This document shows, in pieces, positions 1 through 64,000 of a stretch of 64,000 bases of DNA (within the stretch, counting starts at the first letter, position 1; the number at the start of each line of letters is the position of its first letter). The notes under the pieces are model-generated. The model saw only the letters and a list, made by a program, of their open reading frames with translations. It made no database searches and was not told the origin of the DNA. The stretch comes from an uncultured bacterium (GTDB lineage: Bacteria; Eisenbacteria; RBG-16-71-46; CAIMUX01; WJJG01). The DNA lies in the NCBI GenBank assembly GCA_964612295.1, contig CAZTDY010000005.1, forward strand, positions 1-64,000. The letters run 5' to 3'. The position numbers and the translations under genes are program-made.

Positions 1-79
1 TATGAGACCATCGCCACGCGTTCGGCTTTGCAGAATCACGCAACGCGATTTAGAGTAGCAGCGTTCGGGTAGGCTTGGC

Positions 80-114
80 GGTGGGAGCGAAGACACGCCC
101 CATTCGCTCCCACC
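80..114. terminator. Perfect 12-bp inverted repeat (GGTGGGAGCGAA / TTCGCTCCCACC) with an 11-nt loop, followed by ATTT. Probably a terminator or regulatory hairpin upstream of the first gene.
   Basis: The inverted repeat was read directly from the sequence. The downstream T-tract is short. Confidence 0.4.
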
Positions 115-233
115 ATTTCACCGATGAAGGAATTGAGAATGAGGAGGGAACATGAGATCGGCGTTTGTATTTCTATTCCTCCTGGGCATTGCATTGTCGG
201 CGCACGCCTCGGAGTCAGCCTACTTCTCTATCA

Positions 234-1211
234 ATGTCGAAGGAGAAGTCCCACATCCCAATTATCCCGCGCCAGGATTCATCAGGACGACGCTGGACAG
301 TCTATGCTGGATTGTTGGCACCCTGGAACCTGAGCCAACCGATTCGACCGAGTGGATCGGTGAGTGCGGGGAAGGTCTCGCCGGAGCAACTGCACTATTT
401 CCAGCTTCAGGAGCAGCTCCAGAAGGTCCGTCATGTGCGCGGGCTCGTGGAGGATCGGCTTGAGCGGGCATTCTCTTCGTACCAACGAGAGAAACCTACT
501 CCGGCCACAGATGTGTTCCATTGCCTGGTATGTGCCGGCGGCAGCGAGGGGCAGCGATCCATGGCGGAGCGGACGTTTGCAGCCGAGGACATGGCAACGG
601 ATTTCAAGGACGCTGTTCGCCAGTCCCAACCCATCGGCGACCGCGTGGAGAATGGTCTGCTCAGCTTGGTGGGGGAAGCCTCGCTGCTCCACCTGCTGCG
701 GGATGACTCTGCGCTAGAGTATCGAGATGGCGTGGAGCTGACCATCTGTCCGATCGGCCGCCGGCCCTGGTCGGATGACGATGATGATCCGATGATCCTG
801 GTTCAGCGGTGGCTACGCCGCCTACTCGGCTGTGGGCTGCCCGTGGAGATCTCCAAGAACGACGATCGTGGGCCGATACGGGTGAAAGGACTGGCGGCGC
901 AATCGCTCATTACCGCGATGGGGGGAACCCATCTGCTGCTCTGGGGATCTGCCGGCTTCACGCCGATTCGCATCGAAACCGAGGAAGGGCCCTCGACCGC
1001 ATCAACCCCTCCCAACAATGGCCCCCTAAGCCACCCTGTCAGCTATGTGTTCAACTGGGAGGAGCGGGGTAGAGAACTCCTGAGTCCGGTGGCCGATCTG
1101 CGTACCGGCTCTGTGTTGGTCAATCGGGATCCCTCCTACCTGCAGCGGCGAGTGTTCCTCCTGACTGCACTCGCAGTTCCGCCGGTGTTCCTTTCGGGGG
1201 AGGGGGTATGA
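234..1211 (+). CDS. Hypothetical protein, translationally coupled to the downstream ClpB-like ATPase through an ATGA overlap. The 5' end is uncertain: the alternative frame 152..463 carries a signal peptide and a strong RBS (see findings).
   Basis: Long ORF with high GC at third codon positions from about nt 370 onward. Its stop overlaps the start of the next gene. I recognised no domain. Confidence 0.5.
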   Translation: MSKEKSHIPIIPRQDSSGRRWTVYAGLLAPWNLSQPIRPSGSVSAGKVSPEQLHYFQLQEQLQKVRHVRGLVEDRLERAFSSYQREKPTPATDVFHCLVCAGGSEGQRSMAERTFAAEDMATDFKDAVRQSQPIGDRVENGLLSLVGEASLLHLLRDDSALEYRDGVELTICPIGRRPWSDDDDDPMILVQRWLRRLLGCGLPVEISKNDDRGPIRVKGLAAQSLITAMGGTHLLLWGSAGFTPIRIETEEGPSTASTPPNNGPLSHPVSYVFNWEERGRELLSPVADLRTGSVLVNRDPSYLQRRVFLLTALAVPPVFLSGEGV

Positions 1212-3469
1212 AGACCGTCCGTCTACCGATCCTCCTCCACGAGACGGCCGGGTTCCACACGGCCGTGCTGGTGGAAGACCATGAAGACCTCGCCGCCTAT
1301 GGATCAACGGAGTCCCAGGCTCTGAATCGACTACAGAAGTACTGTACATGGCGTGCGCGAACGGACTGGAAGTGGCTGGATAGCGACCTTGAGGATCCCA
1401 AGTTGGTGACCTTTGCAGTTCGCGTACACACAACATACCGGGAAGGGATTCGACTCTTTCCTGCCAAGGAACCCATCACCCTCCAAGTTCCCTGCGTGTA
1501 TGGAAAACACGCAAACGGTCTCGGATTCTGTTCGTTGCCAACCCTCGGGATCCGATTCTCCTATTTTCCGGAACGAGGGGCGCTGCGACGATTGGTGACC
1601 AGCTATGTCACGGAGAATCTCAAAGGTCTCACGCCACAGGAGGCCGCCCCGTTTCTCGGCCCAGATCGCGCCCGATTGGATACGCTTGTCGTGCGCGGGG
1701 AGTTCCGAGGTCGACCCGCGACTGATGATGATCAGCCCACGCTCACTGCCGTAGCTGAACCGCTGTTGCGTCGTGCCAGGGGAAGACGTCGCGGTGGTGT
1801 CTGGGAACGCGATCCGTTGATCGAGCAAGTGGCGTCACTTCTGCAGCGGGAACGATGCAGCGTCCTTCTTGTGGGCGACGGTGGTGTGGGCAAGACGACC
1901 ATCCTCACGGAAGCTGCCGGCTTGCTCATCTCGCGCCTGAAGAAGGATGGTCACACCGAAACCGAGAGCGGAAGACTGTTTTGGACGACAAATGCCGGGC
2001 GCCTCATTGCCGGTATGCGCTACCTTGGTCAGTGGCAAGAGCGCTGCGAGACGATCATCGAGGAACTCTCGCAACTGGATGGTCTGCTATGCATTGAGAA
2101 CCTCCTGGACTTGGCACGGGCGGGGGGGCGAGAACCGCGCGATAGCATCGCCGCCTTTCTCCACCACTACATCGAGCGAGGTGAATTGCGCTTGATCGCG
2201 GAGGCGACGCCGGCAGAGCTGGAGGCCGTGCGCCGATTGCTACCGGGGTTGAGCGACTCCTTCCACACCGTTCGAATTCCAGCTCTTGAGCCCGACGAGT
2301 CCATGCGGGTGCTTGGACAGATCGCGCTGACCGGTCAGCGCAGCCACCGGATCCAGTGGGATGGCACGCTGCCCCAGGTCATCCAAGCCCTCTTCAGCCG
2401 CTACGCATCCTACGGTGCCTTTCCAGGCAAGAGCAGCGAGTTCATGGTGAAACTCATCAATGAGGTGCGCCGGAAGTCGGTGAAGAGACTGACGGCCGAT
2501 CATGTCTATCGCATGTTCTCTCGCGACACGGGCCTCCCGGAGTCGATTCTCAGGGCGGATCAAACGCTCAATCCTGCGGATGTCCTCGAGAGCTTCCGAG
2601 CGCAGGTGATCGGCCAGGAAGCAGCGTGTCAGGCTGCCGCCGATCTCGTCACCGTCTTCAAGGCGGGGCTCAACGATCCTGGTCGCCCCATTGGGACGTT
2701 CCTCTTCTGTGGGCCCACGGGTGTGGGCAAGACCGAGATGGCCAAAGCTATGGCCCGCTACTTCTTCGGGCAGGGGCAGAAGGGCGAGCGCATGGTGCGC
2801 CTGGATATGAGCGAACTCTCCGGCCCCCTGGCGGGGGAGCGACTGATCGGAAGCCTCAGTGGGGAGCCGAGTGAGTTCATCCGGCAGATGCGGGCTGAGC
2901 CGTTCTCCATCGTGCTCTTCGACGAAATCGAGAAGGCCGCTCCTGAGGCGTTCGACGTCTTGCTCAGTGTTCTTGACGAAGGCCGCCTGGCCGATCCCTA
3001 CGGGCGGGTCACTTCCTTCCGGAGCGCCATCATCATCATGACGTCTAATATCGGGGCTGACACTCATCGCCCGGTCGGGTTCCACGAGGCCGGAACCGAG
3101 TCCTACGGTGGAGAAGTTCAGGCCTTCTTCAGGCCGGAGTTCGTCAACCGCATCGATCACATTGTGACCTTCAGCCCTCTAAGCCGGGCGGCAATTCGAG
3201 CCATCGCCCAAAAGGAGCTTCAGGAGGTTGTGAAGAGGGAAGGCCTGGCCGCCCGAGGCTTGCGCCTGAAGTGGAACGAAGACCTGGTGGATCTTCTGTG
3301 CTCCAAAGGTTATGACGAACGCTACGGGGCTCGTCCGCTGCTTCGGGCGATCGACAGCATTGTGGTGACACCGCTCTCACGGCTGCTGGTTGACGACCCG
3401 GAGTTGTGCGATTGTACGCTGGTCGTGAGCAGAAGATCGGACAGTCTGGCGGCCTTTGATCTCGAATGA
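1208..3469 (+). CDS. ClpA/ClpB-like class-1 AAA+ ATPase with two nucleotide-binding domains. It has no Clp_N domain; a roughly 200-aa N-terminal domain of unknown function is present instead.
   Basis: Walker A motifs 'LLVGDGGVGKTT' and 'FLFCGPTGVGKTEMAKAMA'. ClpB-type C-terminal 'GARPLLRAID' motif. SD GGAGGGGG precedes the ATG. Confidence 0.85.
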   Translation: MKTVRLPILLHETAGFHTAVLVEDHEDLAAYGSTESQALNRLQKYCTWRARTDWKWLDSDLEDPKLVTFAVRVHTTYREGIRLFPAKEPITLQVPCVYGKHANGLGFCSLPTLGIRFSYFPERGALRRLVTSYVTENLKGLTPQEAAPFLGPDRARLDTLVVRGEFRGRPATDDDQPTLTAVAEPLLRRARGRRRGGVWERDPLIEQVASLLQRERCSVLLVGDGGVGKTTILTEAAGLLISRLKKDGHTETESGRLFWTTNAGRLIAGMRYLGQWQERCETIIEELSQLDGLLCIENLLDLARAGGREPRDSIAAFLHHYIERGELRLIAEATPAELEAVRRLLPGLSDSFHTVRIPALEPDESMRVLGQIALTGQRSHRIQWDGTLPQVIQALFSRYASYGAFPGKSSEFMVKLINEVRRKSVKRLTADHVYRMFSRDTGLPESILRADQTLNPADVLESFRAQVIGQEAACQAAADLVTVFKAGLNDPGRPIGTFLFCGPTGVGKTEMAKAMARYFFGQGQKGERMVRLDMSELSGPLAGERLIGSLSGEPSEFIRQMRAEPFSIVLFDEIEKAAPEAFDVLLSVLDEGRLADPYGRVTSFRSAIIIMTSNIGADTHRPVGFHEAGTESYGGEVQAFFRPEFVNRIDHIVTFSPLSRAAIRAIAQKELQEVVKREGLAARGLRLKWNEDLVDLLCSKGYDERYGARPLLRAIDSIVVTPLSRLLVDDPELCDCTLVVSRRSDSLAAFDLE

Positions 3470-3541
3470 GGCTCGGGTGGACGAGTTATCACCCTCAGCA
3501 CGTGGCGCACTCTCGAAAACCTGCGAGGGTTCAGAGCAAGT

Positions 3542-4198
3542 GTGTGGTGGGCCCATGCTATGAATCAACACGAGAAGTTGCATACGCACGGGAATGGCGC
3601 CGATGGACGGAAGGGTAGTCACGTGTCTAAGCCGAATCACAGGGCGGAATCCAGGCTGTTCCTCTGCCTCGACGATTTGCAGACAGCAGTTCGTCAGGGA
3701 GAGCGCTTCAGCTACGTCCTCTTCAGAGGACATCGTTCTCGCCGAGGCAGTGCGATCGGCCCGGAGTGCCTGTCCCAGTGGTATCATGCGGAATTCGTGG
3801 TGGATGATGTACCATACCCTACTGCCGAACACTTCATAATGGCGGAGAAGGCGCGATTGTTCGGAGATGCGGAATCGGAGAGGGCGATCCTCAGCGCCAC
3901 GTCGCCGGCTGCAGCCAAGCGATTGGGGAGGCAGGTGCGGGGTTTCAAGGAAGATCTCTGGCTGCGCCAACGCTTCGGCATCGCGGTGAGAGGTAATCGC
4001 GCGAAGTTTGGTCAGAATGGGGGACCGAAGAGATTTCTTCGCTCGACAGGCTCGAAGATCCTGGCCGAGGCCAGTCCTCACGACCGGATCTGGGGTATCG
4101 GACTTGGGCCGGGTGACCCCGGCGCGAAACACCCCCGCAAGTGGAAAGGTCTCAACCTGCTCGGTTTTGTGCTGATGCAAGTCAGACACGATCTTTGA
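3542..4198 (+). CDS. NADAR-domain protein (YbiA-like; ADP-ribose or riboflavin-intermediate N-glycosidase family).
   Basis: Motifs 'FRGH...WYHAEF...YPTAEHF(I)MAEKARLFGD', 'AKRLGRQVRGF' and 'DRIWGIGLG...NLLGFVLMQVR' are typical of NADAR/DUF1768. Confidence 0.75.
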   Translation: MWWAHAMNQHEKLHTHGNGADGRKGSHVSKPNHRAESRLFLCLDDLQTAVRQGERFSYVLFRGHRSRRGSAIGPECLSQWYHAEFVVDDVPYPTAEHFIMAEKARLFGDAESERAILSATSPAAAKRLGRQVRGFKEDLWLRQRFGIAVRGNRAKFGQNGGPKRFLRSTGSKILAEASPHDRIWGIGLGPGDPGAKHPRKWKGLNLLGFVLMQVRHDL

Positions 4199-4428
4199 GC
4201 ATGGGCCGGAGACCATAGTGACGGGAACATGGCGACGTGGCTCACCGCACTGACGTTCCGAATTTCCTGAAAACCCCGCCCCTTTCATCCCAAGACTACA
4301 ACCATGTGCCCATGCGCCCGTGACGATTTGGAGATCGCGACTTGATCGTGGCACATCACTTGCACAAAAGGGCGCCAGTGACAATTTGGCTCTGCTACCA
4401 GTCCAGCGGCGGCTGCAGGCAGTCCGAA

Positions 4429-4569
4429 ACAGGGGACACCCTGCCGAGGATGGGTTCCGAATGTCGTCCCGTGTCTGGTTTCTAACCTGGGGTGGGGCAC
4501 CATACAGAATGCCGAAAGGCGGCGCGGACAGTAAATCCGTTGGGGGTTCGATTCCCCTCCTCTGTTCCA
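4429..4569 (+). ncRNA. tRNA-like element with a canonical T-arm (GGGGGTTCGATTCCCCT), a 7-bp acceptor-like pairing (ACAGGGG / CCTCTGT) and an encoded CCA. At about 141 nt it is too long for a tRNA and too short for a tmRNA. It may be a degenerate tRNA/tmRNA fragment or a structured ncRNA.
   Basis: GGTTCGATTCC T-loop consensus at 4544-4554 and CCA at 4567-4569. It lies in a 780-bp gap with no credible ORF. The cloverleaf could not be completed by eye. Confidence 0.2.
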
Positions 4570-4979
4570 ACCAAGAGGTCCCTGGGGTGAACGGGGAAGA
4601 GCCTTCACCAGGCCGGGGTCCGATGCTCGGTTGCCGCGATCTGGGGGATCAGTGCCGCAGCTGCGCAAAGCGACCGCCGATCGGCGGCCGCGATGCACAC
4701 TGCGCGGATTGATCGCTGGATTCGCCGCTTCCAGGCGGGAGACCACACCCAAGCGCCTTGCAGCGTGAGGATGCCGGTCATGCGCACCATCTCGATTCGC
4801 GGGAGGGCCTTGAGTCTCCCGGAAAGCGAGAAGAGTCCGCATGACCTCAATCACGCTCCGCGCGACAGGTGAGGCAAGAGGTGACTGGATCTTCCCCGGG
4901 ATCCCGAAGGGTGTGGTGCAGTGGTGATCCAGGAGATGAGCGTGGACGAGGACGATCAACGCCGGAAAGGAGAGATAGG

Positions 4980-6086
4980 ATGTTCTTCCGAAAGAAGTTT
5001 ACGATTCCCAAGGACAGTTGTGGATTTCAGTTCGAAAAGGAGGAGTTCGTAGGGCTGCTGGAATCGGGCGATCACATGATCCGCACCTGGCGGCGCAGCC
5101 CGCGCGTTGAGCTCTCCTCGATGGCTTCCCCGTGGGTGTCGGACGTCGACCTGGAACAGGTTGTTCGCGCCGGAGCCTTCGATGAAAGAGTGCAAGTGCT
5201 GGACTTGAACGACTTCGAGCGCGGACTAGCCTGGGTGGACGGCCGCTTCGACCGTTTCCTGGGCCCCGGGCTGCACGCCGTTTGGACCAATGTGCGCGAT
5301 GTGCGGGTTGAACGCATCGACGCGCGTCTTCTGCGGCTTGCGCGCGATGATCTGGCGCTGCTGCTGAACGCGGCGGGTGCGGATGAGTTCCTTCAGAGCT
5401 TCCCTGTCCCGGAGAACTGGGTGGGGCTGCTGCATGTGAACGGCCAGTTCCGGGAAGTGCTGGACACTGGTCAGCACGTCTTCTGGAAGGGACTCGCCAA
5501 ACTGGAGGTCGAGCAAGTCTCGTTCAAGGAGTTCCAGCTCGACGTGTCCGGGCAGGACATCATGACCCGCGACAAGGTCACCCTGCGGGTGAATGCCGTG
5601 GTGACCGCGCGTGTTGATGATCCTAGGAAGTCCGTTGCAGTCAGTGAGGATGGACGGCAGGCGCTCTACAGAGAGGCTCAGCTCGCTCTGCGCACCGTCG
5701 TGGGCGGCCGGACCCTCGATGAGTTCCTGCAGGACAAGGAGCAGGTCGCGAACGAGTGGCGCCAATCGCTCGAGTCTGCGGCCGAGGCACTCGGGCTCGC
5801 ATTGCGCTCAGTCGGTGTCCGCGATGTCATCCTGCCGGGTGACATGAGGGAATTGCTGAACAAGGTCACCGAGGCGGCCAAGGCGGCCGAGGCCAACTTC
5901 ATCTCCCGGCGGGAGGAAACTGCTGCGATGAGGAGTCAGGCCAACACTGCCCGGCTGTTGGAGAACAACCCAACGCTGATGCGTCTCCGCGAGCTGGAGT
6001 CTCTTGAGCGAATCGCCAAGGAGTCCAACCTGCAGCTCGTCCTGGGCGAACAGGGGTTAGTGGAGCGGATCAGCAAGCTGCTGTAG
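4980..6086 (+). CDS. SPFH / band-7 (stomatin/prohibitin/HflKC-like) domain protein.
   Basis: Band-7 core plus a C-terminal coiled-coil ('...VILPGDMRELLNKVTEAAKAAEANFISRREE...'). SD AAGGAGAG lies 6 nt before the ATG at 4980. Confidence 0.8.
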   Translation: MFFRKKFTIPKDSCGFQFEKEEFVGLLESGDHMIRTWRRSPRVELSSMASPWVSDVDLEQVVRAGAFDERVQVLDLNDFERGLAWVDGRFDRFLGPGLHAVWTNVRDVRVERIDARLLRLARDDLALLLNAAGADEFLQSFPVPENWVGLLHVNGQFREVLDTGQHVFWKGLAKLEVEQVSFKEFQLDVSGQDIMTRDKVTLRVNAVVTARVDDPRKSVAVSEDGRQALYREAQLALRTVVGGRTLDEFLQDKEQVANEWRQSLESAAEALGLALRSVGVRDVILPGDMRELLNKVTEAAKAAEANFISRREETAAMRSQANTARLLENNPTLMRLRELESLERIAKESNLQLVLGEQGLVERISKLL

Positions 6087-6240
6087 ACTGGGCCCGGACC
6101 GAGGGCTGCCTGCGCCGTGATTGGGGCAGGTGGCCCCGGTCTGAGGCCGGCTCCGTTGATGTCACGAGCCACATGGAGTGACCTGCGTGGTCCGCGCGAC
6201 CGCGCTGTGTTGACGGATGGAAACCGCGAGGAGGTGAGGG

Positions 6241-6987
6241 ATGCTCGACCGAGAGCTTACCAGGGCGCCGATGAGAACAAGAACTCTCATCGTAGTGCTC
6301 CTCGCCTTGCTGCCTTTGGGTGGAGTGCTCCGCGCGCAGGATGATCGCCCGCACGCGGCTACCTATACCCACGCGCTCTCGACCGCACGGCAGATGAGGG
6401 ATACATTGCGCAGTCGTCTCGCGCAGGCTGAAACTGATTCCGCGCGAGCAGCGATTGAGGAGGAAGCAGGCAACCAGCTGACGTCAATCGTCTGCGAGAT
6501 TCTGCTGCCGGCATGGATCGATACCCCGTGGAGTTTCGATGGGATGACGGTTCAACCGGGCGAAGGCACCATCGCCTGCGGCTACTTTGTGACGACCCTT
6601 CTGAGGGACGCGGGATGTGCCCTGGATCGTATCAGACTGGCGCAGGTTCCGTCTGAGACGATGATCCGGGAACTGCTGGCACCGGAATCCATCCAGCGGT
6701 TCAGCGACACGCCGATTGATCGGTTCCTGCGATCGGTGCTTGAGTCGGGGCCTGGGCTCTTCATTGTCGGACTGGATTGCCACGTGGGGTTCATCCGGTG
6801 CGATGGCAGCAACGTGCGATTCGTCCATTCATCCTACATGTCGCCCTGGCGTGTTGTGGATGAACCGGCGCGCCAGTCGAGAATCCTGGCCGGGTCTCGG
6901 TATCGCGTTCTCGGGAAGCTGGCCAATGACGAGGTATTCCTGAACTCATGGCTCGTGGCTGAATCCGTACCTGCTGCACCCAGGTAG
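6241..6987 (+). CDS. Secreted hypothetical protein with a signal peptide. Conserved Cys and His residues hint at a possible papain-like/CHAP-like fold.
   Basis: N-terminal 'RTRTLIVVLLALLPLGGVLRAQ' and SD GGAGGTGAGGG. No confident domain match. Confidence 0.55.
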   Translation: MLDRELTRAPMRTRTLIVVLLALLPLGGVLRAQDDRPHAATYTHALSTARQMRDTLRSRLAQAETDSARAAIEEEAGNQLTSIVCEILLPAWIDTPWSFDGMTVQPGEGTIACGYFVTTLLRDAGCALDRIRLAQVPSETMIRELLAPESIQRFSDTPIDRFLRSVLESGPGLFIVGLDCHVGFIRCDGSNVRFVHSSYMSPWRVVDEPARQSRILAGSRYRVLGKLANDEVFLNSWLVAESVPAAPR

Positions 6988-7020
6988 GAGGGATGTCAGT
7001 GACAGCAGGGAGGACTCAAC

Positions 7021-7800
7021 GTGTCAGCTCACGACCGAATCGCAGACGTTCTCGCTTCAATTGAGAACTACGAAGACGTCCGCATCCTCTACGCCTGTGA
7101 GTCCGGGAGTCGTGGTTGGGGCTATCCGTCAAAGGACAGTGACTATGACGTCCGCTTTGTCTATGCCAAGCCTCTGGATTGGTATCTCGCGGTTGAGCTC
7201 GACCGCCAGTCCGATGTCATAGAACGAGGCGTGACCGGTGACCTGGATGTGAGCGGTTGGGATTTGAAGAAGACGCTGTTCTTGCTTGCGAAGTCGAATC
7301 CCCCGCTCCTCGAGTGGCTCAGCTCACCCATCGTCTACCATGATCGGGACGCGTTCGGAGCCCGCCTTCTCGAGTTGGCAAGCCAGACCTTCTCGGCGAA
7401 GGCCTCAGCCTACCACTACGGGCGAATGGCCAAGCAGAACCACGACCGGCTCCGGCGTGACCCCAACTGCTCTGCCAAGTTGCTCCTCTACATTCTCCGG
7501 CCTCTCTTCGCGCTTCGCTGGCTGGCGGAGCGAAGGGCCATCGTGCCCATGTCATTCGACACAATGGTGGAGAGTTGCTCTGATGATGAATCGGTCAAGA
7601 CCGCCATCCGGGACCTTGTTGACAGGAAGCGATCAGGCGACGAAGGGGATCGAGCGAGAGACCATACCCGGATTCTTGAATTCATCGATCAGGAGATTGA
7701 ACGAGTCGACGAGGCAATCACATCCCACGACGGTCAGCCCGCGGGTTTCGAGGCTGTGAACCGGTTCTTCAGGAGCGAGCTGCAGCGCGTGTGGGCCTGA
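7021..7800 (+). CDS. Predicted nucleotidyltransferase of the RlaP / pfam10127-like family, which often accompanies RNA ligases.
   Basis: 'LYACESGSRGWGYPSKDSDYDVRFVY' is a Pol-beta-superfamily NTase signature (GS...D.D). GTG start with SD AGGGAGGA. Confidence 0.65.
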   Translation: MSAHDRIADVLASIENYEDVRILYACESGSRGWGYPSKDSDYDVRFVYAKPLDWYLAVELDRQSDVIERGVTGDLDVSGWDLKKTLFLLAKSNPPLLEWLSSPIVYHDRDAFGARLLELASQTFSAKASAYHYGRMAKQNHDRLRRDPNCSAKLLLYILRPLFALRWLAERRAIVPMSFDTMVESCSDDESVKTAIRDLVDRKRSGDEGDRARDHTRILEFIDQEIERVDEAITSHDGQPAGFEAVNRFFRSELQRVWA

Positions 7801-7832
7801 GATCGCCGAAGCGTGGAAACGTTGGGCGCCAG

Positions 7833-9257
7833 CTACTCGCCATCCTCGGACATATCCCGCCGGTAGGCCTTCACCTCTTCACGAGCCAGATTCAACCCTT
7901 CAACGAGGTCGGAAATCACCCCATCCAATTGGGCCTCGTAGCAGCGGTCTAGGATTGGTCCGAAGTGTGGTCCTGGGGCCAGCCCAAGCTGGATCAGATG
8001 CCGACCCATGACGATGGGGACTGGGCCACACTGTTCGACCTCTAAGTCGCGAGCTTTCTCGATCAGCCATTCTCCCGCAGGGAACGTGTCAACCGTGCGT
8101 GGGGGCCGGCCACGCTGATCGGCCTTGGCGACGCGAACCAGCCGATCGATCCGCCCAACCCGCCTCGCCAGGCGCCGGATGGCAGGTGCCTGCGACTTGC
8201 TGTCGTACAGCTCGACCGGGCTCAGGTGATTCCTGACGAGGGGCACCACCTGTTCAGCAAGGTCGCTTTGTCTCGTCAGCCGGGCCAAGAAGCTGCGCGT
8301 GGGCTCCTCCCCGCGCCCCTCGTGCCCATGAGATCGATACCGACCGTTGGCGAACTCGGTCGTAGCAGGCTTGCCGAAGTCGTGGCACAGCACCGCGAAG
8401 CCGACCACCAAGTCCTCCCAGGCTTCGCCAACCCGCTCTTCGGCATAAGCGTTCAGACAGTGCAGGGTGTGATTCCAGACGTCGCCTTCGGGGTGCCAGC
8501 CTGGATCCTGTGGGCAGTCGATCAGTGCGGCCAGCTCCGGGAAGTAGTGTACCCAGCCGGTATCACGCAGGAAAGCAAGCCCCCTGGAGATGCGCACGCC
8601 CTTGAGGATGAGCTTGCGCCACTCTTCGAGAAGCCGCTCCGAAGGCAGCCCTTCAGGCTCGATTCCGCGGCACAGCTCAATGGTCTCCGCGGCGGCCTCC
8701 AAGTCGAAGCGCGCAGCAAACTGCATTCCCCGCAGAACACGTAACGGATCCTCGGCGAATTGATGGGACACGTGGCGCAGGATTCCCAATTCCAGATCGC
8801 GGCGTCCGTGATAGTGATCGATCACCTCGAAGGTGAGTGGATCAAATGCGATCGTGTTTATCGTGAAATCGCGCCGCGTAGCTGCCTCCGCCACGGTCAT
8901 GTTGGGGTCCGAGAGGATCTGGAATCCGCGGTGGCCCCGCCCGGCTTTCGATTCTCTGCGGGGAATGGAAACGTCGATCTCGAGTCCTGACAGCTTCACG
9001 ACGCCGAAGGACCTACCGACGAGATCCAACTTGAATTGCTGCTCCAATCCTGCGAGCAGGTCCTCCGCCGGGACGCCATAGGCCTCGATGTCGATATCGC
9101 GCGCTGCGTGGTTGAGGAGGGCGTCGCGAACGGAGCCGCCCACGATAAGGGCGCGGCCTCCGAGATCACGCGTCAATCGGCACACGGAGTCGACTGCCGC
9201 CTCGAGCGGCGGATCATCGAGTTTCAGTCTGAAGGGTGACGTATGTGTCATGGTCAC
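7833..9257 (-). CDS. cca: CCA-adding enzyme: tRNA nucleotidyltransferase with a C-terminal HD domain.
   Basis: 'LIVGGSVRDALL...DIDI' polymerase-beta head, 'RRDFTINTIAFD', and an HD motif 'LCHDFGK'. GTG start with SD AGGAG. Confidence 0.8.
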   Translation of the reverse strand: MTMTHTSPFRLKLDDPPLEAAVDSVCRLTRDLGGRALIVGGSVRDALLNHAARDIDIEAYGVPAEDLLAGLEQQFKLDLVGRSFGVVKLSGLEIDVSIPRRESKAGRGHRGFQILSDPNMTVAEAATRRDFTINTIAFDPLTFEVIDHYHGRRDLELGILRHVSHQFAEDPLRVLRGMQFAARFDLEAAAETIELCRGIEPEGLPSERLLEEWRKLILKGVRISRGLAFLRDTGWVHYFPELAALIDCPQDPGWHPEGDVWNHTLHCLNAYAEERVGEAWEDLVVGFAVLCHDFGKPATTEFANGRYRSHGHEGRGEEPTRSFLARLTRQSDLAEQVVPLVRNHLSPVELYDSKSQAPAIRRLARRVGRIDRLVRVAKADQRGRPPRTVDTFPAGEWLIEKARDLEVEQCGPVPIVMGRHLIQLGLAPGPHFGPILDRCYEAQLDGVISDLVEGLNLAREEVKAYRRDMSEDGE

Positions 9258-9418
9258 GATGGCTCCTGCAGCATACGATCTGCATAGCCTAGCATTGCTG
9301 TCGGTTCTTGGTCCAACTCCGAAGCCGATTCTGACGAAAATGATGCGCGCCGGAGGGCAATACCGAAGGGTATGATTGCCACGCAGCCGATTGAGCGTTG
9401 GATGCAGAGGATGGTGTG

Positions 9419-9976
9419 ATGTCGACGAGGAAGTTCATCATATTCGATCTCGAAGCCACCTGTTGGGAAAAGGGCTCCTGGCCCGACAGAATGGAGATCA
9501 TCGAGATTGGGGCGGTGCGGGTCCGCGAGGATGACTGGAGCTGTGAGGACGAGTTCTCACGCTTCGTCCAACCTATTGGAGAACCGATCCTGAGTGACTT
9601 CTGCATGACGCTGACCGGCATCCGGCAGGAGGATGTGGATGAGGCGAAGTCCTTCCCCGAGGTTCTGAACGAGTTTCTTCGCTGGACGGGGACCGGGGAA
9701 CAGGTCTGGATGTCGTGGGGAATGTACGATAGGCGACAGATCGAGCATGACTGTCGCCGGCATCGCATCGCTGTGCCTCAGATCCTTGAATCGCACATGA
9801 ACCTGAAGGCCATCTTCACAGAGGTCACCGGGGTACGCAGAGCCGGGATGAAACGAGCCCTGCAGGTGCTGGGGCTGCCCTTGGAGGGGTCGCACCACCG
9901 CGGTCTGGATGACGCTCGAAACATCGTTGCAATCGGCAAGAAGGTGTGGCCTGAGTATCAGCGTGATGCTGAGTGA
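9419..9976 (+). CDS. DEDDh-family 3'-5' exonuclease (DnaQ / ERI-1 / KapD-like).
   Basis: Exo motif I 'FIIFDLEATC', motif II-like 'WMSWGMYDRRQIE', and motif III 'HRGLDDARN'. Confidence 0.75.
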   Translation: MSTRKFIIFDLEATCWEKGSWPDRMEIIEIGAVRVREDDWSCEDEFSRFVQPIGEPILSDFCMTLTGIRQEDVDEAKSFPEVLNEFLRWTGTGEQVWMSWGMYDRRQIEHDCRRHRIAVPQILESHMNLKAIFTEVTGVRRAGMKRALQVLGLPLEGSHHRGLDDARNIVAIGKKVWPEYQRDAE

Positions 9977-10020
9977 TGTTCTGGGGACGAGAGACAGCTG
10001 GTTGAGGGGGGAGCCCTGCT

Positions 10021-10875
10021 ATGGCACTCCGGGGCCGAGAACTACGAGCCGCAATCGCGCGAGAGACAGTGGAGATTCTCTTGCGGGGTCACTACGGATT
10101 GCCATCTGGTGATCGCGTTGAGATAGGCAGAGAACGGGATAGTTGCGTAGCAGACACACGCCACTTCAGGCCGGCGGAATTGAACCAGGTGTTGGCGCAA
10201 GCTAAAATGGCCTCAGCGGGTCATCAGCAGATGCTGGTGGAGGTCAGAGAGGAATCAACACTCTTGGCCGCGCAGTCCCTGTCGGTGGAATGCGACGAGG
10301 CGCGTATTGGCGTGCTGAACTTCGCCTCGGCAAGGCATCCGGGGGGCGGTTTCCTGAAGGGGGCCGACGCGCAAGAGGAGTCGTTGGCCCGAAGCTCGGG
10401 ACTATACCTGAGTCTTCTAGAGTGTCGGACATATTACGACGGCCAACGAGGATCCCGGGATGGCCTGAACACGGATGACATGATCTGGTCGCCTGAATGC
10501 CCCGTGGTGCGCGATCATGACGGGACGTTGTTGGACCGGCCGTATCTCGTCGACTTCATCACGAGCACAGCGCCCAATGTTTCGTCGAGGGCTGCAAAGC
10601 GGCAGCCAGCGCCATCAGAGGTGCTTGAGGCGCTGAAGCTGCGGATCGGCAAGATTCTGGCTCTCGCTGCACACCACGAGTGTACTCACTTGGTGTTGGG
10701 AGCCTGGGGCTGTGGTGTGTACGCGAATGATCCCACGGAGGTGGCAGCAGCCTTCTACGGCCACCTCAGGCCCAAGAAAGGGATGTTCTGGGGCCGATTC
10801 GAAAAGGTGATCTTCGCGATCGCGCCGGACGGTCCGAAGCGCAATCTCGACTGTTTCCGCCGGCGATTCTGCTAA
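10021..10875 (+). CDS. Bacterial-type poly(ADP-ribose) glycohydrolase-like macrodomain protein (DUF2263 / TIGR02452 family).
   Basis: 'HPGGGFLKGADAQEESL' matches the PARG catalytic signature GGG-X6-8-QEE within a macro-like fold. Confidence 0.7.
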   Translation: MALRGRELRAAIARETVEILLRGHYGLPSGDRVEIGRERDSCVADTRHFRPAELNQVLAQAKMASAGHQQMLVEVREESTLLAAQSLSVECDEARIGVLNFASARHPGGGFLKGADAQEESLARSSGLYLSLLECRTYYDGQRGSRDGLNTDDMIWSPECPVVRDHDGTLLDRPYLVDFITSTAPNVSSRAAKRQPAPSEVLEALKLRIGKILALAAHHECTHLVLGAWGCGVYANDPTEVAAAFYGHLRPKKGMFWGRFEKVIFAIAPDGPKRNLDCFRRRFC

Positions 10876-10896
10876 GAGAGACGATAGGATCGACAG

Positions 10897-11538
10897 ATGG
10901 AACCCAAGAGAGTCAAGTACCCGCGCACACCTCATCTCCCATGGTCGCCCGGGCGAACCAGCGACGATGTTCTGATCGAATCGCTAAGTGCCCTCAGAGC
11001 GCAAACTGAGGTCGTCGTCACGGAGAAGCTTGATGGAGAGAACACAACGCTCTACCGCGATCGGCTTCACGCTCGAAGCATTGACTCCAGCGCACACGAG
11101 TCGCGTGACTGGGTGAAGGCGCTTCATGCGCGTGTTCGGCACCAGATCCCCTCCAGCATGCGGGTATGCGGAGAGAACGTGTTTGCAGTTCACAGCATCG
11201 AGTATGATGCCCTTCCTTCGTTCTTCTTGGCATTCGGGATCTACGTGGATGAGCAGTGCATCGCGTGGGACGACACAGTGAAATGGGCCGCCAAGCTCGG
11301 GCTTTCGCACGTGCCGGTTCTCTACCGGGGGCCGTGGACGGATGCCGCAATCCAAGCCTGCTGGCAAGGCGTGTCAGCATTTGGCCCCGAACAAGAGGGG
11401 TATGTAGTGCGTGCGGTAGGCGACTTCGCAATGGCTGACTTCGGGTCGCGCGTTGCCAAGTACGTGCGCCCTTGTCACGTGACCTCTGAGAAGCACTGGA
11501 AGGCGGGGCCAGTCCGGCGAAACCGTCTTGCCCGCTGA
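10897..11538 (+). CDS. ATP-dependent RNA ligase (pfam09414 RNA_ligase-like, small Rnl family).
   Basis: N-terminal 'KYPRTPHLPWS' and nucleotidyltransferase motif I 'EKLDGEN' (KxDG). About 213 aa. Confidence 0.7.
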   Translation: MEPKRVKYPRTPHLPWSPGRTSDDVLIESLSALRAQTEVVVTEKLDGENTTLYRDRLHARSIDSSAHESRDWVKALHARVRHQIPSSMRVCGENVFAVHSIEYDALPSFFLAFGIYVDEQCIAWDDTVKWAAKLGLSHVPVLYRGPWTDAAIQACWQGVSAFGPEQEGYVVRAVGDFAMADFGSRVAKYVRPCHVTSEKHWKAGPVRRNRLAR

Positions 11539-11563
11539 GCCCGTGCGGCCAAGAGCTCGGACC

Positions 11564-11605
11564 GGGGAGGGGCATATCTGACACCCCCCCCGGGGATCCC
11601 CCCCC
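11564..11605. terminator. GC-rich hairpin: GGGGAGGGG ... CCCCCCCC GGGG AT CCCCCCCC, with alternative pairings possible. Possible terminator after the RNA ligase gene.
   Basis: Read directly from the sequence. There is no U-tract. Confidence 0.25.
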
Positions 11606-11847
11606 GTGAGTTCCTCGTCCTAACAGCTTCCGTCGTTGGCAATTGCGATTCGTGCGACACCTCGCTATGATCAACCCAAGCTTGAGGCGAAGTACCCTGG
11701 TGGCACGTGAATTGTCTCACTACTGAGCATGGGATCCAGGAGGGCGGAGTCAAAGCGGTCGTGCACCGAGCCCGGTTGGGAAAGCCCCCGAGATTCGAGC
11801 CGCGAGGGTCCCGAAGGCGGTTGGAGAGAGCCTAGAAAAGGCGGACG

Positions 11848-14800
11848 ATGAGTTCTGGCGCACTCACATTCATCATTGCATGCACCTTCGTCGTGGGCAT
11901 GTTGATCTATCGGCTGATCGAGGGATCGCAGCGGAATCGCCCCCCTGAATTGCTAGATGAGGAGACCCCCAGTATGCCAGAGGAGAACTCGTCGAATCCA
12001 CGGTTGCAGGCGATCAAGAACGCGATGCCTCTGTTTGAGAGCGAGTTCATTCTACCGTCCGAGCTTGAAGAGGTCTATGCTTTCGAGTCGACAATGGCCA
12101 AGCTGAATGAGGCCTACTCGCAGGCGGACCTAGAGGGCCTCCTGATCAATGCAGACGTGCGGGTAACATGCCTGGTTCTGGCAGCACTGGCTCGCAGATC
12201 AGATGAGGATCTTCAAACCCACAAGGTTCTCCGCCAACTAGATATCAACAACACCTTCGTTACCCACTTCTGTCTGCAGACGCTGCTCAAGCGCGTTCCT
12301 CCGGAGACTCCTCTAGTCGGGGCGGTGATTTCCCGCAATCTGGACTCATGGACGGGGGACTTCCAGGCGCTACTCGATGATTTCATCGAGCAGCGCGTCG
12401 AACAAGGCGAGGAGATATCCGAAGAGACGCTTTTCCCCACGAGTCCGTCGCTGAGTGAGGAAGGCCGAACACAGCTGCTGCTAGTCCTCAAGCGAGCACA
12501 TCCACGCTCGTACAGGCGAGTCAGCAAAGAGCTGTCGAGGTTCGGGGCAAAGCCAGGGCATCGTGAGGAGGTTTCCCAAGGGGCGGAAACCGAGTTTTCG
12601 TTGGGGCGGGTCTGGAGCAAACGAACACTGGGCGACCATGGTTTCATTGACCACGAACAGACAAGTGAACCGCTTGAGCGCCTGGTTGAGAGCCTGAAGA
12701 AGGGTCGCCATAGCTCATTCGTGATTGCGGGCCAGCCCGGCGTAGGCAAGACGAGTCTGATTCGCGAAATCGCCAGGAGAGTAAGCGGGAAGCTGCGTTT
12801 CCTGGAGGTTGCTCAGGATGAACTGGTCGCCGGCGAAGGATTGATGGGAACGATGGAGAAGCGCCTTCAGACCCTTCTCGCTGAACTTGCCGAGGACGGT
12901 GAGACTGTGCTGTACCTGCCCGATATCCACGAGTACGTGTGGGCCGGACAGCACATGCACAGCACCGTCGGTCTGCTCGACCTTCTCATGAGGGCGATGG
13001 AGTCTCGAGGGCTCATCGTGATTGGAGAAACTGATCAACTAGGCCTGGAGCAGCTCTTGAGGGACCGTCCTAGGGCCAAGGATCACTTTCAGATCGAACG
13101 GCTGACATCCGTGACGCCGGAAGTCGCGCTGGATGTTGCCTTGCAGAGTATCCAGCGGCGACATGAACGCCATGCCGGCCCGACGATCTCGCAAGAGGTT
13201 GTCCGGGAGGCAGCTCAGCTTGCCAGTCAGTACATGAGCGATCTCGGGGCGCCAGGCAGTGTGCTTCGATTGCTCAATCTTGCGATCGATCAAAGAACGA
13301 AAGGCGCTCGGCGTGTTATTGACGTCGAGGTTTCTCGGGACGACGTCATGGAAGCCCTCAGGGTCCTCACTGGTCTTTCAGCTGTTGTCCTTGATGACCA
13401 GCTCAAGCTCAACCTCGACCGTACGAACAGCTTCTTCGAGAAGAGGGTTCTGGGGCAACCCGAGGCGACAACATGCCTCATTGACCGAATCGCAATGATC
13501 AAGGCCGGCTTGGGTGATTCAACTCGACCTTTGGGCGTGTTCTTGTTTGCCGGACCTACTGGAACCGGGAAGATCGAGCTGGCTAAGGCGCTGGCGGAGT
13601 TTCTCTTCGGCGATCCCAACCGAATGGTGCGGCTCGACATGAGCGAACTTCAGTCGCACGATGCAATGGCAAGGATTTTCGGAGGCGCCCAGAGGGATGC
13701 GTCCGGTGCATCCTTGACCGAGCGGATCAGACAGCAACCGTTCTCCGTAGTCCTTCTCGACGAGTTCGAGAAGGCCCCCGCTGAAGTCTGGAACATGTTC
13801 CTCCAGGTCTTCGATGACGGTAGGCTAACTGACAATGCAGGCCGAACGGCAGATTTGCGCCATGCGATCATAATCCTGACTACTAACCTAGGGGGCAAGA
13901 TACCTGGTGGAGCGACGCTGGGCTTCACGAAGGATCATTCAGACTTCAGGCCCGAGGCCGTAGAACGTGCGATCATCGACGCGTTTCCGAGGGAGTTCTT
14001 CAATCGCATCGATCGTATGCTTGTTTTCCGCCCCCTGAGCCGGCAGACCATGCGGCAGATCCTCGACAAGGAGTTGAAGGATGTGTCGCGTCGGCGAGGG
14101 CTCCGTTGGCGTGATTGGGCGATCGAGTGGGATGAGAGCGCGTTCGAGTTCTTGCTTGAAAGGGGAATCACCAGGGATCTTGGGGCCAGACCCTTACGTC
14201 GGGCGATCGAACGCTACTTCCTGACTCCTCTTTCCAGGCTGATCGCGCAGGGGCAGGCGCCGCACGGGGATCAGTTCCTCTTTGTCCGCGCAAAGCGAGG
14301 ACAGCTGGTTCTTGATTTCGTTGATCCCGACGCACCCTTTGGCGAGGTCGAGGAGAGTGCGCGCGTTCATGGGAGCGAGCGCAGCAGCGATGAAGATGTT
14401 CCGGTCGAAGAGGTCGTCTGCAATCCACGAGGAGTCCCCAGTGAGGTGACCGCTCTCGAGAGACGTTGCCAGCCACTGCGTGAGACCATCGCGGGGGATC
14501 AATGGTCGGAACGCAAGACAGAGTCTATGGGACGGATGTCAGAGCCGGGCTTTTGGGACTCGGACGATCGTTTTCGCATCCTGGGTGAGGTGGAGTTCCT
14601 CGACCGTGCTGAACGAGTGTTCGCGCGGACCGAGTCGCTTCTTGCGCGGCTTCAGGGGCGATCTGAGCGTAGCCTCATCGATCGTAAGCTGGTGAGGCAG
14701 GTGGCCCAGAACCTCTACTTGCTCGAGACGGCTTGCACGGACTTTGAGGACGACCGGCCTCAGGAGGCTTTCCTGCAAATCGAGGTTGCCCTGCAAGAGC

Positions 14801-15321
14801 ACGGTGAGGACCGTCTGAAGAGCGCGATGAACTGGGGTCAGGACCTGTGCACGATGTATCGTTCCTGGGCCAAGAAGCGTGGCATGCACTGGCAAGAGCT
14901 TGACCGAGGAACTGGCGATCGGGCGCACAATCGAGAGCTATTCGCCGTATCTGGTTTTGGTGCGCACTCCATTCTCGCACCGGAAGCCGGGCTCCATGTT
15001 CTTGAGATGCCGCGTGAAAACGAGCCCGGAGTTGATCGATGCAGGGTTCGGGTGTGCGTTGCACCTCATACGGGACAGCCGCCTGCAGGTGCGTCGCCCG
15101 CCGAAAGAAGCAGGGAGCTCCTTGCCAGAGCCAAGGCTGCATTTGCGGACCAATCCACCGAGGGGCTCACGGTGGTGCGAAGCTACCGTCGTGGGGAAAC
15201 TCCGTCGACTCGAGACGCTGTCCGAGGCTGGCGCACAAGCAAGGTCGAACGCGTGCTGGCAGGAGACTTTGACGTGATAGGAGCGTCATCCAGCAATGCC
15301 GACCCTCAGCTGCGGGAATGA
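11848..15321 (+). CDS. Membrane-anchored ClpB-like double-AAA+ ATPase fused to a C-terminal release-factor-like module (RF domain 2 and C-terminal helix present, GGQ domain absent).
   Basis: N-terminal hydrophobic helix 'ALTFIIACTFVVGMLIY'. Walker A motifs 'IAGQPGVGKTS' and 'FLFAGPTGTGKIELAKALA', plus 'GARPLRRAIERY'. The C-terminal roughly 190 aa ('AFLQIEVAL...MYRSWAKKRGMHWQEL...AGLHVLEM...RCRVRVCVAP ... VVRSYRRGETPST...VERVLAGDFDVIG') aligns with RF2 'FLEIQAG...MYLRWAE.RGFK.E...GVHRLVR...RHTSFSSAFVYP ... [13 protein letters not shown]...[12 protein letters not shown]'. Confidence 0.8.
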   Translation: MSSGALTFIIACTFVVGMLIYRLIEGSQRNRPPELLDEETPSMPEENSSNPRLQAIKNAMPLFESEFILPSELEEVYAFESTMAKLNEAYSQADLEGLLINADVRVTCLVLAALARRSDEDLQTHKVLRQLDINNTFVTHFCLQTLLKRVPPETPLVGAVISRNLDSWTGDFQALLDDFIEQRVEQGEEISEETLFPTSPSLSEEGRTQLLLVLKRAHPRSYRRVSKELSRFGAKPGHREEVSQGAETEFSLGRVWSKRTLGDHGFIDHEQTSEPLERLVESLKKGRHSSFVIAGQPGVGKTSLIREIARRVSGKLRFLEVAQDELVAGEGLMGTMEKRLQTLLAELAEDGETVLYLPDIHEYVWAGQHMHSTVGLLDLLMRAMESRGLIVIGETDQLGLEQLLRDRPRAKDHFQIERLTSVTPEVALDVALQSIQRRHERHAGPTISQEVVREAAQLASQYMSDLGAPGSVLRLLNLAIDQRTKGARRVIDVEVSRDDVMEALRVLTGLSAVVLDDQLKLNLDRTNSFFEKRVLGQPEATTCLIDRIAMIKAGLGDSTRPLGVFLFAGPTGTGKIELAKALAEFLFGDPNRMVRLDMSELQSHDAMARIFGGAQRDASGASLTERIRQQPFSVVLLDEFEKAPAEVWNMFLQVFDDGRLTDNAGRTADLRHAIIILTTNLGGKIPGGATLGFTKDHSDFRPEAVERAIIDAFPREFFNRIDRMLVFRPLSRQTMRQILDKELKDVSRRRGLRWRDWAIEWDESAFEFLLERGITRDLGARPLRRAIERYFLTPLSRLIAQGQAPHGDQFLFVRAKRGQLVLDFVDPDAPFGEVEESARVHGSERSSDEDVPVEEVVCNPRGVPSEVTALERRCQPLRETIAGDQWSERKTESMGRMSEPGFWDSDDRFRILGEVEFLDRAERVFARTESLLARLQGRSERSLIDRKLVRQVAQNLYLLETACTDFEDDRPQEAFLQIEVALQEHGEDRLKSAMNWGQDLCTMYRSWAKKRGMHWQELDRGTGDRAHNRELFAVSGFGAHSILAPEAGLHVLEMPRENEPGVDRCRVRVCVAPHTGQPPAGASPAERSRELLARAKAAFADQSTEGLTVVRSYRRGETPSTRDAVRGWRTSKVERVLAGDFDVIGASSSNADPQLRE

Positions 15322-15529
15322 GACCGTGAGGCCCGTGGGCGCAACCCACGCGCGGGCTCTGTGTAGTAAGGGATGACCATCGGGCAAACGCTGGTGAGCT
15401 GCAGCGGGCTCCTACACTCTGGCCGTCTACCCTTGCGGGGCCGATGGAATCGAGCAGAATGCCCCCATCCATCAGATCTCGGATGAAATCGATGGCGGCT
15501 GGCCGCGGCCTTGGATATGCTTCAAGAGA

Positions 15530-16390
15530 ATGATCGACACGCTGCACAATAGGCACGTACGGGGCATCTCGCGCATGAGCCTCGTGGTGGTGGCAGCCCT
15601 TGCGCTCCTGCCGACGGCCTTGGCGTGCACCTGGACCAACCTGGAGCCCGGCCTCGATCTTGCCGAATGCGACACCGGCCCCGGCGGCCCGGTGCTCCAC
15701 GCGCCGATTCTGATTCTCCGCATCGACCCGGCACAGTGGCAACTGCGGCTTCTCTGTGCAGACCGAGACTCCGATGGACAGAATCGAACCGCACGGCAGT
15801 GGTGCCGTGAGGAAGGCCTCGTGGCCGCGATCAATGCGGGGATGTTCGCCACCGACTACCAGACGCACGTAGGGTATCTGAAGGCAGGCGATCACGTGCA
15901 AAACACCAACATCAATGCCTATCAATCGCTCCTGGCATTTGACGCGAAGGCAGATGATACGCCGCGTGCACGGGTCTTCGATCTGGATGCCGCGCCGCTC
16001 GACTCGATCAGGGGAGCGTACGAGACCCTCGTGCAGAACCTGCGCCTGATCAAGCGTCCCGGCATCAACCGCTGGTCTCCTCAAGACAGGCGGTGGAGTG
16101 AGGCCGCATTGGGGGAGGACAGAGACGGCAACATCCTGTTCATCTTCTCCCGGACGCCGTTCAGCATGTTCGACTTCAACACGATCCTGCTGGGTCTCTC
16201 GATCGATCTGGTTTGCGCGCAGCATCTCGAGGGTGGACCCGAAGCGCAGCTCTACATCGGCCTGCCGGGGCATGAGCAGGAACATGTGGGCAGCTTCGAG
16301 ACGGGCTTTCTGGAGAAGCACACGAACAAGGTCGCCCACCGGGTGCCCAATGTCATCGGGATCACGCGTCGCGTGGGCGCTGGCGACTGA
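15530..16390 (+). CDS. Lipoprotein of the phosphodiester glycosidase family (DUF2233 / NAGPA-like).
   Basis: Lipobox 'ALLPTALAC', 'AINAGMF' and a conserved C-terminal block. The overlapping minus-strand ORF 15167..16339 is rejected as antisense. Confidence 0.55.
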   Translation: MIDTLHNRHVRGISRMSLVVVAALALLPTALACTWTNLEPGLDLAECDTGPGGPVLHAPILILRIDPAQWQLRLLCADRDSDGQNRTARQWCREEGLVAAINAGMFATDYQTHVGYLKAGDHVQNTNINAYQSLLAFDAKADDTPRARVFDLDAAPLDSIRGAYETLVQNLRLIKRPGINRWSPQDRRWSEAALGEDRDGNILFIFSRTPFSMFDFNTILLGLSIDLVCAQHLEGGPEAQLYIGLPGHEQEHVGSFETGFLEKHTNKVAHRVPNVIGITRRVGAGD

Positions 16391-16402
16391 CCCCTGTGAA
16401 CC

Positions 16403-18667
16403 CTACCGCACGACGATCACCCGCTCCGTCCGCCAATCGCCCAGAAGGCCGAGCCGGATGAAGTAAGCGCCCGCCGCAACGTCTCGACCTGGGGCGTCAC
16501 GTCCATCCCAAGAAGTGAAGTGTGTCCCCGTCGGTCGCCAACCGCTGGGCAATCTCCGCACCAACCGGCCGGCGGCATCGAGAACGTGAAGGTCGATCCG
16601 TCCTGGCTCTGCCAAGTCGTAGTGAATCGAGAGGGCCGCGCCACCTGTTGCCGCGGGGCAGAACAGACTTGGGCTGCAGCGGAGCGAACGGCACGGTTCC
16701 AGCGAGTCGTCACCGCTTGGGTCCACGAATGCCATGCTCTCATCCAGAATCCCGATTCCGTCATAGGTGGCGACCCAGAGATGTCCCTGTGCATCGGTCA
16801 CCATGCTCCGCGTGACGACTCCGGGGAGCCCAGAGGTTCCAACCCCGTAGTTTCTCCAGCCGACTCCGTCGAATCGGGAAATGCCATCCCACCGACTGCC
16901 GAACCACTTCACGCCTTGCGGGTCGATGTGGACCGAGTAGATCCGATATCCCCGCAGTCCTGAGTTTTCGGGGTTGTAGACGGTCCACTCGGTTCCGTCG
17001 AAGTGTGCGACCCCCCCGCCGTAGGTGCCGATCCAGAGGCTTCCATCAAGATCGAAATCGACGGCGCAGACCTCGTGATGCGGAAGGCCGGAGTTCTCCA
17101 CGGTGTAGATCGTCCACTCGGAGCCGTCGAATCGCGCCAAACCGCTGGAGGTGCCGATCCAGAGCGCACCGTCGGGGGCGATCTCTATGCACGCAACCCT
17201 CAGAGAAAAGACCAGGCTGTTGGTGTCTTCGATCACGAGCCACTCCGAGCCGTCGAACCTGACCAGCGCGCCCCAGTCGCCGTGATCATCGATCACGGAG
17301 AACCAGATCGCTCCATCGGGGTCCGCGGTCACGGTGGAGACCGCGTCATAGGGCATCGGGCAGTTGCTGCTGTCGTAGAGGGTCCAATCCGTGTGATCGA
17401 AATGCACGAGGCCGATGCGGGTCCCCAGCCAGAGATCGCCCGTGTCCCCCAAGGCCACATCATCGACGCCGTCGGTGGGCAGGCCTGAATTCTCCATCGT
17501 GTAGACGGTCCAATCGGCATTCTCGCACCGCGCGAGCCCGCCGTCGTGCGTGGCGAACCACTTCGCTCCGCCCGGCTCCTGCTCCATATCGCTGATGTAG
17601 TTCGACGGCAGTCCGGAGTTGCTGACGTTGTATGTCTCCCAATCTGCGTCGTCGAAGCGGCACAGGCCGCCGCCCAGTGTGGTCAGCCACTTCCGTCCTT
17701 GCGCATCCAGCACCACGCTCGAGAGTTCATCGCTGGCGATGTCGGAGTTGCCGGTGTCGAACACTGTCCAGTTGGTGTCATCGAAACGGGCCAGCCCGCC
17801 GCCGTGCGTTCCGATCCACTTGACGTTCTCATCATCGATACAGACTGCGTGGACCCACAGGTGCGGCAGGTCGGAGTTGTCCGGATTCCAGGTGGTCCAG
17901 GTGGAACCGTCGTAGCGCGCCAGGCCACCGCCCCACACGTATCCGTTGCTGGCGCTGCTGGTGCCGATCCACTTCACGCCTAGCCCGTCGATTGCGATGG
18001 CGCGAACCTCGTTTTGCGGGAGGCCGGAGTTGTCGACGTCGTAGATGTCCCAACTCGAGCCGTCGAAATGGGCCAGGCCTTCAAAGGTGCCCATCCAGAT
18101 CGATCCGTCTGGATCGAGCGTGATCGTGTAGATGTTGTCGTTGGGCAGCGGTGAGTTGTGCGAATCATAGACGGTCCAGGTGTCATCATCGAAACGCGCC
18201 AGCCCATCGAAGTGGGTTCCGATCCACTTCGTGCCGTCCTCGTCGATTGCGAGGCTGCCGATGCGCTTTCCCGGCAGGCCGGAGTTCTCCGGCGTATAGA
18301 CGTGCCAATTGGAGCCATCGTAGGTGGCCAGTCCGGCGGGGACGTGAACCGAGGTGGGGTAGGTGCCCACCCACAGAACACCCGCATCATCCACGGCGAG
18401 GGCGCTGACCATGTTCGACAAGAGCCCCGAGTTGGCGGTCGTCATGACCTCGAACTCGCCGGTCGCCCGGTCGAGCCGCACAAGACCACCGGAGGTCCCC
18501 AGCCACGAGATGTCACCGACCATCAATTGGCAACTGATGCGGTCCGAGTTGGTGAACTGCGTCCACTCAGGGTATTCGGCGAAACTTGGTGAGATGACGA
18601 CCAGCGGCGCGATCAGCAATGCGCAAAGCGCGCAGAGAACCCGACGGGAGATGCGGCCAGCATACAT
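16403..18667 (-). CDS. Secreted beta-propeller protein built from two-component-regulator-propeller (Reg_prop) repeats, with a T9SS C-terminal sorting domain.
   Basis: At least ten repeats of 'W(I/V)GT..GGLARFD...W..Y...NSGLP'. Signal peptide 'MYAGRISRRVLCALCALLIAPLVV' and strong SD GGAGGGAG. The C-terminus 'GAYFIRLGLLGDWRTERVIVVR' is T9SS-CTD-like. Confidence 0.8.
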   Translation of the reverse strand: MYAGRISRRVLCALCALLIAPLVVISPSFAEYPEWTQFTNSDRISCQLMVGDISWLGTSGGLVRLDRATGEFEVMTTANSGLLSNMVSALAVDDAGVLWVGTYPTSVHVPAGLATYDGSNWHVYTPENSGLPGKRIGSLAIDEDGTKWIGTHFDGLARFDDDTWTVYDSHNSPLPNDNIYTITLDPDGSIWMGTFEGLAHFDGSSWDIYDVDNSGLPQNEVRAIAIDGLGVKWIGTSSASNGYVWGGGLARYDGSTWTTWNPDNSDLPHLWVHAVCIDDENVKWIGTHGGGLARFDDTNWTVFDTGNSDIASDELSSVVLDAQGRKWLTTLGGGLCRFDDADWETYNVSNSGLPSNYISDMEQEPGGAKWFATHDGGLARCENADWTVYTMENSGLPTDGVDDVALGDTGDLWLGTRIGLVHFDHTDWTLYDSSNCPMPYDAVSTVTADPDGAIWFSVIDDHGDWGALVRFDGSEWLVIEDTNSLVFSLRVACIEIAPDGALWIGTSSGLARFDGSEWTIYTVENSGLPHHEVCAVDFDLDGSLWIGTYGGGVAHFDGTEWTVYNPENSGLRGYRIYSVHIDPQGVKWFGSRWDGISRFDGVGWRNYGVGTSGLPGVVTRSMVTDAQGHLWVATYDGIGILDESMAFVDPSGDDSLEPCRSLRCSPSLFCPAATGGAALSIHYDLAEPGRIDLHVLDAAGRLVRRLPSGWRPTGTHFTSWDGRDAPGRDVAAGAYFIRLGLLGDWRTERVIVVR

Positions 18668-18883
18668 AGCTCCCTCCAATTTTTCAGCTGTCAGCACTCG
18701 AGCAAATCGTACTTTTCGCGTGTGCAATCCGTCTATAAGGGTAGAGGATGGCATCGTCCCTGTCCATCTTGTCGACAGGGAGCGGAAACGCGACTACACT
18801 AACAACATGACACCCCAGTAGCTGGCCATTGGAATGTAGCACGCCGCGTATGTGTGTAAGCGCCATTGAACTGGAGGTGAGCC

Positions 18884-19138
18884 ATGAACAGGCTATACCA
18901 GGAAAGGTACCTCACCCCCGAGCACTGCAGCGAAATCGGTTGGAAGAAGAGCCTGCCGAAGGGCGTGGAAGCAGGCGTACACAACACCCACGAAGAATCT
19001 GCACCTCGCCGGCCGTCCACCTTGCGCCGGGCTATGTCCGGCTGCCTGGCACTGCTTCAGCGACTCAAGGAGTCGGGTCCCCATCCGTGGGACAGGGTCC
19101 GGGTGAAGCTCCACTGGATGACCGGCGTCTGGCTGTAG
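18884..19138 (+). CDS. Small hypothetical protein (84 aa) lying between two convergent T9SS cargo genes.
   Basis: Strong SD GGAGGTGA 4-5 nt before the ATG. No homology recognised. Confidence 0.35.
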   Translation: MNRLYQERYLTPEHCSEIGWKKSLPKGVEAGVHNTHEESAPRRPSTLRRAMSGCLALLQRLKESGPHPWDRVRVKLHWMTGVWL

Positions 19139-19139
19139 T

Positions 19140-20462
19140 CTACCGCACCACCAAGACCTGCTTCACGTCGCCGCCCGCTGGGGTCTGCAGCGTAACCAGG
19201 TAGGTGCCGCTGGGAACGAGCGTGCCCCGCCCGTCTCGTCCGTCCCAGACGAGCGTGTGGCTGCCCGCCTGGCGGAAGCCCGAATGCAGTGTTGCCACAT
19301 GGCGCCCGTCGATCGAGTGCACCGCCACCCGCGCGTCCTGCGCGGAGTCCAGCCTCAGGAAGATCCGCCCTTCACGCGTGAACGGATGTCCGCCCAGCGT
19401 CAGCTGCACAGGACGAGGCGCGATCGACACCAGATCACCGCCCGGCACCGCCGAGGTGGCCGAACTCATCTGCGCTTGTACAGCGATCACGTTGCTGTTC
19501 GATCCGGTCGCATCGAACTGGTCGATCAGAACCGCCCCCTCGATGTCGATGATGTAGATCGGTGCTCCACCGCTCGCCTGCCCACCGGTCGCGAAAGCCA
19601 CGCCCTTCGAATCCAGGATGTCCACGTCGCGCGGATCGGCATCGGCGGCCAACGCGACAAGGGTGACGTCCCAGGTAGCGGTATCGATCACGAAGGCGTT
19701 GTGGCTGTCTTCGCAAACCACGACAAGCTTGCTGCCGTCGGCGGTGATATCGATGCCCCAGGGATCATCACCGACCGCGACCGAATGAACCTGAGTGAGG
19801 GTGACCGGGTCGACGACACGGACCAGATCCGCGCCCCGATCGGTCACGTAGAGGACGCTGCCATCGGGAGCGGCGACAATCTGCCAGAGAGAGCTGCCCA
19901 CTGGCTGGGTCGTCTCGAGGATGGACCCATCAGGGGAGAGCACGAAAAGATCGGTACCATACCACTCCACGCCGAAGATCTTCCCGCTCACCGGATCCAA
20001 CGCGAGGTTCCCAGGATGAAATGGGATTGTTACCGCGTCCAGCACCGTGTGCGTCTGCGTGTCGATGCGGCTGACCGTGTCACTGTCGCGCGCGCTGCCG
20101 AGCGCGTAGGCGCCATCGTCGGTGAAGGCGACGCCGATCATGTATTCATCCACGGGGATCCGCGCGGTCACCGTGGCGCCCTCGCGATCGATCACCACGA
20201 TCCCATCGCCGCTGGCTCCCGGAATCCAGACCTCGAGCCCGTCCGGGCTGATCGTCGCATCGTAGGGATAGTTGCCTTCCGGCAGAAGGTCGATCGATGC
20301 GCCGACGGTCTGCGTCGTGATGTCGAAGGGGTAGGCGTCATCGGAATAGGAGCACCCGATGTATCCGTTCTCGGCGCGTGCCGCGGAACCGCACGGCAGG
20401 GCGCACAGAACGAGGGTCAGAAACAGGAGGGCGATACGAGGACGGAGACCGGAAGACCTCAT
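19140..20462 (-). CDS. YVTN-family beta-propeller repeat protein with a T9SS C-terminal sorting domain.
   Basis: Signal peptide 'RIALLFLTLVLCALPCGSAARA'. Repeated 'P.G.A...DG..LYV...' 40-aa units. C-terminal tail 'GTYLVTLQTPAGGDVKQVLVVR'. Confidence 0.8.
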   Translation of the reverse strand: MRSSGLRPRIALLFLTLVLCALPCGSAARAENGYIGCSYSDDAYPFDITTQTVGASIDLLPEGNYPYDATISPDGLEVWIPGASGDGIVVIDREGATVTARIPVDEYMIGVAFTDDGAYALGSARDSDTVSRIDTQTHTVLDAVTIPFHPGNLALDPVSGKIFGVEWYGTDLFVLSPDGSILETTQPVGSSLWQIVAAPDGSVLYVTDRGADLVRVVDPVTLTQVHSVAVGDDPWGIDITADGSKLVVVCEDSHNAFVIDTATWDVTLVALAADADPRDVDILDSKGVAFATGGQASGGAPIYIIDIEGAVLIDQFDATGSNSNVIAVQAQMSSATSAVPGGDLVSIAPRPVQLTLGGHPFTREGRIFLRLDSAQDARVAVHSIDGRHVATLHSGFRQAGSHTLVWDGRDGRGTLVPSGTYLVTLQTPAGGDVKQVLVVR

Positions 20463-20571
20463 GGTGATACCTCCGCTGCAGGTGAAACACAGGGCCGCCA
20501 GGAGCGGCAGCAGGTCACATCAATGATAACACCTGCAAAGCGAAGGTGGAAGGCGGGGGCTGCCGCCCCGG

Positions 20572-21747
20572 CTAGTTGAAGATCCGCTGCAACAAGTTGC
20601 CGCGCTCGACCGCCTCCAAGGCCACGATCGGCACCTCTCCCAGCACCCGGACGCCGAGTTTGGCGATGGCCACGCCCACGGCCTGGCCCTGCTGGACCGG
20701 CGCCGTGACATCTTCATCGAGCCGCATCTCGACCGTGACCTCCTCGGCGCGATCACGCCGCACGAAGACCGTGAGCTGCTGTCCGTAGCCGACCGGAACC
20801 TCACGTTCCTTCCCATCCTTCACGCGCAGGACATGCTCGAGCGGCTGCCCGGCGGTCTCGATGATGGGGAGGGTCACGTAGAGATTGAAGCCGTAGCTCA
20901 AGAGCCGCGTCGTCTCGGTGGCTCGGGACTGATCGGCAGAACATCCCATGACGACCGAGATGAGCCGCCGCCCCTTTTGGACTGCCGTCGCCGTCAGGCA
21001 ATAGCCGGCGGCCTGGTGAAACCCGGTCTTGATGCCGTCCAATCCGCGGTACTTCCCGATGAGCTTGTTGGGATTGTAGAGAGTGAACTCTCCGTCGCGG
21101 AACGGCGCCGTCGCCATACCGCCCCAGGCGATCGCGAGATCGTGGCTGATCAGTTTGCGCCCCAGGACAGCCTGATCGTAAGCGCAGGTGAGGTCGGGCT
21201 CCTGATTCCAGCCGGCGGGGAGACCGTGCACGGAGTGATAGGTGGTTTCCGTCATCCCCAGCTCTTGCGCTCGCAGGTTCATCAGATCGATGAAGGCTTC
21301 CTTGCTGCCCGAGTGGAATTCGGCCAAGGCCACGGCGGCGTCGTTGGCGGAGTGGATCGAGAGGGCCTTGAGCAGCTCCTCGACCGTGAACTGCTCGCCT
21401 TCCTTCAGGTAGACTTGCGAGCCCCCCATCTGTGAGGCGTGGCCGGAGACGGTGATGATATCGGTGAGGCTGAAGCTTCCCTCCTCGACACTCTCGAGAA
21501 TGAGAAGCTCGGTCATCATCTTGACCATCGATGCAGGCTGCTTGAGCTCGAGAGCGCTGTGGGCCACGAGGACATCGCCGGTTTCGGCATCCATCACCAG
21601 AGCGCTCGCGAAGTCGCCGGTGAGTTCCTCGGCGTAGCTGAGCTCGGGCCGCTGCGCAGAGGCCGCCGACCACCCGGCAAGGCACAAGAAGATGAGCGCG
21701 AAGATCGCAGACCGGCCCATCCCTGGGCGGAAAAACAGAGATATCAT
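20572..21747 (-). CDS. dacA: D-alanyl-D-alanine carboxypeptidase (peptidase S11, PBP5/DacA-like).
   Basis: SxxK motif 'SMVKMMT', SxN motif 'HSANDAA', KTG motif 'IKTGF', a signal peptide, and a C-terminal PBP5_C-like domain. Confidence 0.85.
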   Translation of the reverse strand: MISLFFRPGMGRSAIFALIFLCLAGWSAASAQRPELSYAEELTGDFASALVMDAETGDVLVAHSALELKQPASMVKMMTELLILESVEEGSFSLTDIITVSGHASQMGGSQVYLKEGEQFTVEELLKALSIHSANDAAVALAEFHSGSKEAFIDLMNLRAQELGMTETTYHSVHGLPAGWNQEPDLTCAYDQAVLGRKLISHDLAIAWGGMATAPFRDGEFTLYNPNKLIGKYRGLDGIKTGFHQAAGYCLTATAVQKGRRLISVVMGCSADQSRATETTRLLSYGFNLYVTLPIIETAGQPLEHVLRVKDGKEREVPVGYGQQLTVFVRRDRAEEVTVEMRLDEDVTAPVQQGQAVGVAIAKLGVRVLGEVPIVALEAVERGNLLQRIFN

Positions 21748-21878
21748 GAGTTGTGTCCTGGAATCTGGAGTTTCCTAGGGAGGCCGCCATGGGGTGCAGC
21801 CGACTGACGACCCCACTCTAGGGCGTCTGCGGCGGGCGCGCAAGGTTCTCGGGCCGGGGCAGGGGCTGCCGCGGCTTT

Positions 21879-23042
21879 CTAGGCTGCCTGGGCCGGCTTC
21901 TGCGGCTTCTCGATGCCGATGCGGAACGGCTCCACGATGCCGACGCCCACCGCGAAGTTGCGCAAGCGGGCGAGAACCGTGTGGGTCACCTCCTGGCCCT
22001 TGGGGAGCAGGACCAGGCCGTTCAGCGCCTTGAGGTCCTCCATGGCAATCATGCCCGGCCGCAGATCGAGGACCGTGAGCTGCTTGACCTGGAGGTTGTC
22101 CTCCTCCGACTCGAGTGAACGCAGCGCCTTGAGGACGTCGGGGTTGTATTCTTTCTCCGCATCGAGGTCGTGCAGGGCCTCATCCCGCGACTTGCCGGCC
22201 AAGACCAGGCGGTCAAACGCCAGAACAGCCTGCAGGATCTGGGCTCCGAGCTGGATCTCGTCCAGTTTGCTGCCCATCGTCTTCTGCGCGCGTCCCTCGA
22301 TCAGGCCGCTCTGCTGGCCCTTGATCATACGGGCCACGGGCTCGAGCCGCGGGATGTTGGTGAGGAGCTCCGCCCCGACCTTGGGATGTTCTCCGTACAT
22401 CTCCCGCTCGGCATCGGTCAGCGAATCGCCGGCATTGACCTTGTTGAGGATCTCAGGCGGCAAGGCCACGCAGCCGACCTGGGAAAGCATCGCCGCCAGG
22501 TTGAATCGCCAGCCGTTCGAGAGACCCATCATGGCGATGATATGCTGCACATAGGCGCGGATTCGTGTGGCCTGGCTGAAGGCGGTCGGATTGACCAGAC
22601 TGAGAATCTCGGTCAGGACCTTCACGCTGCCTTTCAGCGTCTCTTCGAGTAATGACTTCTCGGCGGTCACGAGATGGTACTGGTCCAGTCCGCTTTGGAG
22701 GGTGGTCATCAGGACTTCCTGGGGAACCGGCTTGTTGAGGAACCGGAAGATGCTTCCCTCATTCACGGCGCTCATCGCCACTTCGAAATCCTGGTGCCCG
22801 GTGATCATCACGCGAACGGTGTCGGGGTAGAGGGAACGCACCTGGCCCAGGAATTTGATCCCGCTCATGCCCGGCATGCTCATGTCAGCGCAAACCACAG
22901 CGAACGGCCCCTCGCTCGCGAGAACGTCCAGACCCTCCTGACCGCTGGTGGCGACCGATAGGGTGAACATCTTGCGAAGCATCCGCTGCCATGCCATGAG
23001 TAAACGTTCGTCGTCGTCAACGCACAGGATCTTCTCGGACAT
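21879..23042 (-). CDS. Response-regulator receiver fused to an HDOD (HD-related output) domain.
   Basis: 'ILCVDDDERLL...CADMSMPGMSG' receiver with the phospho-acceptor Asp. An HDOD-like region follows. SD GGAGGAG. Confidence 0.7.
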   Translation of the reverse strand: MSEKILCVDDDERLLMAWQRMLRKMFTLSVATSGQEGLDVLASEGPFAVVCADMSMPGMSGIKFLGQVRSLYPDTVRVMITGHQDFEVAMSAVNEGSIFRFLNKPVPQEVLMTTLQSGLDQYHLVTAEKSLLEETLKGSVKVLTEILSLVNPTAFSQATRIRAYVQHIIAMMGLSNGWRFNLAAMLSQVGCVALPPEILNKVNAGDSLTDAEREMYGEHPKVGAELLTNIPRLEPVARMIKGQQSGLIEGRAQKTMGSKLDEIQLGAQILQAVLAFDRLVLAGKSRDEALHDLDAEKEYNPDVLKALRSLESEEDNLQVKQLTVLDLRPGMIAMEDLKALNGLVLLPKGQEVTHTVLARLRNFAVGVGIVEPFRIGIEKPQKPAQAA

Positions 23043-23244
23043 TGCTCCTCCGTCCAGGGGTTGGTTCCGGCGATTGGGCCCGTACCCATCCCCTCTATCG
23101 ATCGGCAGGACCGACAGTTTTGTCGAGCGGCCCCGGCCCGCCACCGGCAATCACCCCAGTCTGTACCCGGATCCTGCAGCGGCGTCGCAGTCTACACCCG
23201 CGATAGAAGATAGAGGCTCGCTTCCGCCCCCGAGAGGTTGTAGA

Positions 23245-24255
23245 ATGCTCCGCATGAAGACACGACAACTTGGCCGCACCGGCCTGGAGGTTTCCGTCGT
23301 CGGTTTCGGCGGCATCCCGATCCAGAAGCTCTCGATTGAGGAGGCCGGTGAGGTGCTCAGTCGGGCCCTTGATCTCGGCATCACCTTCTTCGACACGGCC
23401 CGCGGCTATACCGATAGCGAATACAAGATCGGACAGGCGCTGGCCGACCGGCGGGACGAATTCGTGCTCGCCACCAAGTCGCTCGTCCGCGATGCGAACG
23501 GCATGACCGAGGAGTTGGCGCTCAGCCTCGCGAATCTGCGCACCAATCGTATCGACCTCTATCAGCTCCACGCGATCGGATCGGAGAAGCAGCTCGAGCA
23601 GGTGCTGGGGCCAGACGGCGCGGTCGAGGTTCTGGCGGAGGCCCAAGCCCAGGGAACCGTCGGCCACATCGGCCTGACCACGCACAGTCGCGAGATGGCC
23701 CTCGCGGCGATCGAGACGGGGAGATTCGCGACCGTCCAGTGCCCCTTCAATCCGATCGAAACTGAGTGGGGCGAAGATGTGCTTCCCGCCGCCGAGAAGG
23801 CCGGCATGGGAACGATCGGCATGAAGCCGATTGCGGGCGGCGCGCTGAGTCAGTGCCCGGTCGCGGCGATTCGTTACGAGTTGACCCACGGGCTCACGGT
23901 CGTCATCCCGGGGATGGACAGCGTGGCGCAGGTTGAACAGAACGCGGCCGCCGGCAGTCCGCTGCGCCCGCCCGATGCCGAGGAAGAGGCGACGCTGGCC
24001 GAGGAGAAGGAGCGCTGGACCGGTGAATTCTGCCGGCGATGCGGATACTGCATGCCCTGTCCCGAGGGGCTCAACATCCCCATGCTCCTTCTTCTGCAGG
24101 GTTATCATGAACGCTATGAGATGACCGACTGGGCGCTGGAGCGTCTCGAAGGACTCGAAAAGCACTACGAGGACTGCACCGCGTGCAGCACCTGCACGAC
24201 GCGCTGTCCCTACGAACTCCCGATTCCGGAGATGATGAGCCGGGGAGTCAAGTGA
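23245..24255 (+). CDS. Aldo/keto reductase family oxidoreductase with a C-terminal Fe-S-binding Cys cluster.
   Basis: 'QLGRTGLEVSVVGFGG', 'GITFFDTARGY' and 'IDLYQLH', plus 'CRRCGYCMPCPEG...CTACSTCTTRCP'. Confidence 0.8.
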   Translation: MLRMKTRQLGRTGLEVSVVGFGGIPIQKLSIEEAGEVLSRALDLGITFFDTARGYTDSEYKIGQALADRRDEFVLATKSLVRDANGMTEELALSLANLRTNRIDLYQLHAIGSEKQLEQVLGPDGAVEVLAEAQAQGTVGHIGLTTHSREMALAAIETGRFATVQCPFNPIETEWGEDVLPAAEKAGMGTIGMKPIAGGALSQCPVAAIRYELTHGLTVVIPGMDSVAQVEQNAAAGSPLRPPDAEEEATLAEEKERWTGEFCRRCGYCMPCPEGLNIPMLLLLQGYHERYEMTDWALERLEGLEKHYEDCTACSTCTTRCPYELPIPEMMSRGVK

Positions 24256-24278
24256 GGGGTGGGGTGCTCCGCCGGAGG

Positions 24279-24316
24279 CGTTAAGAAAACAAGGCTATTG
24301 CCTTGTATTCTTAACG
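24279..24316. terminator. A 17-bp imperfect hairpin (CGTTAAGAAAACAAGGC-tatt-GCCTTGTATTCTTAACG). Probably a bidirectional terminator between a convergent gene pair.
   Basis: Read directly from the sequence. AT-rich stem in a GC-rich context, sitting between the plus-strand AKR gene and the minus-strand pncB. Confidence 0.5.
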
Positions 24317-24401
24317 GGTTCTGAAGCGCACACGGGGTCGGGCGTCATCCTCTTGAACTGCACAAATTACAGTCAATTACGGCGACAGGCCTTGTCAAGA
24401 T

Positions 24402-24422
24402 CAGCGGACTACCAGTCCGCTG
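24402..24422. terminator. Perfect 9-bp hairpin CAGCGGACT-acc-AGTCCGCTG, followed by a C-run.
   Basis: Read directly from the sequence. Confidence 0.3.
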
Positions 24423-24447
24423 CCCCCCCCCGCGCACCCCGCACCCC

Positions 24448-25908
24448 TCACTCCGTCGCCAGCTGCTCCCTCAGCTCTTTCCGGATCCGCAACGTCTCCT
24501 CCGACACGCTCACCTTGTAGATGTGCGGATTGAGCAGACGGCGCGAGGTGGGGTGGAGCAGCGCCAGCTGGTCCTGGACCCGCTGCCGGATGGCGGCAAG
24601 CGAGGCGAACTCACCAGTCAGCTCGCCGGAGAGAATGGCCGGTTCCAGGAGCGGCTCGCAGGAGTCGATCTCGTCGTAGACCTTCTTCTCGTATTCGACC
24701 AGGGGATGATAGCCGACGGGGCTCGGATCGGTGCAGATCGCCTCATCCAGCTGTCCGATGATGTCGCCCTCGAACCACCCGCTCTTGCCGTGCAGCCGCC
24801 AGACCTGCTTCACGCCCGGCAGCGTCCCCTTGATCCCTTCGGACATCTTGATGCGCGGAGACCAGCGCCCGTCCTGCTCGATCGCGGCCAGCTTGTAGAC
24901 GCCGGTCAGCGATGGTTCGTTGTGGGAGGTGACCAGGCGGGTTCCGACCCCCCAGATGTCGATGCGAGCCCCCTGGGTTTTCAGGTCGTGGATGATCCAT
25001 TCGTCCAGATCGCCGGAGGCCACGATCTTGACCTCCGTCAGGCCCGCCTCGTCGAGCATCCGGCGCGCGTGAATCGACAGATAGGCCAGATCCCCCGAAT
25101 CGAGACGGATGCCCCGAAGCTGGTGACCCCGGCCGGCCATCTCCTTGCCGACCTTGATGGCGTTGGGCACGCCGCTCTTCAACGTATCGTAGGTGTCGAC
25201 CAGGACAACGCAGCCGTTCGGATAGTTCTTGGCGTAGGCACGGAATGCCTCCAGCTCGCTGGGAAAAGCCATGATCCAGCTGTGGGCCTGCGTTCCACGA
25301 ACGGGGATTCCCAGCAGGTGTCCGGCTTCGGTATTCGAGGTCGACTCCACACCTCCGACAAACGCGGCCCGCGTCGCCGAGAGGGCGCCGTTCACGCCGT
25401 GCGCGCGGCGCATGCCGAATTCGATCACGTTGTCACTGCCCGCTTCCTGGCAGATGCGCGAGGCTTTCGTGGCGATCAGAGTCTGGTAATTGATGATGTT
25501 CAAAAGCGCGCTCTCGAAGAACTGCGCCTCGAAGAGCGGAGCGCTCACCCGAACGATCGGTTCGAGCGGGAAGACCAGGGTGCCCTCGGGCACCGTATGA
25601 AGGTCGCCGCTGAATCGGAAGTTGCGCAGGCGATCGAAGAACCCTTCGGAGAACATCTCCAGCGAGCGGAGGAATCCGATTTCCTCCTCGGTGAATCGCA
25701 GGTCGCGCACGAAACGGACCGCGTCACTCAAACCGGCGGAAACACAATAGCCGCCCTTCTCCGGGATGCTTCGGATGAACAGATCAAACACGACCCGGCG
25801 ATCGGCGATGTCCTCGAGCAGGAAGCCGTTCATCATCGTGAGTTCGTAGAGATCGGTGCGCAGCCCCGAGGGGGGAGTCGGGAGCGCCGCTGCCTGATCG
25901 CGCATCAT
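24448..25908 (-). CDS. pncB: Nicotinate phosphoribosyltransferase.
   Basis: Full-length NAPRTase-like sequence ('LRTDLYELTMMNGF', 'GTQAHSWIMAF', 'IRLDSGDLAYLS'). SD GGAAGGGAAG. Confidence 0.9.
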   Translation of the reverse strand: MMRDQAAALPTPPSGLRTDLYELTMMNGFLLEDIADRRVVFDLFIRSIPEKGGYCVSAGLSDAVRFVRDLRFTEEEIGFLRSLEMFSEGFFDRLRNFRFSGDLHTVPEGTLVFPLEPIVRVSAPLFEAQFFESALLNIINYQTLIATKASRICQEAGSDNVIEFGMRRAHGVNGALSATRAAFVGGVESTSNTEAGHLLGIPVRGTQAHSWIMAFPSELEAFRAYAKNYPNGCVVLVDTYDTLKSGVPNAIKVGKEMAGRGHQLRGIRLDSGDLAYLSIHARRMLDEAGLTEVKIVASGDLDEWIIHDLKTQGARIDIWGVGTRLVTSHNEPSLTGVYKLAAIEQDGRWSPRIKMSEGIKGTLPGVKQVWRLHGKSGWFEGDIIGQLDEAICTDPSPVGYHPLVEYEKKVYDEIDSCEPLLEPAILSGELTGEFASLAAIRQRVQDQLALLHPTSRRLLNPHIYKVSVSEETLRIRKELREQLATE

Positions 25909-25937
25909 TCAACTTCCCTTCCTGCGCCGTGCGCAGC

Positions 25938-26576
25938 TCACACGATTTGACTGCTGCCGCAGCTGCGGACGCCGGCCTCCTGCATGCAGACGAGTGCTGT
26001 CTCGAGCGAACCATCCAGATCGATGGCCCGACACGCATCCTCGACGAGGAGGACGTCGAAGCCCAGGCGCCGAGCATCCATCGCAGAGTAGTAGACGCAG
26101 AAGTCCGTGGCCAGACCGGCCAAGAAGACACGCGCTACCCCCAGCTCCTTGAGCGCCGCGCCCAGGCCGGTGGGGCTCTGGCGGTCATTCTCGAAGAAGC
26201 CTGAGTAGGAATCGATCGCCGGATCGGTGCCCTTACGAATCGTCAGGCGAGCCGCGGTGGTGAAGAGGAGCGGGTGGAACTCCGCACCCCGCGTCCCTTG
26301 CACGCAGTGATCCGGCCAGAGCGTCTGCGGTCCGTAGGAGGTGTCGACCTGCTGATATGGCTCCTGATCGGCATGACCAGAGGCGAAGGACGAGTGGTGC
26401 CGGGGGTGCCAGTCCTGGGTCAGCACGACGGAGCGGAAGCAGGGCATCAGGCGGTTGATCACCGGCACGACCAATTCACCGTCGGGGACCGCCAGAGCAC
26501 CGCCGGTGCAGAAGTCGTTTTGCACGTCGACGACCAGAAAGGCGTCGCGGGACGGATCGGGCTGTAGGCGATTCAC
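25938..26576 (-). CDS. pncA: Nicotinamidase (isochorismatase family).
   Basis: 'AFLVVDVQNDFCTGGALAV', 'TQDWHPRHHSSF' and 'LAGLATDFCV'. GTG start with SD GAGGAAG. The longer ATG-initiated ORF would overlap the upstream gene and is rejected. Confidence 0.8.
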   Translation of the reverse strand: MNRLQPDPSRDAFLVVDVQNDFCTGGALAVPDGELVVPVINRLMPCFRSVVLTQDWHPRHHSSFASGHADQEPYQQVDTSYGPQTLWPDHCVQGTRGAEFHPLLFTTAARLTIRKGTDPAIDSYSGFFENDRQSPTGLGAALKELGVARVFLAGLATDFCVYYSAMDARRLGFDVLLVEDACRAIDLDGSLETALVCMQEAGVRSCGSSQIV

Positions 26577-26602
26577 TCCCGTCTTCCTCTGATGGGACGC
26601 GC

Positions 26603-27286
26603 TTACGCGGTTCGTCCGAGTTGACCGTGGAGCACGGGGGCCAGAAGCTCGCGCAACCGGTCGGGGTGCGGGCGATTGAGCACCATGATCAGAGCGGCCG
26701 CCAGCACCATGCCGTAGAAAACCTCGCTCCTGCCAACCAGGAAACGATCCATCACGCCCAAGATAAGCGGGATCTCCGCCAGGATCCAGGCGAAGAGGTG
26801 CCCGGTGAGGAGCCTGACGATCAGGTACTGCGTCGCATACGATGCACCGACCTGCTCGGCATCCAATCCAGCGCCGTGCGTTCGGGTCTTGGACCCTCCA
26901 AACCGCGGGTTCTGTTTCTTCAGCTCGGCGCCCAGCTCCATCAGGGAATGGGTTCCCCGCCACAGCCGATCGCGAGACAGCATGTGCGCGGTGATGCGAC
27001 GCGAGGCATAGATGCAGGCGATCGCGATCCCGAAGAGCGCGTAGCGCCACTGATCCCAACCGAACGGGACGTTACGGGTGGCGGCCAGCTCACCCGTCGC
27101 ATCCCCGGCGAACGGTGTGCCCCCCTCCAACATGGAAACCGCGAACACCGCGCCGGCCGAGAGGATCAGGAAAAAGAAGAACCCGACATAGAAGAGGCTC
27201 AGCATCCGCTGGCTGATATTGAAGATGCGCTCGCCGGCGGTCAGATGGGATTGATCGGCGAAGAGCATAATTCCCTCCCAAAGCAA
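26603..27286 (-). CDS. Hypothetical integral membrane protein.
   Basis: Several hydrophobic helices. SD GGGAGGG. Confidence 0.5.
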   Translation of the reverse strand: MLWEGIMLFADQSHLTAGERIFNISQRMLSLFYVGFFFFLILSAGAVFAVSMLEGGTPFAGDATGELAATRNVPFGWDQWRYALFGIAIACIYASRRITAHMLSRDRLWRGTHSLMELGAELKKQNPRFGGSKTRTHGAGLDAEQVGASYATQYLIVRLLTGHLFAWILAEIPLILGVMDRFLVGRSEVFYGMVLAAALIMVLNRPHPDRLRELLAPVLHGQLGRTA

Positions 27287-27577
27287 TAGTTATGGCAGCG
27301 ACCCTCCCCGTCCACCGGGCGGGGCATCGGTCTCTCTATTCCCATCGGCAATCGCCGCCGCCATCTGGATCTACAGCCTTCCGGCGCCGAAGTTGCCAAC
27401 CCCTCCCGCGCAAAGGATAGGCGCCAAGGCTGCCGATCGTTCCAGGTGAGCCAAGGACTTCGATTCAAACAACATCCTGCCTACCGGCAGGGGACACAGG
27501 GAGGTGTCCAGGTGCCGGAAAAGCGCTGTCATCTACCAGCGTGCCCTCGATTCGGGCGCGCCTGGTTCATTCGATTG

Positions 27578-30073
27578 ATGATCCCACTGCTTGCCCTGGC
27601 CGTCTGCGCTGATTTCGCGGGGGCCACGCTCGATCTCCGGGCCGAGGGCGATCGCATTCGAGCGGCTCGGGATCGGATTGCCAGAGAGGGGCTCTCCTGG
27701 CAGGCCGGCTCGACGTCGGTCTCCAAACTGTCCGAAGATGAACTGGCCTGGTTCCTCGGGCTGGACCTTGATCTTCGCGAAACGGCTCCCGGTGAGGTTG
27801 ATTCTCAGGTTCCGCCTGAGGATGCGGGCAGCGGCCCTCGACCGATGAGCGTTCCCGGACTGCCCCCGCAGCCGCAAGGCGGATTCATGATCGCGCCGCC
27901 GCCGGAGGGGGACCATCCCGCCCGCTGGGACTGGCGCGAACATGAGGGCGTCACCGGAGTGCGCGACCAGGAAATGTGCGGCGACTGCTGGAATTTCGCG
28001 GCCACGGCCGCCTTCGAATCCTACGTGCTGATCTACGATGATCAGGAGTACGACCTCTCTGAACAGGATGTGCTCAACTGCAACCCGTACGGATACGGAT
28101 GCAGCGGGGGCTGGATGACGGCCGCCTACAAACATTTCATGCGCAGCGGCGCCCTGGCGGAGAGTTGTATCCCCTACGAGGCGGATGATTCGGGCGCATG
28201 CGTCGACCGCGGATGCGACGTTCTCGACTACCTGAGCGGCTGGCACGATGTGCTCCCCACCGTACCCGACATGAAACGGGCGTTGCTCCAGGGCCCGATC
28301 GCCGTGGCGATGACCGTGCATGAGGATTTCCTCTGCTACACGGGCGGATGCTACGAGTACGACGGCAACGGCACGCCCAATCATGCCATTCTGTTGATCG
28401 GCTGGGACGACACGATGGCCGACGGCGCGGGCGCCTGGATCGGCAAGAACAGCTGGGGAACGAACTGGGGTGAGGACGGGTTCTTCTTCATCCGATTCAA
28501 CCAGTGCGAGGTCGGGTATGGTGCGACCGAGATCGAGTATTCGCCCCGCACCGGCATCGTCATCAACCATACCCCGCTTGCGGAGCAACCGATCGCGGTT
28601 GAGTCCTATCCGATCACGACGCGCGTGGTGAGTCAGGCCGGTCTACTCGACCACGACTCACTTCTTCTGTGCTACTCGGTTGACGGGGTGTCCTATAGTT
28701 CGACACCGCTCATCGCGACCCCCGAGATGGATGTCTTCGCCGCCTCGATTCCGGCGGCCGTGCCGGGCACCACGATTCAATACTACATCGAGGCCGCCGA
28801 TTTGACCGGCCGGGTTCAGACGGCTCCGGTTCGCGCGCCCGCCCAGAGCTACCGATTCCGTTGCGGATACCAGGTGCTCTACGCCTTCGATGGAGAGACT
28901 CCCGACCCCGCCTGGGCCCATGCGGCCATTGAACCGGGTTTCGGAGATCAGTGGCACCGAAGCGAGCTTCGCAACCACACACCTGATGGTGATTGGAGCT
29001 GGAGGTTGGGCCCGGTGGCGGATGCGGACTACGCCGACCTGCTCGACGCCGGTCTGGTCACGCCTCAGATCGCCCTGACCCCCGACTGTGAGCTGCGCTA
29101 TTGGCAGTGGATCGAAGCGGAACACAGTCCCTTCCACATGGGGTGGGCGTACGATGGCGGCCTTGTGGAAATCAGCGTCGATGACGGCGCCTCCTGGGAG
29201 ATCCTGACCCCCGAAGGGGGCTACCCCTACACAACCCGGGTCGGCATGGTGCCCGGGCCGTTTCCCTACGGGACGCAGCTCTTCTCGGGTGGTGTGGAGT
29301 GGCGCGAGATCACCTTCGACCTGAGCGACTACGGCGGACCAGCCCACTTGCGTTTCCACTTCGGGAGCGACGGGGCGATCAACTTCGGCGGTTGGCACAT
29401 CGACGACGTGCGCCTTCTCGATTTCACGGGAGATGGATCATTGGCCGACATCGCTCTCCATGACTTCTGTGCGCGGTGGAGTGATGACGGGGTGGATCTG
29501 AACTGGACCCTTGCCGAGTCGCACCCTTGGATCGGTTTCGTGGTCGAACGCGGCCTGGAGACCGTGGGCGAGTTCATGAATTGCCACATCGAGATGATCG
29601 GTCGGACCGGTGTGTCCGACCCATTGCAGCCCGGCGTCGAACAGCATTGTTTTACCGACGAGCCGCCGGAGCATCTCACGAGCTGCTACTACCGGCTGGT
29701 CGGGTTCGGGCCCGACGACACACGTGAGGTGTTGGGAACGATTCTCGCCACGCGGCAGACCGATGCCGGCGAGCAACCCGTCCGGCCGCAACTGAGGGCG
29801 AACGCTCCCAACCCGGTACGATCGCGGACCACGCTGCGGTTCTACGTCCCGCAGACCGCCGACGGGCTCCCGGTGACGCTTTCGATCTTCGACAGCACCG
29901 GCCGATTGCGGGCCCAACCCCTGAGCGCCCGGCGGATGCCCAGCGGGGAACACGCCTGGGAGTGGGATCGGGATCGTGGGGGAGAAACCGGTCTCGAAGC
30001 GGGGTCCTACTACGCGCGGCTCGAAGTTGGGGACTGGGTCACCACCCGGCCGATGCTATTGCTGCCGCACTAG
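27578..30073 (+). CDS. Papain-family (C1) cysteine peptidase with a large C-terminal extension and a T9SS sorting domain.
   Basis: 'QEMCGDCWNFAATAAFES' (Gln/Cys), 'NHAILLIGWDD' (His) and 'NSWGTNWGEDGFF' (Asn/Trp). Signal peptide 'MIPLLALAVCADFAGA'. C-terminal tail 'GSYYARLEVGDWVTTRPMLLLPH'. Confidence 0.85.
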   Translation: MIPLLALAVCADFAGATLDLRAEGDRIRAARDRIAREGLSWQAGSTSVSKLSEDELAWFLGLDLDLRETAPGEVDSQVPPEDAGSGPRPMSVPGLPPQPQGGFMIAPPPEGDHPARWDWREHEGVTGVRDQEMCGDCWNFAATAAFESYVLIYDDQEYDLSEQDVLNCNPYGYGCSGGWMTAAYKHFMRSGALAESCIPYEADDSGACVDRGCDVLDYLSGWHDVLPTVPDMKRALLQGPIAVAMTVHEDFLCYTGGCYEYDGNGTPNHAILLIGWDDTMADGAGAWIGKNSWGTNWGEDGFFFIRFNQCEVGYGATEIEYSPRTGIVINHTPLAEQPIAVESYPITTRVVSQAGLLDHDSLLLCYSVDGVSYSSTPLIATPEMDVFAASIPAAVPGTTIQYYIEAADLTGRVQTAPVRAPAQSYRFRCGYQVLYAFDGETPDPAWAHAAIEPGFGDQWHRSELRNHTPDGDWSWRLGPVADADYADLLDAGLVTPQIALTPDCELRYWQWIEAEHSPFHMGWAYDGGLVEISVDDGASWEILTPEGGYPYTTRVGMVPGPFPYGTQLFSGGVEWREITFDLSDYGGPAHLRFHFGSDGAINFGGWHIDDVRLLDFTGDGSLADIALHDFCARWSDDGVDLNWTLAESHPWIGFVVERGLETVGEFMNCHIEMIGRTGVSDPLQPGVEQHCFTDEPPEHLTSCYYRLVGFGPDDTREVLGTILATRQTDAGEQPVRPQLRANAPNPVRSRTTLRFYVPQTADGLPVTLSIFDSTGRLRAQPLSARRMPSGEHAWEWDRDRGGETGLEAGSYYARLEVGDWVTTRPMLLLPH

Positions 30074-30082
30074 CGCCCAGGG

Positions 30083-30760
30083 CTACGCCTCGGCGGTCTC
30101 CTCCATGGCGATCAGAGAGACGCCATCGACACCCTCGACCGATCCGAGTTCTCTCACGAACTCTCGGCCGCGCTCGGGAGCTTTTAGCCGCACGAAATAG
30201 GACAGCTCGAGAATCGCGCCGTCGCGCCGGGTGTTGATGTTCAGTAGCGTGCTCTTCTTCAAATGTTCCTTGAAAACGCTCTCGTGGAGCATCGACCCGC
30301 GCTCATCCGGCGTAAGAGAAAAGCGCAAGAGCAGGTCATGACTGCGCGTCGAGCCGAAACTGCCCAGGTGCAGGAGAATGATCAGGAGAACCACCGCGCC
30401 GGTTCCCGCCAGAGCGATGAGATGATATCCAGTGCCGGCGGCCATCCCCGCGGCGAGAGCCAGGAACACGAACGCGATGTCGCGCGTGTCCTTGATCACC
30501 GTTCGGAACCGAATGATGGACATGGCGCCGACGAGACCGAAGGCCCGCGCGAGGTTGTTGCCGATCACCATCATCACGATCGCCGTGATCATGGGCAGCA
30601 GAACCAGGGTGTTCACAAACGAAACCGAGTAGTTGAAACTGCGATGGGTTCGGCGATAGGAGATGGCGACGAACGCGCCCAGCACGAACGCGATGCCCAC
30701 GTTGAGCAGAATGTCCACGAGTAGGAATCGTTCACCGCTGAGTACCAGATCGTTCAACAT
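30083..30760 (-). CDS. DUF4956-domain membrane protein, commonly paired with VTC-domain proteins.
   Basis: Four predicted TM helices plus a C-terminal soluble domain. Adjacent to the VTC gene. Confidence 0.6.
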   Translation of the reverse strand: MLNDLVLSGERFLLVDILLNVGIAFVLGAFVAISYRRTHRSFNYSVSFVNTLVLLPMITAIVMMVIGNNLARAFGLVGAMSIIRFRTVIKDTRDIAFVFLALAAGMAAGTGYHLIALAGTGAVVLLIILLHLGSFGSTRSHDLLLRFSLTPDERGSMLHESVFKEHLKKSTLLNINTRRDGAILELSYFVRLKAPERGREFVRELGSVEGVDGVSLIAMEETAEA

Positions 30761-30790
30761 GGTCCTGTCCTCGGTTGCCCCTTATGGCTG

Positions 30791-31570
30791 CTAGTTCCAC
30801 ACTTCCAGGGCGGCGACCGAATCATCGGCCTCCTCCCACAGGTCAATTCCGTTGCAATACTTCGATATCGGTCTGTTGCTTCGATTGAGGAACGCTGTGA
30901 CGGGGCGTAGCCAAGGAGGCATGACCTCGTCGAACTTGATCTCTAGAATCTGCTTTCGATTCGTCAGGTGGCGCAGTCCACGCTCTGCGAAGATCTCGTC
31001 CACGACCGGCCGATAGATGCTGCGCACGTCATAGTCGAACGTCACCCGGGTACGCTTGCTCTCGACACCGATGAAAGCCTCGCGATCGTACACGACCAGC
31101 ACCGAGGGGTCCAACTGCAGCGCTTCCTCGAGGAAGAAGAACCGGGTGAGCGTCGCCCCCGCCGCGTAGGAGAGATTCAACTCCTCTGGAAAGGGCAATG
31201 CGAGGCGTTCGGCCGGCGCCCTGCGCAGTAGGTGGCTTGCCTGATCGTAGGACATGCCCACCCGCTCTTTGTAGATCGTCACCCCGTACTTACGTTTGAT
31301 CTCGAAGAAGGCGGCGGCGTCCTGCGAATAGCGGTTGTAGGTCCTCACGCGGAGTTTTTTCCGAATCGCCTCGCCCGCCTCCTTCTCATAATAGAAACGT
31401 AGGGCCGCGGTGTCGTAGTAGACGCTGCGAACGGTGTAGCGGTGTCTCGGACGTCCCTGCGAGTGGGGGTCGTGGACCATGAACGGCGCGATCATCCGGC
31501 GAATCTGGGCGATCTCGTCGGGGCTGACGAAATACTTCAGCTCGTATCGGCCAAATCTTGTCTGCGCCAT
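30791..31570 (-). CDS. VTC-domain (polyphosphate polymerase / CYTH-like triphosphate tunnel) protein.
   Basis: 'RYELKYFV' N-terminus and 'EIKRKY', characteristic of the VTC / SPX-associated catalytic domain. Confidence 0.7.
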   Translation of the reverse strand: MAQTRFGRYELKYFVSPDEIAQIRRMIAPFMVHDPHSQGRPRHRYTVRSVYYDTAALRFYYEKEAGEAIRKKLRVRTYNRYSQDAAAFFEIKRKYGVTIYKERVGMSYDQASHLLRRAPAERLALPFPEELNLSYAAGATLTRFFFLEEALQLDPSVLVVYDREAFIGVESKRTRVTFDYDVRSIYRPVVDEIFAERGLRHLTNRKQILEIKFDEVMPPWLRPVTAFLNRSNRPISKYCNGIDLWEEADDSVAALEVWN

Positions 31571-31618
31571 GGTCGGTGTCCCGGCGGGGGCGATGAATCA
31601 CGCCCGCCTTGTTGTTCC

Positions 31619-32704
31619 TCAAACGCCCAAAGTATGATCCATCGTGTGCCGCAGTCGATCGGTCAGCCATGCAAGCAGGGTGATCTTCTCGCCGCGGAAC
31701 TCCACGTTTCCCTTCATTCCCGCCACGGACGCACGACCCGGATTGGGGATCGCGACCGTGACCCAAACCACTGACTGCTGATGGACGGAGCTGACCTGCC
31801 GATCCACCCGGGATACCCAGCCCTCGAATCGGCGGCTGCCCATCCCATCGGTCTTCACGATCGCCGTCTGCCCGGCCGCCAGGGTCTGCGCGCGCGAGGG
31901 TGAGACCGGGGCGATCGCGTAGAGGGTGTCCATGGCGGCCACGCGCACCAAGGCCGAGTCGCCCTGCAGGGTGACGATCTCTCCCTGAATGGGGCAGCGG
32001 ACGCGATTCTCCTCGAGTCGTTCGGCCGCGATGTCGATTCGCTGCTTCAGCCAGTCCCGGTGCGCCCGCCACCCGGCAATCACCGCCTCCTTCTCGCCGA
32101 CCTGAGCCACCTCCAGCCGGAGTTGCGCGGCCTGGAGGTCCGCCTCCGCGGTCCGCTCCAGGGCCTTGGCGAGATCGAAGGCTTCATTGCTCACCAGCCC
32201 CTGCTCGAGGAGCTGCTGGGCGCGCTCGTACTCGGTGGACAAGCGGTCGTGCTCGGCCCGAGCCGCATCCACCTCGCTGCGAGCCAGCGCGACCAATTCA
32301 TCCCGTTCCCCGGTACTCGCGGCCCTGAGGTTTGCCTCGGCTTCGAGCAGCTGGGGGCGCAGCTCTTCCAGTGCGCTGCGCGTTTCGTGAGAATCGAACC
32401 AAGCCATCTCGCTGCCCGCCGGAACTATGAGGCCGGGGGTCAGATCGGGCGCCATGCCGAATCGGACGAGATCGCCTCGTTCGAAGCGATAGAGGTCGAT
32501 CTGCTGGCGATCGCCCTTGCCCCGCTCGAGGAGCCGAGCTTCAAACGTGTCGGGCTCGGTTTTCTGAAGGATCCACTCGCTTTGGGGGAAAACCCGGCAG
32601 GGTCGCGTAAAGCGCATCCCGAAGCGGACCCAGGTGGAGGTCAGCACCAGGAGGACCAGGGCGGCGACCACCCCGACCGTCATGATGAAGTGCCGATGAG
32701 ACAT
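31619..32704 (-). CDS. HlyD-family membrane-fusion / periplasmic adaptor protein.
   Basis: N-terminal TM 'FIMTVGVVAALVLLVLT', a long coiled-coil, and a C-terminal beta-barrel region. Confidence 0.7.
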   Translation of the reverse strand: MSHRHFIMTVGVVAALVLLVLTSTWVRFGMRFTRPCRVFPQSEWILQKTEPDTFEARLLERGKGDRQQIDLYRFERGDLVRFGMAPDLTPGLIVPAGSEMAWFDSHETRSALEELRPQLLEAEANLRAASTGERDELVALARSEVDAARAEHDRLSTEYERAQQLLEQGLVSNEAFDLAKALERTAEADLQAAQLRLEVAQVGEKEAVIAGWRAHRDWLKQRIDIAAERLEENRVRCPIQGEIVTLQGDSALVRVAAMDTLYAIAPVSPSRAQTLAAGQTAIVKTDGMGSRRFEGWVSRVDRQVSSVHQQSVVWVTVAIPNPGRASVAGMKGNVEFRGEKITLLAWLTDRLRHTMDHTLGV

Positions 32705-32911
32705 AATTCTCCCGGTTTCCCGTGACGCCGACGCGCAGGTGCGTTCGTTGCCACACTCACCTACTATTCTACCACGGCGGCTCGAAAACCCGCCACCGCA
32801 TCCCGCCCGCATTTCTGGCCAATCCCAGCCGCGAGCGCGTATCTGCAGTCTCTGACATCATCTAGCACCGGCTCGCCGGACCGAGGGGGCCTCTTGGCCT
32901 CGTCTACCTAA

Positions 32912-35900
32912 CTATTCAATAATCAAAAACTTGCGCGATTGCTTGAGATCTTCGGTCTCCAAACGGACGAAGTAGACACCGGGCGAAGCCGGCCATCCAC
33001 CGTCCGTGCGCCCATCCCAGACGAGATCGTGGGGCCCGGCCTGCAGCATCCCGCCGGCCAGCTTGCGCACCCGCCTCCCGGCCACATCGTAGATCTGCAG
33101 ATCTACCCCGCGCATGCGGTCGAGCGTCAGTCGAATGTGGACGCGATCTCCACCCGGATTGGGGGCCGGCCGGGCCAGACTGAGGGACCAGGGGGCCTGC
33201 TCGGACCCGTCTTCTTCTCCAGGATCGACATCCAGCACGTAAGCGCTGTTGATTGTCCCCGGGGTGCCGTAGCCGGTCGAAGCCGCCCAGGACTGGGGGA
33301 GGGCGTTGTCGAATCCGGCCGAGATCAACTCCAGGGTGGGGCCGAGGCCGTCCGGCTCGGACGGCCAGGGCTCGTCATCGTCATAGGTCAGCGAATCGTG
33401 GATCGCTCCTTCTGAATCGAACAGGCGGATCAGCTCGCCGCCGCCGCTGAGCCCGAAGTCGAATTCGCCGCACAGAGGCCCATCGTTGGGGAAGACGGCG
33501 CGGAACAGGGTGCTGTCCTCGCAGAGCACCAGGAACCCTCCCGGGGGGACCTCGACCCCCGGGGGAATCTCGAAGTTGTGCGCGTCCTCCTCATCCTTGA
33601 ACACCCAGCCCTCCAGGTCGGCGGTGACCTCTGCGTTGTTGTACAACTCGATCCAGTCGCCGACGTCGACATCGTCCTCGCTGTTGTAGTTGATCTCGTT
33701 GATCACGACCGCATCGGCCGGAAGCGGCGCGGGTCCGAACAGCGCGCTAAGCGTGTAGTCGTCGTCCGGTTCGATCACGGCCACCGGATCCAGCGGAAGC
33801 CCATCGTCGGACCACTGGAGGAACTGATACCCGGGGGCGGGGATTGCGGACAGCGTCATGGGAACCTGTTTGAAATAGGTCCCCGACCAGAGCTCGCCGA
33901 TGTCGATGGCGGTGAGGGCGATTGTTCCCGACTCGGGCGGGTAGACATCCAGGGTGAGCGTGTACAGCCCGTCCAGGCCGAACTCGTCGATCACGTGCTG
34001 CCGGGCGGGGTCGGTGCGGAGCTCAAGAAACTCGAGCACCTCCTCGGTCTGTTCCTCCCAGATGCCCAACGTAAAACCCCACCGCTCCATGTGGGTGGCG
34101 ATCTCCATCTCGATCCCGGCCATCACGGCCTCGGCCACCGGCGTCGTCACCGATGGGAGGAACGTGCTGTTCATATGATCTGCGTAGCGGTTGATGAATC
34201 TGTATCTGAACGCCTCGTTCTCGAGCAGGCTGCGCATCAAGAAGGTCGACCAGGGCGGATTGGGCCAATCCGGCCCATCCGGCTCGAGGGCGAAGGAGAG
34301 CGTGTTGTGATACGGGCCCACATAGAAACCGATGCCCCAGTCCATATCCTGGAGCAGCCACCGCCATCTTCCGTTCGGCGTGTCGGGACGCCAATAGCGG
34401 ATGTTCCCGCCGGGCCAGTCGTTGTTGGCGAACCAGATGCGGGTCAGGTAGTAGGTGGCGAAGTCGTCCACCTCCATCTGAGACTCGATGTAGGCGAAGT
34501 CCTCGTCGTCCTCCAATCCGTTGGTCTCGATGTAGCCGAGCATCGCGAGGTAGTGTCCGGCGGATCCCTCCATGACGACCTGCTGGTCACGCAGCAGATC
34601 CACGTTGTCGGGATCGACCCCGTAGTTATCGGCCAGGAAACGCGCGTCGAGCCTCTCCCGGATGTTGTGAATGCCCCAGTACACGCCGTTCAAGTAGACG
34701 ACCGAAGGGCTGTAGGCCTGGTAGCCGACTCCGGTGGAGGCCGCCAAGCGCTGCTGGAGCGCATCGCGCAGATGGGCCAGACACCAGTCGTTGCCCGCGT
34801 TGCGAAGGATCAGGCGCGTAAAGGTCTCGATGTCCTTCTCGTCGAAGAACGGGTAGGCCATCTCGGGTGGGCCGTAGTCCTCGTCGGCGATGAGCCGGAG
34901 CGCCTTTTGGGGATAGGTGCGCGTCCAACCCCCATGGATCTTCATGCCCATCTCCTGGCGCAGCCGGGTGATGCCATCGGTTTCAAAGAACTCGACGTGG
35001 ACGGGACGTTCCCAGTCCTCCCAGTAGTTCGCACCGTGATGCGGATACTCAGGGTCGGCGTTCTCCCCCAGGATGTAGATGCCCGTATCGGTGTCCCAGA
35101 GATTGGGGGGATCGGTCGCGAGAGAGAAGACCGGCAGATCGGTGGCTTCGTCGACGATATAGGTTCGCGAGCTGATCGGACTGGGCAGATACCCCGACTC
35201 AAAGGACCGCGCCCGAATCACGGTGGTCGTATCGACAGCGATCGGTGAGCCGTACAGCGCTGAACCCTCGGAGGGCTCGGCCCCATCCAGGGTGTAGTGG
35301 ATTTCTGCCCCGGGCGAGTCAGTCCAGAGCGTGACCAGGACCGGTGCGGCGTAGAAGCCCGGATCAGGTGAGAACTGCACAGCAGGCGCGAAGTCGACTC
35401 CTCCACCGGTGCCGTTGGGGCTCTCCGGGGTGGATTCGCTGAAGTAGTGCCAGGTCTCCGATCCGTCGGGGGCCCGACCTTTGGAGATGTCCTGCGGCAG
35501 AGAGTCGGTGGCCATACTGTCGAACACCGCGCCCGACGCGGCGGAGAGCATGAGCTGCTCGCCCTGGCGGTCGATCTTGAAGTTCGTGTGCAGGTGGGGG
35601 AGGAGAAACTGCACGAAGGGATCGGGACCTGCGCCGCCGGTCGGCTCCGAGCGGCCGACCGAGAGTATCGGGATCATGCTCAGGTCATCACTGCTCAGTG
35701 ACGTATTGTGCACCTGGATCGCCAGGGTGTTGTCGCCAGGGCGCAGAAGTCCGCTCACATCGGGGATCAGGTAGGTCTCAGGCACCCCTCCCCGGTAGAT
35801 TGCGGCCTCATGGGAGATCGTCGCCGGCAGGTCCCAGGGGGGATCACCGGTGTAGTAGATACCCTCGCGGAACAGCTCTTCCCCGTTCAGGTAGACCACG

Positions 35901-36538
35901 AACGCATCGTCGTAGTCGATGTGGAAGCAGAGATGCGTGATGCCCGTCGTGTCGCTGACCACCACCGTGCGGCGCAATGAGGCTGTCAGACAAGGGGGAA
36001 GCAGGGTGGCGTCGTCGCCGTCCCCGAAACCGAATCCGCTGGGCCCCTCCGACCAGGAGGAGTCATCGAACCCGTCCTCCCACCAATCCTCCGGCGGCGC
36101 CGTCGCATTGGCGCGGTAACGCCAGAGGTCGCCCCACATGACAACCGTGTCCCAGTAGGCTTTCTGGGCCAGACGATCCTTGCTCGAGGCGAAGATGAGG
36201 AGGTGCTCACCAGCCCGGATATCCCATTTGGGAAGCTGCCACTTGTAGGGATCGTCCGGATCGTCGGTCAGCCCACAGTTGAAGAGCTCCACCTCCTCGG
36301 GACCCGTGTTGTAGAGCTCGATCCAGTCCGAGGTGTCGCCGTCTTCATCGAGAATGCCCTGGGTGTTCGACGGCAGGTATTCGTTGATGAGGATCTCGCT
36401 CCGTCCCACACCCGGCAGAGCGGCAAGAAGGAAGGCAACGCAAAGCGCTAGCGCGATCATGCGCCCGGTTTTCGCCTGAGACACGTGGGGACCTCCCAGG
36501 ATGTCCTCTGCTGTGACTGCCACAGCAGGTGCACTCAT
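32912..36538 (-). CDS. Giant secreted protein with a lamin-tail domain, a CotH domain, a second lamin-tail domain and a T9SS sorting domain.
   Basis: LTD motifs 'ILINEYLPSN...DWIELYNTG...LFNCGLTDD' and 'VVINEINYNSEDDVDVGDWIELYNN'. CotH core 'RLILRNAGNDWCLAHLRDAL...VVYLNGVYWGIHNIRERLD'. C-terminal tail 'GVYFVRLETEDLKQSRKFLIIE'. Its ATG abuts the TAG stop of the upstream gene. Confidence 0.8.
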   Translation of the reverse strand: MSAPAVAVTAEDILGGPHVSQAKTGRMIALALCVAFLLAALPGVGRSEILINEYLPSNTQGILDEDGDTSDWIELYNTGPEEVELFNCGLTDDPDDPYKWQLPKWDIRAGEHLLIFASSKDRLAQKAYWDTVVMWGDLWRYRANATAPPEDWWEDGFDDSSWSEGPSGFGFGDGDDATLLPPCLTASLRRTVVVSDTTGITHLCFHIDYDDAFVVYLNGEELFREGIYYTGDPPWDLPATISHEAAIYRGGVPETYLIPDVSGLLRPGDNTLAIQVHNTSLSSDDLSMIPILSVGRSEPTGGAGPDPFVQFLLPHLHTNFKIDRQGEQLMLSAASGAVFDSMATDSLPQDISKGRAPDGSETWHYFSESTPESPNGTGGGVDFAPAVQFSPDPGFYAAPVLVTLWTDSPGAEIHYTLDGAEPSEGSALYGSPIAVDTTTVIRARSFESGYLPSPISSRTYIVDEATDLPVFSLATDPPNLWDTDTGIYILGENADPEYPHHGANYWEDWERPVHVEFFETDGITRLRQEMGMKIHGGWTRTYPQKALRLIADEDYGPPEMAYPFFDEKDIETFTRLILRNAGNDWCLAHLRDALQQRLAASTGVGYQAYSPSVVYLNGVYWGIHNIRERLDARFLADNYGVDPDNVDLLRDQQVVMEGSAGHYLAMLGYIETNGLEDDEDFAYIESQMEVDDFATYYLTRIWFANNDWPGGNIRYWRPDTPNGRWRWLLQDMDWGIGFYVGPYHNTLSFALEPDGPDWPNPPWSTFLMRSLLENEAFRYRFINRYADHMNSTFLPSVTTPVAEAVMAGIEMEIATHMERWGFTLGIWEEQTEEVLEFLELRTDPARQHVIDEFGLDGLYTLTLDVYPPESGTIALTAIDIGELWSGTYFKQVPMTLSAIPAPGYQFLQWSDDGLPLDPVAVIEPDDDYTLSALFGPAPLPADAVVINEINYNSEDDVDVGDWIELYNNAEVTADLEGWVFKDEEDAHNFEIPPGVEVPPGGFLVLCEDSTLFRAVFPNDGPLCGEFDFGLSGGGELIRLFDSEGAIHDSLTYDDDEPWPSEPDGLGPTLELISAGFDNALPQSWAASTGYGTPGTINSAYVLDVDPGEEDGSEQAPWSLSLARPAPNPGGDRVHIRLTLDRMRGVDLQIYDVAGRRVRKLAGGMLQAGPHDLVWDGRTDGGWPASPGVYFVRLETEDLKQSRKFLIIE

Positions 36539-39280
36539 CTAACGCAGGTAGAGCAGTCTCACCGTCGGCGGCGAGTGGGAGAGCCCACCCGGCGCAGTAT
36601 TCGAACGCGCGTCTGATATGCGGGCACGGCCCACATAGAGCCCCGGCGGGGCAAACTGCCCGGTCTCGAGACGCCCGTCCCACACCCAGCGGTCGGAGGC
36701 TCGTGACATCTGGACGCGGCGGCACAGGCGTCCGCCGACATCGAAGATCTCGAAGATATCCGCGAGCGTTCCCGCATCCAGGTGGAGCGAGACGCGGTGG
36801 GTGAACGGGTTCGGCCAGGCGTGCAGCGAAGGCGCCGCGGTCCAGATTCCATCGAGCGCGGGGCCGTCGATGCCTTGATCGACGTCATTGAAGGTGCCCG
36901 GTGTCGGATCCGGGTCGAATGCCCAGCGATAGTCGCCGTCGGAGATTCGCGCCCTGGACACGTCGGTCGTCTGGGCACCGAAGAAGACGAGATCGACCAG
37001 GTCGATATCGTCGGGATCTACCGGGTCCCCGGCGTCCGGTTCCTTCTTGTGGAGTGCGATGCGCTCTCCCTCTTTCTTCAGCTTGAAGTTGGTGTGCAAC
37101 GGACCCTGCGTCTGGTCGTTGTCGACCCAGACGATCACATGGCTCAGGCCGGCGATGGTCGTGTCCGGGAACTGCCACTGGATCGAATCGTCCAGCTCGT
37201 CGGTCAGGAAGTAGTCGTTCAGATTGACCGGCGTCGGCCGCGGATTGTAGATCTCCAGCCAATCGTCGAACTGACCGACCTCGTCGCTGAGGGTCGTCTC
37301 GTTGTCCGCCATGAACTCGTTGATGTACAGGTCCTGAGGCGTGACGAGGGCCTCCAGATTCGCCAGCATGAAAGCGTATCGTTCGGTGGCGAACTCGTCG
37401 ATCTCCGCGTCCCCCTCGGTGAAGCGTTCGTTGTCTTCCCAGAACCACTTGCGCACATCCATGATACCGTTGGCCTCGACCACCGCGTGGGCCGTGTCGA
37501 TCTCCGCGTAGATGTCCTCGAGCGGCGCGAGTTCGGTCAGATGCTCGTGAATGATCGACGCGTAGGTGTTCTTCAAGACCGGCTCATTCATGACGCGGTA
37601 GGCGAGCATGTTCCCCGTCGGGCTGGCGCCCTGCGTGAGGGACTGGGTCCAGTAGGTGTTCGGCAGGAACACCGCTCGGATGCCCCAGGACAGGTCCTTG
37701 TCCCAGGGAATCATCTGCCAGAAGTCCGTATCCAGGTCATGACAGAGGTAGAAGTTCTTCACGATCGCATCGCCGTCGTTGACCGTGTTGAGCACGGCGT
37801 AGTAACGCAGGTACTCCTCGATGTCCAAGAAGTCGACGAACGTCTCGTAGAACTCCTCATCGGCGACGTAGTTCAAGGTCTCGATGAAGAGGATCAGATC
37901 CGCCCAGGGCGTCTCCTCGTTGGTTTCCTTGTCGTAGTTCTCATGGTAGTCGAGACTGTCGGGATAGGCCTGGAGACGGTCGAAGCACTTGTAAATGGAA
38001 GCCCCGTTGTCGAGATCGCGCGCCTGCAGGAAACGCGCGTCGACCTGCTCGACGTCACAGTAGACCCCCATGTGCTCCCCGTTCAGCACGATGACCCGCT
38101 CCTGCGCGGTCGGGGCGGGCACGCCGCAGGTGCGGAACAGATCCATCGACAGGGGGGATCGCATGAGGCACGGGTCGCACATCTCGCTATTGCAGTTGAA
38201 CTTGGTGCGGTTCTCGTGGTCGGCGTCGGTCAACTTGATCTTGTAGGACTTCTTGCTCAGCGGCCGGACGACATTCCCGCGGTAGCGGAGGCCGGCATCA
38301 TACAGAGAGTCACCCATCTGCACGGTGCAGCTGTAGTAGATATCCGCGTTGATGTCTTCGTTGAGCATCGCCAGACTGTCCGGATCGATCTCGATGAAAT
38401 AGACCGGGAGCGGCGAATCCTCGTGCAACATCGCCGCGGCGGTGAAGGGTCCGGTCGGATCCGATTCGTTTCCGAAGGCATCGACCGCCGTGATCTGATA
38501 GCCGTACTCGATCAGGGGAACGAGGGTGTTGTCCACGAATCGGCTGACGAGATTGAGTTCGCCGATCTGCTCGACGAACTGCCCGCCCTGCTCCACGCGC
38601 CGGTAGACACGGTAGCCGGCGACATCCTCTTCCTCGTTGTCTTCCCAGTTGAGAATGATCTGCTCGTATCCGCCCAGGATCTCGGTCAGCACCGGAGGGG
38701 CGGGGGCGATCGCGTCCGGCTCGTGATCGAGCACGCTGATCCCGCAGATCTGCGTATGGGGGTGGGGGACGTCATCGAGGTACAGCTGGCCGTCGTTGAC
38801 CGTCACCGCGAACCGGTAGTCCAGCGCGTAGTCCTTCTCGACGTGCGCGTAGACGTCCAGGTCCTCCAGGAGCAGGTTTCCCTCGCTCCACCAATCCATC
38901 GTGTAGTTGTCTGCCCTGTGGCTCCAGGCCTCGCAGAAATTGAGGGTGAGGAGGTAGTCTCCGTTGGGAACGTCGATCCGGTAGTTGCCGGTGGCCGAGT
39001 GGAAGGACTTGTAGAGCCGGGGATCGATGCACCCACCGACCGTCCGCCAGTTGATGTAGTCGCCCGCGAGAAGCCAGCCGTATCCCTGTTCGACCGAGTA
39101 GGGACCGTCGCCGACGTATTCGGTGCCGTCGGTCAGCGTCAGGGGCGAGCCGCCGGAATTGATGTGCAGCTCGAAATCGGCCCAGGCCGGAAACGCCGGC
39201 AGCAGGCAGGCAAGACCGATGACGAAAAGAACCCAACTGCCGGGACGATCAGTGGCGCAAAGATGCGGAACCAGCCTCAT
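36539..39280 (-). CDS. Giant secreted protein with malectin-like carbohydrate-binding, fibronectin-III, CotH, lamin-tail and T9SS sorting domains.
   Basis: 'FELHINSGGSPLTLTDGTEYVGD...YGW' (malectin-like), 'VAGYRVYRR' (FN3), CotH core 'YKIKL...', LTD 'LYINEFMADN...DDWLEIYNP'. C-terminal tail 'GLYVGRARISD'. Signal peptide 'VLFVIGLACLLPAFPAWA'. Confidence 0.8.
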   Translation of the reverse strand: MRLVPHLCATDRPGSWVLFVIGLACLLPAFPAWADFELHINSGGSPLTLTDGTEYVGDGPYSVEQGYGWLLAGDYINWRTVGGCIDPRLYKSFHSATGNYRIDVPNGDYLLTLNFCEAWSHRADNYTMDWWSEGNLLLEDLDVYAHVEKDYALDYRFAVTVNDGQLYLDDVPHPHTQICGISVLDHEPDAIAPAPPVLTEILGGYEQIILNWEDNEEEDVAGYRVYRRVEQGGQFVEQIGELNLVSRFVDNTLVPLIEYGYQITAVDAFGNESDPTGPFTAAAMLHEDSPLPVYFIEIDPDSLAMLNEDINADIYYSCTVQMGDSLYDAGLRYRGNVVRPLSKKSYKIKLTDADHENRTKFNCNSEMCDPCLMRSPLSMDLFRTCGVPAPTAQERVIVLNGEHMGVYCDVEQVDARFLQARDLDNGASIYKCFDRLQAYPDSLDYHENYDKETNEETPWADLILFIETLNYVADEEFYETFVDFLDIEEYLRYYAVLNTVNDGDAIVKNFYLCHDLDTDFWQMIPWDKDLSWGIRAVFLPNTYWTQSLTQGASPTGNMLAYRVMNEPVLKNTYASIIHEHLTELAPLEDIYAEIDTAHAVVEANGIMDVRKWFWEDNERFTEGDAEIDEFATERYAFMLANLEALVTPQDLYINEFMADNETTLSDEVGQFDDWLEIYNPRPTPVNLNDYFLTDELDDSIQWQFPDTTIAGLSHVIVWVDNDQTQGPLHTNFKLKKEGERIALHKKEPDAGDPVDPDDIDLVDLVFFGAQTTDVSRARISDGDYRWAFDPDPTPGTFNDVDQGIDGPALDGIWTAAPSLHAWPNPFTHRVSLHLDAGTLADIFEIFDVGGRLCRRVQMSRASDRWVWDGRLETGQFAPPGLYVGRARISDARSNTAPGGLSHSPPTVRLLYLR

Positions 39281-39537
39281 GTTCTCACCTACGCGACGGT
39301 TGTTCTCCAGGATCTTGTCTAGTCCACATACATTATAGCACGTTGGGGGGGGTCTCACAATGTGCCCCCGGGCACGGAAGCTGTTGTACCGCAAGTGGAT
39401 ACAGGTGTCAGCAGTGTGGGAGGCGGGGGCGGAATAGGCCTAAGACGGCGAACACCGCCAGCAGGGTCGCCGGCGGCGCTCGCAAAAGTCAGTTCTGCGT
39501 GGGCGTGGTCCGGAAGCAGCCCTATCGCCCGGGGCGG

Positions 39538-40449
39538 CTATTTGTCTTCAGGGGTCTGCCGCTTGATTTGGTCGCCCGTACGAGGGGTGCCCCCAAGTAC
39601 CGACTGGTCCTGAGGTTGGCCGGTTCTGACCTCCCTGTCCCTCTCTTCCTTGGCCTTTGCACGCCTGTTCTTGGCCCGTGCCCGGCGCATGTCCGCGGTC
39701 GCCTCCTGCGCCGCCTCGGCCGCCGCTGCAACTACGGGGTCCTCAGGGATGTCCTTGGTGAGCGTGATGTTCTTCCCGCCGAAATCGACGATGCTGTTAT
39801 CCGGCGAGACGATCAGCCGCGTATTGGCCAGGTGCTGGCCTCGCGTGCCGGAGCGATTGAGAATCGTCTCGGCGATCAGGACGGGCGCCTCGTCTTTGCG
39901 CGTGACATGGCCTCCCAGAACCACATCGACCTCCGGCAGGGACGAGGTGTACTGCTCCATCGACTTGGTATCGACATGGGCGAGGAGAACGAGGATATCC
40001 ACCTGAGGCCGAACCTCCGGGATCAGCTGCTGTAGCGTGCCCATCGGCGGAAGGAGACGCAGCCGATTGCCGACCTTGTTCATCACGCTCGTGTTCATCT
40101 GGTTTTCGCTGATCGCGCTCAGGAATCCGACCGTGACGCCCCCGCGCTCCATGATCAAGTATTGCTGACCGATGGGCTGCCATATGCCGTCCTTCATCTG
40201 CTCGACGTTGGACACCACCAGCGGCAAGGGAGCAACCTGCTGCAGGCTGTCGATCATGTCGAAGAACTCGAACTCGAGCTCCCCGTAGGTCACGGCGTCG
40301 TATCTGAGCCGGGCCATCTCCATCCAGCTGGCGATGCTTTCCGGGTAGCTGTTCTTCCAGTTGCGGTGAACGAAGTCACCACCATCGGCCAGGAACATGA
40401 TTCCGCCCTGCTTCCGCAGAGTATCGACGAGGGCGGCCCGCCGGGCCAT
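39538..40449 (-). CDS. Calcineurin-like metallophosphoesterase / 5'-nucleotidase N-domain-like protein. It may be the C-terminal part of a UGA-recoded lipoprotein (see 40468..40629).
   Basis: 'GGIMFLADGGDF' (motif II), 'YDAVTYGELEF' (GNHE-like) and 'VVLGGH'. Aligns with the UshA region 'GLAAQKTLVDGIRKE..GGSVLLLSGGD'. Confidence 0.65.
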   Translation of the reverse strand: MARRAALVDTLRKQGGIMFLADGGDFVHRNWKNSYPESIASWMEMARLRYDAVTYGELEFEFFDMIDSLQQVAPLPLVVSNVEQMKDGIWQPIGQQYLIMERGGVTVGFLSAISENQMNTSVMNKVGNRLRLLPPMGTLQQLIPEVRPQVDILVLLAHVDTKSMEQYTSSLPEVDVVLGGHVTRKDEAPVLIAETILNRSGTRGQHLANTRLIVSPDNSIVDFGGKNITLTKDIPEDPVVAAAAEAAQEATADMRRARAKNRRAKAKEERDREVRTGQPQDQSVLGGTPRTGDQIKRQTPEDK

Positions 40450-40467
40450 CCCACCCTTCTTGCCGTG

Positions 40468-40629
40468 TCACCCACAGGGGACAATGTCGGCGTTGAAGCA
40501 GCTCTGCGATATGATTCGGACTTCCACATTCGTGGGTCGTTTGCCGCTGGGACCGCCCGTGAGGGCGCAGCCCTGGAGCAGGGCGAGGGTCGCGACACCA
40601 GCAACGAGGAAGCTCAAGCCTCTTTTCAT
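40468..40629 (-). CDS. Lipoprotein signal peptide plus roughly 30 aa, ending at an in-frame TGA directly upstream of, and in frame with, the 39538..40449 ORF.
   Basis: 'MKRGLSFLVAGVATLALLQGC...VEVRIISQSCFNADIVPCG-TGA-HGKKGGMARRA'. SD GGAGA. Confidence 0.45.
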   Translation of the reverse strand: MKRGLSFLVAGVATLALLQGCALTGGPSGKRPTNVEVRIISQSCFNADIVPCG

Positions 40630-40777
40630 GGGTCTGTCTCCGCAGTTACTTGGTACTCACACGTCCTAGGATAAGGAGTCTGCCGAGGCCCGCCGTCCAC
40701 ACCGGCCACCCGAGGCAGATCGCAGGAGTATACCCCAGAGCGGGGCAAACATTCCAGCGGGCTGCACCCCGACCCCT

Positions 40778-41638
40778 CTACTTCTTCTCCGCCCGATCCG
40801 GCTTGTAGAGTCTGTCCGGAATCGGGAGTTGGCCCTCGTCCGCCGCAGCGGCCTTTCGGGCATTTCGTTTTCTGTCCTTGGCCTCCTTGCTGCTGGCCTG
40901 CGCCTGGAGGGCGGCCTGGGCGATGACCGGGTCCTCGGGCATATCGACGGTGAGCGTGATGTTCTTCCCGCCGAATTCGCAGATCTCGTCGTCGGGCGAG
41001 ATGATCAGCCGCGTGCTGGAGATCGCGCGTCCCCGCGTTCCCGCCCGATTGAGGATCGCACTGTCCATCTGCGCCGGGCCCAGGTCCGTGATCGGCATGT
41101 GTCCGCCGACGACGACATCCACGTCCTCCATGCTGTCGGCGTACTCCATCATGGTTCCGGGGTCCAGATAGGCCAGCAAGACCACCACCTCGCATTGGTC
41201 CCGGAGTTTTCGGGAAACGAGGCGGGTTGTCTCGTGAGGATCGAGAATCCTCACCTTGTTCTCGTTCCTGCGACGGACCGTGTTGGAGATCACGATGTCA
41301 TTGACGACGCTCATGACGCCCACCCGAATTCCGTTGCGCTCTACAATTCGATAGGGCTCCCCGAGCGGAACCCATTGGCCATCGACTGACTGCTCCAGGT
41401 TCGTGCAGACCAAGGGAAGGTCCACATTCGACCGCAAGCTATCGAGCTCATCCCACTGGTTGAGCTCCTGGAATCCGAAGGTAACGGCGTCATAACCAAG
41501 CCGCGCCATCTCGGTCCAGGTGGCTTTCGTCTCCGCCAGGTTGCGTTTGTTCTTGTGCGAGAAGCTGCCCGCATCAACTAAGACGAACGGCACCTCCGCC
41601 TTCCTGAGGTCGTCGACAAAGCTGGCCCGCCGGGCCAA
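40778..41638 (-). CDS. Paralogous metallophosphoesterase / 5'-nucleotidase-like protein; tandem duplicate of 39538..40449.
   Basis: 'PFVLVDAGSFSH', 'YDAVTFGFQELNQW' and 'VVVGGHM'. Collinear with the upstream paralog. Confidence 0.65.
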   Translation of the reverse strand: MARRASFVDDLRKAEVPFVLVDAGSFSHKNKRNLAETKATWTEMARLGYDAVTFGFQELNQWDELDSLRSNVDLPLVCTNLEQSVDGQWVPLGEPYRIVERNGIRVGVMSVVNDIVISNTVRRRNENKVRILDPHETTRLVSRKLRDQCEVVVLLAYLDPGTMMEYADSMEDVDVVVGGHMPITDLGPAQMDSAILNRAGTRGRAISSTRLIISPDDEICEFGGKNITLTVDMPEDPVIAQAALQAQASSKEAKDRKRNARKAAAADEGQLPIPDRLYKPDRAEKK

Positions 41639-41656
41639 CCCACCCTCTTTGTCATG

Positions 41657-41808
41657 TCACCCGCAGGGGACGACTTCGCCGTGGAAGCAGCTTTGCGCGA
41701 GGATCCGCACCTCGACATTGGTGGGCCGCTTGGCGGATCTCCACCCGCCGCAGCCCTGGAGCAGCGCAAATGTCGCCAGCAGGGACACCATCCATAGGAA
41801 GCGGTGCA
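41657..41808 (-). CDS. Lipoprotein signal peptide segment ending at an in-frame TGA, at the same conserved position as in the paralog.
   Basis: 'MHRFLWMVSLLATFALLQGC...VEVRILAQSCFHGEVVPCG-TGA-HDKEGGLARRA'. SD GAGGAGAG. Confidence 0.45.
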
Positions 41809-42016
41809 TAACTCTCCTCAAGGGCTCGATGGAATCGAGCAGGGACCATGGCCGGAGTTGTCTACATTCTAGTAATACTATTCGGCCAGGCCGGTTCCCG
41901 TCCCCGGCATTTCTCCCCGGATCGCCATCGGAGGATCCAGGGCGAAATCCGTCTAAGGTGCTTGATAGTAATCACTTGTGGTGATAGCCGGCCGGGCGCC
42001 TATTTGCCGCCCTCGC

Positions 42017-43084
42017 CTAGCGGATGAGACGCAACAGGACGCTCTCGGACCTCCCGGCGGTGTCCAGACGGACGAGATACACGCCTGTGGGTAGGAGATG
42101 CCCCGTCCCGTCGCGCCCGTCCCAGGTGATCAGGTGCGCGCCGGGGGGGCGGTACCCCTGATCGAGCTCCAGCAAGCGGCGTCCTGAAAGGTCGAACAGC
42201 CCTGCGCGAACCCTGCCAGCCACCGGCACCTGGTAGCGGATGGTCGCGGTCCCGAGAACCGGATTCGGCGAGACCGGGCCCACCACCAGAGTCGGTCGGT
42301 TCGAGTCGACGGGATGCGCGTCCGTGCCCGCCATCGGATCGGGGATCCAGGTCGCTCCCCCGGTCGAGTGATAGGCAGGATAGGGATTCGTGAACGCGAT
42401 CCACTCGCCTCCCACCCCCTGAGCGAGGTCATAGGCGAAGCAGGGAATGCCATCATCTCCTCGCGTGGCGGTCAGGTACGCCGTGTTGTTGCCCACGGCC
42501 ATTCCGCGCCCCTGTCCATTGCTGGCCGGGATCGTATCGACGAGTTTGATCATCTCGTCGCTGCTCAGGTCGATCGAGTAGAGGCCGGAGTCGCCATACT
42601 CCGTGTACCCGTAGAGGAGGCCGTCGGCGGCGTTGTAGTCGAGCGCGAAGAAACGGAATCCTTCTGTGGTGTAGACATCCAGCGCGAGCACCGCGTTGCC
42701 CGTGGCCGGATCGATCTCGTAGATCCCTTTCGGGGTGGCGTAGTTCGAAAAGCCCCAGAGCGTATTGTCTCCGTAGGCCAGGGCATGGACATCGACACTG
42801 ATGGTCGACAGGTACTGCGGATATGTTTCGGGCGTTGCGGTGAAGAGCTCGGTCGTGAATGCGCCATTACAGAGGTAGAGAAGGCCATCGGGCGTGGCGG
42901 CCGCACCGCTCACATCGAAGGCGTAGTGGTTGTCATACGAGACGTTCGGGAAGCCCGCCAAGTCCGTGGAACGGGTGATCGGTTCGGACCCTTCCAGGCC
43001 CACGAAGAGCTGCTGCGCCTGCCCCGGTGCGCCATGCAGAAGGAGAATCGACAGCAGTACCCAGCCCACAGTTGCTACTCGCAT
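42017..43084 (-). CDS. Secreted hypothetical protein with a T9SS C-terminal sorting domain.
   Basis: Signal peptide 'VGWVLLSILLLHGAPGQAQ'. C-terminal tail 'GVYLVRLDTAGRSESVLLRLIR'. Its start overlaps the upstream stop (TGATG). Confidence 0.7.
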   Translation of the reverse strand: MRVATVGWVLLSILLLHGAPGQAQQLFVGLEGSEPITRSTDLAGFPNVSYDNHYAFDVSGAAATPDGLLYLCNGAFTTELFTATPETYPQYLSTISVDVHALAYGDNTLWGFSNYATPKGIYEIDPATGNAVLALDVYTTEGFRFFALDYNAADGLLYGYTEYGDSGLYSIDLSSDEMIKLVDTIPASNGQGRGMAVGNNTAYLTATRGDDGIPCFAYDLAQGVGGEWIAFTNPYPAYHSTGGATWIPDPMAGTDAHPVDSNRPTLVVGPVSPNPVLGTATIRYQVPVAGRVRAGLFDLSGRRLLELDQGYRPPGAHLITWDGRDGTGHLLPTGVYLVRLDTAGRSESVLLRLIR

Positions 43085-44169
43085 CACACGTCCTCCAGTT
43101 CATAGGTGCGTTGTCCCAAGCCGATCGTTTCCCCGTGGCGAAGTTGCACTTCCCAGTCTATCTCAGGCCAGGCCTCCTTGAATACGTCCGTCTCCGCCGC
43201 CTGGTTGACCAGGTCGACGCACGCCTGGTCGAGCGCCACCGGATCGTGGGAGAAGGCGATGCCGATGTCCGGCACCAGCTGCCCCCGGTTGGCCCCCATG
43301 CAGTCGCAGTGTTTCGTCACCCGGTTGATGAGATTGATGAAGCCCGCGCGCCGGCCGGTGGCCTTCAAGACGGCCAGGGCGTACTCGGCGGTGGCCTCCA
43401 TGACCTGGGTGGATTCCCGGGACCAGTCGATCCCGATCGCGCCGGTGGGGCAGACCGCGATGCACTCGGCGCACCCGATGCAGGTCTGGCCATCGATCTG
43501 AGCCGGGGCATCGGTCAGGGTGATCGCTTCCACGGGGCACACCGAGCCGCACAGGTAGCATCGGACGCACTTCTGCTCACCGACGATCGGACTGACCGCC
43601 GAGTGTTGGTCCAGCTTTCCAGCCCGCGACGCCAGGCCCATGCCCAGATTCTTGATGGCGCCCCCGTATCCCTCGACCATGTGGCCGGTGAGATGGGCCA
43701 CCCCGATGAGATAATCGAGATCGCGTACGACGGGAGCGAGATGCGCGGTCGTCACCCGTTTGCAGTCGATCTCGACCGCGAACGAATCCCGTCCGGAGAT
43801 GCCGTCGCTCAGAATGATGGGAGCCTCGACCGTCTCGTGGGTGAATCCATGCTCGCGGGCGACCTCCAGGTGTTCGACCGCGTTCATCCGCCGGCCGCGA
43901 TAGAGCGTGTTCGTCTCGGTGACGAAGGGATGATGCCCGTGATTGCGGTGGAGCCTGACGAGGCGCCGGATCAGGTGGGCGGGAGGGTGACCTTCATTGC
44001 CGGCCTCCCCGAAGGTGAGCTTGATCGCGACCAGCGCCTTCGCCGGCAGGTCCCCCCAGGAGGCGCCCTCGAGCAAGGCGGCAAAGCGCTTTTCGACGTG
44101 GGCCGGATCACTCCAATCATCGATTCGGGCCAGGAGCACCGTAGGGTCCATCTGTTGCACTTCCTCCAT
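43084..44169 (-). CDS. DUF362-domain protein with a 2x[4Fe-4S] ferredoxin insert.
   Basis: 'CVRCYLCGSVCPVEAI' and 'CIGCAECIAVCPTGAI'. An alternative start at 44151 has a better SD. Confidence 0.7.
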   Translation of the reverse strand: MEEVQQMDPTVLLARIDDWSDPAHVEKRFAALLEGASWGDLPAKALVAIKLTFGEAGNEGHPPAHLIRRLVRLHRNHGHHPFVTETNTLYRGRRMNAVEHLEVAREHGFTHETVEAPIILSDGISGRDSFAVEIDCKRVTTAHLAPVVRDLDYLIGVAHLTGHMVEGYGGAIKNLGMGLASRAGKLDQHSAVSPIVGEQKCVRCYLCGSVCPVEAITLTDAPAQIDGQTCIGCAECIAVCPTGAIGIDWSRESTQVMEATAEYALAVLKATGRRAGFINLINRVTKHCDCMGANRGQLVPDIGIAFSHDPVALDQACVDLVNQAAETDVFKEAWPEIDWEVQLRHGETIGLGQRTYELEDV

Positions 44170-44322
44170 TTGGTTCGTGCGCGTGAATCTACAGTAGGCC
44201 AGCGCCCGCCCGACCCGCAACCGTCGAAACGAAAGACCGTTCGCAGCTTGACCCGCGGACCTTTGGAGTGTCAGGCTTGTTGGAACTGGCGGGGGGCCCT
44301 GGAACACACGAGGTGGGCTGTC

Positions 44323-46413
44323 TTGTACTCGAGGAAGTCACAACGAATCGCCGCTCTGCCGCGGGCTCTGGCAGTCTGGGGGCCGGCGGCGCTGCTCGTT
44401 GTATTTCTGGTCACAACACTGTTCGGCGCGCCGCTCTGGTTGACCCGCTCGGCCGATCCCGATCTCCGGCCGGGCCGCATACGGTACCTGGGTCCGGGAG
44501 AACGTCCCGCCTGGATGGCGACGGCGCACAACTGCCGTTTCTGGGGCCTGGTGGGAGCGGACTACGGCACCAGTCTCCTGCACACGCACTTGATCGACGG
44601 CGGCCTGACAAGCTTCCGCGAGCTGGGCGCTCAGAACATGGACGGCTGGGGCTTCGCCTACTTCGTGCCGGAGAGCTACGATCTGCCCCTCAATCGGCCG
44701 ATCTATCGGCGTGGGGGGCCGCCTTCGGTCGATGACGAGGACTTCCTGTACGCGGTCGACGAGCTCAAGGCGATCGCGCCGCGGGCCATCGTCGGCCACG
44801 TGCGCCAGGGAACGTCCGGCCATTGGGGAGTCCCTGATCCCCATCCGTTCCAGCATGAGGGCAAAGTCTTCGTTCACAACGGGTCGGTTCCCAGCTCGTC
44901 GATCCTGGATCTCCTCGAGGAAGGCAACCCCGACTACCTGGATGACTATCCACCGGACTGGGTGGACGACCACGTCGACTCCGAACTCTACTTTCTCTAC
45001 CTGCTGAAATACCTGCGCGAACATCCCGAGCTCTCCACCGCCGAAGGACTGCGGCAGGGAGTGACCGAGGTGGCCGTCGTGGCCGCGAGCAAGCGTCTGA
45101 ACTTCATCATGACCGAGGGTGATACGCTCTACGCCCTGCGCTATCACAATGTCGACAGCACCGATCCCGTGCGATTCTACCCGACGCTTTCGGTGGGTGA
45201 CCCGCAGGGGTATCCCTACTGGGTCGTGTCGAGTCAGAAGGTGGGGAGCGACCCCAACAACTGGGAAACGATCCCGGAGAAGACCCTCGGCGTGTTCATC
45301 GCGGGCGAGGAGCCGCAGTTTCTTCCGATCGATGGCCATGACACGCCGCTCTTCTCCTTCAAGAGTGTTGAGATCGAGAGCCTGAGCGACGCTGATCAGG
45401 ACGACTGGATGTCCGCTTTCGAGCTGCGGCTTGATCCCGATGTCGAGTGGGGCGCGGCCAGCATCTACTTCCGGGTGCTCTCCACCGGCGATGGGGAACA
45501 CTGGACCCCGCTTCTGGATCCAAGCGGCCGGGTGAGTATCTACGGAGCGGAGGTGGACACCTCGATTCACTACAGCTTCGACGTCGCTCCCGACACCTTG
45601 GAGGCGGACAGCTGGGATCTGAAGATCGAGCTCTTTGACGCTGATAGCCCGTCCGAGCCGGTCCTGGTGGCGACCGCTCCGACCTATCCGGCCCTGGATG
45701 ACGTACGCGTGGAAGGAACGGCGCGCGACACGGTTTCGGATCGTCCCCCCGAATTCGAGGTGTTCTGGGTGGATCGGACGGCCGAGATCGATCAGGACGA
45801 AGATGGCTTCATGAGCGCCTTCACCCTGCGGTGGGATGTCAACTACGGCGAAGAGAGCGACTCGGCCGAGGTCTACATGAAAACACGCGCATTCGACGGC
45901 GGATCCTTCCGCAATCTGGGCGTGAGCGACGTGTATGAGGTGAGGGGCGCACAGAGCGACACGGCATCCTTCACGGTCGTCGTCTCGCCGGACCATCTCT
46001 CGCCGCGCCTGTGGAATCTGGTGCTCGACCTCTATCGGGCGGACAACGACTCACTCTGCGCAACCGTCTACTACTTCCAGTTCGACATCCTGGCGGATGT
46101 GCCCGTGGAGGGTGCGGACGAAGATGCACTCTTTGCCCTCGCCGCCCCGGTTCAGCCCAACCCGGCCCACTCTGACGTTGTGATTCCGCTGCGGTTACCG
46201 GTGGGGGGCGCGGAGGTCACCTTCGAAATCTACGACGGCACCGGACGGGTGGTGTGGCGGACGGCCCCTGAAATCTACGAAGAGGGGGGGGAGGCGCAAC
46301 TCGTGTGGAACCTCACGGATCTGCAGGGACAGCCGGTCGGATCGGGCGCGTACTTCTACAGCGTCGGCATCGGGCAGCGGCACTTCCAGGGCAGTTTCAG
46401 GGTCGTGCGCTAG
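44323..46413 (+). CDS. Secreted class-II glutamine-amidotransferase-like Ntn hydrolase with a long beta-rich extension and a T9SS sorting domain.
   Basis: 'HNCRFWGLVGADYG' resembles the 'MCR(F/L)LGY' nucleophile Cys of class-II GATases (YafJ/EgtC-like). A hydrophobic signal segment precedes it. C-terminal tail 'GAYFYSVGIGQRHFQGSFRVVR'. A TTG start with SD GAGGTG is inferred; the long upstream ORF extension overlaps the minus-strand gene. Confidence 0.6.
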   Translation: MYSRKSQRIAALPRALAVWGPAALLVVFLVTTLFGAPLWLTRSADPDLRPGRIRYLGPGERPAWMATAHNCRFWGLVGADYGTSLLHTHLIDGGLTSFRELGAQNMDGWGFAYFVPESYDLPLNRPIYRRGGPPSVDDEDFLYAVDELKAIAPRAIVGHVRQGTSGHWGVPDPHPFQHEGKVFVHNGSVPSSSILDLLEEGNPDYLDDYPPDWVDDHVDSELYFLYLLKYLREHPELSTAEGLRQGVTEVAVVAASKRLNFIMTEGDTLYALRYHNVDSTDPVRFYPTLSVGDPQGYPYWVVSSQKVGSDPNNWETIPEKTLGVFIAGEEPQFLPIDGHDTPLFSFKSVEIESLSDADQDDWMSAFELRLDPDVEWGAASIYFRVLSTGDGEHWTPLLDPSGRVSIYGAEVDTSIHYSFDVAPDTLEADSWDLKIELFDADSPSEPVLVATAPTYPALDDVRVEGTARDTVSDRPPEFEVFWVDRTAEIDQDEDGFMSAFTLRWDVNYGEESDSAEVYMKTRAFDGGSFRNLGVSDVYEVRGAQSDTASFTVVVSPDHLSPRLWNLVLDLYRADNDSLCATVYYFQFDILADVPVEGADEDALFALAAPVQPNPAHSDVVIPLRLPVGGAEVTFEIYDGTGRVVWRTAPEIYEEGGEAQLVWNLTDLQGQPVGSGAYFYSVGIGQRHFQGSFRVVR

Positions 46414-46416
46414 AGG

Positions 46417-47844
46417 CTACTCGTCCCAGTTGAAATCCACGGACTCTTCTTCGGCCTTACCGGCGTCCGGATCGAGGTCCTCCTCCTCGCGCGTCGCGGG
46501 AGCGGTCTCCTCAGTTTCTTCCGGCTCCGGATGCGGGCCGCCGATGTCCCGCTCGGCGATGTAGACCGGTTCGAGCGGATAGCTTTCACCCGGTTTCAGG
46601 ATGTGCGGCGTGATCAGGACGATGATTTCGCTCTTCTGCACATGGAGTTCGGAGCGACCGAACAGACCGCCCACGATCGGGATGTTCATCAGCCCCGGGA
46701 TTCCCTTGCGAACAGTCTCCTCGCGTTCCCGGATGAGTCCTCCGATGAAGATCGTCTCGCCGTCGCGAACTAGGACGTTGCTGGTCACCTGGGTTGTCGT
46801 TTTCGAGGGCAGGCCCTCCTGGACGACACCGTCGGAGAGCTCCGGGTGGATCCGCATCTGCACGAATCCATCGCTCGTGATGAGGGGCGTGATCGAGAGC
46901 TGAGCGCCGGTATCCAAGAACTGAACCGACTCGATCACCGTGTTGTCCACGATCGTGCGCACGGTGAATCCCAGCTGTCCGCCGATCTGGACCATGGCCG
47001 CCATGCCGTCGATCGCCATGACCCGGGGAGAGGCCAGGGTGTTCAGCTCATCGACATCCTCGAGAGCCTCGATGACCGAGGTGAAGTCCCCTTTGCCCCA
47101 GGTGAGGAACATGCCTTCCATCCCGGCGTCGGGATGGTTGGCGAATCCCTGGTCAACGAGTTGGCCGTTGCCGCCCTCCCGTGAGAAGAGGAGTGACCAG
47201 TCGATCCCGACGGTGACATCGCGGGATAGGTGCGCCTCCAGAATCTGCGCTTCGATGAACACCTGCCGGGGGGCCTGGTCCAGGCTCTTGATCATCAGCT
47301 CGAGGCGATCGAGAACGTGGGGAAGATCCTCCACGACCACCGATCGCAGCGGCATGTAGCTGGTGACCTTGCCGATGGGGGAGAGGTATTCCTCAGTCAA
47401 GGTCTTGATCAGATCCGAACTCGCGTACTCGAGCCGGAACGTGCGCATACTGCGACCGACGTCGACGGTCGGATCGCTGTCACCCGCGCTGTGCACGTAG
47501 TAGATGCTGCCCTTGTGGACGACATCGAAGCCGGCCATCACCACGATGGCTCTGAGCGCCTCCTCGAAGGGGACCGCGTGGAGGTCAACGCTGACCGGAC
47601 CGTGGACAACGCCCTCACACACGATGTTGATGTCGCGGGACCGCGAGAGCATGGCGAGGACCTCTTTGACATCGACGTCCTGCACCGAGATGGTGACCGG
47701 AGCATGGACGACCGGCTGCTCGTCGGAGGCCAGCGCACCCCCCACCGCACCGAGGAAGATCAGGAGGAGCCCGATCCCCGCAAGCGCAGCGAGGCGGCGT
47801 ATCCTCCCGCCCATGGGTCTGATGTCAGTTTGGGATCTCATCAT
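46417..47844 (-). CDS. Secretin of the GspD/PilQ family.
   Basis: N-terminal N0/N1-like domains and secretin core 'VLVRDGETIFIGGLIRERE...IPGLMNIPIVGGLFG'. Has a signal peptide. Confidence 0.85.
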   Translation of the reverse strand: MMRSQTDIRPMGGRIRRLAALAGIGLLLIFLGAVGGALASDEQPVVHAPVTISVQDVDVKEVLAMLSRSRDINIVCEGVVHGPVSVDLHAVPFEEALRAIVVMAGFDVVHKGSIYYVHSAGDSDPTVDVGRSMRTFRLEYASSDLIKTLTEEYLSPIGKVTSYMPLRSVVVEDLPHVLDRLELMIKSLDQAPRQVFIEAQILEAHLSRDVTVGIDWSLLFSREGGNGQLVDQGFANHPDAGMEGMFLTWGKGDFTSVIEALEDVDELNTLASPRVMAIDGMAAMVQIGGQLGFTVRTIVDNTVIESVQFLDTGAQLSITPLITSDGFVQMRIHPELSDGVVQEGLPSKTTTQVTSNVLVRDGETIFIGGLIREREETVRKGIPGLMNIPIVGGLFGRSELHVQKSEIIVLITPHILKPGESYPLEPVYIAERDIGGPHPEPEETEETAPATREEEDLDPDAGKAEEESVDFNWDE

Positions 47845-48359
47845 GGACTCCCTTTCATCTCGAGTCGGTGAACATGTCCCTTGCGCACCAGGAGCACGAA
47901 ATCGGATTCGATCTTCACGACGCGGTATCCGGACACGTCCTCGCCTTCGCTGACAATCTGCCCCCCGAGACGGGCCTGACGGTATTCACCGTCGAGTAAG
48001 ATGCCGGTGAGCGCGGGTAGGGGTGGCGGCTTAGGTCTGGCCGGTTTCACAGGCTTGACAACCTTGGGTTTCGGTTTGGGTTTGGGCGCGAAGAGGGATC
48101 GATCCAGCTGAGGACGTCCGTCGAGCGCGGTCTCGGATGAACCCTCCTGGCCACCGTCGGGGCCGGCCTCCATACGCGCGATAAGGGAGCGATAGGCCTC
48201 CGCGGCCTCCGCCACGGGGTCTTTGTAGCCTGCGCGCTCGGGGGTGGTGGGGAAGGCCACCAGAGAGACGAGCACCACAACCACCGAGGCCGCGACGATC
48301 ACCGGCTTCTCCGGCAGCCGGGGCCACCGCCGTTTGGGTGACGAGTTCTCAGGCATCAC
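47841..48359 (-). CDS. PilP/GspC-like pilot protein with a Pro/Lys-rich linker and a C-terminal beta-domain.
   Basis: TM segment, 'PKPKPKPKVVKPVKPARPKPPP', and 'LTGILLDGEYRQARLGGQIVSEGEDVSGYRVVKIE'. Confidence 0.55.
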   Translation of the reverse strand: MMPENSSPKRRWPRLPEKPVIVAASVVVVLVSLVAFPTTPERAGYKDPVAEAAEAYRSLIARMEAGPDGGQEGSSETALDGRPQLDRSLFAPKPKPKPKVVKPVKPARPKPPPLPALTGILLDGEYRQARLGGQIVSEGEDVSGYRVVKIESDFVLLVRKGHVHRLEMKGSP

Positions 48360-48901
48360 TTTCCCTCCTCGTCGGGGGCGAAGTACAACGCGATGGTGAG
48401 ATCCGCCGCGCTATAGGCCTGTTCGGGCGATCCGACGATGCTCAGCTGCTCCACGCGCGAGAGCTGGTCGGCCTGCTCCAGCGCGATCAGGAAATCGTAG
48501 ATGCCATCGAAGCGGCCGACGATTCTGGCGGTGACGGTCAGACGGCGATAGAGCGGCTGAAGTTCGGGCTCACCCGGCGACAGTCGCTCGACGCGCACCC
48601 CGGTCTGGGCCGCGATATCCCCCAACCATTCCAGGAAGAGATCCAGGTTGACGTTGCGGGGCAGGAGGGCGTGGCTTTTCTCGACATCATGCGAAATGCG
48701 TCCGATCTCGGCGTCGAGCCTGTCCAGGTTGCCTTCGGCGTCCGAGAGAATCTGCACGGCCTCCTGGAACGCCGACAGGTCGCCGCGCGCGGCATAGATC
48801 GGGCGGACCGCATGGTGGATGATCACGAGCGCAAACCCGGTTACGACCACGGCGATTGCGATGCGGCCGAAGGTGTCCAGGCGCCGGGGATCAGTCTTCA
48901 C
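48356..48901 (-). CDS. PilO/GspM-like inner-membrane assembly protein.
   Basis: Single TM, coiled-coil, then a ferredoxin-like fold region. Operon position after the PilN-like gene. Confidence 0.55.
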   Translation of the reverse strand: MKTDPRRLDTFGRIAIAVVVTGFALVIIHHAVRPIYAARGDLSAFQEAVQILSDAEGNLDRLDAEIGRISHDVEKSHALLPRNVNLDLFLEWLGDIAAQTGVRVERLSPGEPELQPLYRRLTVTARIVGRFDGIYDFLIALEQADQLSRVEQLSIVGSPEQAYSAADLTIALYFAPDEEGK

Positions 48902-49496
48902 TGGGCCCTCCCATCAGCAGGCACTGGAGCTGAAACTCCACTTCGGAAGCCTGCGCCTCTCGCGGTGCAATGTCCCGTGCAGACAGAAGAACCACTGTAT
49001 GGACCCCCTCCGCCCGGGAGAGGCTGCTGATAATCTCCGCCACCTGGGCATGCCCGGGCGCGCGGCCATGGAGGCGCAGGGAAGGTTGCGTTCTTGCTTC
49101 GCCCTTTCCGCTTTGAATCGGCGTGCTACGGGACAGAGACAAATGAGTGAGATAGCTGTCCGGGGTCAGCGCCGATCCAAGAATCTCCAGCACCATCGCA
49201 GCCGGCAGGGGATCGCGAATCGCCCGGACGGCCTCTTGGCGGTGCGTCAGACGATCGCGTTCCTGGATGAGCAGCTGCGCATACTGCAGGCGCTGCTGCA
49301 GGTGAGTGTAACGGCTGCTGACCGCCTCCACCTCGGCATCCCGGCCCGCCGCAACCCGGGCGACTCCCGCATAGAGCAGGGTCAGGACGACCGCGGTCCC
49401 GCCCACGAGGACACTCCAACGACGGATACGGTCTTGCGTCCGCCTGCGCCCCGGTACCTCACTCGGTATGAGATTGATTCTATTCATCAGTCTCAT
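48891..49496 (-). CDS. PilN/GspL-C-like protein.
   Basis: N-terminal 'INLIP' motif. TM segment 'WSVLVGGTAVVLTLLYAGV'. Confidence 0.7.
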   Translation of the reverse strand: MRLMNRINLIPSEVPGRRRTQDRIRRWSVLVGGTAVVLTLLYAGVARVAAGRDAEVEAVSSRYTHLQQRLQYAQLLIQERDRLTHRQEAVRAIRDPLPAAMVLEILGSALTPDSYLTHLSLSRSTPIQSGKGEARTQPSLRLHGRAPGHAQVAEIISSLSRAEGVHTVVLLSARDIAPREAQASEVEFQLQCLLMGGPSED

Positions 49497-50583
49497 CCTC
49501 GGGCCAGAGGGCGCTACACGCCGCGGTGGCGTAGCAGGTCGTCCCTTGGGGGTTGTCCCAGGCCGGGAGCCTGCAGCCCTCGCTCGGACCGCGCACCGGG
49601 ATCCCCAACCTCTCCTCGATCACCTGGCGGAGTTCACCCTGAGAGGCCAACACTCCCACCAATAGGCAAGACGCCGGCGAGCGATGCTGCAAGTAAGAGT
49701 CGCAATAGCTCAGACAACTTGCCGCCTCATGGGCCAGCTCGAGGAAGGGCGAACTCAAGATCGCGCTCAAGGTGTCGTGCAGTGTCTCGCGCCCCTGGGG
49801 GTCCTCCAGCAGCGGGTCCGTGCCCGTTCCACAAGAGGTGAGTTCCGCCAGCAGCCGCCGAGCTTGGGTGTCATCGAGTTCCAGTTCCGCCTGGATGTGA
49901 AGAACGAGACTCTGGAGACTCCAGGGAAGCACGCGTTCGAGAAGGACGAACCCCCCTTGGACCACGGCGATGGAGGTGGCGTTCTCCCCGGAGTTGATGA
50001 CGAGATGTCGCGTATTCGGGTCCCCCTTCACCAGGGGGGCAATCACGCACCCGGGCGTGGTCAGGCGTTCGGTGCGCAGCCCGGTGCTGTCGATTCGTTT
50101 CAGGACCGTCTCGGCCAGGTTACGCGGGGCAGAGAAGATGAGAACCGCGCTGGCCTCATCGCCCGGGCGTTTGACGGAGTCGGGAAGAACACTGTAGTCG
50201 AGAACCGATTCCTCCAGCGGATAGCTGAGGCGTTCTCTCGCGTTCAGAATGACCATGCTCTCGAGGGTGTCACTGCCCCGCGGCGTGAAGCTGACCGGGA
50301 AGATGTCCACGGCGGGGGAGGAGAGCACGCAGATTGCGCGTCCCGTTCCCAGCCCGGCCTGGCGCAACGAGGTGCGCGCTGTCTTGTCGAGGGCGGTCGG
50401 GATCTCATCCCCGGTGGCATGTAGCTCAGTGAACTCGAATCTCCAGCAGCCCTTGTCCTCACCCAGCCATCGCGCGAACTTCAGCGAGTTCTCGCCGGCC
50501 TCGATCCCGACCAGACTCTGGGCCGGACGAGACAGCGAGCGCAGCAACTTCGGCGTGCGCAGCTTAGGAAGAGACATCGACAT
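49480..50583 (-). CDS. PilM/GspL-like actin-fold ATPase-like cytoplasmic platform protein.
   Basis: Actin-like fold signature 'VGIEAGENSLKFA'. SD AGGGAGGG. Confidence 0.7.
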   Translation of the reverse strand: MSMSLPKLRTPKLLRSLSRPAQSLVGIEAGENSLKFARWLGEDKGCWRFEFTELHATGDEIPTALDKTARTSLRQAGLGTGRAICVLSSPAVDIFPVSFTPRGSDTLESMVILNARERLSYPLEESVLDYSVLPDSVKRPGDEASAVLIFSAPRNLAETVLKRIDSTGLRTERLTTPGCVIAPLVKGDPNTRHLVINSGENATSIAVVQGGFVLLERVLPWSLQSLVLHIQAELELDDTQARRLLAELTSCGTGTDPLLEDPQGRETLHDTLSAILSSPFLELAHEAASCLSYCDSYLQHRSPASCLLVGVLASQGELRQVIEERLGIPVRGPSEGCRLPAWDNPQGTTCYATAACSALWPEDETDE

Positions 50584-51175
50584 TGCGCCCTCCCTGAACC
50601 CGAACGGTGGTGAAGGAGCCCATGGGCACCTTCTCATACTGGACGGAGACGGTGATCCTCTTGTGATCGGTAGGCGTGATCGAAAGGAGATCGAAGTTCG
50701 TCGAGTTCACGTAGGTGACCGTCACAGCCCGGGTGTAGCCGCTTGTGTTCATCCCCGTGCCGTCCTTGTGCTGGAGTTCGTAGGCGCCGTCCCAGACGGT
50801 GTAGTCGTCCACGTCGTCGAACTCGCTGCGGTTTTTCTCGAAGATGTCTCCAGGTGTGCCGCCTTTCTCTTCCAGGGGCACGGGCGACCCGCCGGAAGAC
50901 TTGAGAATCTCGACGACTGTCGTCTCCCACTCCCCGTCATCCGGTCCGAGCGTGGTGCTTCCGGTCTGGGGATCGTCGAACGCGGTGGCCGCAACCTCTT
51001 CGAGCAGGGAAATCCCCAGCTCGTGGATGATGCGGGTTGCGTTGGCCTCGGCGTCGGTCTGCAGAATCAGATGCGCGGCGTGCTGCAGCCCCGAAGCGAG
51101 GAACCCGATGATCACGACCGCGGCCATGACCTCGATGAACGTCATCCCCTGGGTGTTCGTCCGTGTGCTTTTCAT
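50564..51175 (-). CDS. Minor pseudopilin (GspI-like).
   Basis: Prepilin N-terminal methylation motif 'GMTFIEVMAAVVIIGFLA'. Confidence 0.65.
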   Translation of the reverse strand: MKSTRTNTQGMTFIEVMAAVVIIGFLASGLQHAAHLILQTDAEANATRIIHELGISLLEEVAATAFDDPQTGSTTLGPDDGEWETTVVEILKSSGGSPVPLEEKGGTPGDIFEKNRSEFDDVDDYTVWDGAYELQHKDGTGMNTSGYTRAVTVTYVNSTNFDLLSITPTDHKRITVSVQYEKVPMGSFTTVRVQGGRNVDVSS

Positions 51176-52479
51176 TGTTCGATCACCGAGTGGGCGATGA
51201 GCCACAAGCCCGTGTCCTTCACGAGTTCTACGAGGGGCGTGTCGTTGAAGTCGGTGTCGTAGATGATGGTCGTGCCGGGTCCCAGGATATGGGCTTCGCC
51301 GGCCAGAATGGCCCCGGTCATGGTGATCGGCCGGTTCGCGTAGCGCTGCGGTCCCCAGAAGTCGCCCGTGCAGGCGAAGACGCCATCAAGGCTGCTGGTG
51401 ATCTCCATCATTCCCAGGGTGGGGTGCATGACGAGCCAGGATCCCTCCTCGATTCTCATCTCGACGTTTCCGTCGACGAAGAGGGCCGGCCAGCGCGTCG
51501 AATCTGGAGACGTATGATAGAAGTAGGTGGTACCCCCGTGGGGGGTGCAGACGTAGAGCCGGGTGACATTCTTGACCACGAGACATGCCTCGACATACAT
51601 GGCGTGCAGGACGACGTAGCTCCCGTTTCCGTCGATGCTGTAGAGACCCGCTGCCGACGTGCTGCCCCATAGATTGTACGTGGGCGTGAGGGCTTCAGAA
51701 CTAAATGCTCGATCAGCGGGAACCGTCAGCGGTTCGGCCGCGGCGAAGAGCCAGTCGAAGTCGATGGCCGGCAGATAGAGCGAGTCTGCCACAAAGGTCG
51801 TGTCTGTGTCGGAATCGAAGAGGCTGGCCTCGATGCTTCCGTTGGTGGTGGTCGTGATATCGCCGAAGACTTGCGAGACGCCCCAGTCGTTCACATCCCC
51901 GTTCGCCCGCAGGTCCCCGACCAGATTGACGTCTTGGAGGCCGATCGTCGACTGGGAGTAGACCACGTGCGCCAGCGCGTCGTGGGGATAGGGAAGATAG
52001 TCGGCGGTCAGCGTGCGCTGAATCTCGCGGTAGGTGCTGGTGGCGCTGAAGCGTACGGTGTCGGCGTCGGAGGATAGGGCGGAACCCACCAGCTCGATCT
52101 GGCCGTCCGCCGGATCGCTCGCTGCGACGGTGACCTCGGCCTCGCCGAGCGACCTGCTGGTGATCCAATTGCCCGTACCCAAATCAGCTCTCCATGTGTC
52201 GCTGCTGCCGGACATCCAGGCTGCGCACTCGAGGCCGGCCTGGGCGGACCGCAATGCCGCCGCCGCACTCCGTTGTTGAGCGCGATGACGCAGCCCCAAA
52301 CCTCCCTGGTACGCCGTACCCAGAACCAGAATGGTCGCCATCATGGTCACCACCACGGCGGCAAACAGAATGCTCCCGCGCTGTCCCCGGGCATTCCGCG
52401 GCAGAGATGGTCTCGGCCGCGAATCGCTACCGGTTGTACAGCGCGATGAAGCCTTCGCTTCTGGTCGACGTATCGCCAT
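51172..52479 (-). CDS. GspK/PilX-like large minor pseudopilin.
   Basis: 'QRGSILFAAVVVTMMATILVLG' resembles the GspK N-terminus. Any ATG start overlaps the upstream gene by at least 53 nt. Confidence 0.5.
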   Translation of the reverse strand: MAIRRPEAKASSRCTTGSDSRPRPSLPRNARGQRGSILFAAVVVTMMATILVLGTAYQGGLGLRHRAQQRSAAAALRSAQAGLECAAWMSGSSDTWRADLGTGNWITSRSLGEAEVTVAASDPADGQIELVGSALSSDADTVRFSATSTYREIQRTLTADYLPYPHDALAHVVYSQSTIGLQDVNLVGDLRANGDVNDWGVSQVFGDITTTTNGSIEASLFDSDTDTTFVADSLYLPAIDFDWLFAAAEPLTVPADRAFSSEALTPTYNLWGSTSAAGLYSIDGNGSYVVLHAMYVEACLVVKNVTRLYVCTPHGGTTYFYHTSPDSTRWPALFVDGNVEMRIEEGSWLVMHPTLGMMEITSSLDGVFACTGDFWGPQRYANRPITMTGAILAGEAHILGPGTTIIYDTDFNDTPLVELVKDTGLWLIAHSVIEQ

Positions 52480-53590
52480 CTTTGAGCACCAGTTCATAGC
52501 CCACACCCAACGTGTCGGGCACATCCTCGGTTACGATTGCAGGTTTGGTTCCGATCGTGTACCCCATGACCTTGAAGAGAAGCTCCTCGTATGCGCTGGC
52601 AGATTTCCAGCGCGCCCCCGCATCACCGCTCTCCCGGTAACACATGTAGTTGCTGCTCGGGGCTTCGTCGCAGCCCTTGAGTTTCCCGACCTGGACATCG
52701 CCGGCATAGCTGCTGCCGCCGGATCCGTCCGGCCTCGCCACGAGCCAGTAGGTTTCGCCAGCGACCACCGGTTGATCGACCAAGGTCGTGAGCGAGGTCG
52801 TTTGCCAGGTCCAGGTTTCCTCGATGTCCTCTTTGGGAATCCTCCCGCTGGCCAGCAGCGTACCCGGATAACCGCTCGGACCGTTTCCGAGGTAGACTTC
52901 GAGGATCAGGTCCACCTCTACGGCTGACTTGTCGTTGATCACGAGGATCGAGGCCTCGGAGAATCCATCGAGGTCCGGCGTACCCCAGAACTGCTCCCCG
53001 GCCCAATGGTCGTCTTTGATCTCGCGTTTGTTCTGATCCCAGCCGTCGCAGTCGCCGGATCCGGCCAGAGTCCACATGTCGGCCTCCTCGCACTTCTGAG
53101 CGAGCACGATGGAGGTGTCCGCGACCATCTTCTCGTACGTGCGGGGAATCCCGATGGAGTGTGACGCGACCCAGAAGGTGTCCATGGCCGTGGCGACCAC
53201 CGCCGGAGCCTCGCTAGGCAGGTAGCGCAGAAGCGTGTCGGCGTCGGCGCCGGCCGGGCGGTAGCAAATCGTGTCCTCGTCCGCCGAGATCAGGATGAGG
53301 GTCTTCCCGGTGGTCAGGATCTGACGTGCCTGGCTGACATCCTTGCGGATGAACCCCGTTGCACGCTGCAGCTGCTGATTCAATTGCCGTTCAGCGTAGG
53401 TGTCCTCGGCCAGCGTTGAGAACTGGCTTAACACGAAAACCATCGCCGTCGCCAGCATCGCGGCGATCGATCCGGCGATCAGGATCTCGGTCAGAGTGAA
53501 GCCGGCGCTGGAGCGCCTAAGACCCCTCGGTGACCGTGATGTGTCCTGTTTGGTCGGCCACCGAGACCGACCAGATATTCTCATCCACAT
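52427..53590 (-). CDS. GspJ/PilW-like pseudopilin.
   Basis: 'AGFTLTEILIAGSIAAMLATAMVFVL' prepilin motif with an unusually long leader. Start is uncertain (alternative 53632). Confidence 0.55.
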   Translation of the reverse strand: MWMRISGRSRWPTKQDTSRSPRGLRRSSAGFTLTEILIAGSIAAMLATAMVFVLSQFSTLAEDTYAERQLNQQLQRATGFIRKDVSQARQILTTGKTLILISADEDTICYRPAGADADTLLRYLPSEAPAVVATAMDTFWVASHSIGIPRTYEKMVADTSIVLAQKCEEADMWTLAGSGDCDGWDQNKREIKDDHWAGEQFWGTPDLDGFSEASILVINDKSAVEVDLILEVYLGNGPSGYPGTLLASGRIPKEDIEETWTWQTTSLTTLVDQPVVAGETYWLVARPDGSGGSSYAGDVQVGKLKGCDEAPSSNYMCYRESGDAGARWKSASAYEELLFKVMGYTIGTKPAIVTEDVPDTLGVGYELVLKDGDTSTRSEGFIALYNR

Positions 53591-54077
53591 TGATGTATAC
53601 CCGCCCTCCGGCAGAGCAGAGGCCGTCCTCATCGAACGTCAGGCTGTCGGCACCTCCGAAGCTGGCTTCCCGCAGGTTGATGCCCGTTCCGGCATATAGC
53701 TGAGCCAGATCGACCCGATACGGCAACTTCGAGAGGGGATGCTCAATCGTCTCCCCTTCCGAGTTGACCCGGTACGCTTCCTCGTCGAGCAGGAATCGTA
53801 CGGTTCGTGGTGCGCGCCGCGCGACCGCATCCGCCTGGGCGAATGCAATGTCGCAGGCGATCCGCCGCGCTGCACCCTTCGCTGCCGCATCGTTCTGGCT
53901 GCTGGTCATGAGGGTGAAGCCGATGGTGGCAAGCACCCCCAGCACGGCGATGACGACCAGCAGTTCAGCGAGGGTCACCCCCCGCTGACAAAAAAGGGGC
54001 GGAACAAGGAACGGTGTCCCTCGACCACCCCGCCGATCGAAGCCTCTGCCGAAGCCGAGATCGTTCATGGAGCCCAC
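53517..54077 (-). CDS. GspH-like pseudopilin.
   Basis: 'RGVTLAELLVVIAVLGVLATIGF' prepilin motif. Confidence 0.6.
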   Translation of the reverse strand: MGSMNDLGFGRGFDRRGGRGTPFLVPPLFCQRGVTLAELLVVIAVLGVLATIGFTLMTSSQNDAAAKGAARRIACDIAFAQADAVARRAPRTVRFLLDEEAYRVNSEGETIEHPLSKLPYRVDLAQLYAGTGINLREASFGGADSLTFDEDGLCSAGGRVYINVDENIWSVSVADQTGHITVTEGS

Positions 54078-54222
54078 CTGCGATGAAACCCTAGCGCCCC
54101 CCCAACAAGACCGATCGCCCAGCGATCAGGCAGGGTCGGCGAGAATCGGAGGCCGTAGCCACCCAGCTCTCGCCGACCCGCTGCCGAAGTCGCCGCCTAT
54201 GGATTGGGTCAACGCCGCTTAG

Positions 54223-54741
54223 CTAGCGCGCGTCGTGGGCGCCATCGTTGGCGATCAGCCGACCGGTCTTGATGTAGAACTTCCACCCACCCGTGTCGCT
54301 CGAAGCTGCGGCCGTGATATCGGTCGTGGCGATATCACAGATGATCGAGTTCAAGCTGTTGAACGGGTTGTTCGGCACCCCCTTCTTCAGGTAGGGACCG
54401 TACTTGTAGGTGCCGTCCTTCGAGACGGATGTTTTCCCGTCGGCCGCGCTGTAGTTCGTCAGCTGCTTCACGAAGGCTGCCTGAGCCTCGGCCGCAGTGG
54501 TGACGTCGGCGCCATCGGTTTCTTTCTTCTCGCCGGGATAGACGGCCGCGTGCTGGTGGTAGTACAGCTCAACCGCATTCCGCAACTCCGCCAAGGATGA
54601 ATCCAGAGCTGACAGCTTCGCATCCTCTGTGTTGCTGCCGAACTGCGGAATCGCGATGGCCGCGAGGACGCCAAGAATGACGACCACGATCAGCAACTCG
54701 ACCAACGTGAACCCCGACCGCATGGAGAGGCGACGTGCCAT
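54223..54741 (-). CDS. Major pseudopilin / type IV pilin (GspG/PilA-like).
   Basis: 'MARRLSMRSGFTLVELLIVVVILGVLAAIAIPQF', a canonical class-III signal sequence. SD AAGGGAGA. Confidence 0.8.
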   Translation of the reverse strand: MARRLSMRSGFTLVELLIVVVILGVLAAIAIPQFGSNTEDAKLSALDSSLAELRNAVELYYHQHAAVYPGEKKETDGADVTTAAEAQAAFVKQLTNYSAADGKTSVSKDGTYKYGPYLKKGVPNNPFNSLNSIICDIATTDITAAASSDTGGWKFYIKTGRLIANDGAHDAR

Positions 54742-54810
54742 GGTTTTGTCTCCCTTCATGACTCTCCGTCAATGTGCACGCGACTCTGATGCCACGTGCT
54801 GACCCAACCT

Positions 54811-55977
54811 CTAGTGCATCGTCCGAGACAGCTTGAACAGCGGCATGATGAAGGAGACGGCGATAAAACCGACCACCAACCCCATACCCACAAGCATGAC
54901 CGGCTCGATGAGTGTACTGAGGCGCTTGATGTCGCTTTCGAGCTCTTCCCGATAGCGATCACTAAGCCTCGTCAATACCGTGTCGAGCGCTCCGGAGGAC
55001 TCTCCGGTCGAGAGCATCAACCGAACGGCCTCCGGAAGAAAACTGGCCTCCTGGAATGCGGCCGCGACCCCGCGACCTGCCTCCACCTGTTCGGCCAGCC
55101 GGTTGAAGAGCACCTCGAACTTGGCGTTCTTCACCGCATGGCGGGCAATCTCAATCGCTTCCAAGTGCGGCACCTTGCTGCTGAGCAAGAGCCCCAAGCT
55201 CGAGAAGAGCTGATAGAGATATGCGCTATAGAAGAGTCTGCCGACCCCGGGCAAACGCAGCTTGAAATGATCCCAAGTGTGTCTGAACGCCGGGGATTGC
55301 AGGCCTTTCCGGATCGCAATGCCCACCGCTATTAGTATCGGTAGTGCGATCCACCACCTTGAGCGCAGGAAATTGGTCGTCCCGAGTAGGATGCGGGTAG
55401 ACATTGGCAACTCGTCCCCGAGCTCCACAAAAAGGTCCTCGAAGCGGGGGAACATGTAGAACATCATAAAGCCGACCACGAGGACCATGATTCCCGTGAT
55501 CACCATCGGGTAGGTCATCGCCTCTCGGATCCGGGCCTGCAAAGTCTTGCGTACCTGTAACATGTGGGCGAGCCGCTCGAGTCCCTCCTGCAGGGCTCCG
55601 CTCGCCTCGCCGCCTCTTACGATGCTGACGTAGAGGGAGTCGAAGACCTTGGGATGGCGCGCGAGGCACTCCGACAGCCCCGCCCCCTCCTCTAGTCGTG
55701 CATGCACGGACTGGAGAGTTTTCTTCAGGGGCACCGAACGCACCTGGGCGCCGAGCGCATGGATCGACGGAAGCAGGCTGTTCCCGGTTTGAAGCAACAG
55801 TGCCAGCTGCTGGGTGAAGAGGACCTTGTCATCCAGGCTGACAGTCGAAGATCCGATCTGGATCTCGTTGAGCCGGCCGAGGAAATTGCCTGACTTTTTC
55901 GGTGGGGCAGGGCCAGCCGTCCCGCTCTCGGGAGCCGGTGCGGTCTTTGGCTGCGTCTCGGTCAGATTGATTGCCAC
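54811..55977 (-). CDS. Type II secretion / type IV pilus inner-membrane platform protein (GspF/PilC family).
   Basis: Two T2SSF domains and three TM segments. Confidence 0.85.
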   Translation of the reverse strand: MAINLTETQPKTAPAPESGTAGPAPPKKSGNFLGRLNEIQIGSSTVSLDDKVLFTQQLALLLQTGNSLLPSIHALGAQVRSVPLKKTLQSVHARLEEGAGLSECLARHPKVFDSLYVSIVRGGEASGALQEGLERLAHMLQVRKTLQARIREAMTYPMVITGIMVLVVGFMMFYMFPRFEDLFVELGDELPMSTRILLGTTNFLRSRWWIALPILIAVGIAIRKGLQSPAFRHTWDHFKLRLPGVGRLFYSAYLYQLFSSLGLLLSSKVPHLEAIEIARHAVKNAKFEVLFNRLAEQVEAGRGVAAAFQEASFLPEAVRLMLSTGESSGALDTVLTRLSDRYREELESDIKRLSTLIEPVMLVGMGLVVGFIAVSFIMPLFKLSRTMH

Positions 55978-56100
55978 GCCTTGTGCCCTCGGGGAAGCCC
56001 AATACCACTACATGGTCCTCTATCGGACCTGTTCGTGGGCCCCTTGAGATGTCCCGGGGAAACGATGTATGGCTGATATCAGGCTATGGGGGCGGGTAGG

Positions 56101-57810
56101 CTACTCGACCGACACGGCGCGGCTGACCTCTTCGAGCGTCGTTTTCCCATCGAGGACGCGCGAGAAGCCTTCGGAGCGGAGACTGGGGAGATCGTTTTCG
56201 CGCTGGTGGACCCGGATCTCGTCGATGGAGGGGTTTTCCAGAACGAGCCGCTGGAGCTCCTCCGTGATCTGGAGGAGTTCATAGATTCCGAGACGGCCCC
56301 GGTACCCGGAATCGAAACAGAGGCTGCAGCCCCGCCCGCGCGTGAGCTGGACTTTCGTGTCGGCGGTGACACCCAGGGTCTCGAGTTCCGAGGCCGTCGG
56401 CATGTAACGCGTGGCGCACTCGGTGCAGACCGTTCGCACGAGCCGCTGGCCGATGACCCCGATCAGGGAGGAGGCCAGGAGGTAACTCTCAATCCCCATC
56501 TCCAGCAGGCGGCTGATCGAGCTTGCAGCATCGTTGGTGTGCATGGTCGAGAGCACCAGGTGTCCGGTGAGCGCCGCCTGAACCGCGATCTCGGCGGTTT
56601 CGGCATCCCGAATCTCACCGACCATGATGATGTCGGGATCCTGCCGCAGCACGGTGCGCAAGACCCGAGCAAAGGAGAGGCCAATGTCGTCGCGGACCTG
56701 ATTCTGGTTGATGATGTCGAACTGGTACTCGACCGGATCCTCGATGGTCACGATGTTCTTCTCGAGCGAATTCAGTTCGCGCAAGCCCGCGTACAGCGTG
56801 GTCGTCTTCCCGCTTCCGGTCGGACCGGTCACCAGCACCAGCCCGTGCGGGCGGTGAAGCAGGGTCCGGAAGCATCCCAGGGTCGCCTCGGAAAAGCCGA
56901 TCTGATCGAGCCCCAAGACGCCAGCCTCCCGGTCGAGCACCCGCAGCACGACCTTTTCCCCGGAAACGCCCGGCAGGGAAGAGAAGCGCAGATCGATCGT
57001 GCGCCCGTGGGCCATGACCTGGATCCGTCCATCCTGGGGGAGTCGCCTCTCCGCGATGTCGAGATTGGCCATGATCTTCAGGCGGGAGATCACCGGCGGG
57101 AGAAGCTCGATCCGCTGGCGCATCACCTCGTAGAGTACGCCGTCGATCCGATAGCGGACCCTGAAGAAGGTGCGCTCCGGTTCGATGTGGATGTCGCTGG
57201 CGTGCTCCTTGATCGACTTCAGGACAATCAGATTGACCAGGTTGATGATCGGGCTCTCACCGGCCATGTCGGCGATGTCTTCGAAGTTGCCGTCGATCTC
57301 CTGGGAGACCAACTCGACGTCGGCCTTCTCCATGTCGGAGACCAGATCCTCGATCTTCTCTTCCGAGTCGCCCTCGAAAGACTCCCTGATCATCTCCAGG
57401 ATGTCTTCTTTGGGACACACGACCGGCAGCACTTCACAGCCGGTCGATTTGCGGATGATATCGAGGACGAAGACTTTGTGCGGATCGCTGATGGCGAGAA
57501 ACAGGCGGTTGTGAATACGGAAGAGCGGGAGCACCTCGTAGAGTTCGGCCTTCTCGCGCGGGATCGTGGTGGCGAGAGCGGGATCGGCCAGGCCCTTGCG
57601 CAGGTGCGCATAGGGTATTCCGGCCCGCTCGGCCAGGGCTTGGGAGATGTTCTCCTCGGTGACCAACCCCATCTCGACCAGGATCTCACCCAGCCGGCGG
57701 CCGCTTTGCGCATGTGCGGCCAGCGCATCGCGCTTCTGTTCAGGGGTGATCCGCCCCTGCTGGACGAGGTAGTCGCCCAGGGGGAGCTTCTGTGTGTCGG
57801 TCTTGCGCAC
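56101..57810 (-). CDS. Type II secretion / type IV pilus assembly ATPase (GspE/PilB family).
   Basis: N-terminal GspII (T2SSE_N) domain. Walker A 'GPTGSGKTTTLYA'. Asp and His boxes. Tetracysteine 'CTECATRY...CSLC'. Confidence 0.9.
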   Translation of the reverse strand: MRKTDTQKLPLGDYLVQQGRITPEQKRDALAAHAQSGRRLGEILVEMGLVTEENISQALAERAGIPYAHLRKGLADPALATTIPREKAELYEVLPLFRIHNRLFLAISDPHKVFVLDIIRKSTGCEVLPVVCPKEDILEMIRESFEGDSEEKIEDLVSDMEKADVELVSQEIDGNFEDIADMAGESPIINLVNLIVLKSIKEHASDIHIEPERTFFRVRYRIDGVLYEVMRQRIELLPPVISRLKIMANLDIAERRLPQDGRIQVMAHGRTIDLRFSSLPGVSGEKVVLRVLDREAGVLGLDQIGFSEATLGCFRTLLHRPHGLVLVTGPTGSGKTTTLYAGLRELNSLEKNIVTIEDPVEYQFDIINQNQVRDDIGLSFARVLRTVLRQDPDIIMVGEIRDAETAEIAVQAALTGHLVLSTMHTNDAASSISRLLEMGIESYLLASSLIGVIGQRLVRTVCTECATRYMPTASELETLGVTADTKVQLTRGRGCSLCFDSGYRGRLGIYELLQITEELQRLVLENPSIDEIRVHQRENDLPSLRSEGFSRVLDGKTTLEEVSRAVSVE

Positions 57811-58145
57811 TAGAGGAAGCTTCTCCCGGCACTCTCGAGATCCTCGTACACCGGGATCGTCTGATCCACGCGGGTGATGCGAAGGATCTCCTTACAGGTC
57901 TCGTTTGCGCAGGCGATCCGCAGGGACCCTCCCCGCGAACTGAGATCGGTGGAAAGATCCCAGAGGTATTCCAGGCCATGGCTGTCGATGAAGGGAACCT
58001 GCTTCATGTCGATGACGATGTTCGCGCCACCGGTGTCCCGAACTTCCTGCACGGCCTTCTGGAAGCTGGGAACTTGCTCTTCGATCAGCGACGCATCCGG
58101 CGAAAGATAGGTGGCGACCCCCAGCTTTGTCTGACGAACCGTCAT
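57810..58145 (-). CDS. STAS-domain anti-sigma-factor antagonist-like protein (SpoIIAA-like).
   Basis: 'NIVIDMKQVPFIDSHGLEYL' with the conserved Ser/His region. SD AGGAGA. Its stop overlaps the GspE start. Confidence 0.75.
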   Translation of the reverse strand: MTVRQTKLGVATYLSPDASLIEEQVPSFQKAVQEVRDTGGANIVIDMKQVPFIDSHGLEYLWDLSTDLSSRGGSLRIACANETCKEILRITRVDQTIPVYEDLESAGRSFL

Positions 58146-58154
58146 GTGCGTCTC

Positions 58155-59609
58155 CTAAGCGGCCTTCTGATCGCCGCCTTCCTCAGTCTGACAGGCCATG
58201 ATCTCGGCAATCTTGCCCGACTTGGCCAGTTCGAGAAAAGCCTCGGCAACGTGAGGATCGAACTGGGTTCCGGTGCATCTCTTGATCTCGTCGAGGACGA
58301 CCTCGAGGTCCTGGGCGGGACGGTAGGCCCGCGAGGAGGCCATGGCGTCAAACGTATCGGCCACGGCAATGATGCGCGAGGCGAGTGGGATGTCCTCCGC
58401 TTCCAGGCCGGCAGGGTACCCGTTCCCGTCATATCGCTCATGGTGATGCATGATCACCGGCAGGATCTTCTGAAGCTGAGGGATTGGTTCGAGGACACGC
58501 ACCCCCCGTTCGGGGTGAGTCTTGATGACCGCGAACTCCTCGTTCGTGAGCCTGCCGGGTTTGTTGAGAATCTCGCGGCCGATGGCGATCTTGCCGACGT
58601 CGTGCAGGAGTGCGGCCCAACTCAGCGAGCGCTGATCATCGGCGCCGAGTTCTAGCTGCTCGCCGAGCAGGATCGACAGCTGGTAGACGCGTTCGGAGTG
58701 ACCGCGCGTGTACTCGTCTTTGGCATCCACGGCGGCCACCAGGCTCTTCACCGTGTTGAAGAGCATGTCCTGCAGCTCCTGATAGAGGTGCCGCGCGGTG
58801 GTCGCGCTCGAGAGCTCCTCGGCGAGGCACTCCAGTAGGCGAAGCTCACCGGTCTCGAAAGGAGGCTCGCTCTCGCCGCGCACGATGGCGACAAACCCGG
58901 AGAGCTCCTCGTGCGTCCGCACGGGAGAGAGCGTGTAATGAGCCGGGCCGTGGGGGGTGTCGAGCGACCCCGGCACGCGGGCCGCAAGCGGGCCCTTGGC
59001 GCGCCCCTCGATCAGTCGTTCGAAGACGGATGCAAACTTCGGCCGGTGTTCAGACAGCCACTGCTGCATCGCGTTGAACTCGGAGCCGGTGGCGTTGGAC
59101 CATTCGAAATGTCCCTTTTGCGCATCGTGCAGCACCAGAATCCGGCCTTCGAGAAGCTCGGCGGTTTCCCGCATGAGATTGCGGAAGGTCGAGCTGATGT
59201 TCCGATCGGGGTGCAGGATCTCGCTGAACCGATAGAGCAGGTTGATCTCGTCGAAGCTGTCGGAGAGCTGGCTCGTCATGTGATCCAGATCGCAGACCGT
59301 ACTGTAATGCCGACCGATCTGGGACGCGAGGCTCTCGACCACCGTGCGGCACTGCGCCTGGTCGCTCGGGAACGTGACGAATCCATAGGTTTCCCCATTC
59401 ATCTTGATGGGGACCTGGTCCAACCTCTCAGCTGAATTGGCCGGTTTCGCTGAGTCGTCCTGCTGGCCGTGCAGACCGGCGACCAGGACTTCACCCTGGG
59501 GGTCGGTGACCTGAAGCGGGGTGATGGTCAGGCAGGCCAGCTCCTTGAGGAGATCACTGTAGTTCACCCGGAGAAAGCTCTTCAGGGTCTCTCGCGCAAT
59601 TGGGGTCAT
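58155..59609 (-). CDS. HD-GYP-domain phosphodiesterase with an N-terminal sensory (GAF-like) region.
   Basis: 'ALLHDVGKIAIGREIL', 'HHERYDGNGYPAGL'. Confidence 0.8.
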   Translation of the reverse strand: MTPIARETLKSFLRVNYSDLLKELACLTITPLQVTDPQGEVLVAGLHGQQDDSAKPANSAERLDQVPIKMNGETYGFVTFPSDQAQCRTVVESLASQIGRHYSTVCDLDHMTSQLSDSFDEINLLYRFSEILHPDRNISSTFRNLMRETAELLEGRILVLHDAQKGHFEWSNATGSEFNAMQQWLSEHRPKFASVFERLIEGRAKGPLAARVPGSLDTPHGPAHYTLSPVRTHEELSGFVAIVRGESEPPFETGELRLLECLAEELSSATTARHLYQELQDMLFNTVKSLVAAVDAKDEYTRGHSERVYQLSILLGEQLELGADDQRSLSWAALLHDVGKIAIGREILNKPGRLTNEEFAVIKTHPERGVRVLEPIPQLQKILPVIMHHHERYDGNGYPAGLEAEDIPLASRIIAVADTFDAMASSRAYRPAQDLEVVLDEIKRCTGTQFDPHVAEAFLELAKSGKIAEIMACQTEEGGDQKAA

Positions 59610-60022
59610 GCCGCCCTCCGTTGGTCGCCGAATTCGGCATCACTGTCGTGCTCTTCAAGCCTGTGCCGGACGGTTCGCAGAAGCTGCTTGGGGCCGATTG
59701 GTTTTTCGACCAGATTCACCGAAGGGATGGCAGCCACCCACTCGCGGATTTCAACGTCGGAACGCGAGGTTACCAGAAGCACGCACGAAGGAATGTAGGG
59801 CCCGTCGCTGGCCAACCGTTCGCACAGCTCCTGACCGGTAAGGCGGGGCATCTGAACATCGCAGATCATTGCATCAAACGCATCTTCCGCACCCAGAAGA
59901 CCGTAAGCGAGTTCACCGTTGGCGGCAGTAGTAACGGAGAAACCCGAATTCTCGAACGTTCGCGCCAAGATGCGCACCACGTTCGTATCGTCATCGACGA
60001 TGAGAATCCGTGGCTGGTCCAT
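59606..60022 (-). CDS. Single-domain CheY-like response regulator.
   Basis: 'ILIVDDD', 'CDVQMP' (phospho-Asp) and 'EKP'. Its stop overlaps the HD-GYP start (ATGA). Confidence 0.8.
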   Translation of the reverse strand: MDQPRILIVDDDTNVVRILARTFENSGFSVTTAANGELAYGLLGAEDAFDAMICDVQMPRLTGQELCERLASDGPYIPSCVLLVTSRSDVEIREWVAAIPSVNLVEKPIGPKQLLRTVRHRLEEHDSDAEFGDQRRAA

Positions 60023-60052
60023 GACTCCTCCTCTAGGTCACCCTTTCCAATC

Positions 60053-61921
60053 TCAAGCGGCCGGAACGCTGAGTTGGGAACCGATTTCACGTGTGGGCAA
60101 CCACAGCCGGAACGTGCTGCCCGCGCCTTCTGCGCTCTCGACAGCGATCGTTCCTTCATGGGTATCGGCGATCTCCTTGACCAACGATAGGCCCAAGCCG
60201 GATCCGGACTTGGCTTGAACCTCCTCCTGCTCGGATCGAACGAATTGCATGAAAACCGTCTGATGTAGTTCTTCGGGAATCCCGTAGCCGGTGTCCTGGA
60301 TCTCAATGGACACGCCGCCGTCGGCTTCCAGCGCGCGCACGCAGATCGTGCCACCCTCGGGCGTGTACTTGACCGCATTGGTCACCAGGTTGGTCACGGC
60401 CACACCCAGGAGGTCCTTGTCGCCCTGAATCGCCGGGAGGTTCTCCGGCACAGAGATGTCGAGATCGAGGCCACTGCCCTCAGCCTGAGCCCGGACCGCA
60501 CTTGCGGTGGTGCGAACAAGATCGCCGATCTTGACGAACCCAAAGCGGGCGGACAGGTTGCCCATCTCAATCCGCGAGAGCTGCAGGAGATTCGAGATCA
60601 ACTGCCCCATACGATGGGCCTCACCGCTGAGGGTGTTGTAGAACTCCTTGCGTTCCTCGGCCGTCAGGAGCCCATCGTCAGCCAAGGCCTCCACATAGGT
60701 GACGATCGTGTTGAGCGGGGCCTTGAGCTCGTGCGTGACCTGGGAAAGGAACTCCGCCTGCGCGCGCTCGGCCGACTGTTGCGCGGTGGAATCCCGTAGC
60801 GTGTAGATCGTACCGGCGGTTCGTCCGCCGGTGGCCTGCATGGTGATACGGTTGATCGTGATGGTCCGAGCGTTCGCGTCGTCCGACTGGGTCAGCGTTG
60901 CGCGCCCGTCTTGCTGGGCTTCCTGGAGCAGATTCTTGACCGTGTCGGGAATGGAACTCGCCTGGTGGGACGCTTGATCATCCGTCTTGAGATCCAACAT
61001 GCCGATCGCGGCCCGGTTGAGGAAGGAGATCTTCTCGCTGTGATCCACGATGATGACGCCGTCGGGCAGCTGATCGAGGATCTTCTCCATCCGCTTGCGC
61101 TCGTAACTCAGGACGCGGTTCTCGATGGTGAGCGATTCCCGGGCCTGGCGCAGGGTATCGACATAGCTGACGGTCTTGTCCATCACCTCGCTGTAGGCGA
61201 CGTCGCTTGCACCCTCCTCCATCATGTCTGCCGGAGTCTGAATCGACTTCGACAGCTTTTCCAAGAACACCGAGGTGGGGGCCAGGGCGCGCCGAACCGT
61301 GGACTGCGTCAGCCCGACGTAGGCGAGGAGCAGTAACGCGATCGGCAGGAAGGCCTCCGGCGCAAACGCGATGAAACCGCTCTTGGGTTCCGGCAACAGG
61401 AAGACCAGCGTACCGGTCTGACCCTGAGGACCTGCGATCGGATGAGCCAGAAGCTGGCCGGACTGGTGCCCGAAGAGCCGCATGCTCAAGGCTCTGGCCT
61501 GATCATCGTTGGCTTCGACCCCGTTGGGGGGAAGGGTGAACCGCAGCCCGGTGCGGGCCAGGTCGGTATGCGCAACGATCACGCCGGTCGAATCAAGGAT
61601 GGCGGCGGCGCGCAAGTGCGCATCTCGGGTCGCCTGCTCCAAGAGGGGCTGGAGGTGAGGGGTTCCCTGCTTGAGGACCTCGGAACCTGCCGCCTGGGCG
61701 ACCAGTTCAGCCTTCCACCGCGCATGGTTCTCCAGCTGCACCGCATCCTGGCGGCCGTCATTGCGGTGAAGGAGCCAGGTCGAAACCAGGGCAAGCAGCA
61801 CGAGGGCCGCCAGCTGGCCCATCAGCAATCGGCGTGGAATGCTGGGCCGCCAGAACGGTTTGTCCTCCGGCGGTTTCTGGGCGCCGGGGACCTGATCATG
61901 TTTTGTTTCACCCCGAGACAT
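60053..61921 (-). CDS. Sensor histidine kinase with periplasmic / TM / PAS regions, HisKA and HATPase_c domains.
   Basis: H-box 'VTHELKAPLNTI'. N, G1 and G2 boxes 'NLVTNAVKYT', 'DTGYGIP', 'GSGLGLSLV'. Start chosen at the Met preceding the TM helix; the ORF extends to 62248. Confidence 0.75.
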   Translation of the reverse strand: MSRGETKHDQVPGAQKPPEDKPFWRPSIPRRLLMGQLAALVLLALVSTWLLHRNDGRQDAVQLENHARWKAELVAQAAGSEVLKQGTPHLQPLLEQATRDAHLRAAAILDSTGVIVAHTDLARTGLRFTLPPNGVEANDDQARALSMRLFGHQSGQLLAHPIAGPQGQTGTLVFLLPEPKSGFIAFAPEAFLPIALLLLAYVGLTQSTVRRALAPTSVFLEKLSKSIQTPADMMEEGASDVAYSEVMDKTVSYVDTLRQARESLTIENRVLSYERKRMEKILDQLPDGVIIVDHSEKISFLNRAAIGMLDLKTDDQASHQASSIPDTVKNLLQEAQQDGRATLTQSDDANARTITINRITMQATGGRTAGTIYTLRDSTAQQSAERAQAEFLSQVTHELKAPLNTIVTYVEALADDGLLTAEERKEFYNTLSGEAHRMGQLISNLLQLSRIEMGNLSARFGFVKIGDLVRTTASAVRAQAEGSGLDLDISVPENLPAIQGDKDLLGVAVTNLVTNAVKYTPEGGTICVRALEADGGVSIEIQDTGYGIPEELHQTVFMQFVRSEQEEVQAKSGSGLGLSLVKEIADTHEGTIAVESAEGAGSTFRLWLPTREIGSQLSVPAA

Positions 61922-62283
61922 TGGCCCCTCACTTCGTTGGCCTGCCCTAAGCTCACTTCTGCCCGCCCCAGAAGTTACAAGAGCGATGCCAGCTGTGCTC
62001 CGGATGTGGCGCACTTGGGCCACCCTGCGATAAGCTCCGTTTGTTGCGCTCGTTGAGAGCTCCGCGCCCGCGGTTTGCCTCTTGGGGGGCGCCCCGACCG
62101 TGGTTGCAGAAACTGGAGATCGGTCGGTTGAACGTGCATAATGCGACAATGCAGGTGGGAGCTTACGCAGCGAATCGAATCTGCCGAGAGGGCTAGGTTG
62201 GAGGTCGGGTGGCTGGGTCAGGACGTGGATCCTCGAAACGGAGAGCAAGCTCTTCCCGGTTGGGGGACCCGGGTGGGTCAGGT

Positions 62284-64000
62284 TTGACCCGCTGGGCCTA
62301 CCCTGCGTTGATCGCAGGCGTCGGACTCCTGCTCCGCCTGCTCTTCATCCTCGAGGTGAAGAGCCACCCCCTGGTGCAGACCACGACCGCGGATCCCCGC
62401 GTGTATGACGAACGGGCTCTCGAGATACTCCGCGGCACGTGGTTGGGGACGGAGGTGTTTTTCCACAGCAGTCCTCTCTACCCCTATCTGCTGGCGGGGA
62501 TCTACGCGATCTTCGGACACAGCTATCTTGCGGTTCGCATCATCCAGTCCCTGGCCGGGGTCGGCACAGCGCTGCTGATCTATGCGATCGCCAGTCGGGT
62601 CCTGGGGCGCTGGGAGGGGCGGATCGCCGGCCTGCTGGCCGCGGTCTACATGCCGTTCATCTTCTTTGATTCAGAACTCCTCATGATCACGCTCGTGATC
62701 CTCGCGACCCTGTTCGCGCTCTATTTCATCCTCGATGAGAACAGGCGATCACGGCCGGGTTGGATGCTCTTGGCGGGGCTCTGTCTCGGGATCGGCGCGC
62801 TCGGAAAACCGAACCTCCTGCTCTTCGTGCCGGTGGTGATCGTCTGGATGCTCTGGAGGGCGGGCAGCGCACGAAAGACGCGCGAGATGCGCCTGGCCGC
62901 GCTGGGGCTGGTCGCGGGCGTGGTCATCGCGGTGGCGCCCTTCACGATCAGCAACATGATCATCGCCGATGATTTTGTGCTGACCTCCTCGAACGGCGGG
63001 ATCAACTTCTACATCGGCAACAACGAGGAGGCCCGCGGGACCTTTCAAATCGATCACCGGATGCGCACCGATCTCTACGGTGGCTCCAAACGAATCGCCG
63101 AGGAGGCGCTCGGGCGGGAACTCAAGCCCTCGGGCGTCTCCCGCTACTGGTTCGATCAAGGTTTCGAGTATCTCACCTCCCATCCCTGGCAGGCCATGCA
63201 ACTCTGGGGCCGGAAGTTCCTTCTGTTCTGGAACCGGGTCGAGATCCCGAATCACTACAGCATTCCGTTTTTCGAGGAGTTCTCGCGGGTCCTCAGGTGG
63301 AACCCGGTCGGGTTCAGTTTTCTTGTGCCCTTGGCTGTCACCGGGATTGCAGTCGCCTGGCGCCGTTCGCGGGAGACGGTCCTGCTCGTCCTGTTTGGGG
63401 CGACCTACCTCGTGTCGCTGTTGCCGTTCTTCGTGACCTCGCGCTATCGGCTGCCCGTGGTGCCCATCCTGATCTTCTTCGCGGGGGCGGGCGTCGTTTG
63501 GTTGTTCGAGCTTCTGCGCAAACGGAAGCAGATCCACCGACGGCTCGTGCCGCTCCTTCTGCTTCATCTGGCAATCGCGGTTTCCCACCTGCCGCTCATC
63601 GATCTGAGCCACGCGCACCAGTACTCGCTGCTCGGCAGCGTGCACCGCGATCGTGGGGAGTACCCGCAGGCGGCCCACGCCTATCGCCAGGCGATCGCCG
63701 AAGCGCCCGAGGATGATTCCGCCCACCTCAACCTGGGGTCGGTGCTGGGGCGGATGCGCCGCTACGAGGAGGCCGAGAAGGTTCTTCTTGAAGCCCGGAA
63801 TCTCAATCCGGCGGTGGCGGCCACGCACAGCAACCTGGGGACCGTCTATCTGCAGACCGGGCGATTGGATCAGGCGGCTGCATCACTCGAGCAAGCCGCC
63901 CGTCTCAATCGCGACCATCGCCCGGCCTGGGAGAACCTACTTCGTCTCAGCACCGAGCGAGACGATTGGCAGAGTGGGGTGCGCGCCTGCCGGGAACTGC
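62284..64000 (+). CDS. GT39/PMT-family (ArnT-like) membrane glycosyltransferase with C-terminal TPR repeats. Partial at its 3' end; it runs off the window.
   Basis: This ORF is absent from the supplied track because it has no stop before the window ends. Translation gives multiple TM helices ('LIAGVGLLLRLLFIL', 'LLMITLVILATLFALYFIL') and TPR motifs 'AHAYRQAIAEAPEDDSAHLNLGSVL', 'HSNLGTVYLQTGRLDQAAASLEQAARL'. TTG start with SD GGGTGGG. Confidence 0.65.
   Translation, partial: MTRWAYPALIAGVGLLLRLLFILEVKSHPLVQTTTADPRVYDERALEILRGTWLGTEVFFHSSPLYPYLLAGIYAIFGHSYLAVRIIQSLAGVGTALLIYAIASRVLGRWEGRIAGLLAAVYMPFIFFDSELLMITLVILATLFALYFILDENRRSRPGWMLLAGLCLGIGALGKPNLLLFVPVVIVWMLWRAGSARKTREMRLAALGLVAGVVIAVAPFTISNMIIADDFVLTSSNGGINFYIGNNEEARGTFQIDHRMRTDLYGGSKRIAEEALGRELKPSGVSRYWFDQGFEYLTSHPWQAMQLWGRKFLLFWNRVEIPNHYSIPFFEEFSRVLRWNPVGFSFLVPLAVTGIAVAWRRSRETVLLVLFGATYLVSLLPFFVTSRYRLPVVPILIFFAGAGVVWLFELLRKRKQIHRRLVPLLLLHLAIAVSHLPLIDLSHAHQYSLLGSVHRDRGEYPQAAHAYRQAIAEAPEDDSAHLNLGSVLGRMRRYEEAEKVLLEARNLNPAVAATHSNLGTVYLQTGRLDQAAASLEQAARLNRDHRPAWENLLRLSTERDDWQSGVRACREL

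Follow-up and report, generated by a model that had tools for sequence, protein, structure and literature searches.

A putative lineage-specific assembly of RNA-repair and ADP-ribose-processing modules in an uncultured member of the Eisenbacteria

Conflict-related RNA repair has been described as following a 'syntax' in which a ligase and RlaP are combined with a Band-7 scaffold and a tRNA-like RNA (Burroughs and Aravind, 2016, as relayed in 10.1101/312249 and PMC12776372). Members of the RlaP family have been shown biochemically to add 1-2 NMPs to RNA 3'-OH ends (PMC12776372), and bacterial PARGs and NADARs to reverse RNA ADP-ribosylation (PMC11833690). In Adhaeretor mobilis (locus L031), a 30-tRNA array, a b7a-tRNA, an SPFH gene and two RlaP genes are found together with KptA, Macro, Nudix, ARH, PARG and PncA (nicotinamidase) genes, and the PARG is ~43% identical to that of the window (the whole 64,000-nucleotide stretch analysed here). 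Here, a tRNA-like RNA-SPFH-RlaP module has independently come to lie beside an ADP-ribose module with a homologous PARG, as in the window. In Deinococcus radiodurans, the DRB0099/DRB0100 pair is homologous to the window's PARG and ligase (41% and 53% identity, respectively), and in D. radiodurans MP1 an 'RNA ligase family protein', 53% identical to the window's ligase, likewise adjoins a PARG gene.

Within 8 kb, the window brings together a degenerate tRNA-like RNA, a cage-type scaffold protein, enzymes that trim, extend and ligate RNA, and removers of ADP-ribose. An earlier note on this DNA had proposed an eight-gene island between ClpB-like ATPases. All of the ORFs that it named are present, every domain call (NADAR, SPFH/Band-7, RlaP, CCA-type with HD, DEDDh, PARG, RNA ligase) passes HMM search, and AAA_2 matches confirm the ATPases on both sides. 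The features are as follows.

165-1211, +: hypothetical ORF, 348 aa, upstream flank; its stop overlaps the ClpB-like start at 1208 by 4 nt
1208-3469, +: ClpB-like double AAA+ ATPase, 753 aa, upstream flank (AAA_2 E=1e-36; ClpB_D2-small E=3.7e-15)
3542-4198, +: NADAR-family protein, YbiA-like (PF08719 E=6.6e-47)
4449-4574, +: divergent or degenerate tRNA-like element with a 5' leader motif (covariance model match)
4575-4979, +: long non-coding leader from the tRNA-like element to the SPFH gene (MAFFT alignments)
4980-6086, +: cytoplasmic SPFH/Band-7 ('slipin') protein, 368 aa (PF01145 E=4.9e-26)
6241-6987, +: orphan hypothetical protein, 248 aa, with a hydrophobic N-terminal signal-like segment
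7021-7800, +: RlaP nucleotidyltransferase, RNA 3'-end extender (PF10127 E=7.4e-80)
7833-9257, -: class-II CCA-type tRNA nucleotidyltransferase with C-terminal HD domain (PolyA_pol head E=2.2e-16)
9398-9976, +: ERI-1-like DEDDh 3'-5' exoribonuclease (PF00929 E=9e-25)
10021-10875, +: bacterial-type poly(ADP-ribose) glycohydrolase, PARG (PF10021 E=5.4e-43; TIGR02452 265 bits)
10897-11538, +: minimal ATP-dependent RNA ligase, DRB0100 family, 213 aa (PF09414 E=4.7e-34)
11848-15321, +: ClpB-like double AAA+ ATPase, 1157 aa, downstream flank (AAA_2 E=7e-41)

A first module (A, 4449-7800) would consist of the degenerate tRNA-like RNA, its long leader, a soluble cage-type SPFH protein and RlaP. The tRNA-like RNA had been overlooked in the earlier note. 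It occupies the site where SPFH orthologues have a predicted "Band-7-associated tRNA" (b7a), at -435 nt from the SPFH start (usual range -260 to -600 nt), and carries a flawless T-arm, GGGGTTCGATTCCCC, at 4543-4557. Against R1, a covariance model built on 45 b7a elements, it gave a full-length match of 28.8 bits (E ~2e-7), the runner-up in 9 kb reaching 3.9 bits. Canonical b7a elements score 70-128 bits, whereas the window's element stands at the level of a generic tRNA, and it may have decayed. Rfam returned a local T-arm match within the element; ARAGORN found no tRNA there with default settings, and no fold employing the T-arm with relaxed thresholds. Of the 80 SPFH loci compared, 69 have a T-arm of this type upstream of that gene, and the b7a consensus structure has covariation support (compensatory changes in 11/17 pairs). 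In MAFFT alignments, a leader block at ~4846-4905 (CCTCAATCACGCTCCGCG...GGTGAC) is similar to a conserved block of the orthologous leaders (GCTCAAACG.CACTCCGC...GTGA); the sequence of this block is conserved, but a local fold lacks support. A 130-aa ORF at 4320-4712 has no family match.

The SPFH ORF spans 4869-6086, and its true start is probably M38 at 4980, in agreement with gene callers and orthologues. The protein has no transmembrane segment and is laid out as three N-terminal beta-repeat units, the SPFH domain and a long helix. When its AF2 model (pLDDT 84.3) was searched with Foldseek, the major vault protein aligned over the full length (~400 columns, E ~1e-10), compared with ~240 columns for stomatin and HflK/C. 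Its 5177 homologues, ~52% identical, come predominantly from Planctomycetota, and the companions in the 80 SPFH loci include RtcR (8), RtcB (7), RtcA (5) and RlaP (3). The hypothetical protein that follows, separated from RlaP by 33 nt, has no family in Pfam, NCBIfam, PHROGs or PADLOC and no homologue in any of 160 comparison loci, which were taken from other organisms (80 for SPFH, 80 for the ligase); the protein is probably unrelated cargo. RlaP itself matches phrog_14344 (E=8e-66) and has homologues in jumbo phages.

A second module (B, 9398-11538) would be an operon of the ERI-like 3'-5' exoribonuclease, the bacterial PARG and the minimal ligase, whose genes are joined by short gaps of 44 and 21 nt. 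The exonuclease (185 aa, with a start at ~9419 according to gene callers) matches KapD NF005838 (E=1e-24), and its nearest solved structures in the PDB are the exoribonucleases ERI2, ERI1 and ERI3. The catalytic GGG-X8-QEE motif of the PARG, which the earlier note had recognized, is intact: 'HPGGGFLKGADAQEES' aligns with the catalytic 'HPGGGFLSGAHAQEEG' of Thermomonospora curvata PARG (3SIG), within a full-length match of 213 bits, and D. radiodurans PARG is matched at 168 bits. The ligase corresponds to the nucleotidyltransferase domain alone and carries both of the motifs reported for it, KYPRTPHL and EKLDGEN; residues K44, E167/G168 and K188 are invariant across the family alignment, and Foldseek with the AF2 model (pLDDT 93.8) gave NgrRnl, T4 Rnl2 and TbREL1 as best matches. 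A Pnk-like kinase is fused or adjacent in 10 of the 80 ligase-family loci, and other companions include RlaP (5-6), PARG (2) and WGR-PARP (2, plus one further context).

Between these lies a third candidate module (C, 7833-9257), the CCA-type nucleotidyltransferase with an HD phosphoesterase domain. Its HD match of 21.0 bits narrowly misses the cutoff of 22 bits, and its match to NF008137, 'multifunctional CCA addition/repair', is 196 bits, below the cutoff of 451; the sequence shows H..HD, RRD and EDxxR motifs. Since its closest homologues, 60-67% identical, occur across phyla in unrelated, housekeeping-like contexts, the gene may be no more than the housekeeping cca. The NADAR (3542-4198, with a start at ~3560 according to gene callers) would be a looser associate of the modules. 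It scores 145 bits against TIGR02464 (cutoff 73.7) and matches PADLOC PDC-M42C (E=1e-39), and it may be part of the upstream ClpB-like unit.

Each part of the island is of a known RNA-repair module type, and the exact combination is absent from the other loci examined. Occurrence of the complete island was confined to near-identical metagenome contigs from this organism; homologues of its other genes are rare in the 160 comparison loci, and in none of these are as many as three of the window's genes combined. Thus, the eight genes, whose conserved order the earlier note had proposed as a check, are not a conserved unit, although sub-modules do recur: the tRNA-like RNA with SPFH, RlaP with ligase or SPFH, and PARG with ligase. 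The modules are neighbours that share a functional theme and not a single conserved operon. The genes for RlaP, the PF09414 ligase and bacterial PARG occur sporadically and usually in single copy, and in a multi-megabase genome their presence within ~4.5 kb is very unlikely to arise by chance; we therefore infer clustering beyond chance. Overall, we favour, with a probability of about 0.55, a lineage-specific assembly that joins three or more modules of conflict-associated RNA-repair systems, each of which also recurs separately.

In such an assembly, toxins or stress would nick, resect or ADP-ribosylate structured RNAs, chiefly tRNAs. Judging from the activities of family members, PARG would strip ADP-ribose off 2'-OH or 5'-phosphate ends and NADAR off guanine. 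Cleaning of the 3' end to a 3'-OH could fall to the ERI-like exonuclease together with the HD domain. RlaP would then restore one or two nucleotides, and the 3' terminus would be remade by the CCA enzyme, both being activities shown for the families; the ligase, by its predicted fold and motifs, would close 3'-OH/5'-P nicks. For the SPFH oligomer with its tRNA-like RNA, the literature predicts a role as a scaffold, a decoy or a sensor. The set of enzymes agrees with the published syntax, as far as later work relays it, and fits the RlaP biochemistry, the DRB0099/DRB0100 pair and the Adhaeretor locus. However, no polynucleotide (5') kinase, 2H enzyme, KptA/Tpt1 or RtcB is found in the window, so the end-healing kit is incomplete, and products with 5'-OH and 2',3'-cyclic phosphate ends would not be fully healable by the island alone. 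What the earlier note observed is confirmed, while its interpretation as an RNA-repair and ADP-ribose toolkit is partly supported; the role that it suggested, counter-toxin rather than housekeeping, is a possible one.

It is possible, though we consider it doubtful, that the clustering is coincidental in part, the only real units being the tRNA-like RNA with SPFH (and RlaP) and the exonuclease-PARG-ligase operon, without an integrated eight-gene pathway. The CCA gene would then be an ordinary housekeeping cca, the NADAR a YbiA-type metabolite N-glycosidase or a member of the upstream ClpB-like operon, and the exported hypothetical protein and both ATPases unrelated. The lack of conservation of the whole island agrees with this, as do the CCA gene's opposite strand and its homologues (62-63% identity) in unrelated neighbourhoods, the NADAR score above the cutoff for TIGR02464, a riboflavin-intermediate N-glycosidase family, and the NADAR gene's location 73 nt downstream of the ClpB-like gene versus ~780 nt from the SPFH gene. 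Neither the 248-aa protein nor the ClpB-like proteins have homologues in the 160 loci, and the remaining window is ordinary chromosomal context. Yet 4 of the 80 ligase loci have a CCA homologue near the ligase, in two cases directly downstream and with 42-43% identity, far more than chance would give for a single-copy gene; Adhaeretor mobilis independently sets its Band-7/RlaP module beside a large ADP-ribose module; and a NADAR link to RNA repair had been noted earlier (PMC9503650).

Two further readings concern what the genes act upon and where they came from. The exonuclease-PARG-ligase operon could serve repair of breaks in DNA or at RNA-DNA junctions under poly(ADP-ribose) signalling, rather than acting on tRNA or rRNA, next to a separate RNA-repair system. 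Rnl2/DraRnl-type ligases tolerate DNA strands in nicked duplexes, bacterial PARG removes ADP-ribose from 5'-phosphate ends of DNA as well as RNA, and WGR-PARP, a break-sensing type of ADP-ribosyltransferase, occurs in some ligase-family loci. We nevertheless regard this as unlikely, because the window contains no PARP, the ligase fold is nearest to nick-sealing RNA ligases, its family includes fusions to Pnk-type kinases and adjoins RlaP and CCA enzymes, the exonuclease is nearest to ERI exoribonucleases, and the immediate neighbours (RlaP, CCA, tRNA-like RNA) are RNA-specific. In our view, it is very unlikely that the locus arrived by horizontal transfer, from a phage for example, as a defence or counter-defence island whose ClpB-like ATPases and NADAR make up anti-phage systems and whose repair genes shield host RNA against effectors, be they the host's own or incoming. 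GC content and skew are uniform with those of the flanks; neither an integrase or transposase nor a tRNA attachment site or direct repeats were observed; a DolA partner is lacking; and the window ORFs that were scanned yielded neither a toxin nor an ADP-ribosyltransferase. These observations weigh against the PADLOC matches of NADAR (PDC-M42C) and ClpB-like (DolB and PDC-M37B), the strong PHROG families and jumbo-phage homologues of RlaP and ligase, and the high identity of the ligase, CCA and PARG families across distant phyla.

The two flanking ClpB-like ATPases are paralogues (34% identity over 549 aa), and no homologue lies near any of the 160 comparison loci. Upstream, the 165-1211 ORF, with no match in Pfam, NCBIfam, PADLOC or PHROGs and no tblastn match in plasmids, is probably outside the repair kit, and the matches of the adjoining ATPase to DolB and PDC-M37B are partial. 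The downstream ATPase is fused C-terminally to a release-factor-2-like domain (PCRF 30 bits, profile positions 10-174 of 194; RF2 structures E ~1e-4), and the GGQ motif is absent from its translation. At E<1e-30, its family counts 196 representatives, of which many are ~1100-1200 aa long and carry the domain at the C-terminus.

The stretch at 3542-11538 had been read in an earlier note as an island for RNA end-healing, sealing and ADP-ribose processing. All of the ORFs named there and every one of the domain calls pass profile searches, the quoted motifs are found in the translations, and the island does lie between two ClpB-like ATPases (1208-3469 and 11848-15321), both of which are double AAA+ proteins and paralogues of each other. 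The genes between them are as follows.

3542-4198: NADAR protein
4869-6086 (start very probably at 4980): SPFH/Band-7 protein
6241-6987: family-less protein with a signal-like N-terminus
7021-7800: RlaP (PF10127, E=7.4e-80)
7833-9257, minus strand: class-II CCA-type nucleotidyltransferase with a weak HD match
9398-9976: DEDDh exonuclease
10021-10875: bacterial-type PARG
10897-11538: RNA ligase of PF09414, 213 aa

The G+C content of the window is about 61%, with no break in composition around the island. The exonuclease is followed by PARG after 44 nt and PARG by the ligase after 21 nt. Spacing suggests that a 348-aa ORF, the first ClpB-like gene and the NADAR gene may form one unit, that an RNA leader, SPFH, the hypothetical protein and RlaP may form another, and that the exonuclease, PARG and ligase genes may form a third; the CCA gene, on the opposite strand, and the second ClpB-like gene would each stand apart. 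RlaP lies 3.1 kb from the ligase, though in a different transcription unit.

Among the enzymes, the ligase (PF09414, E=4.7e-34) has an invariant motif I lysine, K44, and its model (pLDDT 93.8) matches the nucleotidyltransferase domains of NgrRnl, T4 Rnl2 and TbREL1, which are nick-sealing RNA ligases; sequence searches of the PDB returned no relatives for either the ligase or RlaP. The catalytic GGG-X6-8-QEE loop of PARG, GGGFLKGADAQEE, aligns to that of Thermomonospora curvata PARG, to which the protein matches over its full length (213 bits), and the exonuclease is nearest to the ERI1/2/3 exoribonucleases. The CCA enzyme carries the class-II motifs RRDFTIN and EDPLRVLR and a recognizable head domain (PF01743, E=2.2e-16), while its best NCBIfam equivalog match, to NF008137, reaches 196 bits where the cutoff is 451, and its HD match 21.0 where the cutoff is 22. 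This weak HD domain is the only part of the island that could heal 3' ends; no kinase, Metallophos, 2H, RtcA or Hen1 gene was found among the island and window ORFs scanned.

The earlier note overlooked a tRNA-like element. The SPFH gene is preceded by a non-coding stretch of about 780 nt, which holds a perfect T-arm, GGGGTTCGATTCCCC, at 4543-4557. A covariance model built from 45 Band-7-associated tRNA-like (b7a) elements together with their conserved 5' leader aligns from end to end with positions 4449-4574 (score 28.8 bits, E ~2e-7; the next match scores 3.9 bits). Canonical b7a copies score 70-128 bits with this model and ordinary tRNAs of neighbouring arrays 21-57 bits, and because of this difference we regard the window element, which has a short D-arm and no variable loop, as a probable divergent version of b7a, possibly one in decay.

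Other candidates for this region were rejected. At default settings ARAGORN called no canonical tRNA gene before SPFH, and relaxed settings gave only other folds, which bypass the real T-arm; no Rfam family reached its gathering threshold in the 780-nt gap, where there was only a local T-arm match; and neither ARAGORN nor Rfam produced a cloverleaf using the window T-arm. The minimum free energy fold of 4440-4585 was no better than that of shuffled sequence (z=0.76). A 130-aa ORF at 4320-4712 matches no family and overlaps the RNA element.

The support for the element comes from 80 fetched SPFH loci, with orthologues about 50% identical, mostly from Planctomycetota and in some cases from Acidobacteriota, Desulfobacterota and Verrucomicrobiota. 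In 69 of the 80, a proximal T-arm is present on the SPFH strand, usually 260-600 nt 5' of the SPFH start, and the covariance model recovers a strong b7a element in some loci that lack the simple T-arm motif. Across these elements the D-arm is invariant and the anticodon and T stems covary, with compensatory changes in 11 of the 17 pairs of the consensus; the acceptor stem has 3 bp only, even in canonical copies, and the 'anticodon' varies freely, non-standard ones included. The T-arm-bearing element upstream of SPFH in these loci corresponds to a prediction made by Burroughs and Aravind in 2016, the 'Band-7-associated tRNA', which is described as unvalidated as of 2018 in 10.1101/312249. The locus offers an entry point to this tRNA-like RNA, so far a prediction.

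Conservation extends beyond the element, as further sequence blocks are conserved as far as the ribosome-binding site and are partly kept in the window. Among the comparison loci L007-L086, b7a sits in a leader of about 500 nt that runs from about 100 nt 5' of b7a to the SPFH start codon, with a 5' block (GTGTTCCG..GGGTTCTGAC), a hairpin with a purine-rich loop, and a 3' block (GCTCAAACG.CACTCCGC...GTGA...CCCGACGG). The 5' and 3' blocks have words in common and are not complementary to each other. No local fold is supported for these blocks, and RNAalifold gave essentially none for the 3' block. The SPFH orthologue closest to that of the window (57% identical, from a Thermoguttaceae genome, L075) also has a degenerate element, about 450 nt 5' of the gene, in which the T-arm, ACC tail and downstream hairpin are retained and a single long hairpin replaces the D and anticodon arms. 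Since the T-arm is kept where those arms are lost, it appears from these sequences to be the most constrained part of the element. Long tRNA arrays of up to 40 genes lie directly 5' of many planctomycete SPFH/b7a loci on the same strand (L007, L010, L012, L021, L024, L026, L031 and others, 0.5-7 kb 5' of SPFH). They typically end in tRNA-Cys, contain an embedded HNH-like ORF, and resemble the cyanobacterial 'L-arrays' of PMC8421152, whose text mentions no SPFH neighbour. The window has no tRNA array before SPFH.

When the neighbourhoods of SPFH, ligase and CCA homologues were compared, the gene order of the island as a whole was not conserved, and contigs from this one organism were the only place where an identical island occurred. 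The co-localisation that had been proposed holds at the level of pairs but not of gene order. Around SPFH (tblastn, 80 loci), RlaP was found in 3 loci, CCA in 2 and PARG in 1, with none for the ligase, NADAR, exonuclease, ClpB-like or hypothetical genes; clustering of neighbours added RtcB (7 loci), RtcA (5) and RtcR (8), and otherwise just the RNA element was common. Around the ligase (80 metagenomic orthologues, 50-56% identical) there were RlaP-type genes in 5-6 loci, a CCA homologue in 4 (two directly downstream, 42-43% identical), PARG in 2, WGR-PARP in 2 and the exonuclease in 1. A Pnk-like AAA_33 kinase is fused or adjacent to a DRB0100-type minimal ligase in 10 of these 80 loci (for example, L161 at 10004-11731), and the same arrangement was seen on a Bacillus cereus plasmid (L178, 3013-4627); the window ligase stands alone, with no kinase among the window ORFs scanned. 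In Pfam-annotated contexts of the ligase, a Metallophos phosphoesterase overlaps its start. The closest CCA homologues (60-67% identical) come from several phyla, and the four that were looked up (62-63% identical) sit among unrelated genes, so the window gene may be an ordinary cca. Conservation here lies in links between pairs of genes, which form the kind of network that modular repair systems typically show.

A phage-like order also recurs around the ligase, with an HD_4 protein, a conserved unknown, PARG and the ligase followed by WGR-PARP about 2-3 kb downstream (L150, 518-7277; L093, ~12324-12767; and the contig of the homologue P0197). Such neighbourhoods tie the ligase family to both the synthesis and the removal of poly(ADP-ribose). 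In the annotated phages CcrSC and Phosso, the surroundings of the ligase were uninformative, with hypothetical proteins only.

In a search of plasmid records, the window ligase and PARG proved homologous to adjacent genes of the Deinococcus radiodurans megaplasmid: the ligase shares 53% identity with an 'RNA ligase family protein' and PARG 41% with a TIGR02452 protein, after which comes an AAA/kinase gene. These genes are the operon DRB0100 (ligase)-DRB0099 (PARG)-DRB0098 (HD phosphatase/polynucleotide kinase). In both genomes ligase and PARG are directly adjacent and co-oriented. However, the order is inverted in the window, where PARG precedes the ligase, and the genes overlap in Deinococcus, whereas a 21-nt gap separates them here. 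The HD-kinase gene is missing from the window, the third position being taken by the DEDDh ERI-like exonuclease, which heads the operon, and the Deinococcus genes have no Band-7, RlaP or tRNA-like neighbours.

What makes the locus notable is that a Band-7/tRNA-like/RlaP module and a PARG-ligase module are joined in it. A richer locus, in which the Band-7/RlaP module meets ADP-ribose enzymes, is found in a cultured planctomycete, Adhaeretor mobilis HG15A2 (L031). One strand carries a 30-tRNA array, a canonical b7a (117.8 bits), SPFH and two RlaP genes; the other carries KptA/Tpt1, Macro, Nudix, an ARH-type ADP-ribosylglycohydrolase, PARG (~43% identical to that of the window) and, directly beside it, the nicotinamidase PncA (19675-20271), which is 50% identical to the product of window 25938-27059. 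As in the window, a Band-7/RlaP RNA-repair module stands beside ADP-ribose-processing enzymes. The tRNA genes, canonical b7a, KptA/Tpt1, Macro, Nudix and ARH are specific to the Adhaeretor side, which in turn lacks the PF09414 ligase, ERI exonuclease, CCA, NADAR and ClpB-like flanks within 10 kb. The Adhaeretor locus is a separate line of evidence that selection brings the Band-7/RlaP module together with ADP-ribose/NAD enzymes. The window also contains a NAD salvage pair about 13 kb from PARG, namely a nicotinate phosphoribosyltransferase (24448-25908, minus strand) and the isochorismatase-family nicotinamidase at 25938-27059 (minus strand).

Among described systems, those predicted by Burroughs and Aravind (NAR 2016, as related in 10.1101/312249 and PMC12776372) combine Band-7/SPFH, b7a-tRNA, RlaP and RNA ligase. 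The window resembles them in its modular, shuffled build and in that one neighbourhood contains RlaP, an RNA ligase and a soluble Band-7 protein that follows a putative tRNA-like RNA. It differs in that its ligase is a minimal ATP-dependent PF09414 enzyme rather than RtcB, its tRNA-like element is degenerate (28.8 bits vs 70-128), it has no kinase, phosphatase or methylase to modify RNA ends, and it includes in addition an ERI-like exonuclease, PARG, NADAR and a CCA enzyme. The Rsr(Ro60)-YrlA/YrlB-RtcB-RtcA operon of Salmonella and its relatives likewise unites a repair ligase, a scaffold and a tRNA-mimicking non-coding RNA, but its scaffold is TROVE/Ro rather than SPFH, its ligase is RtcB, and it has no ADP-ribose enzymes. 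Ligase-centred repair of cleaved tRNA is shared with NAD-dependent healing (2H phosphoesterase-KptA/Tpt1-Macro/NADAR), phage T4 Pnkp-Rnl1 and bacterial Pnkp-Hen1, and in the first of these Macro and NADAR deal with ADP-ribose by-products or adducts; the window, however, lacks KptA, 2H, kinase and Hen1, and its macrodomain is a PARG-type glycohydrolase, not of the Appr-1''-p phosphatase type.

How might such a set of enzymes work together? RlaP adds 1 or 2 nucleotides to RNA 3'-OH ends, and over-resected tRNA regains aminoacylation after ligation (PMC12776372). Bacterial PARGs remove ADP-ribose from RNA 2'-OH groups (the RhsP2 product) and from 5'-phosphate ends and shield cells from RhsP2; hydrolysis of poly(ADP-ribose) or RNA-linked ADP-ribose was shown for SCO0909, DRB0099 and human PARG only, and NADARs, among them YbiA weakly, strip guanine-linked ADP-ribose from RNA (PMC11833690). 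By analogy, PARG and NADAR of the window locus could take adducts off, and the HD domain and ERI-like exonuclease could leave 3' ends with a clean hydroxyl; lost nucleotides could be restored by RlaP with the CCA enzyme, and 3'-OH/5'-P nicks closed by the ligase, with the SPFH-RNA complex as scaffold or sensor. Once ADP-ribose is taken off a 5'-phosphate, the ligase would have its substrate back directly, which would explain why lesions of this class need no kinase. The island lacks part of what is required to mend classic breaks with 5'-OH and 2',3'-cyclic-phosphate ends. On balance, what the earlier note observed is borne out and its interpretation is supported in part; the locus belongs with the known, modular RNA-repair systems.

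The SPFH protein may add a structural dimension. Its model (pLDDT 84.3) comprises three beta-repeat units, an SPFH domain and a long helix, with no transmembrane segment in the protein, and matches stomatin and HflK/C over about 240 columns and the major vault protein (MVP) over about 400 columns, that is, over its whole length. This predicted architecture is consistent with a soluble cage-like oligomer. The vault (MVP, vault RNA, TEP1 and PARP4) is similar in its beta repeats, SPFH shoulder and long helix, which align along the full length of the model, and the window SPFH is also paired with a small structured RNA beside ADP-ribose enzymes. Yet the window protein has only three repeats in 368 aa and about 14% sequence identity to MVP, and its ADP-ribose enzyme is a hydrolase where that of the vault is a transferase. 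We take the likeness as no more than a resemblance.

The furthest reading is that SPFH and the tRNA-like RNA form a cytoplasmic cage RNP that would organise the repair of ADP-ribosylated and resected structured RNAs, in which PARG or NADAR removes adducts, ERI trims, RlaP and CCA rebuild and the DRB0100-type ligase seals. We give it a probability of roughly 12%. If true, bacteria would possess an equivalent of the eukaryotic vault, and the long-enigmatic Deinococcus DRB0098-0100 operon would gain an RNA-directed function. A partial coincidence, in which the small modules are real and the CCA, NADAR, hypothetical and ClpB-like genes are bystanders, is possible, if somewhat doubtful. The locus might instead repair DNA breaks under PAR signalling, as suggested by the response to radiation in Deinococcus, where the genes are induced, and by WGR-PARP genes near members of the ligase family. 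We consider this improbable; the ligase fold is of the RNA type, the exonuclease is ERI-like and the neighbouring genes are RNA-specific. Least plausible to us is an acquired defence or counter-defence island, for which PADLOC and PHROG matches speak, against a lack of both mobility genes and a compositional signal.

Even short of a cage RNP, modular RNA repair (RlaP, Band-7, tRNA-like RNA) and RNA de-ADP-ribosylation (bacterial PARG, NADAR) are strands so far handled apart, which the window and the richer Adhaeretor locus set side by side. This juxtaposition supports an RNA-directed role for the Deinococcus PARG-ligase pair and suggests tRNA with 2'-O- or 5'-phosphate-linked ADP-ribose as candidate substrates. 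The concept is already in the literature; the two loci make the link directly testable.

Some observations concern the flanks. The 348-aa family-less ORF, with no match in PADLOC or Pfam, overlaps the start of the first ClpB-like gene by 4 nt (165-3469, plus strand). That ATPase (1208-3469) partially matches the DolB model (74 bits) and PADLOC PDC-M37B, and the adjacent NADAR gene matches PDC-M42C. Dodola membership was rejected because the DolA (DUF6414) partner is absent; the ORF and ClpB-like gene, perhaps with NADAR, may constitute an uncharacterised two- or three-gene system apart from the repair genes. No plasmid homologues were found for the 348-aa ORF or for the C-terminal domain of the downstream flank (11848-15321, plus strand), a ClpB-like double AAA+ protein with an N-terminal hydrophobic segment that has no description in the literature searched. 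This C-terminal domain resembles domains 1-2 of release factor 2 (PCRF, 30 bits; RF2 structures, E ~1e-4), with a tail like the release factor C-terminus and no GGQ motif. The RF-like domain is present in 196 cluster representatives (E<1e-30), of which many have a length of about 1100-1200 aa and carry it at the C-terminus.

Follow-up and report, generated by a model that had tools for sequence, protein, structure and literature searches.

A conserved bacterial double Clp-type AAA+ ATPase fused to a release-factor-derived module lacking the GGQ domain

What is the 1157-aa protein encoded behind an RNA-repair cassette in a 64,000-nt stretch of DNA from an uncultured bacterium (the window), and what might a Clp-type ATPase do with part of a translation factor at its end? 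A sequence-only reading had described it as a membrane-anchored, ClpB-like double-AAA+ unfoldase fused to a catalytically dead release-factor (RF)-like module. The open reading frame was confirmed, and all motif strings quoted in that reading are present in its translation. From the N- to the C-terminus, the fusion consists of a membrane helix, an ARM/HEAT-like solenoid, the Clp-type AAA+ domains D1 and D2, and the RF-like module (Table 1). An assembly error as the source of the RF-like region was ruled out, since independent metagenome assemblies contain identical DNA and protein. There were 0 differences across 3348 compared bases against three JGI metagenomes, and the identical 1157-aa protein is recorded in NCBI, ENA and Logan (P0215). 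The joining of a double Clp-type AAA+ module to a release-factor-derived module is genuine and conserved. No description of a Clp ATPase–release factor fusion was found in the literature.

Table 1. Features of the locus, in window coordinates (nt); residue numbers refer to the 1157-aa protein unless stated as AF2 helix positions.
Feature	Position	Strand	Basis or remark
325-aa ORF, 4-nt overlap with 753-aa gene	234..1211	+	alignment to C-terminal extensions
Paralogous atypical Clp ATPase, 753 aa, without RF module	1208..3469	+	Pfam; opposite end of RNA-repair island
RNA-repair and ADP-ribose-removal cassette	3542..11538		Pfam
NADAR	3542-4198		Pfam
Band_7	4869-6086		Pfam
Cassette gene of unknown type	6241-6987		
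RlaP	7021-7800		Pfam
CCA/poly(A) polymerase with HD	7833-9257	minus	Pfam
RNase T	9398-9976		Pfam
PARG	10021-10875		Pfam
RNA ligase (ATP-dependent, PF09414)	10897-11538		Pfam
Whole gene, 1157-aa fusion protein	11848..15321	+	ATG start, translation and Pfam
N-terminal hydrophobic helix, aa 3-27	11854..11928	+	AF2 helix 3-27
All-alpha solenoid N-domain, aa 51-233	11998..12546	+	AF2 pLDDT 84
AAA+ D1, aa about 270-480	12655..13287	+	Pfam AAA, Clp alignments
D1 Walker A GQPGVGKT	12730-12753	+	family alignment
D1 pore loop AGEGLMGTMEKR	12829-12864	+	family aromatic residue is Leu here
D1 Walker B equivalent LYLPDI	12910-12927	+	DE replaced by PD
AAA+ D2 (AAA_2), aa 560-723	13525..14016	+	Pfam
D2 Walker A GPTGTGKI	13552-13575	+	family GKT, T in 78/80
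Site of deleted D2 GYVG pore loop	13681-13713	+	family alignment
LGF at ClpP-docking loop position, aa 691-693	13918..13926	+	alignment with reference Clp proteins
D2-small domain with sensor-2 GARPLRR, Pfam aa 730-809	14035..14274	+	Pfam ClpB_D2-small, E 9e-17
RF-like domain 1, aa 864-967, helical bundle, 'FWDS..RF..LGEVEFLDR'	14437..14748	+	prfB profile, AF2 helices, hhalign
RF-like domain 2, aa 974-1073	14767..15066	+	Pfam PCRF, RF2 alignments, column statistics
Single helix replacing RF domain 3, aa 1084-1100	15097..15147	+	hhalign gap against RF2, AF2 helix 234-250
RF-like domain 4, aa 1109-1148, 'VVRSYRRGETPSTRDAVRGWRTSKVERVLAGDFDVIG'	15172..15291	+	aligned to RF2

The similarity of the C-terminus to release factors is well beyond chance in Pfam, NCBIfam, phmmer and hhalign. 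Pfam PCRF (PF03462) scores 26.8 bits with the whole protein and 30.4 bits with the C-terminus alone (cut-off 24). The NCBIfam prfB model matches at E 1.3e-8 (34 bits against a cut-off of 370), phmmer against the PDB retrieves RF2 chains at E of about 1e-4, and the family profile aligns with canonical RF2 in hhalign at a probability of 98.7% (E 4.4e-16). The predicted structure shows the RF fold of the domain 2/4 superdomain and domain 1. While the similarity holds, its start does not: the RF-like region already begins near aa 864 (nt about 14437) instead of nt about 14760, and it covers ~290 aa with RF domain 1 included, as opposed to roughly 190 aa. Positions 3-191 of the prfB profile align to aa 869-1052. 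Domain 2 contains 'MYRSWAKKRGM' (helix alpha5) and 'GFGAHSILAPEAGLHVLE', and conservation within the family peaks in the arginine-rich domain 4. The module derives from an RF2-like class-I release factor in which domains 1, 2 and 4 were kept and domain 3 was lost.

The GGQ domain 3 is deleted as a whole. About 85 aa of RF2 stay unaligned in hhalign, RF-1 (PF00472) has no Pfam match in the whole protein or the C-terminus, and GGQ is missing from 76 of 78 relatives. The expected lack of peptidyl-tRNA hydrolase function is supported because this domain is missing. The string RRGETPST, thought to replace GGQ, was a misalignment; it sits in RF domain 4 (the 'IRSY...' strand), and domain 3 is excised. 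Nor does the label of a stop-codon-recognition unit survive. The GGxE tip of alpha5, the SPF/PxT loop and the stacking His columns, which are further differences from RF2 (PrfB; PF03462 and PF00472), are variable or gapped across 78 family members, and the SPF-equivalent loop is frequently acidic. For this reason, A-site docking may be lost or changed. The invariant residues are largely shared with canonical RFs (MY..W...R in alpha5, G..A..L..E.G.H and R.Y...P..V.D....T.....VL.GD.D). Together with the arginine-rich domain 4, this is the pattern expected if rRNA contacts were retained. In contrast to RF2, the homologous module is attached here to the C-terminal end of an ATPase of roughly 1100 aa.

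Both Clp-type AAA+ domains are present, with Pfam AAA at 293-405 and AAA_2 at 560-723 (E 7e-41). Their assignment as ClpB-like has to be given up. Over D2, the top NCBIfam model and the top PDB chain are indeed those of ClpB/Hsp104, but the NCBIfam ClpB model reaches 306 bits where its cut-off is 1232, the pore-loop tyrosines are missing, and there is no coiled-coil M-domain, residues about 390-505 of T. thermophilus ClpB being skipped in the alignment. The alignment with ClpA is contiguous, and an [LIV]GF loop, absent from ClpB, is conserved. The GARPLRR motif, taken as a ClpB mark, is a general Clp/Hsp100 sensor-2 motif whose Arg occurs in 80/80 family members. The likeness to ClpA/ClpC, class-I Clp/Hsp100 proteins that partner ClpP, comprises two AAA+ modules without M-domain, the D2 Walker A/B of the family, sensor 1, sensor 2, D2-small and [LIV]GF at the ClpP-docking position. 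However, a membrane helix and an ARM/HEAT solenoid stand in place of Clp_N, the RF-like module is added, and the family has lost the D1 Walker B and Arg fingers and the D2 GYVG. The DolB model of the Dodola defence system (PADLOC) matches D2 only, at 111 bits and more weakly than the generic AAA_2; a generic Pfam scan found no DUF6414/DolA-type match among the neighbours it covered.

The term unfoldase was an overstatement, as became clear from motif column statistics over 80 family members. In D1, the P-loop is retained, the arginine fingers are lost across the family, and the Walker B column holds P in 63 members, followed by D/N/R/E, with DE gone; judged by these motifs, D1 is a degenerate ATPase. 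In D2, Walker B (LLDEFEKA), sensor 1 and sensor 2 are retained, and the GYVG pore loop is deleted in 80/80 members. ClpA engages substrates by its D1 pore loops, and unfolding is driven by the D2 pore loops (PMC8666677). Of the ClpA/ClpC pore-loop tyrosines (D1 KYR, D2 GYVG), only the D1 aromatic is kept in the family (Y55, F14), and the sole Leu at this position is that of the window copy. This copy is also unique among the 80 relatives in its D2 Walker A, where GKT has become GKI, the ATC codon of the Ile being identical in three JGI assemblies. Both substitutions suggest a weakened motor. The LGF tripeptide aligns with SLGF/SIGF of two non-fusion Clp references, P0062 and P0067 (ClpC and ClpA, respectively, in JGI naming), and falls in a gap in the third, P0065, which has no docking loop. 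In the family, G and F of [LIV]GF each occur in 77/80 members. The loop is of the ClpP-docking type by alignment, and ClpP binding is putative. Without its GYVG loops, the D2 ring does not qualify as a canonical translocase; therefore, delivery to ClpP is doubtful even with the [LIV]GF loop in place.

The N-terminal helix is predicted to be a single-pass membrane anchor with the N-terminus outside and the C-terminus inside, and K/R are enriched after it in a positive-inside pattern. JGI places the start at Met43 (11974), giving 1115 aa, and the choice between ATG 11848 and Met43 decides whether the helix is present in the product. At least 60 of the 80 full-length relatives also have the helix, which supports the proposed anchor despite the JGI call. 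FtsH likewise has its AAA+ ring on the cytoplasmic membrane face, tethered via N-terminal helices, as proposed for the fusion protein; it combines a single AAA+ module with a protease of its own and has no ribosome-factor domain. Clp_N is absent, as claimed, with no PF02861 match in Pfam. Its place is occupied by the solenoid, which has no Pfam or NCBIfam match and is modelled as ARM/HEAT-like. The Foldseek matches are weak (E >= 0.1), every one of them to ARM/HEAT/TOG repeats, and a relative (P0060) matches HEAT_2.

The fusion protein belongs to a widespread, large and so far unstudied bacterial family. When 1.84 billion proteins, each representing a 50%-identity cluster, were searched, the RF-like module was found in at least 392 of these representatives. 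Among the best 150 matches, all long proteins have the module at the C-terminal end, and RF domains 1, 2 and 4 are kept together, as judged by a profile spanning all three. Members are mostly encoded by stand-alone genes, and 11 other family loci showed no conserved neighbours, be they ClpP, ribosome-rescue or RNA-repair genes. In related branches, three paralogs occur within one operon.

In the window, Pfam confirmed the RNA ligase, CCA-adding enzyme and exonuclease genes upstream, and the gene order of the cassette is unchanged in independent assemblies. The proposed link to RNA repair thus stands as adjacency in this genome and is not supported as a family property, given the 11 loci without such neighbours. 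The gap between the ligase and the fusion gene is 310 nt and contains a promoter-like site. The 753-aa paralog at the other end of the island shares 34% identity with the fusion protein over D1-D2 and has the same D1/D2 peculiarities, but GKT and DE of D2 are intact. Along its entire length, it is also 45% identical to gene 3 of a three-gene Clp operon in L016.

How can these features be combined? The tentatively preferred explanation, with somewhat less than an even chance of being right, is that the RF remnant docks a membrane-tethered Clp-type motor on ribosomes. By its homology to RFs, the remnant would dock at the ribosomal A site/decoding centre, using domain 1 and the conserved scaffold of domains 2/4 with its many arginines, without reading stop codons or releasing peptides. 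In this way, a hexameric AAA+ machine tethered to the membrane, possibly joined by ClpP, would reach membrane-associated ribosomes, probably stalled, vacant or damaged ones. There, the D1 pore loop, whose aromatic residue is conserved in the family, would engage polypeptide, and ATP hydrolysis in D2 would remodel or remove some ribosome-associated component. The window copy, beside its RNA-repair island, may act on toxin-damaged ribosomes. The nearest working analogy would be Vms1-Cdc48 of eukaryotic ribosome quality control, here merged into a single chain. Vms1 is catalytically active. Vms1/ANKZF1 with Cdc48/p97 also couples a release-factor homologue to an AAA+ ATPase, but Vms1 is a separate polypeptide of the unrelated archaeo-eukaryotic eRF1 superfamily (PMC6514570). 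Vms1-Cdc48 and PrfH-RtcB serve as precedents for this explanation, and the atypical Clp paralog at the opposite end of the island adds local context in its favour. Against it stand the poorly conserved codon-reading elements, the D2 ring lacking GYVG and the want of conserved neighbours at the 11 loci; moreover, the substitutions of the window copy are expected to cripple ATP hydrolysis in D2. On the unlikely side is the bolder proposal of an unrecognised bacterial ribosome-quality-control machine, in which the catalytically empty RF body plugs into the A site of stalled or damaged membrane ribosomes and the motor, possibly with ClpP, extracts or degrades the jammed nascent chain or a ribosomal component. 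If the proposal were true, the fusion would be a single-polypeptide bacterial counterpart of Vms1-Cdc48, and other lineages would have split versions (an RF-like protein and an ATPase) and three-paralog versions.

The same module could have been exapted as a protein-binding, regulatory or oligomerisation domain with no link to the ribosome, the membrane-anchored ATPase acting, like FtsH, on proteins of the membrane or envelope and perhaps feeding ClpP. In its favour, neither the codon-reading motifs nor the catalytic domain survive, the anchor, the ARM/HEAT N-domain of a substrate-binding type and the [LIV]GF loop are all conserved, and the gene stands alone, without translation-related neighbours at the 11 loci. 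Yet the invariant residues are largely those of genuine RFs, domain 4 is the most conserved part and rich in arginine, and the best 150 matches retain the ribosome-contacting domains 1, 2 and 4 together; exaptation is considered unlikely. It is distinctly unlikely that the protein is an RNA-damage response component, in which the RF-like module picks out ribosomes that ribotoxins or ADP-ribosylating toxins have damaged, as in PrfH-RtcB, and the ATPase clears them for repair by the ligase, RlaP, the CCA-adding enzyme, RNase T, PARG and NADAR. In the window, the gene comes immediately after the cassette and shares its strand, the atypical Clp paralog and a possibly RF-related small ORF lie at the island's other end, and the arrangement is identical in independent assemblies. 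A precedent for an RF homologue acting with an RNA ligase in ribosome rescue is PrfH-RtcB (PMC6514570; also PMC9223846 and PMC13166195). However, the lack of RNA-repair neighbours at the 11 loci, the promoter-bearing gap and the absence of any tRNA-like or other RNA gene found in the island weigh on the other side. Moreover, PrfH with RtcB2 lacks domain 1 and retains GGQ, whereas the fusion module has kept domain 1 and lost GGQ and has no NCBIfam prfH match; the neighbouring ligase is PF09414, not RtcB, and the association is not conserved.

The window copy itself might be decayed or no motor at all, hydrolysing no ATP with its degenerate D1 and the Thr to Ile change in D2, its remaining role being that of a scaffold or of a partner of the 753-aa paralog in mixed rings. 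This reading, quite unlikely in our estimate, is compatible with any of the other explanations. The unique GKI and pore-loop Leu speak for it, as does the D2 with GKT and DE kept by the paralog of the same island, and the three paralogs per operon in related branches give a hint of mixed rings. On the other hand, the ORF is intact over 1157 codons, the remaining motifs are kept, the sequence is identical across several samples, and the effect of Thr to Ile on this enzyme is a prediction.

The 325-aa ORF beside the 753-aa gene aligns with the C-terminal extensions of P0063 and of gene 2 of L017. On its own, it reaches E 0.15 against the RF-like family; a five-sequence profile reaches a probability of 87% (E 4e-6) against this family in hhalign. 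The ORF may be a free-standing relative of the RF-like C-terminal extension.

The open reading frame in which Clp-type AAA+ domains are joined to a module resembling class-I release factors (RFs) is real. It encodes 1157 aa, and its translation contains every motif string quoted in the sequence-only reading, in which a membrane-anchored, ClpB-like unfoldase fused to a catalytically dead RF module was proposed. Pfam searches of this target protein returned AAA (aa 293-405), AAA_2 (aa 560-723, E 7e-41), ClpB_D2-small (aa 730-809), and PCRF (aa 977-1051); the last match scored 26.8 bits, above the cut-off of 24, which bears out the proposed RF likeness. No Pfam match to Clp_N was obtained anywhere in the protein, in agreement with the earlier statement that this domain is missing. 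The NCBIfam ClpA model aligned contiguously (aa 275-808, model positions 193-728), and prfB aligned to aa 869-1052. The target DNA was found in three JGI metagenomes with 0 mismatches over 3348 nt, and the identical 1157-aa protein is recorded in NCBI, ENA, and Logan; the JGI gene call has 1115 aa and starts at Met43. Among the best 150 matches of a profile search, the RF-like module is C-terminal in every long protein (about 1050-1290 aa), and the short entries resemble contig fragments. The identical metagenome copies and the terminal position of the module in these long relatives exclude a frameshift or the joining of a separate ORF by an assembly error.

Features discussed in the text, with their positions in the window
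Feature	Position	Strand	Remark
325-aa ORF	234-1211	+	5' of the 753-aa gene, 4-nt overlap
753-aa atypical Clp ATPase	1208-3469	+	paralog of the target, other end of the island
RNA-repair and ADP-ribose-removal island	3542-11538		upstream of the target
248-aa ORF of the island	6241-6987		no family match
C8-GGGGATC-C8 run and preceding sequence	11565-11609		just 3' of the RNA ligase stop codon
Target gene	11848-15321	+	1157-aa fusion
GAGGAG, Shine-Dalgarno-like	11959-11976		5' of Met43
TTG codon (Leu)	12841-12843		D1 pore-loop aromatic position
ATC codon (Ile)	13573-13575		D2 Walker A
Large, probably secreted protein(s)	16403-18754
Large, probably secreted protein(s)	27446-30073
Large, probably secreted protein(s)	32912-39394

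The profile search, which covered 1.84 billion representatives, returned 392 proteins at E <= 1e-30 and 881 at E <= 1e-10, and the family numbers at least 392 clusters when grouped at 50% identity. Related loci were returned from 5 genomes by a single-sequence scan. The named sources are one Eiseniibacteriota MAG, several Alphaproteobacteria MAGs (including Micropepsaceae), and one Caenarcaniphilales MAG. Some members (P0058 and P0060) have different N-terminal regions without a membrane helix, and their RF-like modules are clear (234 and 85 bits). The only present annotations are "ClpC" (JGI) and "PCRF domain-containing protein" (the Caenarcaniphilales MAG); a large family that is spread over several phyla and carries only these labels is therefore a clear experimental target. 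No paper describing a Clp-PCRF fusion was found in full-text literature searches. A survey of release-factor evolution mentions neither Clp nor Band-7, and the AAA+ passages found in it concern Cdc48 (PMC6514570).

As judged by profile alignment, the module of the target comprises RF domains 1, 2, and 4 and has lost domain 3. GGQ was not found in the last 320 aa of 76 of the 78 relatives. The earlier suggestion that the GGQ loop was replaced by RRGETPST is ruled out, since the alignment places this string in domain 4; domain 3 has been removed, not substituted. Recognition of stop codons, which had also been proposed, finds no support: across the family, the columns of all three codon-reading elements (GGxE tip of helix alpha5, SPF/PxT loop, and stacking His) vary or contain gaps. 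The residues that are invariant in the module are mostly common to genuine RFs (MY..W...R; G..A..L..E.G.H; R.Y...P..V.D....T.....VL.GD.D).

The properties of the ATPase domains were derived from 80 full-length family members aligned with three non-fusion Clp references (P0062, P0065, and P0067). In D1, the P-loop is kept, the Walker B DE has become P-[D/N/R/E], and no arginine-finger pair remains; the aromatic residue of the pore loop is retained (Y in 55 and F in 14 members). D2 keeps GPTGTGKT, the Walker B DE, the sensor-1 N, and the sensor-2 R, and its GYVG pore loop is deleted in all 80 members. An [LIV]GF tripeptide is conserved in D2 (G and F each in 77/80) and aligns with the ClpP-docking-type SLGF/SIGF of P0062 (ClpC in JGI) and P0067 (ClpA in JGI); P0065, a reference without such a loop, is gapped at this position. 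In the alignment to Thermus thermophilus ClpB, the residues of the M-domain (about 390-505) are skipped. On these grounds, the AAA+ module is closer to ClpA/C than it is to ClpB; its D1 is degenerate, and its D2 ring is unusual in having no aromatic pore loops. The label "ClpB-like" is not supported. In ClpA, the D1 pore loops engage substrates and unfolding is powered by the D2 pore loops (PMC8666677). As the family D2 has no GYVG, canonical threading through D2 is doubtful. The term "unfoldase" is overstated, since the pore architecture is atypical.

A hydrophobic helix directly follows the initiator Met in at least 60 of 80 relatives, and several others are borderline; the helix-bearing proteins come from Eiseniibacteriota MAGs, Alphaproteobacteria MAGs, and many metagenomic members. 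K/R residues are more frequent C-terminal to the helix (mean 3.2 in aa 19-40 vs 0.2 in aa 1-6). The conserved helix and this enrichment support the start at 11848 and a predicted N-out/C-in anchor. With a strong GAGGAG 5' of Met43, the start chosen by JGI, a shorter, soluble form that omits the membrane helix may also be made. In the AF2 model of aa 1-285 (pLDDT 84), the helix is followed by a disordered linker and an all-alpha solenoid (aa 51-233). The Foldseek matches of this model are weak (E >= 0.1) and without exception ARM/HEAT/TOG repeats, and one relative has a Pfam HEAT_2 match.

The 753-aa paralog at the other end of the island is 34% identical to the target over D1-D2 and shares its peculiarities (degenerate D1, no GYVG); it has a VGF loop, keeps GKT, and is without the RF module. 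Along its whole length it also shares 45% identity with the product of the third gene in an operon at locus L016 (3750-12504), which resembles one at L017 (3941-12739). Each of these operons encodes three atypical Clp ATPases in a row that are paralogs of one another: two (about 1070-1100 aa) bear C-terminal extensions, and the other (about 770 aa) does not. P0063 and P0061, from a distant branch of the family, are encoded in these operons. Since three paralogs share one operon, mixed rings are suggested in this branch. The 325-aa ORF aligns with the C-terminal extensions of the first two operon genes. A five-sequence profile of this ORF and the extensions matched the RF-like family in the domain 2/4 region (hhalign probability 87%, E 4e-6). 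The ORF alone gave no significant match to the RF-like profile (E 0.15), and a search of the indexed database for its homologues returned only the ORF itself. These alignments suggest that the 325-aa ORF and the 753-aa ATPase may form a "split" version of the fusion within the island.

Upstream of the target lie genes for NADAR, an SPFH/Band_7 protein, the 248-aa ORF, RlaP, a CCA/poly(A) polymerase-HD protein, RNase T, microbial PARG, and a PF09414 RNA ligase, all on the strand of the target except the CCA/poly(A) polymerase-HD gene. With two ADP-ribose-removing enzymes (NADAR and microbial PARG), the stretch belongs to the type of RNA-repair and ADP-ribose-removal island that has been linked to RlaP (PMC12776372; PMC6514570). 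A 310-nt gap with one promoter-like site separates the ligase gene from the target. The C8-GGGGATC-C8 run in this gap, a G/C-rich palindrome, is preceded by GGGGAGGGG; as a terminator it was rejected, its folding energy being no better than that of shuffles (z = -0.09), and a consensus terminator scan listed none at the run. The island yielded neither tRNA-like nor other structured RNA: ARAGORN found 0 genes, and Rfam gave only a 13-bit chance match. PADLOC matches to DolB, PDC-M37B, and TRIP13 reflect generic AAA+ similarity. Two independent ENA assemblies (L019 and L020) both begin at window position 1, and a JGI contig stops about 64 nt before that position; these ends suggest that a repeat, or a region that varies between strains, lies immediately upstream of the island.

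In 11 other family loci, genes for RNA repair, ClpP, or ribosome rescue were not seen next to the family member, and no neighbour gene recurs across all family loci. The RNA-repair association noted earlier is therefore correct for the window, where it is local, but in view of these 11 loci it is not a property of the family.

The architecture of the target and its conservation are what was observed, and the functional interpretation first offered stands in part, with corrections to the ClpB label, domain 3, stop-codon reading, pore architecture, and RNA-repair context. The best-supported proposal, quite possible but tentative, is that the RF-like module docks the membrane-tethered AAA+ ring on the ribosome without releasing the peptide, since the ribosome-contacting RF domains are all kept, the most conserved residues are RF-shared, and the domain that reaches the PTC is cleanly removed. 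Docking would bring the ring to ribosomes at the membrane. A polypeptide could be engaged by the conserved aromatic D1 pore loop and the ARM/HEAT domain. ATP turnover would take place in D2, and it is the small subdomain of D2 that carries the RF module. The ring may also partner ClpP, given its [LIV]GF loop.

Some of the other explanations could be true at the same time. That the RF fold was exapted for a partner other than the ribosome is rather unlikely; the variable decoding elements speak for this reading and the RF-like invariant residues against it. Functional attenuation, which would concern the window copy, is unlikely. In its favour, this copy alone of the 80 members has Ile for Thr in the D2 Walker A (GKI) and Leu at the D1 pore-loop aromatic position, and both codons are identical in three independent metagenome assemblies. 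A dedicated role in a local RNA-damage response, for which the adjacent island has to be weighed with the 11 loci without such neighbours, is about as unlikely for the family and somewhat more probable for the window copy.

The target is classified as a Clp/Hsp100 ATPase whose putative targeting module is novel. It is not an RF because the GGQ and decoding motifs are absent. Nor is it PrfH, for it has domain 1, lacks GGQ, and is not accompanied by RtcB. ClpB membership is excluded by the missing M-domain and Clp_N and by a ClpP-type loop, which ClpB lacks; the degenerate D1, the missing GYVG, and the absent Clp_N set the target apart from canonical ClpA/C. The closest functional likeness is Vms1-Cdc48, in which an RF homologue is paired with an AAA+ motor; the two are non-homologous, and this is an analogy only. 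The known bacterial RF-fold ribosome-rescue factors (RF2 with ArfA, ArfB, and PrfH) all hydrolyse peptidyl-tRNA, and no bacterial Clp/Hsp100 ATPase is known to carry a ribosome-factor domain. In this family, a putative ribosome-docking RF body alone is fused to a membrane-anchored AAA+ ring with an unusual pore architecture. If ribosome binding is true, it would represent a new translation quality-control route at the membrane and a new mode of AAA+ motor targeting. If exaptation has instead given the module a different partner, the family would add to the few documented examples of translation-factor folds put to use away from the ribosome.

The window also encodes large, probably secreted proteins unrelated to the target, among them a papain-family protease, two CotH-kinase/lamin-tail-domain proteins (one with FlgD_ig), and a Reg_prop/FlgD_ig protein.

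Follow-up and report, generated by a model that had tools for sequence, protein, structure and literature searches.

Known CotH is said to use ATP, as Nguyen and co-workers reportedly described in 2016. Inside the mother cell of Bacillus, CotH acts on CotB and CotG (PMC7821199). CotH domains also occur in cellulosomal proteins of Clostridium thermocellum, where Cthe_0239 has the order LTD, LTD, Fn3, CotH, and CseP/Cthe_0044 carries CotH (PMC6083626); the combination of LTD, FN3 and CotH on secreted proteins is not unusual. Whitfield et al. (2020, PMC7112168) described cotH, a polyphosphate (polyP) polymerase gene and DUF4956 as a set next to pel operons of Gram-positive bacteria. In Streptococcus intermedius this set is SIR_1594, SIR_1593 and SIR_1592, and strains deleted for CotH or DUF4956 differ in Pel level and in aggregation (PMC12345266). 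The authors of that mBio study did not find the cotH/VTC/DUF4956 synteny outside pel loci, and in an earlier preprint of the work they suggested that polyP may stay cytoplasmic. In yeast, the VTC complex (3G3Q, 7YTJ, 8I6V) couples synthesis of polyP to its transfer across a membrane (PMC10657179). The literature searched contained no report of any bacterial VTC protein that makes polyphosphate, and bacterial VTC-domain proteins appear to be unstudied there.

Two consecutive minus-strand ORFs, 36539..39280 (gene A) and 32912..36538 (gene B), were confirmed in the window, the whole 64,000-nucleotide stretch of DNA analysed. They are followed on the same strand by three further genes in the order A - B - HlyD-like - VTC - DUF4956, with gaps of 54, 207, 48 and 30 nt (Table 1). 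This trio of HlyD-like, VTC and DUF4956 genes, together with its recurrent linkage to CotH-LTD genes, is the most informative feature of the locus and was absent from the original prediction made for this DNA. The cluster is a diderm variant of the set known only beside Gram-positive pel operons. Like the pel accessory set, it has an adjacent secreted CotH with catalytic residues, a soluble VTC protein and a DUF4956 protein of the MgtC/ACT type. In contrast to that set, it has neither pel genes nor DUF4832, carries an additional gene for a HlyD-like adaptor, and has two CotH paralogues, both bearing LTD and lectin-type modules together with a C-terminal domain that is of the T9SS type in B and probably so in A. 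The search for pel genes covered a 22.7-kb map (positions 26539..49280) and larger ORFs from the rest of the window, and found none.

The other described systems are more distant. Bacillus CotH belongs to the same fold family as A and B, but it is a single-domain protein of about 360 aa that works within the mother cell, whereas A and B are predicted to be exported and join CotH to several other modules, namely lectin-type, LTD and sorting ones (the last only probable in A). Cthe_0239 shares with them the extracellular LTD/FN3/CotH combination and a polysaccharide-handling setting; however, the C. thermocellum CotH proteins are cellulosome components without Malectin or a nested jelly roll; A and B, for their part, have a T9SS/FlgD_ig-type domain (weak in A) at the C-terminus. 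We propose that A and B are exported, glycan-directed surface phosphotransferases with a functional tie to a polyP machine encoded in the same recurring cluster, an explanation in which we place about as much belief as doubt.

Table 1. Features of the CotH-LTD genes and of the adjoining trio in the window.
Feature	Position	Strand	Remarks
DUF4956 membrane protein	30083..30760	minus	225 aa, MgtC-like
VTC-domain protein	30791..31570	minus	259 aa; PF09359 132 bits
HlyD-like protein, putative periplasmic adaptor (membrane-fusion protein)	31619..32704	minus	361 aa, one N-terminal transmembrane helix
Gene B	32912..36484	minus	GTG start at 36484; 1190 aa
B, T9SS type A sorting/FlgD_ig domain	32921..33163	minus	TIGR04183 30.6 bits, cut-off 23
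B, second LTD	33383..33715	minus	PF00932 best stretch, 942-1052 of the 1208-aa ORF
B, InlB B-repeat-like, divergent	33737..33916	minus	PF18998 24.7 bits, cut-off 23.6, isolated segment
B, CotH kinase domain	34013..34942	minus	PF08757 144.5 bits, cut-off 23.8
B, CHB_HEX_C_1/Fn3_assoc	35171..35368	minus	PF13290 60 bits, PF13287 53.7 bits
B, jelly roll inside LTD1	35609..36184	minus	~190 aa, aa ~101-292 of the 1190-aa form
A/B spacer	36485..36538	minus	54 nt, non-coding; Shine-Dalgarno GGGAGG at 36492..36497
Gene A	36539..39280	minus	913 aa; identical call in 16 public contigs
A, C-terminal beta-sandwich, FlgD_ig-like	36542..36808	minus	possible sorting domain
A, LTD	37046..37339	minus	aa 648-745; PF00932 46.3 bits, cut-off 34.3
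A, CotH kinase domain	37367..38290	minus	aa 331-638; PF08757 195.8 bits, cut-off 23.8
A, FN3-like module	38453..38740	minus	aa 181-276
A, Malectin	38774..39169	minus	aa 38-169; PF11721 48.5 bits, cut-off 23
A, signal peptide			hydrophobic core aa 16-34, ...AWA/D; hydrophobicity check
Promoter-like TTGTGA-17-TATAAT (with TG)	39332..39360	minus	10/12 consensus matches; consensus match only

Layout of genes A and B

The product of gene A has a signal peptide, Malectin, an FN3-like module, CotH and LTD, in this order, and closes with a weakly matching domain of the FlgD_ig type; the promoter-like site lies about 50 nt upstream of the gene A ATG. The Malectin domain, which also matches the PDB malectin 9ikp (E = 0.0039), had been predicted and is indeed present in the 913-aa protein, but this protein is encoded by the first-transcribed gene and not by the second. 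The FN3 module predicted next to it gave no match in the Pfam search at E <= 1; it nevertheless aligns (E = 5e-9) with residues 143-244 of P0036, a stretch that overlaps the Pfam-annotated fn3 repeat of P0036 (PF00041, 162-245). Residues 290-637 of A (348 residues) match B. cereus CotH, 5JD9, with E = 3.8e-36.

Gene B codes for a signal peptide, an LTD split by a nested jelly roll, CHB_HEX_C/Fn3_assoc and CotH, after which come the InlB B-repeat-like module, another LTD and, at the C-terminus, a domain of T9SS type A. The CotH domain of B is only 22% identical to that of A and gave no direct match to PDB sequences, being too diverged, but it aligns with 5JD9 through intermediate homologues. 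Both proteins have the CotH and LTD domains expected of them; for LTD the score in B is 87.0 bits over two stretches (PF00932, cut-off 34.3), and the N-terminal LTD alone, with the nested insert taken out, reaches 38.8 bits over profile positions 8-105 of 109. The nested jelly roll itself resembles the N-terminal sugar-binding domain of GH2.

Signal-peptide-like N-termini are found on both proteins. A T9SS sorting domain had been predicted at both C-termini as well, and this held for the larger protein, whose C-terminal domain also matches PF13860 (38.3 bits), whereas no TIGR04183 match was obtained in the 913-aa protein. The C-terminal domain of A scores 17.7 bits against FlgD_ig (E = 0.0035), below the cut-off of 27; it aligns with the region of B from the second LTD to the C-terminus (E = 7.7e-11), and PF13860 is present in several gene A orthologues. 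No genes for T9SS machinery were recognised among the window ORFs scanned, where only genes of the type IV pilus/T2SS type were seen.

The longest ORF at gene B, 32912..36538, would give a protein of 1208 aa whose ATG directly abuts the stop codon of A. This TAGATG junction, reported in the original prediction, does exist in the sequence, but the ATG in it is not the start of B. In L173, a relative with 86% identity, the abutting ATG is replaced by GTT, CCT stands in place of the internal ATG at codon 27, and a 1-nt indel distinguishes the 54-nt spacer after the A stop from that of the window. In contrast, GGGAGG, the 7-nt spacer and the GTG at 36484 are perfectly conserved between the window and L173. 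Since L173 conserves the Shine-Dalgarno sequence and the GTG but not the ATG, gene B was assigned 1190 aa and a distance of 54 nt from A; in public gene calls it has 1190 or 1182 aa. Translational coupling of A and B through TAGATG is therefore ruled out by the L173 comparison as an artefact of the longest ORF. At 913 and 1190 aa, the proteins are large rather than giant, the word used in the original prediction. Long plus-strand ORFs at 33578..35248 and 36782..39322, inside the two genes, were discarded as antisense artefacts of high-GC coding sequence. An Rfam scan of the window gave no matches, and hairpins after upstream in-frame TGA codons were not more stable than shuffled sequence.

Catalytic residues of the CotH domains

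Residue roles were taken from PMC7821199 and from the alignment. The key residues are K344, R374, E411, D504, N509, D527 and D529 in A, and K527, R573, E610, D689, N694, D713 and D715 in B (numbering of the 1190-aa form). The check proposed with the original prediction, whether such residues are retained, had a positive outcome: at the aligned positions both proteins keep the lysine, the Asp...Asn and the Asp-x-Asp of B. cereus CotH. The substitutions D228Q and D251A abolish the catalytic activity of B. subtilis CotH (PMC7821199), and D228 and D251 probably correspond to the aligned aspartates of A and B, judging from an identical 23-residue spacing.

Conservation extends well beyond the window. 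The key residues of B are invariant across 20 orthologues, and the lysine, the Asp...Asn and the first metal-binding Asp recur in 116-119 of 119 homologues of the B type and in 31-33 of 33 of the A type; when all seven checked positions are counted, the A-type figure is 29-33 of 33. Among the 29 CotH ORFs beside VTC clusters the catalytic positions are kept in 17-27, the second Asp of DxD often being Asn, and part of the shortfall is due to gaps in truncated ORFs. From this conservation A and B are predicted to be catalytically competent phosphotransferases of the CotH fold. The other role that had been considered for them, that of pure adhesins, fits poorly with catalytic residues kept in nearly all homologues of both types.

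The HlyD-like, VTC and DUF4956 genes and their linkage to CotH

The HlyD-like protein matches PF13437 HlyD_3 with 26.1 bits (cut-off 22.2); its matches to NCBIfam adaptor families (E = 7e-17 to 1e-8) all score far below the cut-offs, and those to MacA and MexJ have E values of about 0.01. No gene for a transporter or for an outer-membrane channel or partner was recognised adjoining it. The VTC protein consists of the VTC domain only and, by a hydrophobicity check, has neither signal peptide nor transmembrane helix. It is homologous to the yeast VTC proteins and closest to the catalytic Vtc4, as the VTC profile matches Vtc4 (3G3Q, E = 3.3e-18) more strongly than Vtc2 or Vtc3, and it has basic and acidic residues that are invariant across 23 bacterial homologues. 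However, it has no SPX domain and no fused transmembrane helices of the VTC type, and its membrane partner is the unrelated, MgtC-like DUF4956 protein, in which a helical membrane domain is followed by a C-terminal ACT-like domain (the MgtC architecture) and which is unlike the membrane channel of yeast VTC. Other neighbours are two genes for 5'-nucleotidase-like lipoproteins just upstream of A, and genes for a C1 peptidase, an isochorismatase, DUF362 and pilus proteins. With 207 nt separating B from the HlyD-like gene, co-transcription from A to DUF4956 is putative.

MgtC is known as a regulator and not as a channel. Effects of MgtC on ATP synthase and PhoR are cited in PMC12345266. In another reading the trio would export no polyP at all and would be a triphosphate-tunnel enzyme of the cytoplasm with an MgtC-like partner in a regulatory role; CotH would then use another donor, e.g. 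periplasmic nucleotides, and the linkage would reflect co-regulation under phosphate stress. The MgtC architecture of DUF4956, the suggestion of cytoplasmic polyP in the preprint and the 5'-nucleotidase-like genes upstream of A are all consistent with this, but we consider it very improbable. In diderm-like loci the trio consistently begins with the gene for a HlyD-like adaptor (52 of 80, see below), which is not listed in the Gram-positive sets, a distribution with which an envelope-spanning function fits; moreover, the VTC profile is closer to the catalytic Vtc4 than to the non-catalytic Vtc2 and Vtc3.

To survey linkage with VTC as the starting point, 80 metagenome loci containing VTC homologues of 30-54% identity were used. 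In 71 of them DUF4956 follows VTC, and in 52 VTC is preceded by a HlyD-like gene. CotH was found in 25 of all 80 loci; where each flank spans 3 kb or more the count is 12 of 25, and where each spans 5 kb or more it is 10 of 22. The CotH gene lies on the strand of the trio in 23 of the 25 loci that have one (the opposite strand being used in L132 and L152) and in most of them directly flanks the trio. The CotH-bearing loci range from 27 to 64% GC and include only three near-duplicate pairs, giving at least 22 non-redundant lineages. LTD is carried by 23 of the 29 trio-adjacent CotH ORFs, several of which are truncated at contig ends, and LTD-only proteins adjoin trios in L170, L095 and L096.

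The linkage of CotH with the trio survives REARRANGEMENT and is kept across L173, L171, L170, L020, L039, L139 and L151. Gene order in L173 is identical to that of the window, while L171 has A - HlyD - VTC - DUF4956 without B. L170 has B, the LTD-only protein and then, convergently, DUF4956 - VTC - HlyD; in the Ignavibacteria L020 and L039 the order is HlyD - VTC - DUF4956 - B with abutting genes, and in L139 and L151 two tandem CotH genes precede the trio. By our estimate such linkage is far above chance for a family with few copies per genome. Loci without pel that show the cotH/VTC/DUF4956 synteny number in the dozens. They extend to pel-free diderms a gene set previously regarded as exclusive to the pel loci of Gram-positive bacteria, and they separate the module from Pel biology.

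Viewed from the CotH side, the association is much looser. The gene B family has more than 2,000 near-full-length homologues, in Bacteroidota, Ignavibacteria, Calditrichota, Marinimicrobia, Cloacimonadota, KSB1 and Eisenbacteria-like genomes, and for 77 of 80 B orthologues in genomes no VTC, DUF4956 or HlyD-like gene was found within 10 kb. Four A orthologues (L006-L009) and the B orthologue L172 also stand alone. All-against-all clustering of ORFs from the 80 genome loci gave no shared neighbour of the B orthologues; the only other large ORF cluster around them consists of antisense ORFs. Genes A and B as a conserved unit were likewise rejected, as A occurs without B in L006-L009 and L171 and most B orthologues are without A. 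Conversely, CotH is missing from the vicinity of roughly half of the VTC trios, and for this reason trio and CotH may work unlinked, perhaps independently.

These distributions could be explained by A and B being secreted CotH kinases or lectin-like adhesins that work independently, as may the CotH modules of cellulosomes, on polysaccharides or proteins, whether environmental or host-like, with the VTC cluster adjacent to them for no functional reason. Besides the orthologues that lack the trio or any other conserved neighbour, the promoter-like site of A itself and the LTD/FN3/CotH proteins of the C. thermocellum cellulosome, which have no known link to polyP, speak for such independence. We regard it as possible though somewhat unlikely, given that CotH lies within the available flank in about 40-48% of adequately flanked VTC loci, that these loci come from so many lineages of widely differing GC content, and that the linkage is kept with either type of CotH and despite altered gene order.

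Possible roles outside the cell

Secreted proteins of the CotH family are very common and functionally blank, and an extracellular kinase requires an energy-rich phosphoryl donor. The position of CotH-LTD genes beside those for a Vtc4-like enzyme and an envelope adaptor offers a testable idea of where such a donor could come from. The cluster suggests a route for phosphorylation outside the bacterial cell, for which we infer export, donor and substrate as follows. The cytoplasmic VTC enzyme, docked on DUF4956 at the inner membrane, would make polyP from ATP, and the HlyD-like adaptor would connect VTC/DUF4956 to the periplasm or outer membrane. The C-terminal sorting domain would anchor protein B, and probably A, at the outer membrane or take it across, and the Malectin of A and the GH2-N-like jelly roll of B may direct them to a glycan-rich target. 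There the extracellular CotH-LTD proteins would use, or act on, exported polyP to phosphorylate polysaccharide or protein of the surface or matrix.

That polyP is the phosphoryl donor of A and B is speculation on our part. If true, CotH-LTD proteins fed by polyP would explain kinase action outside the cell, where ATP is scarce. Against polyP as donor stand the use of ATP by the known CotH and the fact that nothing in this analysis points to use of polyP by any CotH enzyme. In its most specific form, in which the trio both makes and exports polyP and the CotH-LTD proteins use it instead of ATP on surface glycans or proteins, the proposal is doubtful in our judgement.

The CotH-LTD proteins might also act on the exported polyP itself, binding it through LTD and then anchoring it, capping it or transferring it onto surface glycans, or they might regulate the trio. 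Such a role would account for the company of LTD with CotH in most trio-adjacent ORFs and for the LTD-only proteins beside trios. LTD is furthermore found in extracellular nucleases, which handle another polyanion, DNA; removal of LTD lowers the activity of one of these, ExeM, in vitro, and its authors leave the role of the domain unresolved (PMC6085458). The altered amount of exopolysaccharide after loss of CotH or DUF4956 in S. intermedius (PMC12345266) also agrees with it. Binding by bacterial LTD is putative, however, and we rate this role as decidedly unlikely. The phosphotransferase reading is favoured by the strict conservation of Asp, Asn and Lys, which points to phosphotransfer chemistry; action on polyP itself neither requires nor excludes such chemistry.

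Genes A and B and their kinase core

The minus strand was occupied at 32912..39394 by two long ORFs, which the original prediction described as translationally abutting genes for T9SS cargo proteins with CotH and LTD domains. This was largely right, with the exception of the abutment. Public metagenome data include 16 contigs on which the protein of the upstream gene, A, is called in identical form; across 22.7 kb, two of these contigs match the window at 99.96-100% identity. A promoter-like site precedes the gene by about 50 nt. An ATG does directly abut the stop codon of A, but comparison with L173, a locus from a closer relative whose B protein is 86% identical, shows that it is not the start of the downstream gene, B. 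In L173 this ATG is replaced by GTT, a 1-nt indel falls within the following 54 nt, and the in-frame ATG at codon 27 of the longest B ORF is CCT. Because both ATGs are lost while the CATCCTGGGAGGTCCCCACGTG stretch at the A/B junction is the same in both sequences, GTG 36484 is taken as the true start, giving a B protein of 1190 aa and an A-B spacer of 54 nt. A GGGAGG Shine-Dalgarno site is located 7 nt before this GTG, one public gene call uses the same start, and a normal signal peptide is predicted from it. Opposite A and B run long antisense ORFs, whose equivalents group together across the loci of B orthologues; they appear to be by-products of GC-rich coding sequence and not genes.

Genes, ORFs and protein domains of the window
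Feature	Position	Strand	Details
Gene A	36539..39280	-	913 aa, upstream of B
A, Malectin	aa 38-169	-	48.5 bits (Pfam)
A, CotH	aa 331-638	-	195.8 bits (Pfam)
A, LTD	aa 648-745	-	46.3 bits (Pfam)
B, longest ORF	32912..36538	-	1208 aa, downstream of A
B, CHB_HEX_C_1 / Fn3_assoc		-	domain scan
B, CotH		-	144.5 bits
B, LTD (two stretches)		-	87 bits summed
B, InlB B-repeat-like module		-	weak; above cut-off if segment scanned alone
B, FlgD_ig		-	38.3 bits
B, T9SS type A sorting domain		-	30.6 bits, cut-off 23
HlyD-like periplasmic adaptor	31619..32704	-	361 aa, HlyD_3 26.1 bits
VTC-domain protein	30791..31570	-	259 aa, 132 bits
DUF4956 membrane protein	30083..30760	-	225 aa, 61.2 bits
Antisense ORF opposite B	33578..35248	+	556 aa
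Antisense ORF opposite A	36782..39322	+	846 aa
Lipoprotein-like gene	39538..40629	-	in-frame TGA at 40468..40470
Lipoprotein-like gene	40778..41812	-	in-frame TGA at 41657..41659
FlgD_ig-ended protein	16403..18754	-	
FlgD_ig-ended protein	19140..20462	-	
FlgD_ig-ended protein	27446..30073	+	
FlgD_ig-ended protein	42017..43087	-	
ClpB-like double AAA+ protein	11848..15321	+	1157 aa

The CotH and LTD domains claimed for both proteins and the Malectin domain claimed for one were recovered in domain scans. A T9SS sorting domain, proposed to end each of them, was found in B. For A, the TIGR04183 scan gave zero matches and the C-terminal ~115 aa (799-913) scored just 17.7 bits with FlgD_ig (cut-off 27). 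This segment aligns with the C-terminal region of B, and PF13860 is present in several A orthologues. The part of A between Malectin and CotH was blank in the Pfam scan and aligns with a repeat called fn3 by Pfam in the protein P0036 (E = 5e-9). The first LTD of B is broken by an insert (aa about 101-292); when this was excised and the ends were joined, an end-to-end LTD match of 38.8 bits was obtained (positions 8-105 of 109), and the region holding the insert (aa 100-300) gave a confident structure model (pLDDT 87.5, pTM 0.86). The nested insert is lectin-type, and therefore a lectin-type module is present in both proteins.

A could be aligned with Bacillus cereus CotH (5JD9) over 348 residues (E = 3.8e-36). 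No direct match of B to PDB sequences was found, and its CotH domain, just 22% identical to that of A, was aligned through intermediate homologues. In B. cereus CotH, A and B, respectively, the lysine motif reads EKKSY, SKKSY and PQKA, the catalytic Asp...Asn motif NFDGFVHN, NDGDAIVKN and NNDWPGGN, and the metal-binding Asp-x-Asp motif PWDYD, PWDKD and LQDMD, so that the catalytic residues of B. cereus CotH are retained in both proteins. The B. subtilis CotH mutants D228Q and D251A are inactive (PMC7821199), and these residues were equated with the aligned aspartates of A and B because the spacing of 23 residues is the same. Of 119 B-type homologues, 116-119 retain the seven CotH positions checked, as do 29-33 of 33 A-type homologues. 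This near-universal conservation favours enzymes rather than mere adhesins.

A-type proteins (Malectin-CotH-LTD) are scarce: leaving aside the cluster of the window itself, there are about 32, the nearest at 47-58% identity; one partial homologue, lacking Malectin, carries the name Candidatus Eisenbacteria. The B family is very large (more than 2,294 matches; at least 595 species genomes with a relative) and strikingly uniform in architecture. The best 120 of these matches are 1,061-1,516 aa long, most of them 1,150-1,250, with coverage of 89-100% and identity of 40-54%, the exceptions being two nearer relatives with 63% and 86% identity. Among the genomes listed were Eisenbacteria, Cloacimonadota, KSB1, Marinimicrobia, Ignavibacteria, Calditrichota, Bacteroidota and Balneolaceae. 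The proteins go under the NCBI names "CotH kinase family protein" or "T9SS type A sorting domain-containing protein". The extracellular cellulosome protein Cthe_0239 of C. thermocellum likewise combines LTD, FN3 and CotH (PMC6083626). A literature search for CotH proteins as T9SS cargo returned no paper. A and B are unexceptional representatives of a family that is very large and uncharacterised.

The downstream trio and its linkage to CotH-LTD genes

Three further genes on the same strand, overlooked in the original prediction, follow B and encode HlyD-like, VTC-domain and DUF4956 proteins. The gaps from A through B, HlyD-like and VTC to DUF4956 are 54, 207, 48 and 30 nt. The HlyD-like protein has a single N-terminal transmembrane helix and matches MacA and MexJ at E of about 0.01. 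A profile of 23 VTC homologues matched the catalytic domain of yeast Vtc4 (3G3Q; E = 3.3e-18) and, more weakly, the non-catalytic Vtc2 and Vtc3; certain Arg, Lys and Glu residues are shared by all of the homologues. DUF4956 is unlike the channel of yeast VTC.

Looked at from B orthologues, the linkage appears weak. The full trio was present in only two of 80 genome loci, both from Ignavibacteria (L020 and L039), where trio and B orthologue abut directly; a third locus had DUF4956 alone, and no other conserved neighbour was found among the 80. Four A orthologues (L006-L009) stand alone. In contrast, the linkage looks strong from the VTC side, in 80 metagenome loci (L090-L169) around VTC homologues of 30-54% identity. 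DUF4956 follows VTC in 71 of them, and an abutting or overlapping HlyD-like gene precedes it in 52. A CotH gene occurs in 25, including 12 of the 25 loci whose two flanks each reach at least 3 kb and 10 of the 22 whose flanks reach at least 5 kb; it is on the trio strand in 23 of the 25 CotH-positive loci, in most as the immediate flank. These loci range from 27 to 64% GC and include only three near-duplicate pairs, and by our estimate CotH is enriched near VTC above chance. LTD is also carried by 23 of 29 adjoining CotH ORFs, which include both A-like and B-like architectures, among them a full B orthologue (L129) and a Malectin-FN3-CotH-LTD protein (L139); the window's arrangement of a tandem CotH pair ahead of the trio recurs in L139 and L151. 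In closer relatives the arrangement is shuffled, yet retained: L173 has the gene order of the window, L171 lacks B and has the trio immediately after A, and L170 has B, an LTD-only protein and a convergent trio, while L172 has no trio nearby.

The HlyD-like, VTC and DUF4956 genes form a tight conserved core, which is accompanied most often by CotH-LTD proteins as accessory partners; the window pair is one instance of the module. In most of the 80 VTC loci the trio genes overlap or abut; about half of the well-flanked trios have no CotH or LTD gene nearby. DUF4956 alone accounts for 6,170 clusters (50% identity, E <= 0.001) in a library of 1.84 billion proteins. The LTD-only protein of L170 (11535-13592 (+), 685 aa, LTD and FlgD_ig without CotH) lies between a B orthologue of 51% identity and a convergent DUF4956-VTC-HlyD set, and LTD-only ORFs occur near the trios of L095 and L096; the trio-linked element may be LTD, and not only CotH.

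Known sets and a proposed mechanism

Genes for CotH, a polyphosphate polymerase, DUF4956 and DUF4832 adjoin pel operons in streptococci, clostridia and bifidobacteria (Whitfield et al., PMC7112168). In S. intermedius, deletion of SIR_1594 (CotH) or SIR_1592 (DUF4956) altered the amount of Pel and, in one medium, cut aggregation by half, and the authors did not find synteny of this set outside pel loci (PMC12345266). In a review, VTC is presented as eukaryotic in distribution (PMC10657179), and our literature search turned up no functional work on a VTC protein from bacteria. Unlike the pel-linked sets, the window cluster includes a putative periplasmic adaptor and has no pel genes among the neighbours mapped or scanned. 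The adaptor fits an organism with an outer membrane, and the locus as a whole is a diderm version of a CotH/VTC/DUF4956 module that is poorly understood.

What is observed is the domain content, the conservation of catalytic residues, the export signals and the linkage of the genes. On the mechanism proposed from them, VTC, partnered in the membrane by DUF4956, would make polyphosphate at the inner membrane, and the HlyD-like protein would connect this synthesis to the outer envelope. Guided by their lectin-type modules, the CotH-LTD proteins, once exported, would phosphorylate surface or matrix glycan or protein. More speculatively, polyphosphate could be the phosphoryl donor, an attractive idea because ATP is scarce outside cells, or could be bound by the LTD modules. 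Against this mechanism count the many B orthologues unlinked to the trio, the trios without CotH, the resemblance of DUF4956 to MgtC rather than to a channel, the failure to find an outer-membrane partner and the lack of any T9SS machinery gene in the window.

Other genes in the window

Secretion-type genes in the window are only of the type IV pilus/T2SS type. A FlgD_ig-type C-terminal domain is found on at least six window proteins, comprising B, weakly A, and beta-propeller, lactonase-like, C1 papain-like peptidase and DUF6923 proteins, and seems to be a general export or anchoring tag of the organism.

Just upstream of A are two paralogous lipoprotein-like genes (lipobox LLQGC), each with one in-frame TGA in a conserved motif, ...VPCG-TGA-H(G/D)K.GG.ARRA, at which gene callers break them into ORFs of 50/53 and 286/303 aa. 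L173 keeps the TGA and both flanks, with synonymous-type changes around it. The read-through protein resembles a 5'-nucleotidase metallophosphatase domain (2Z1A, E = 6e-8; Metallophos, 22.7 bits), and the TGA possibly encodes selenocysteine at the place expected for the first metal-binding motif. A GC hairpin after both TGAs was statistically not unusual, and an Rfam scan of the window found nothing. Finally, the ClpB-like protein contains a C-terminal match to PCRF (peptide chain release factor) at aa 977-1051 (26.8 bits, cut-off 24), an unusual fusion.
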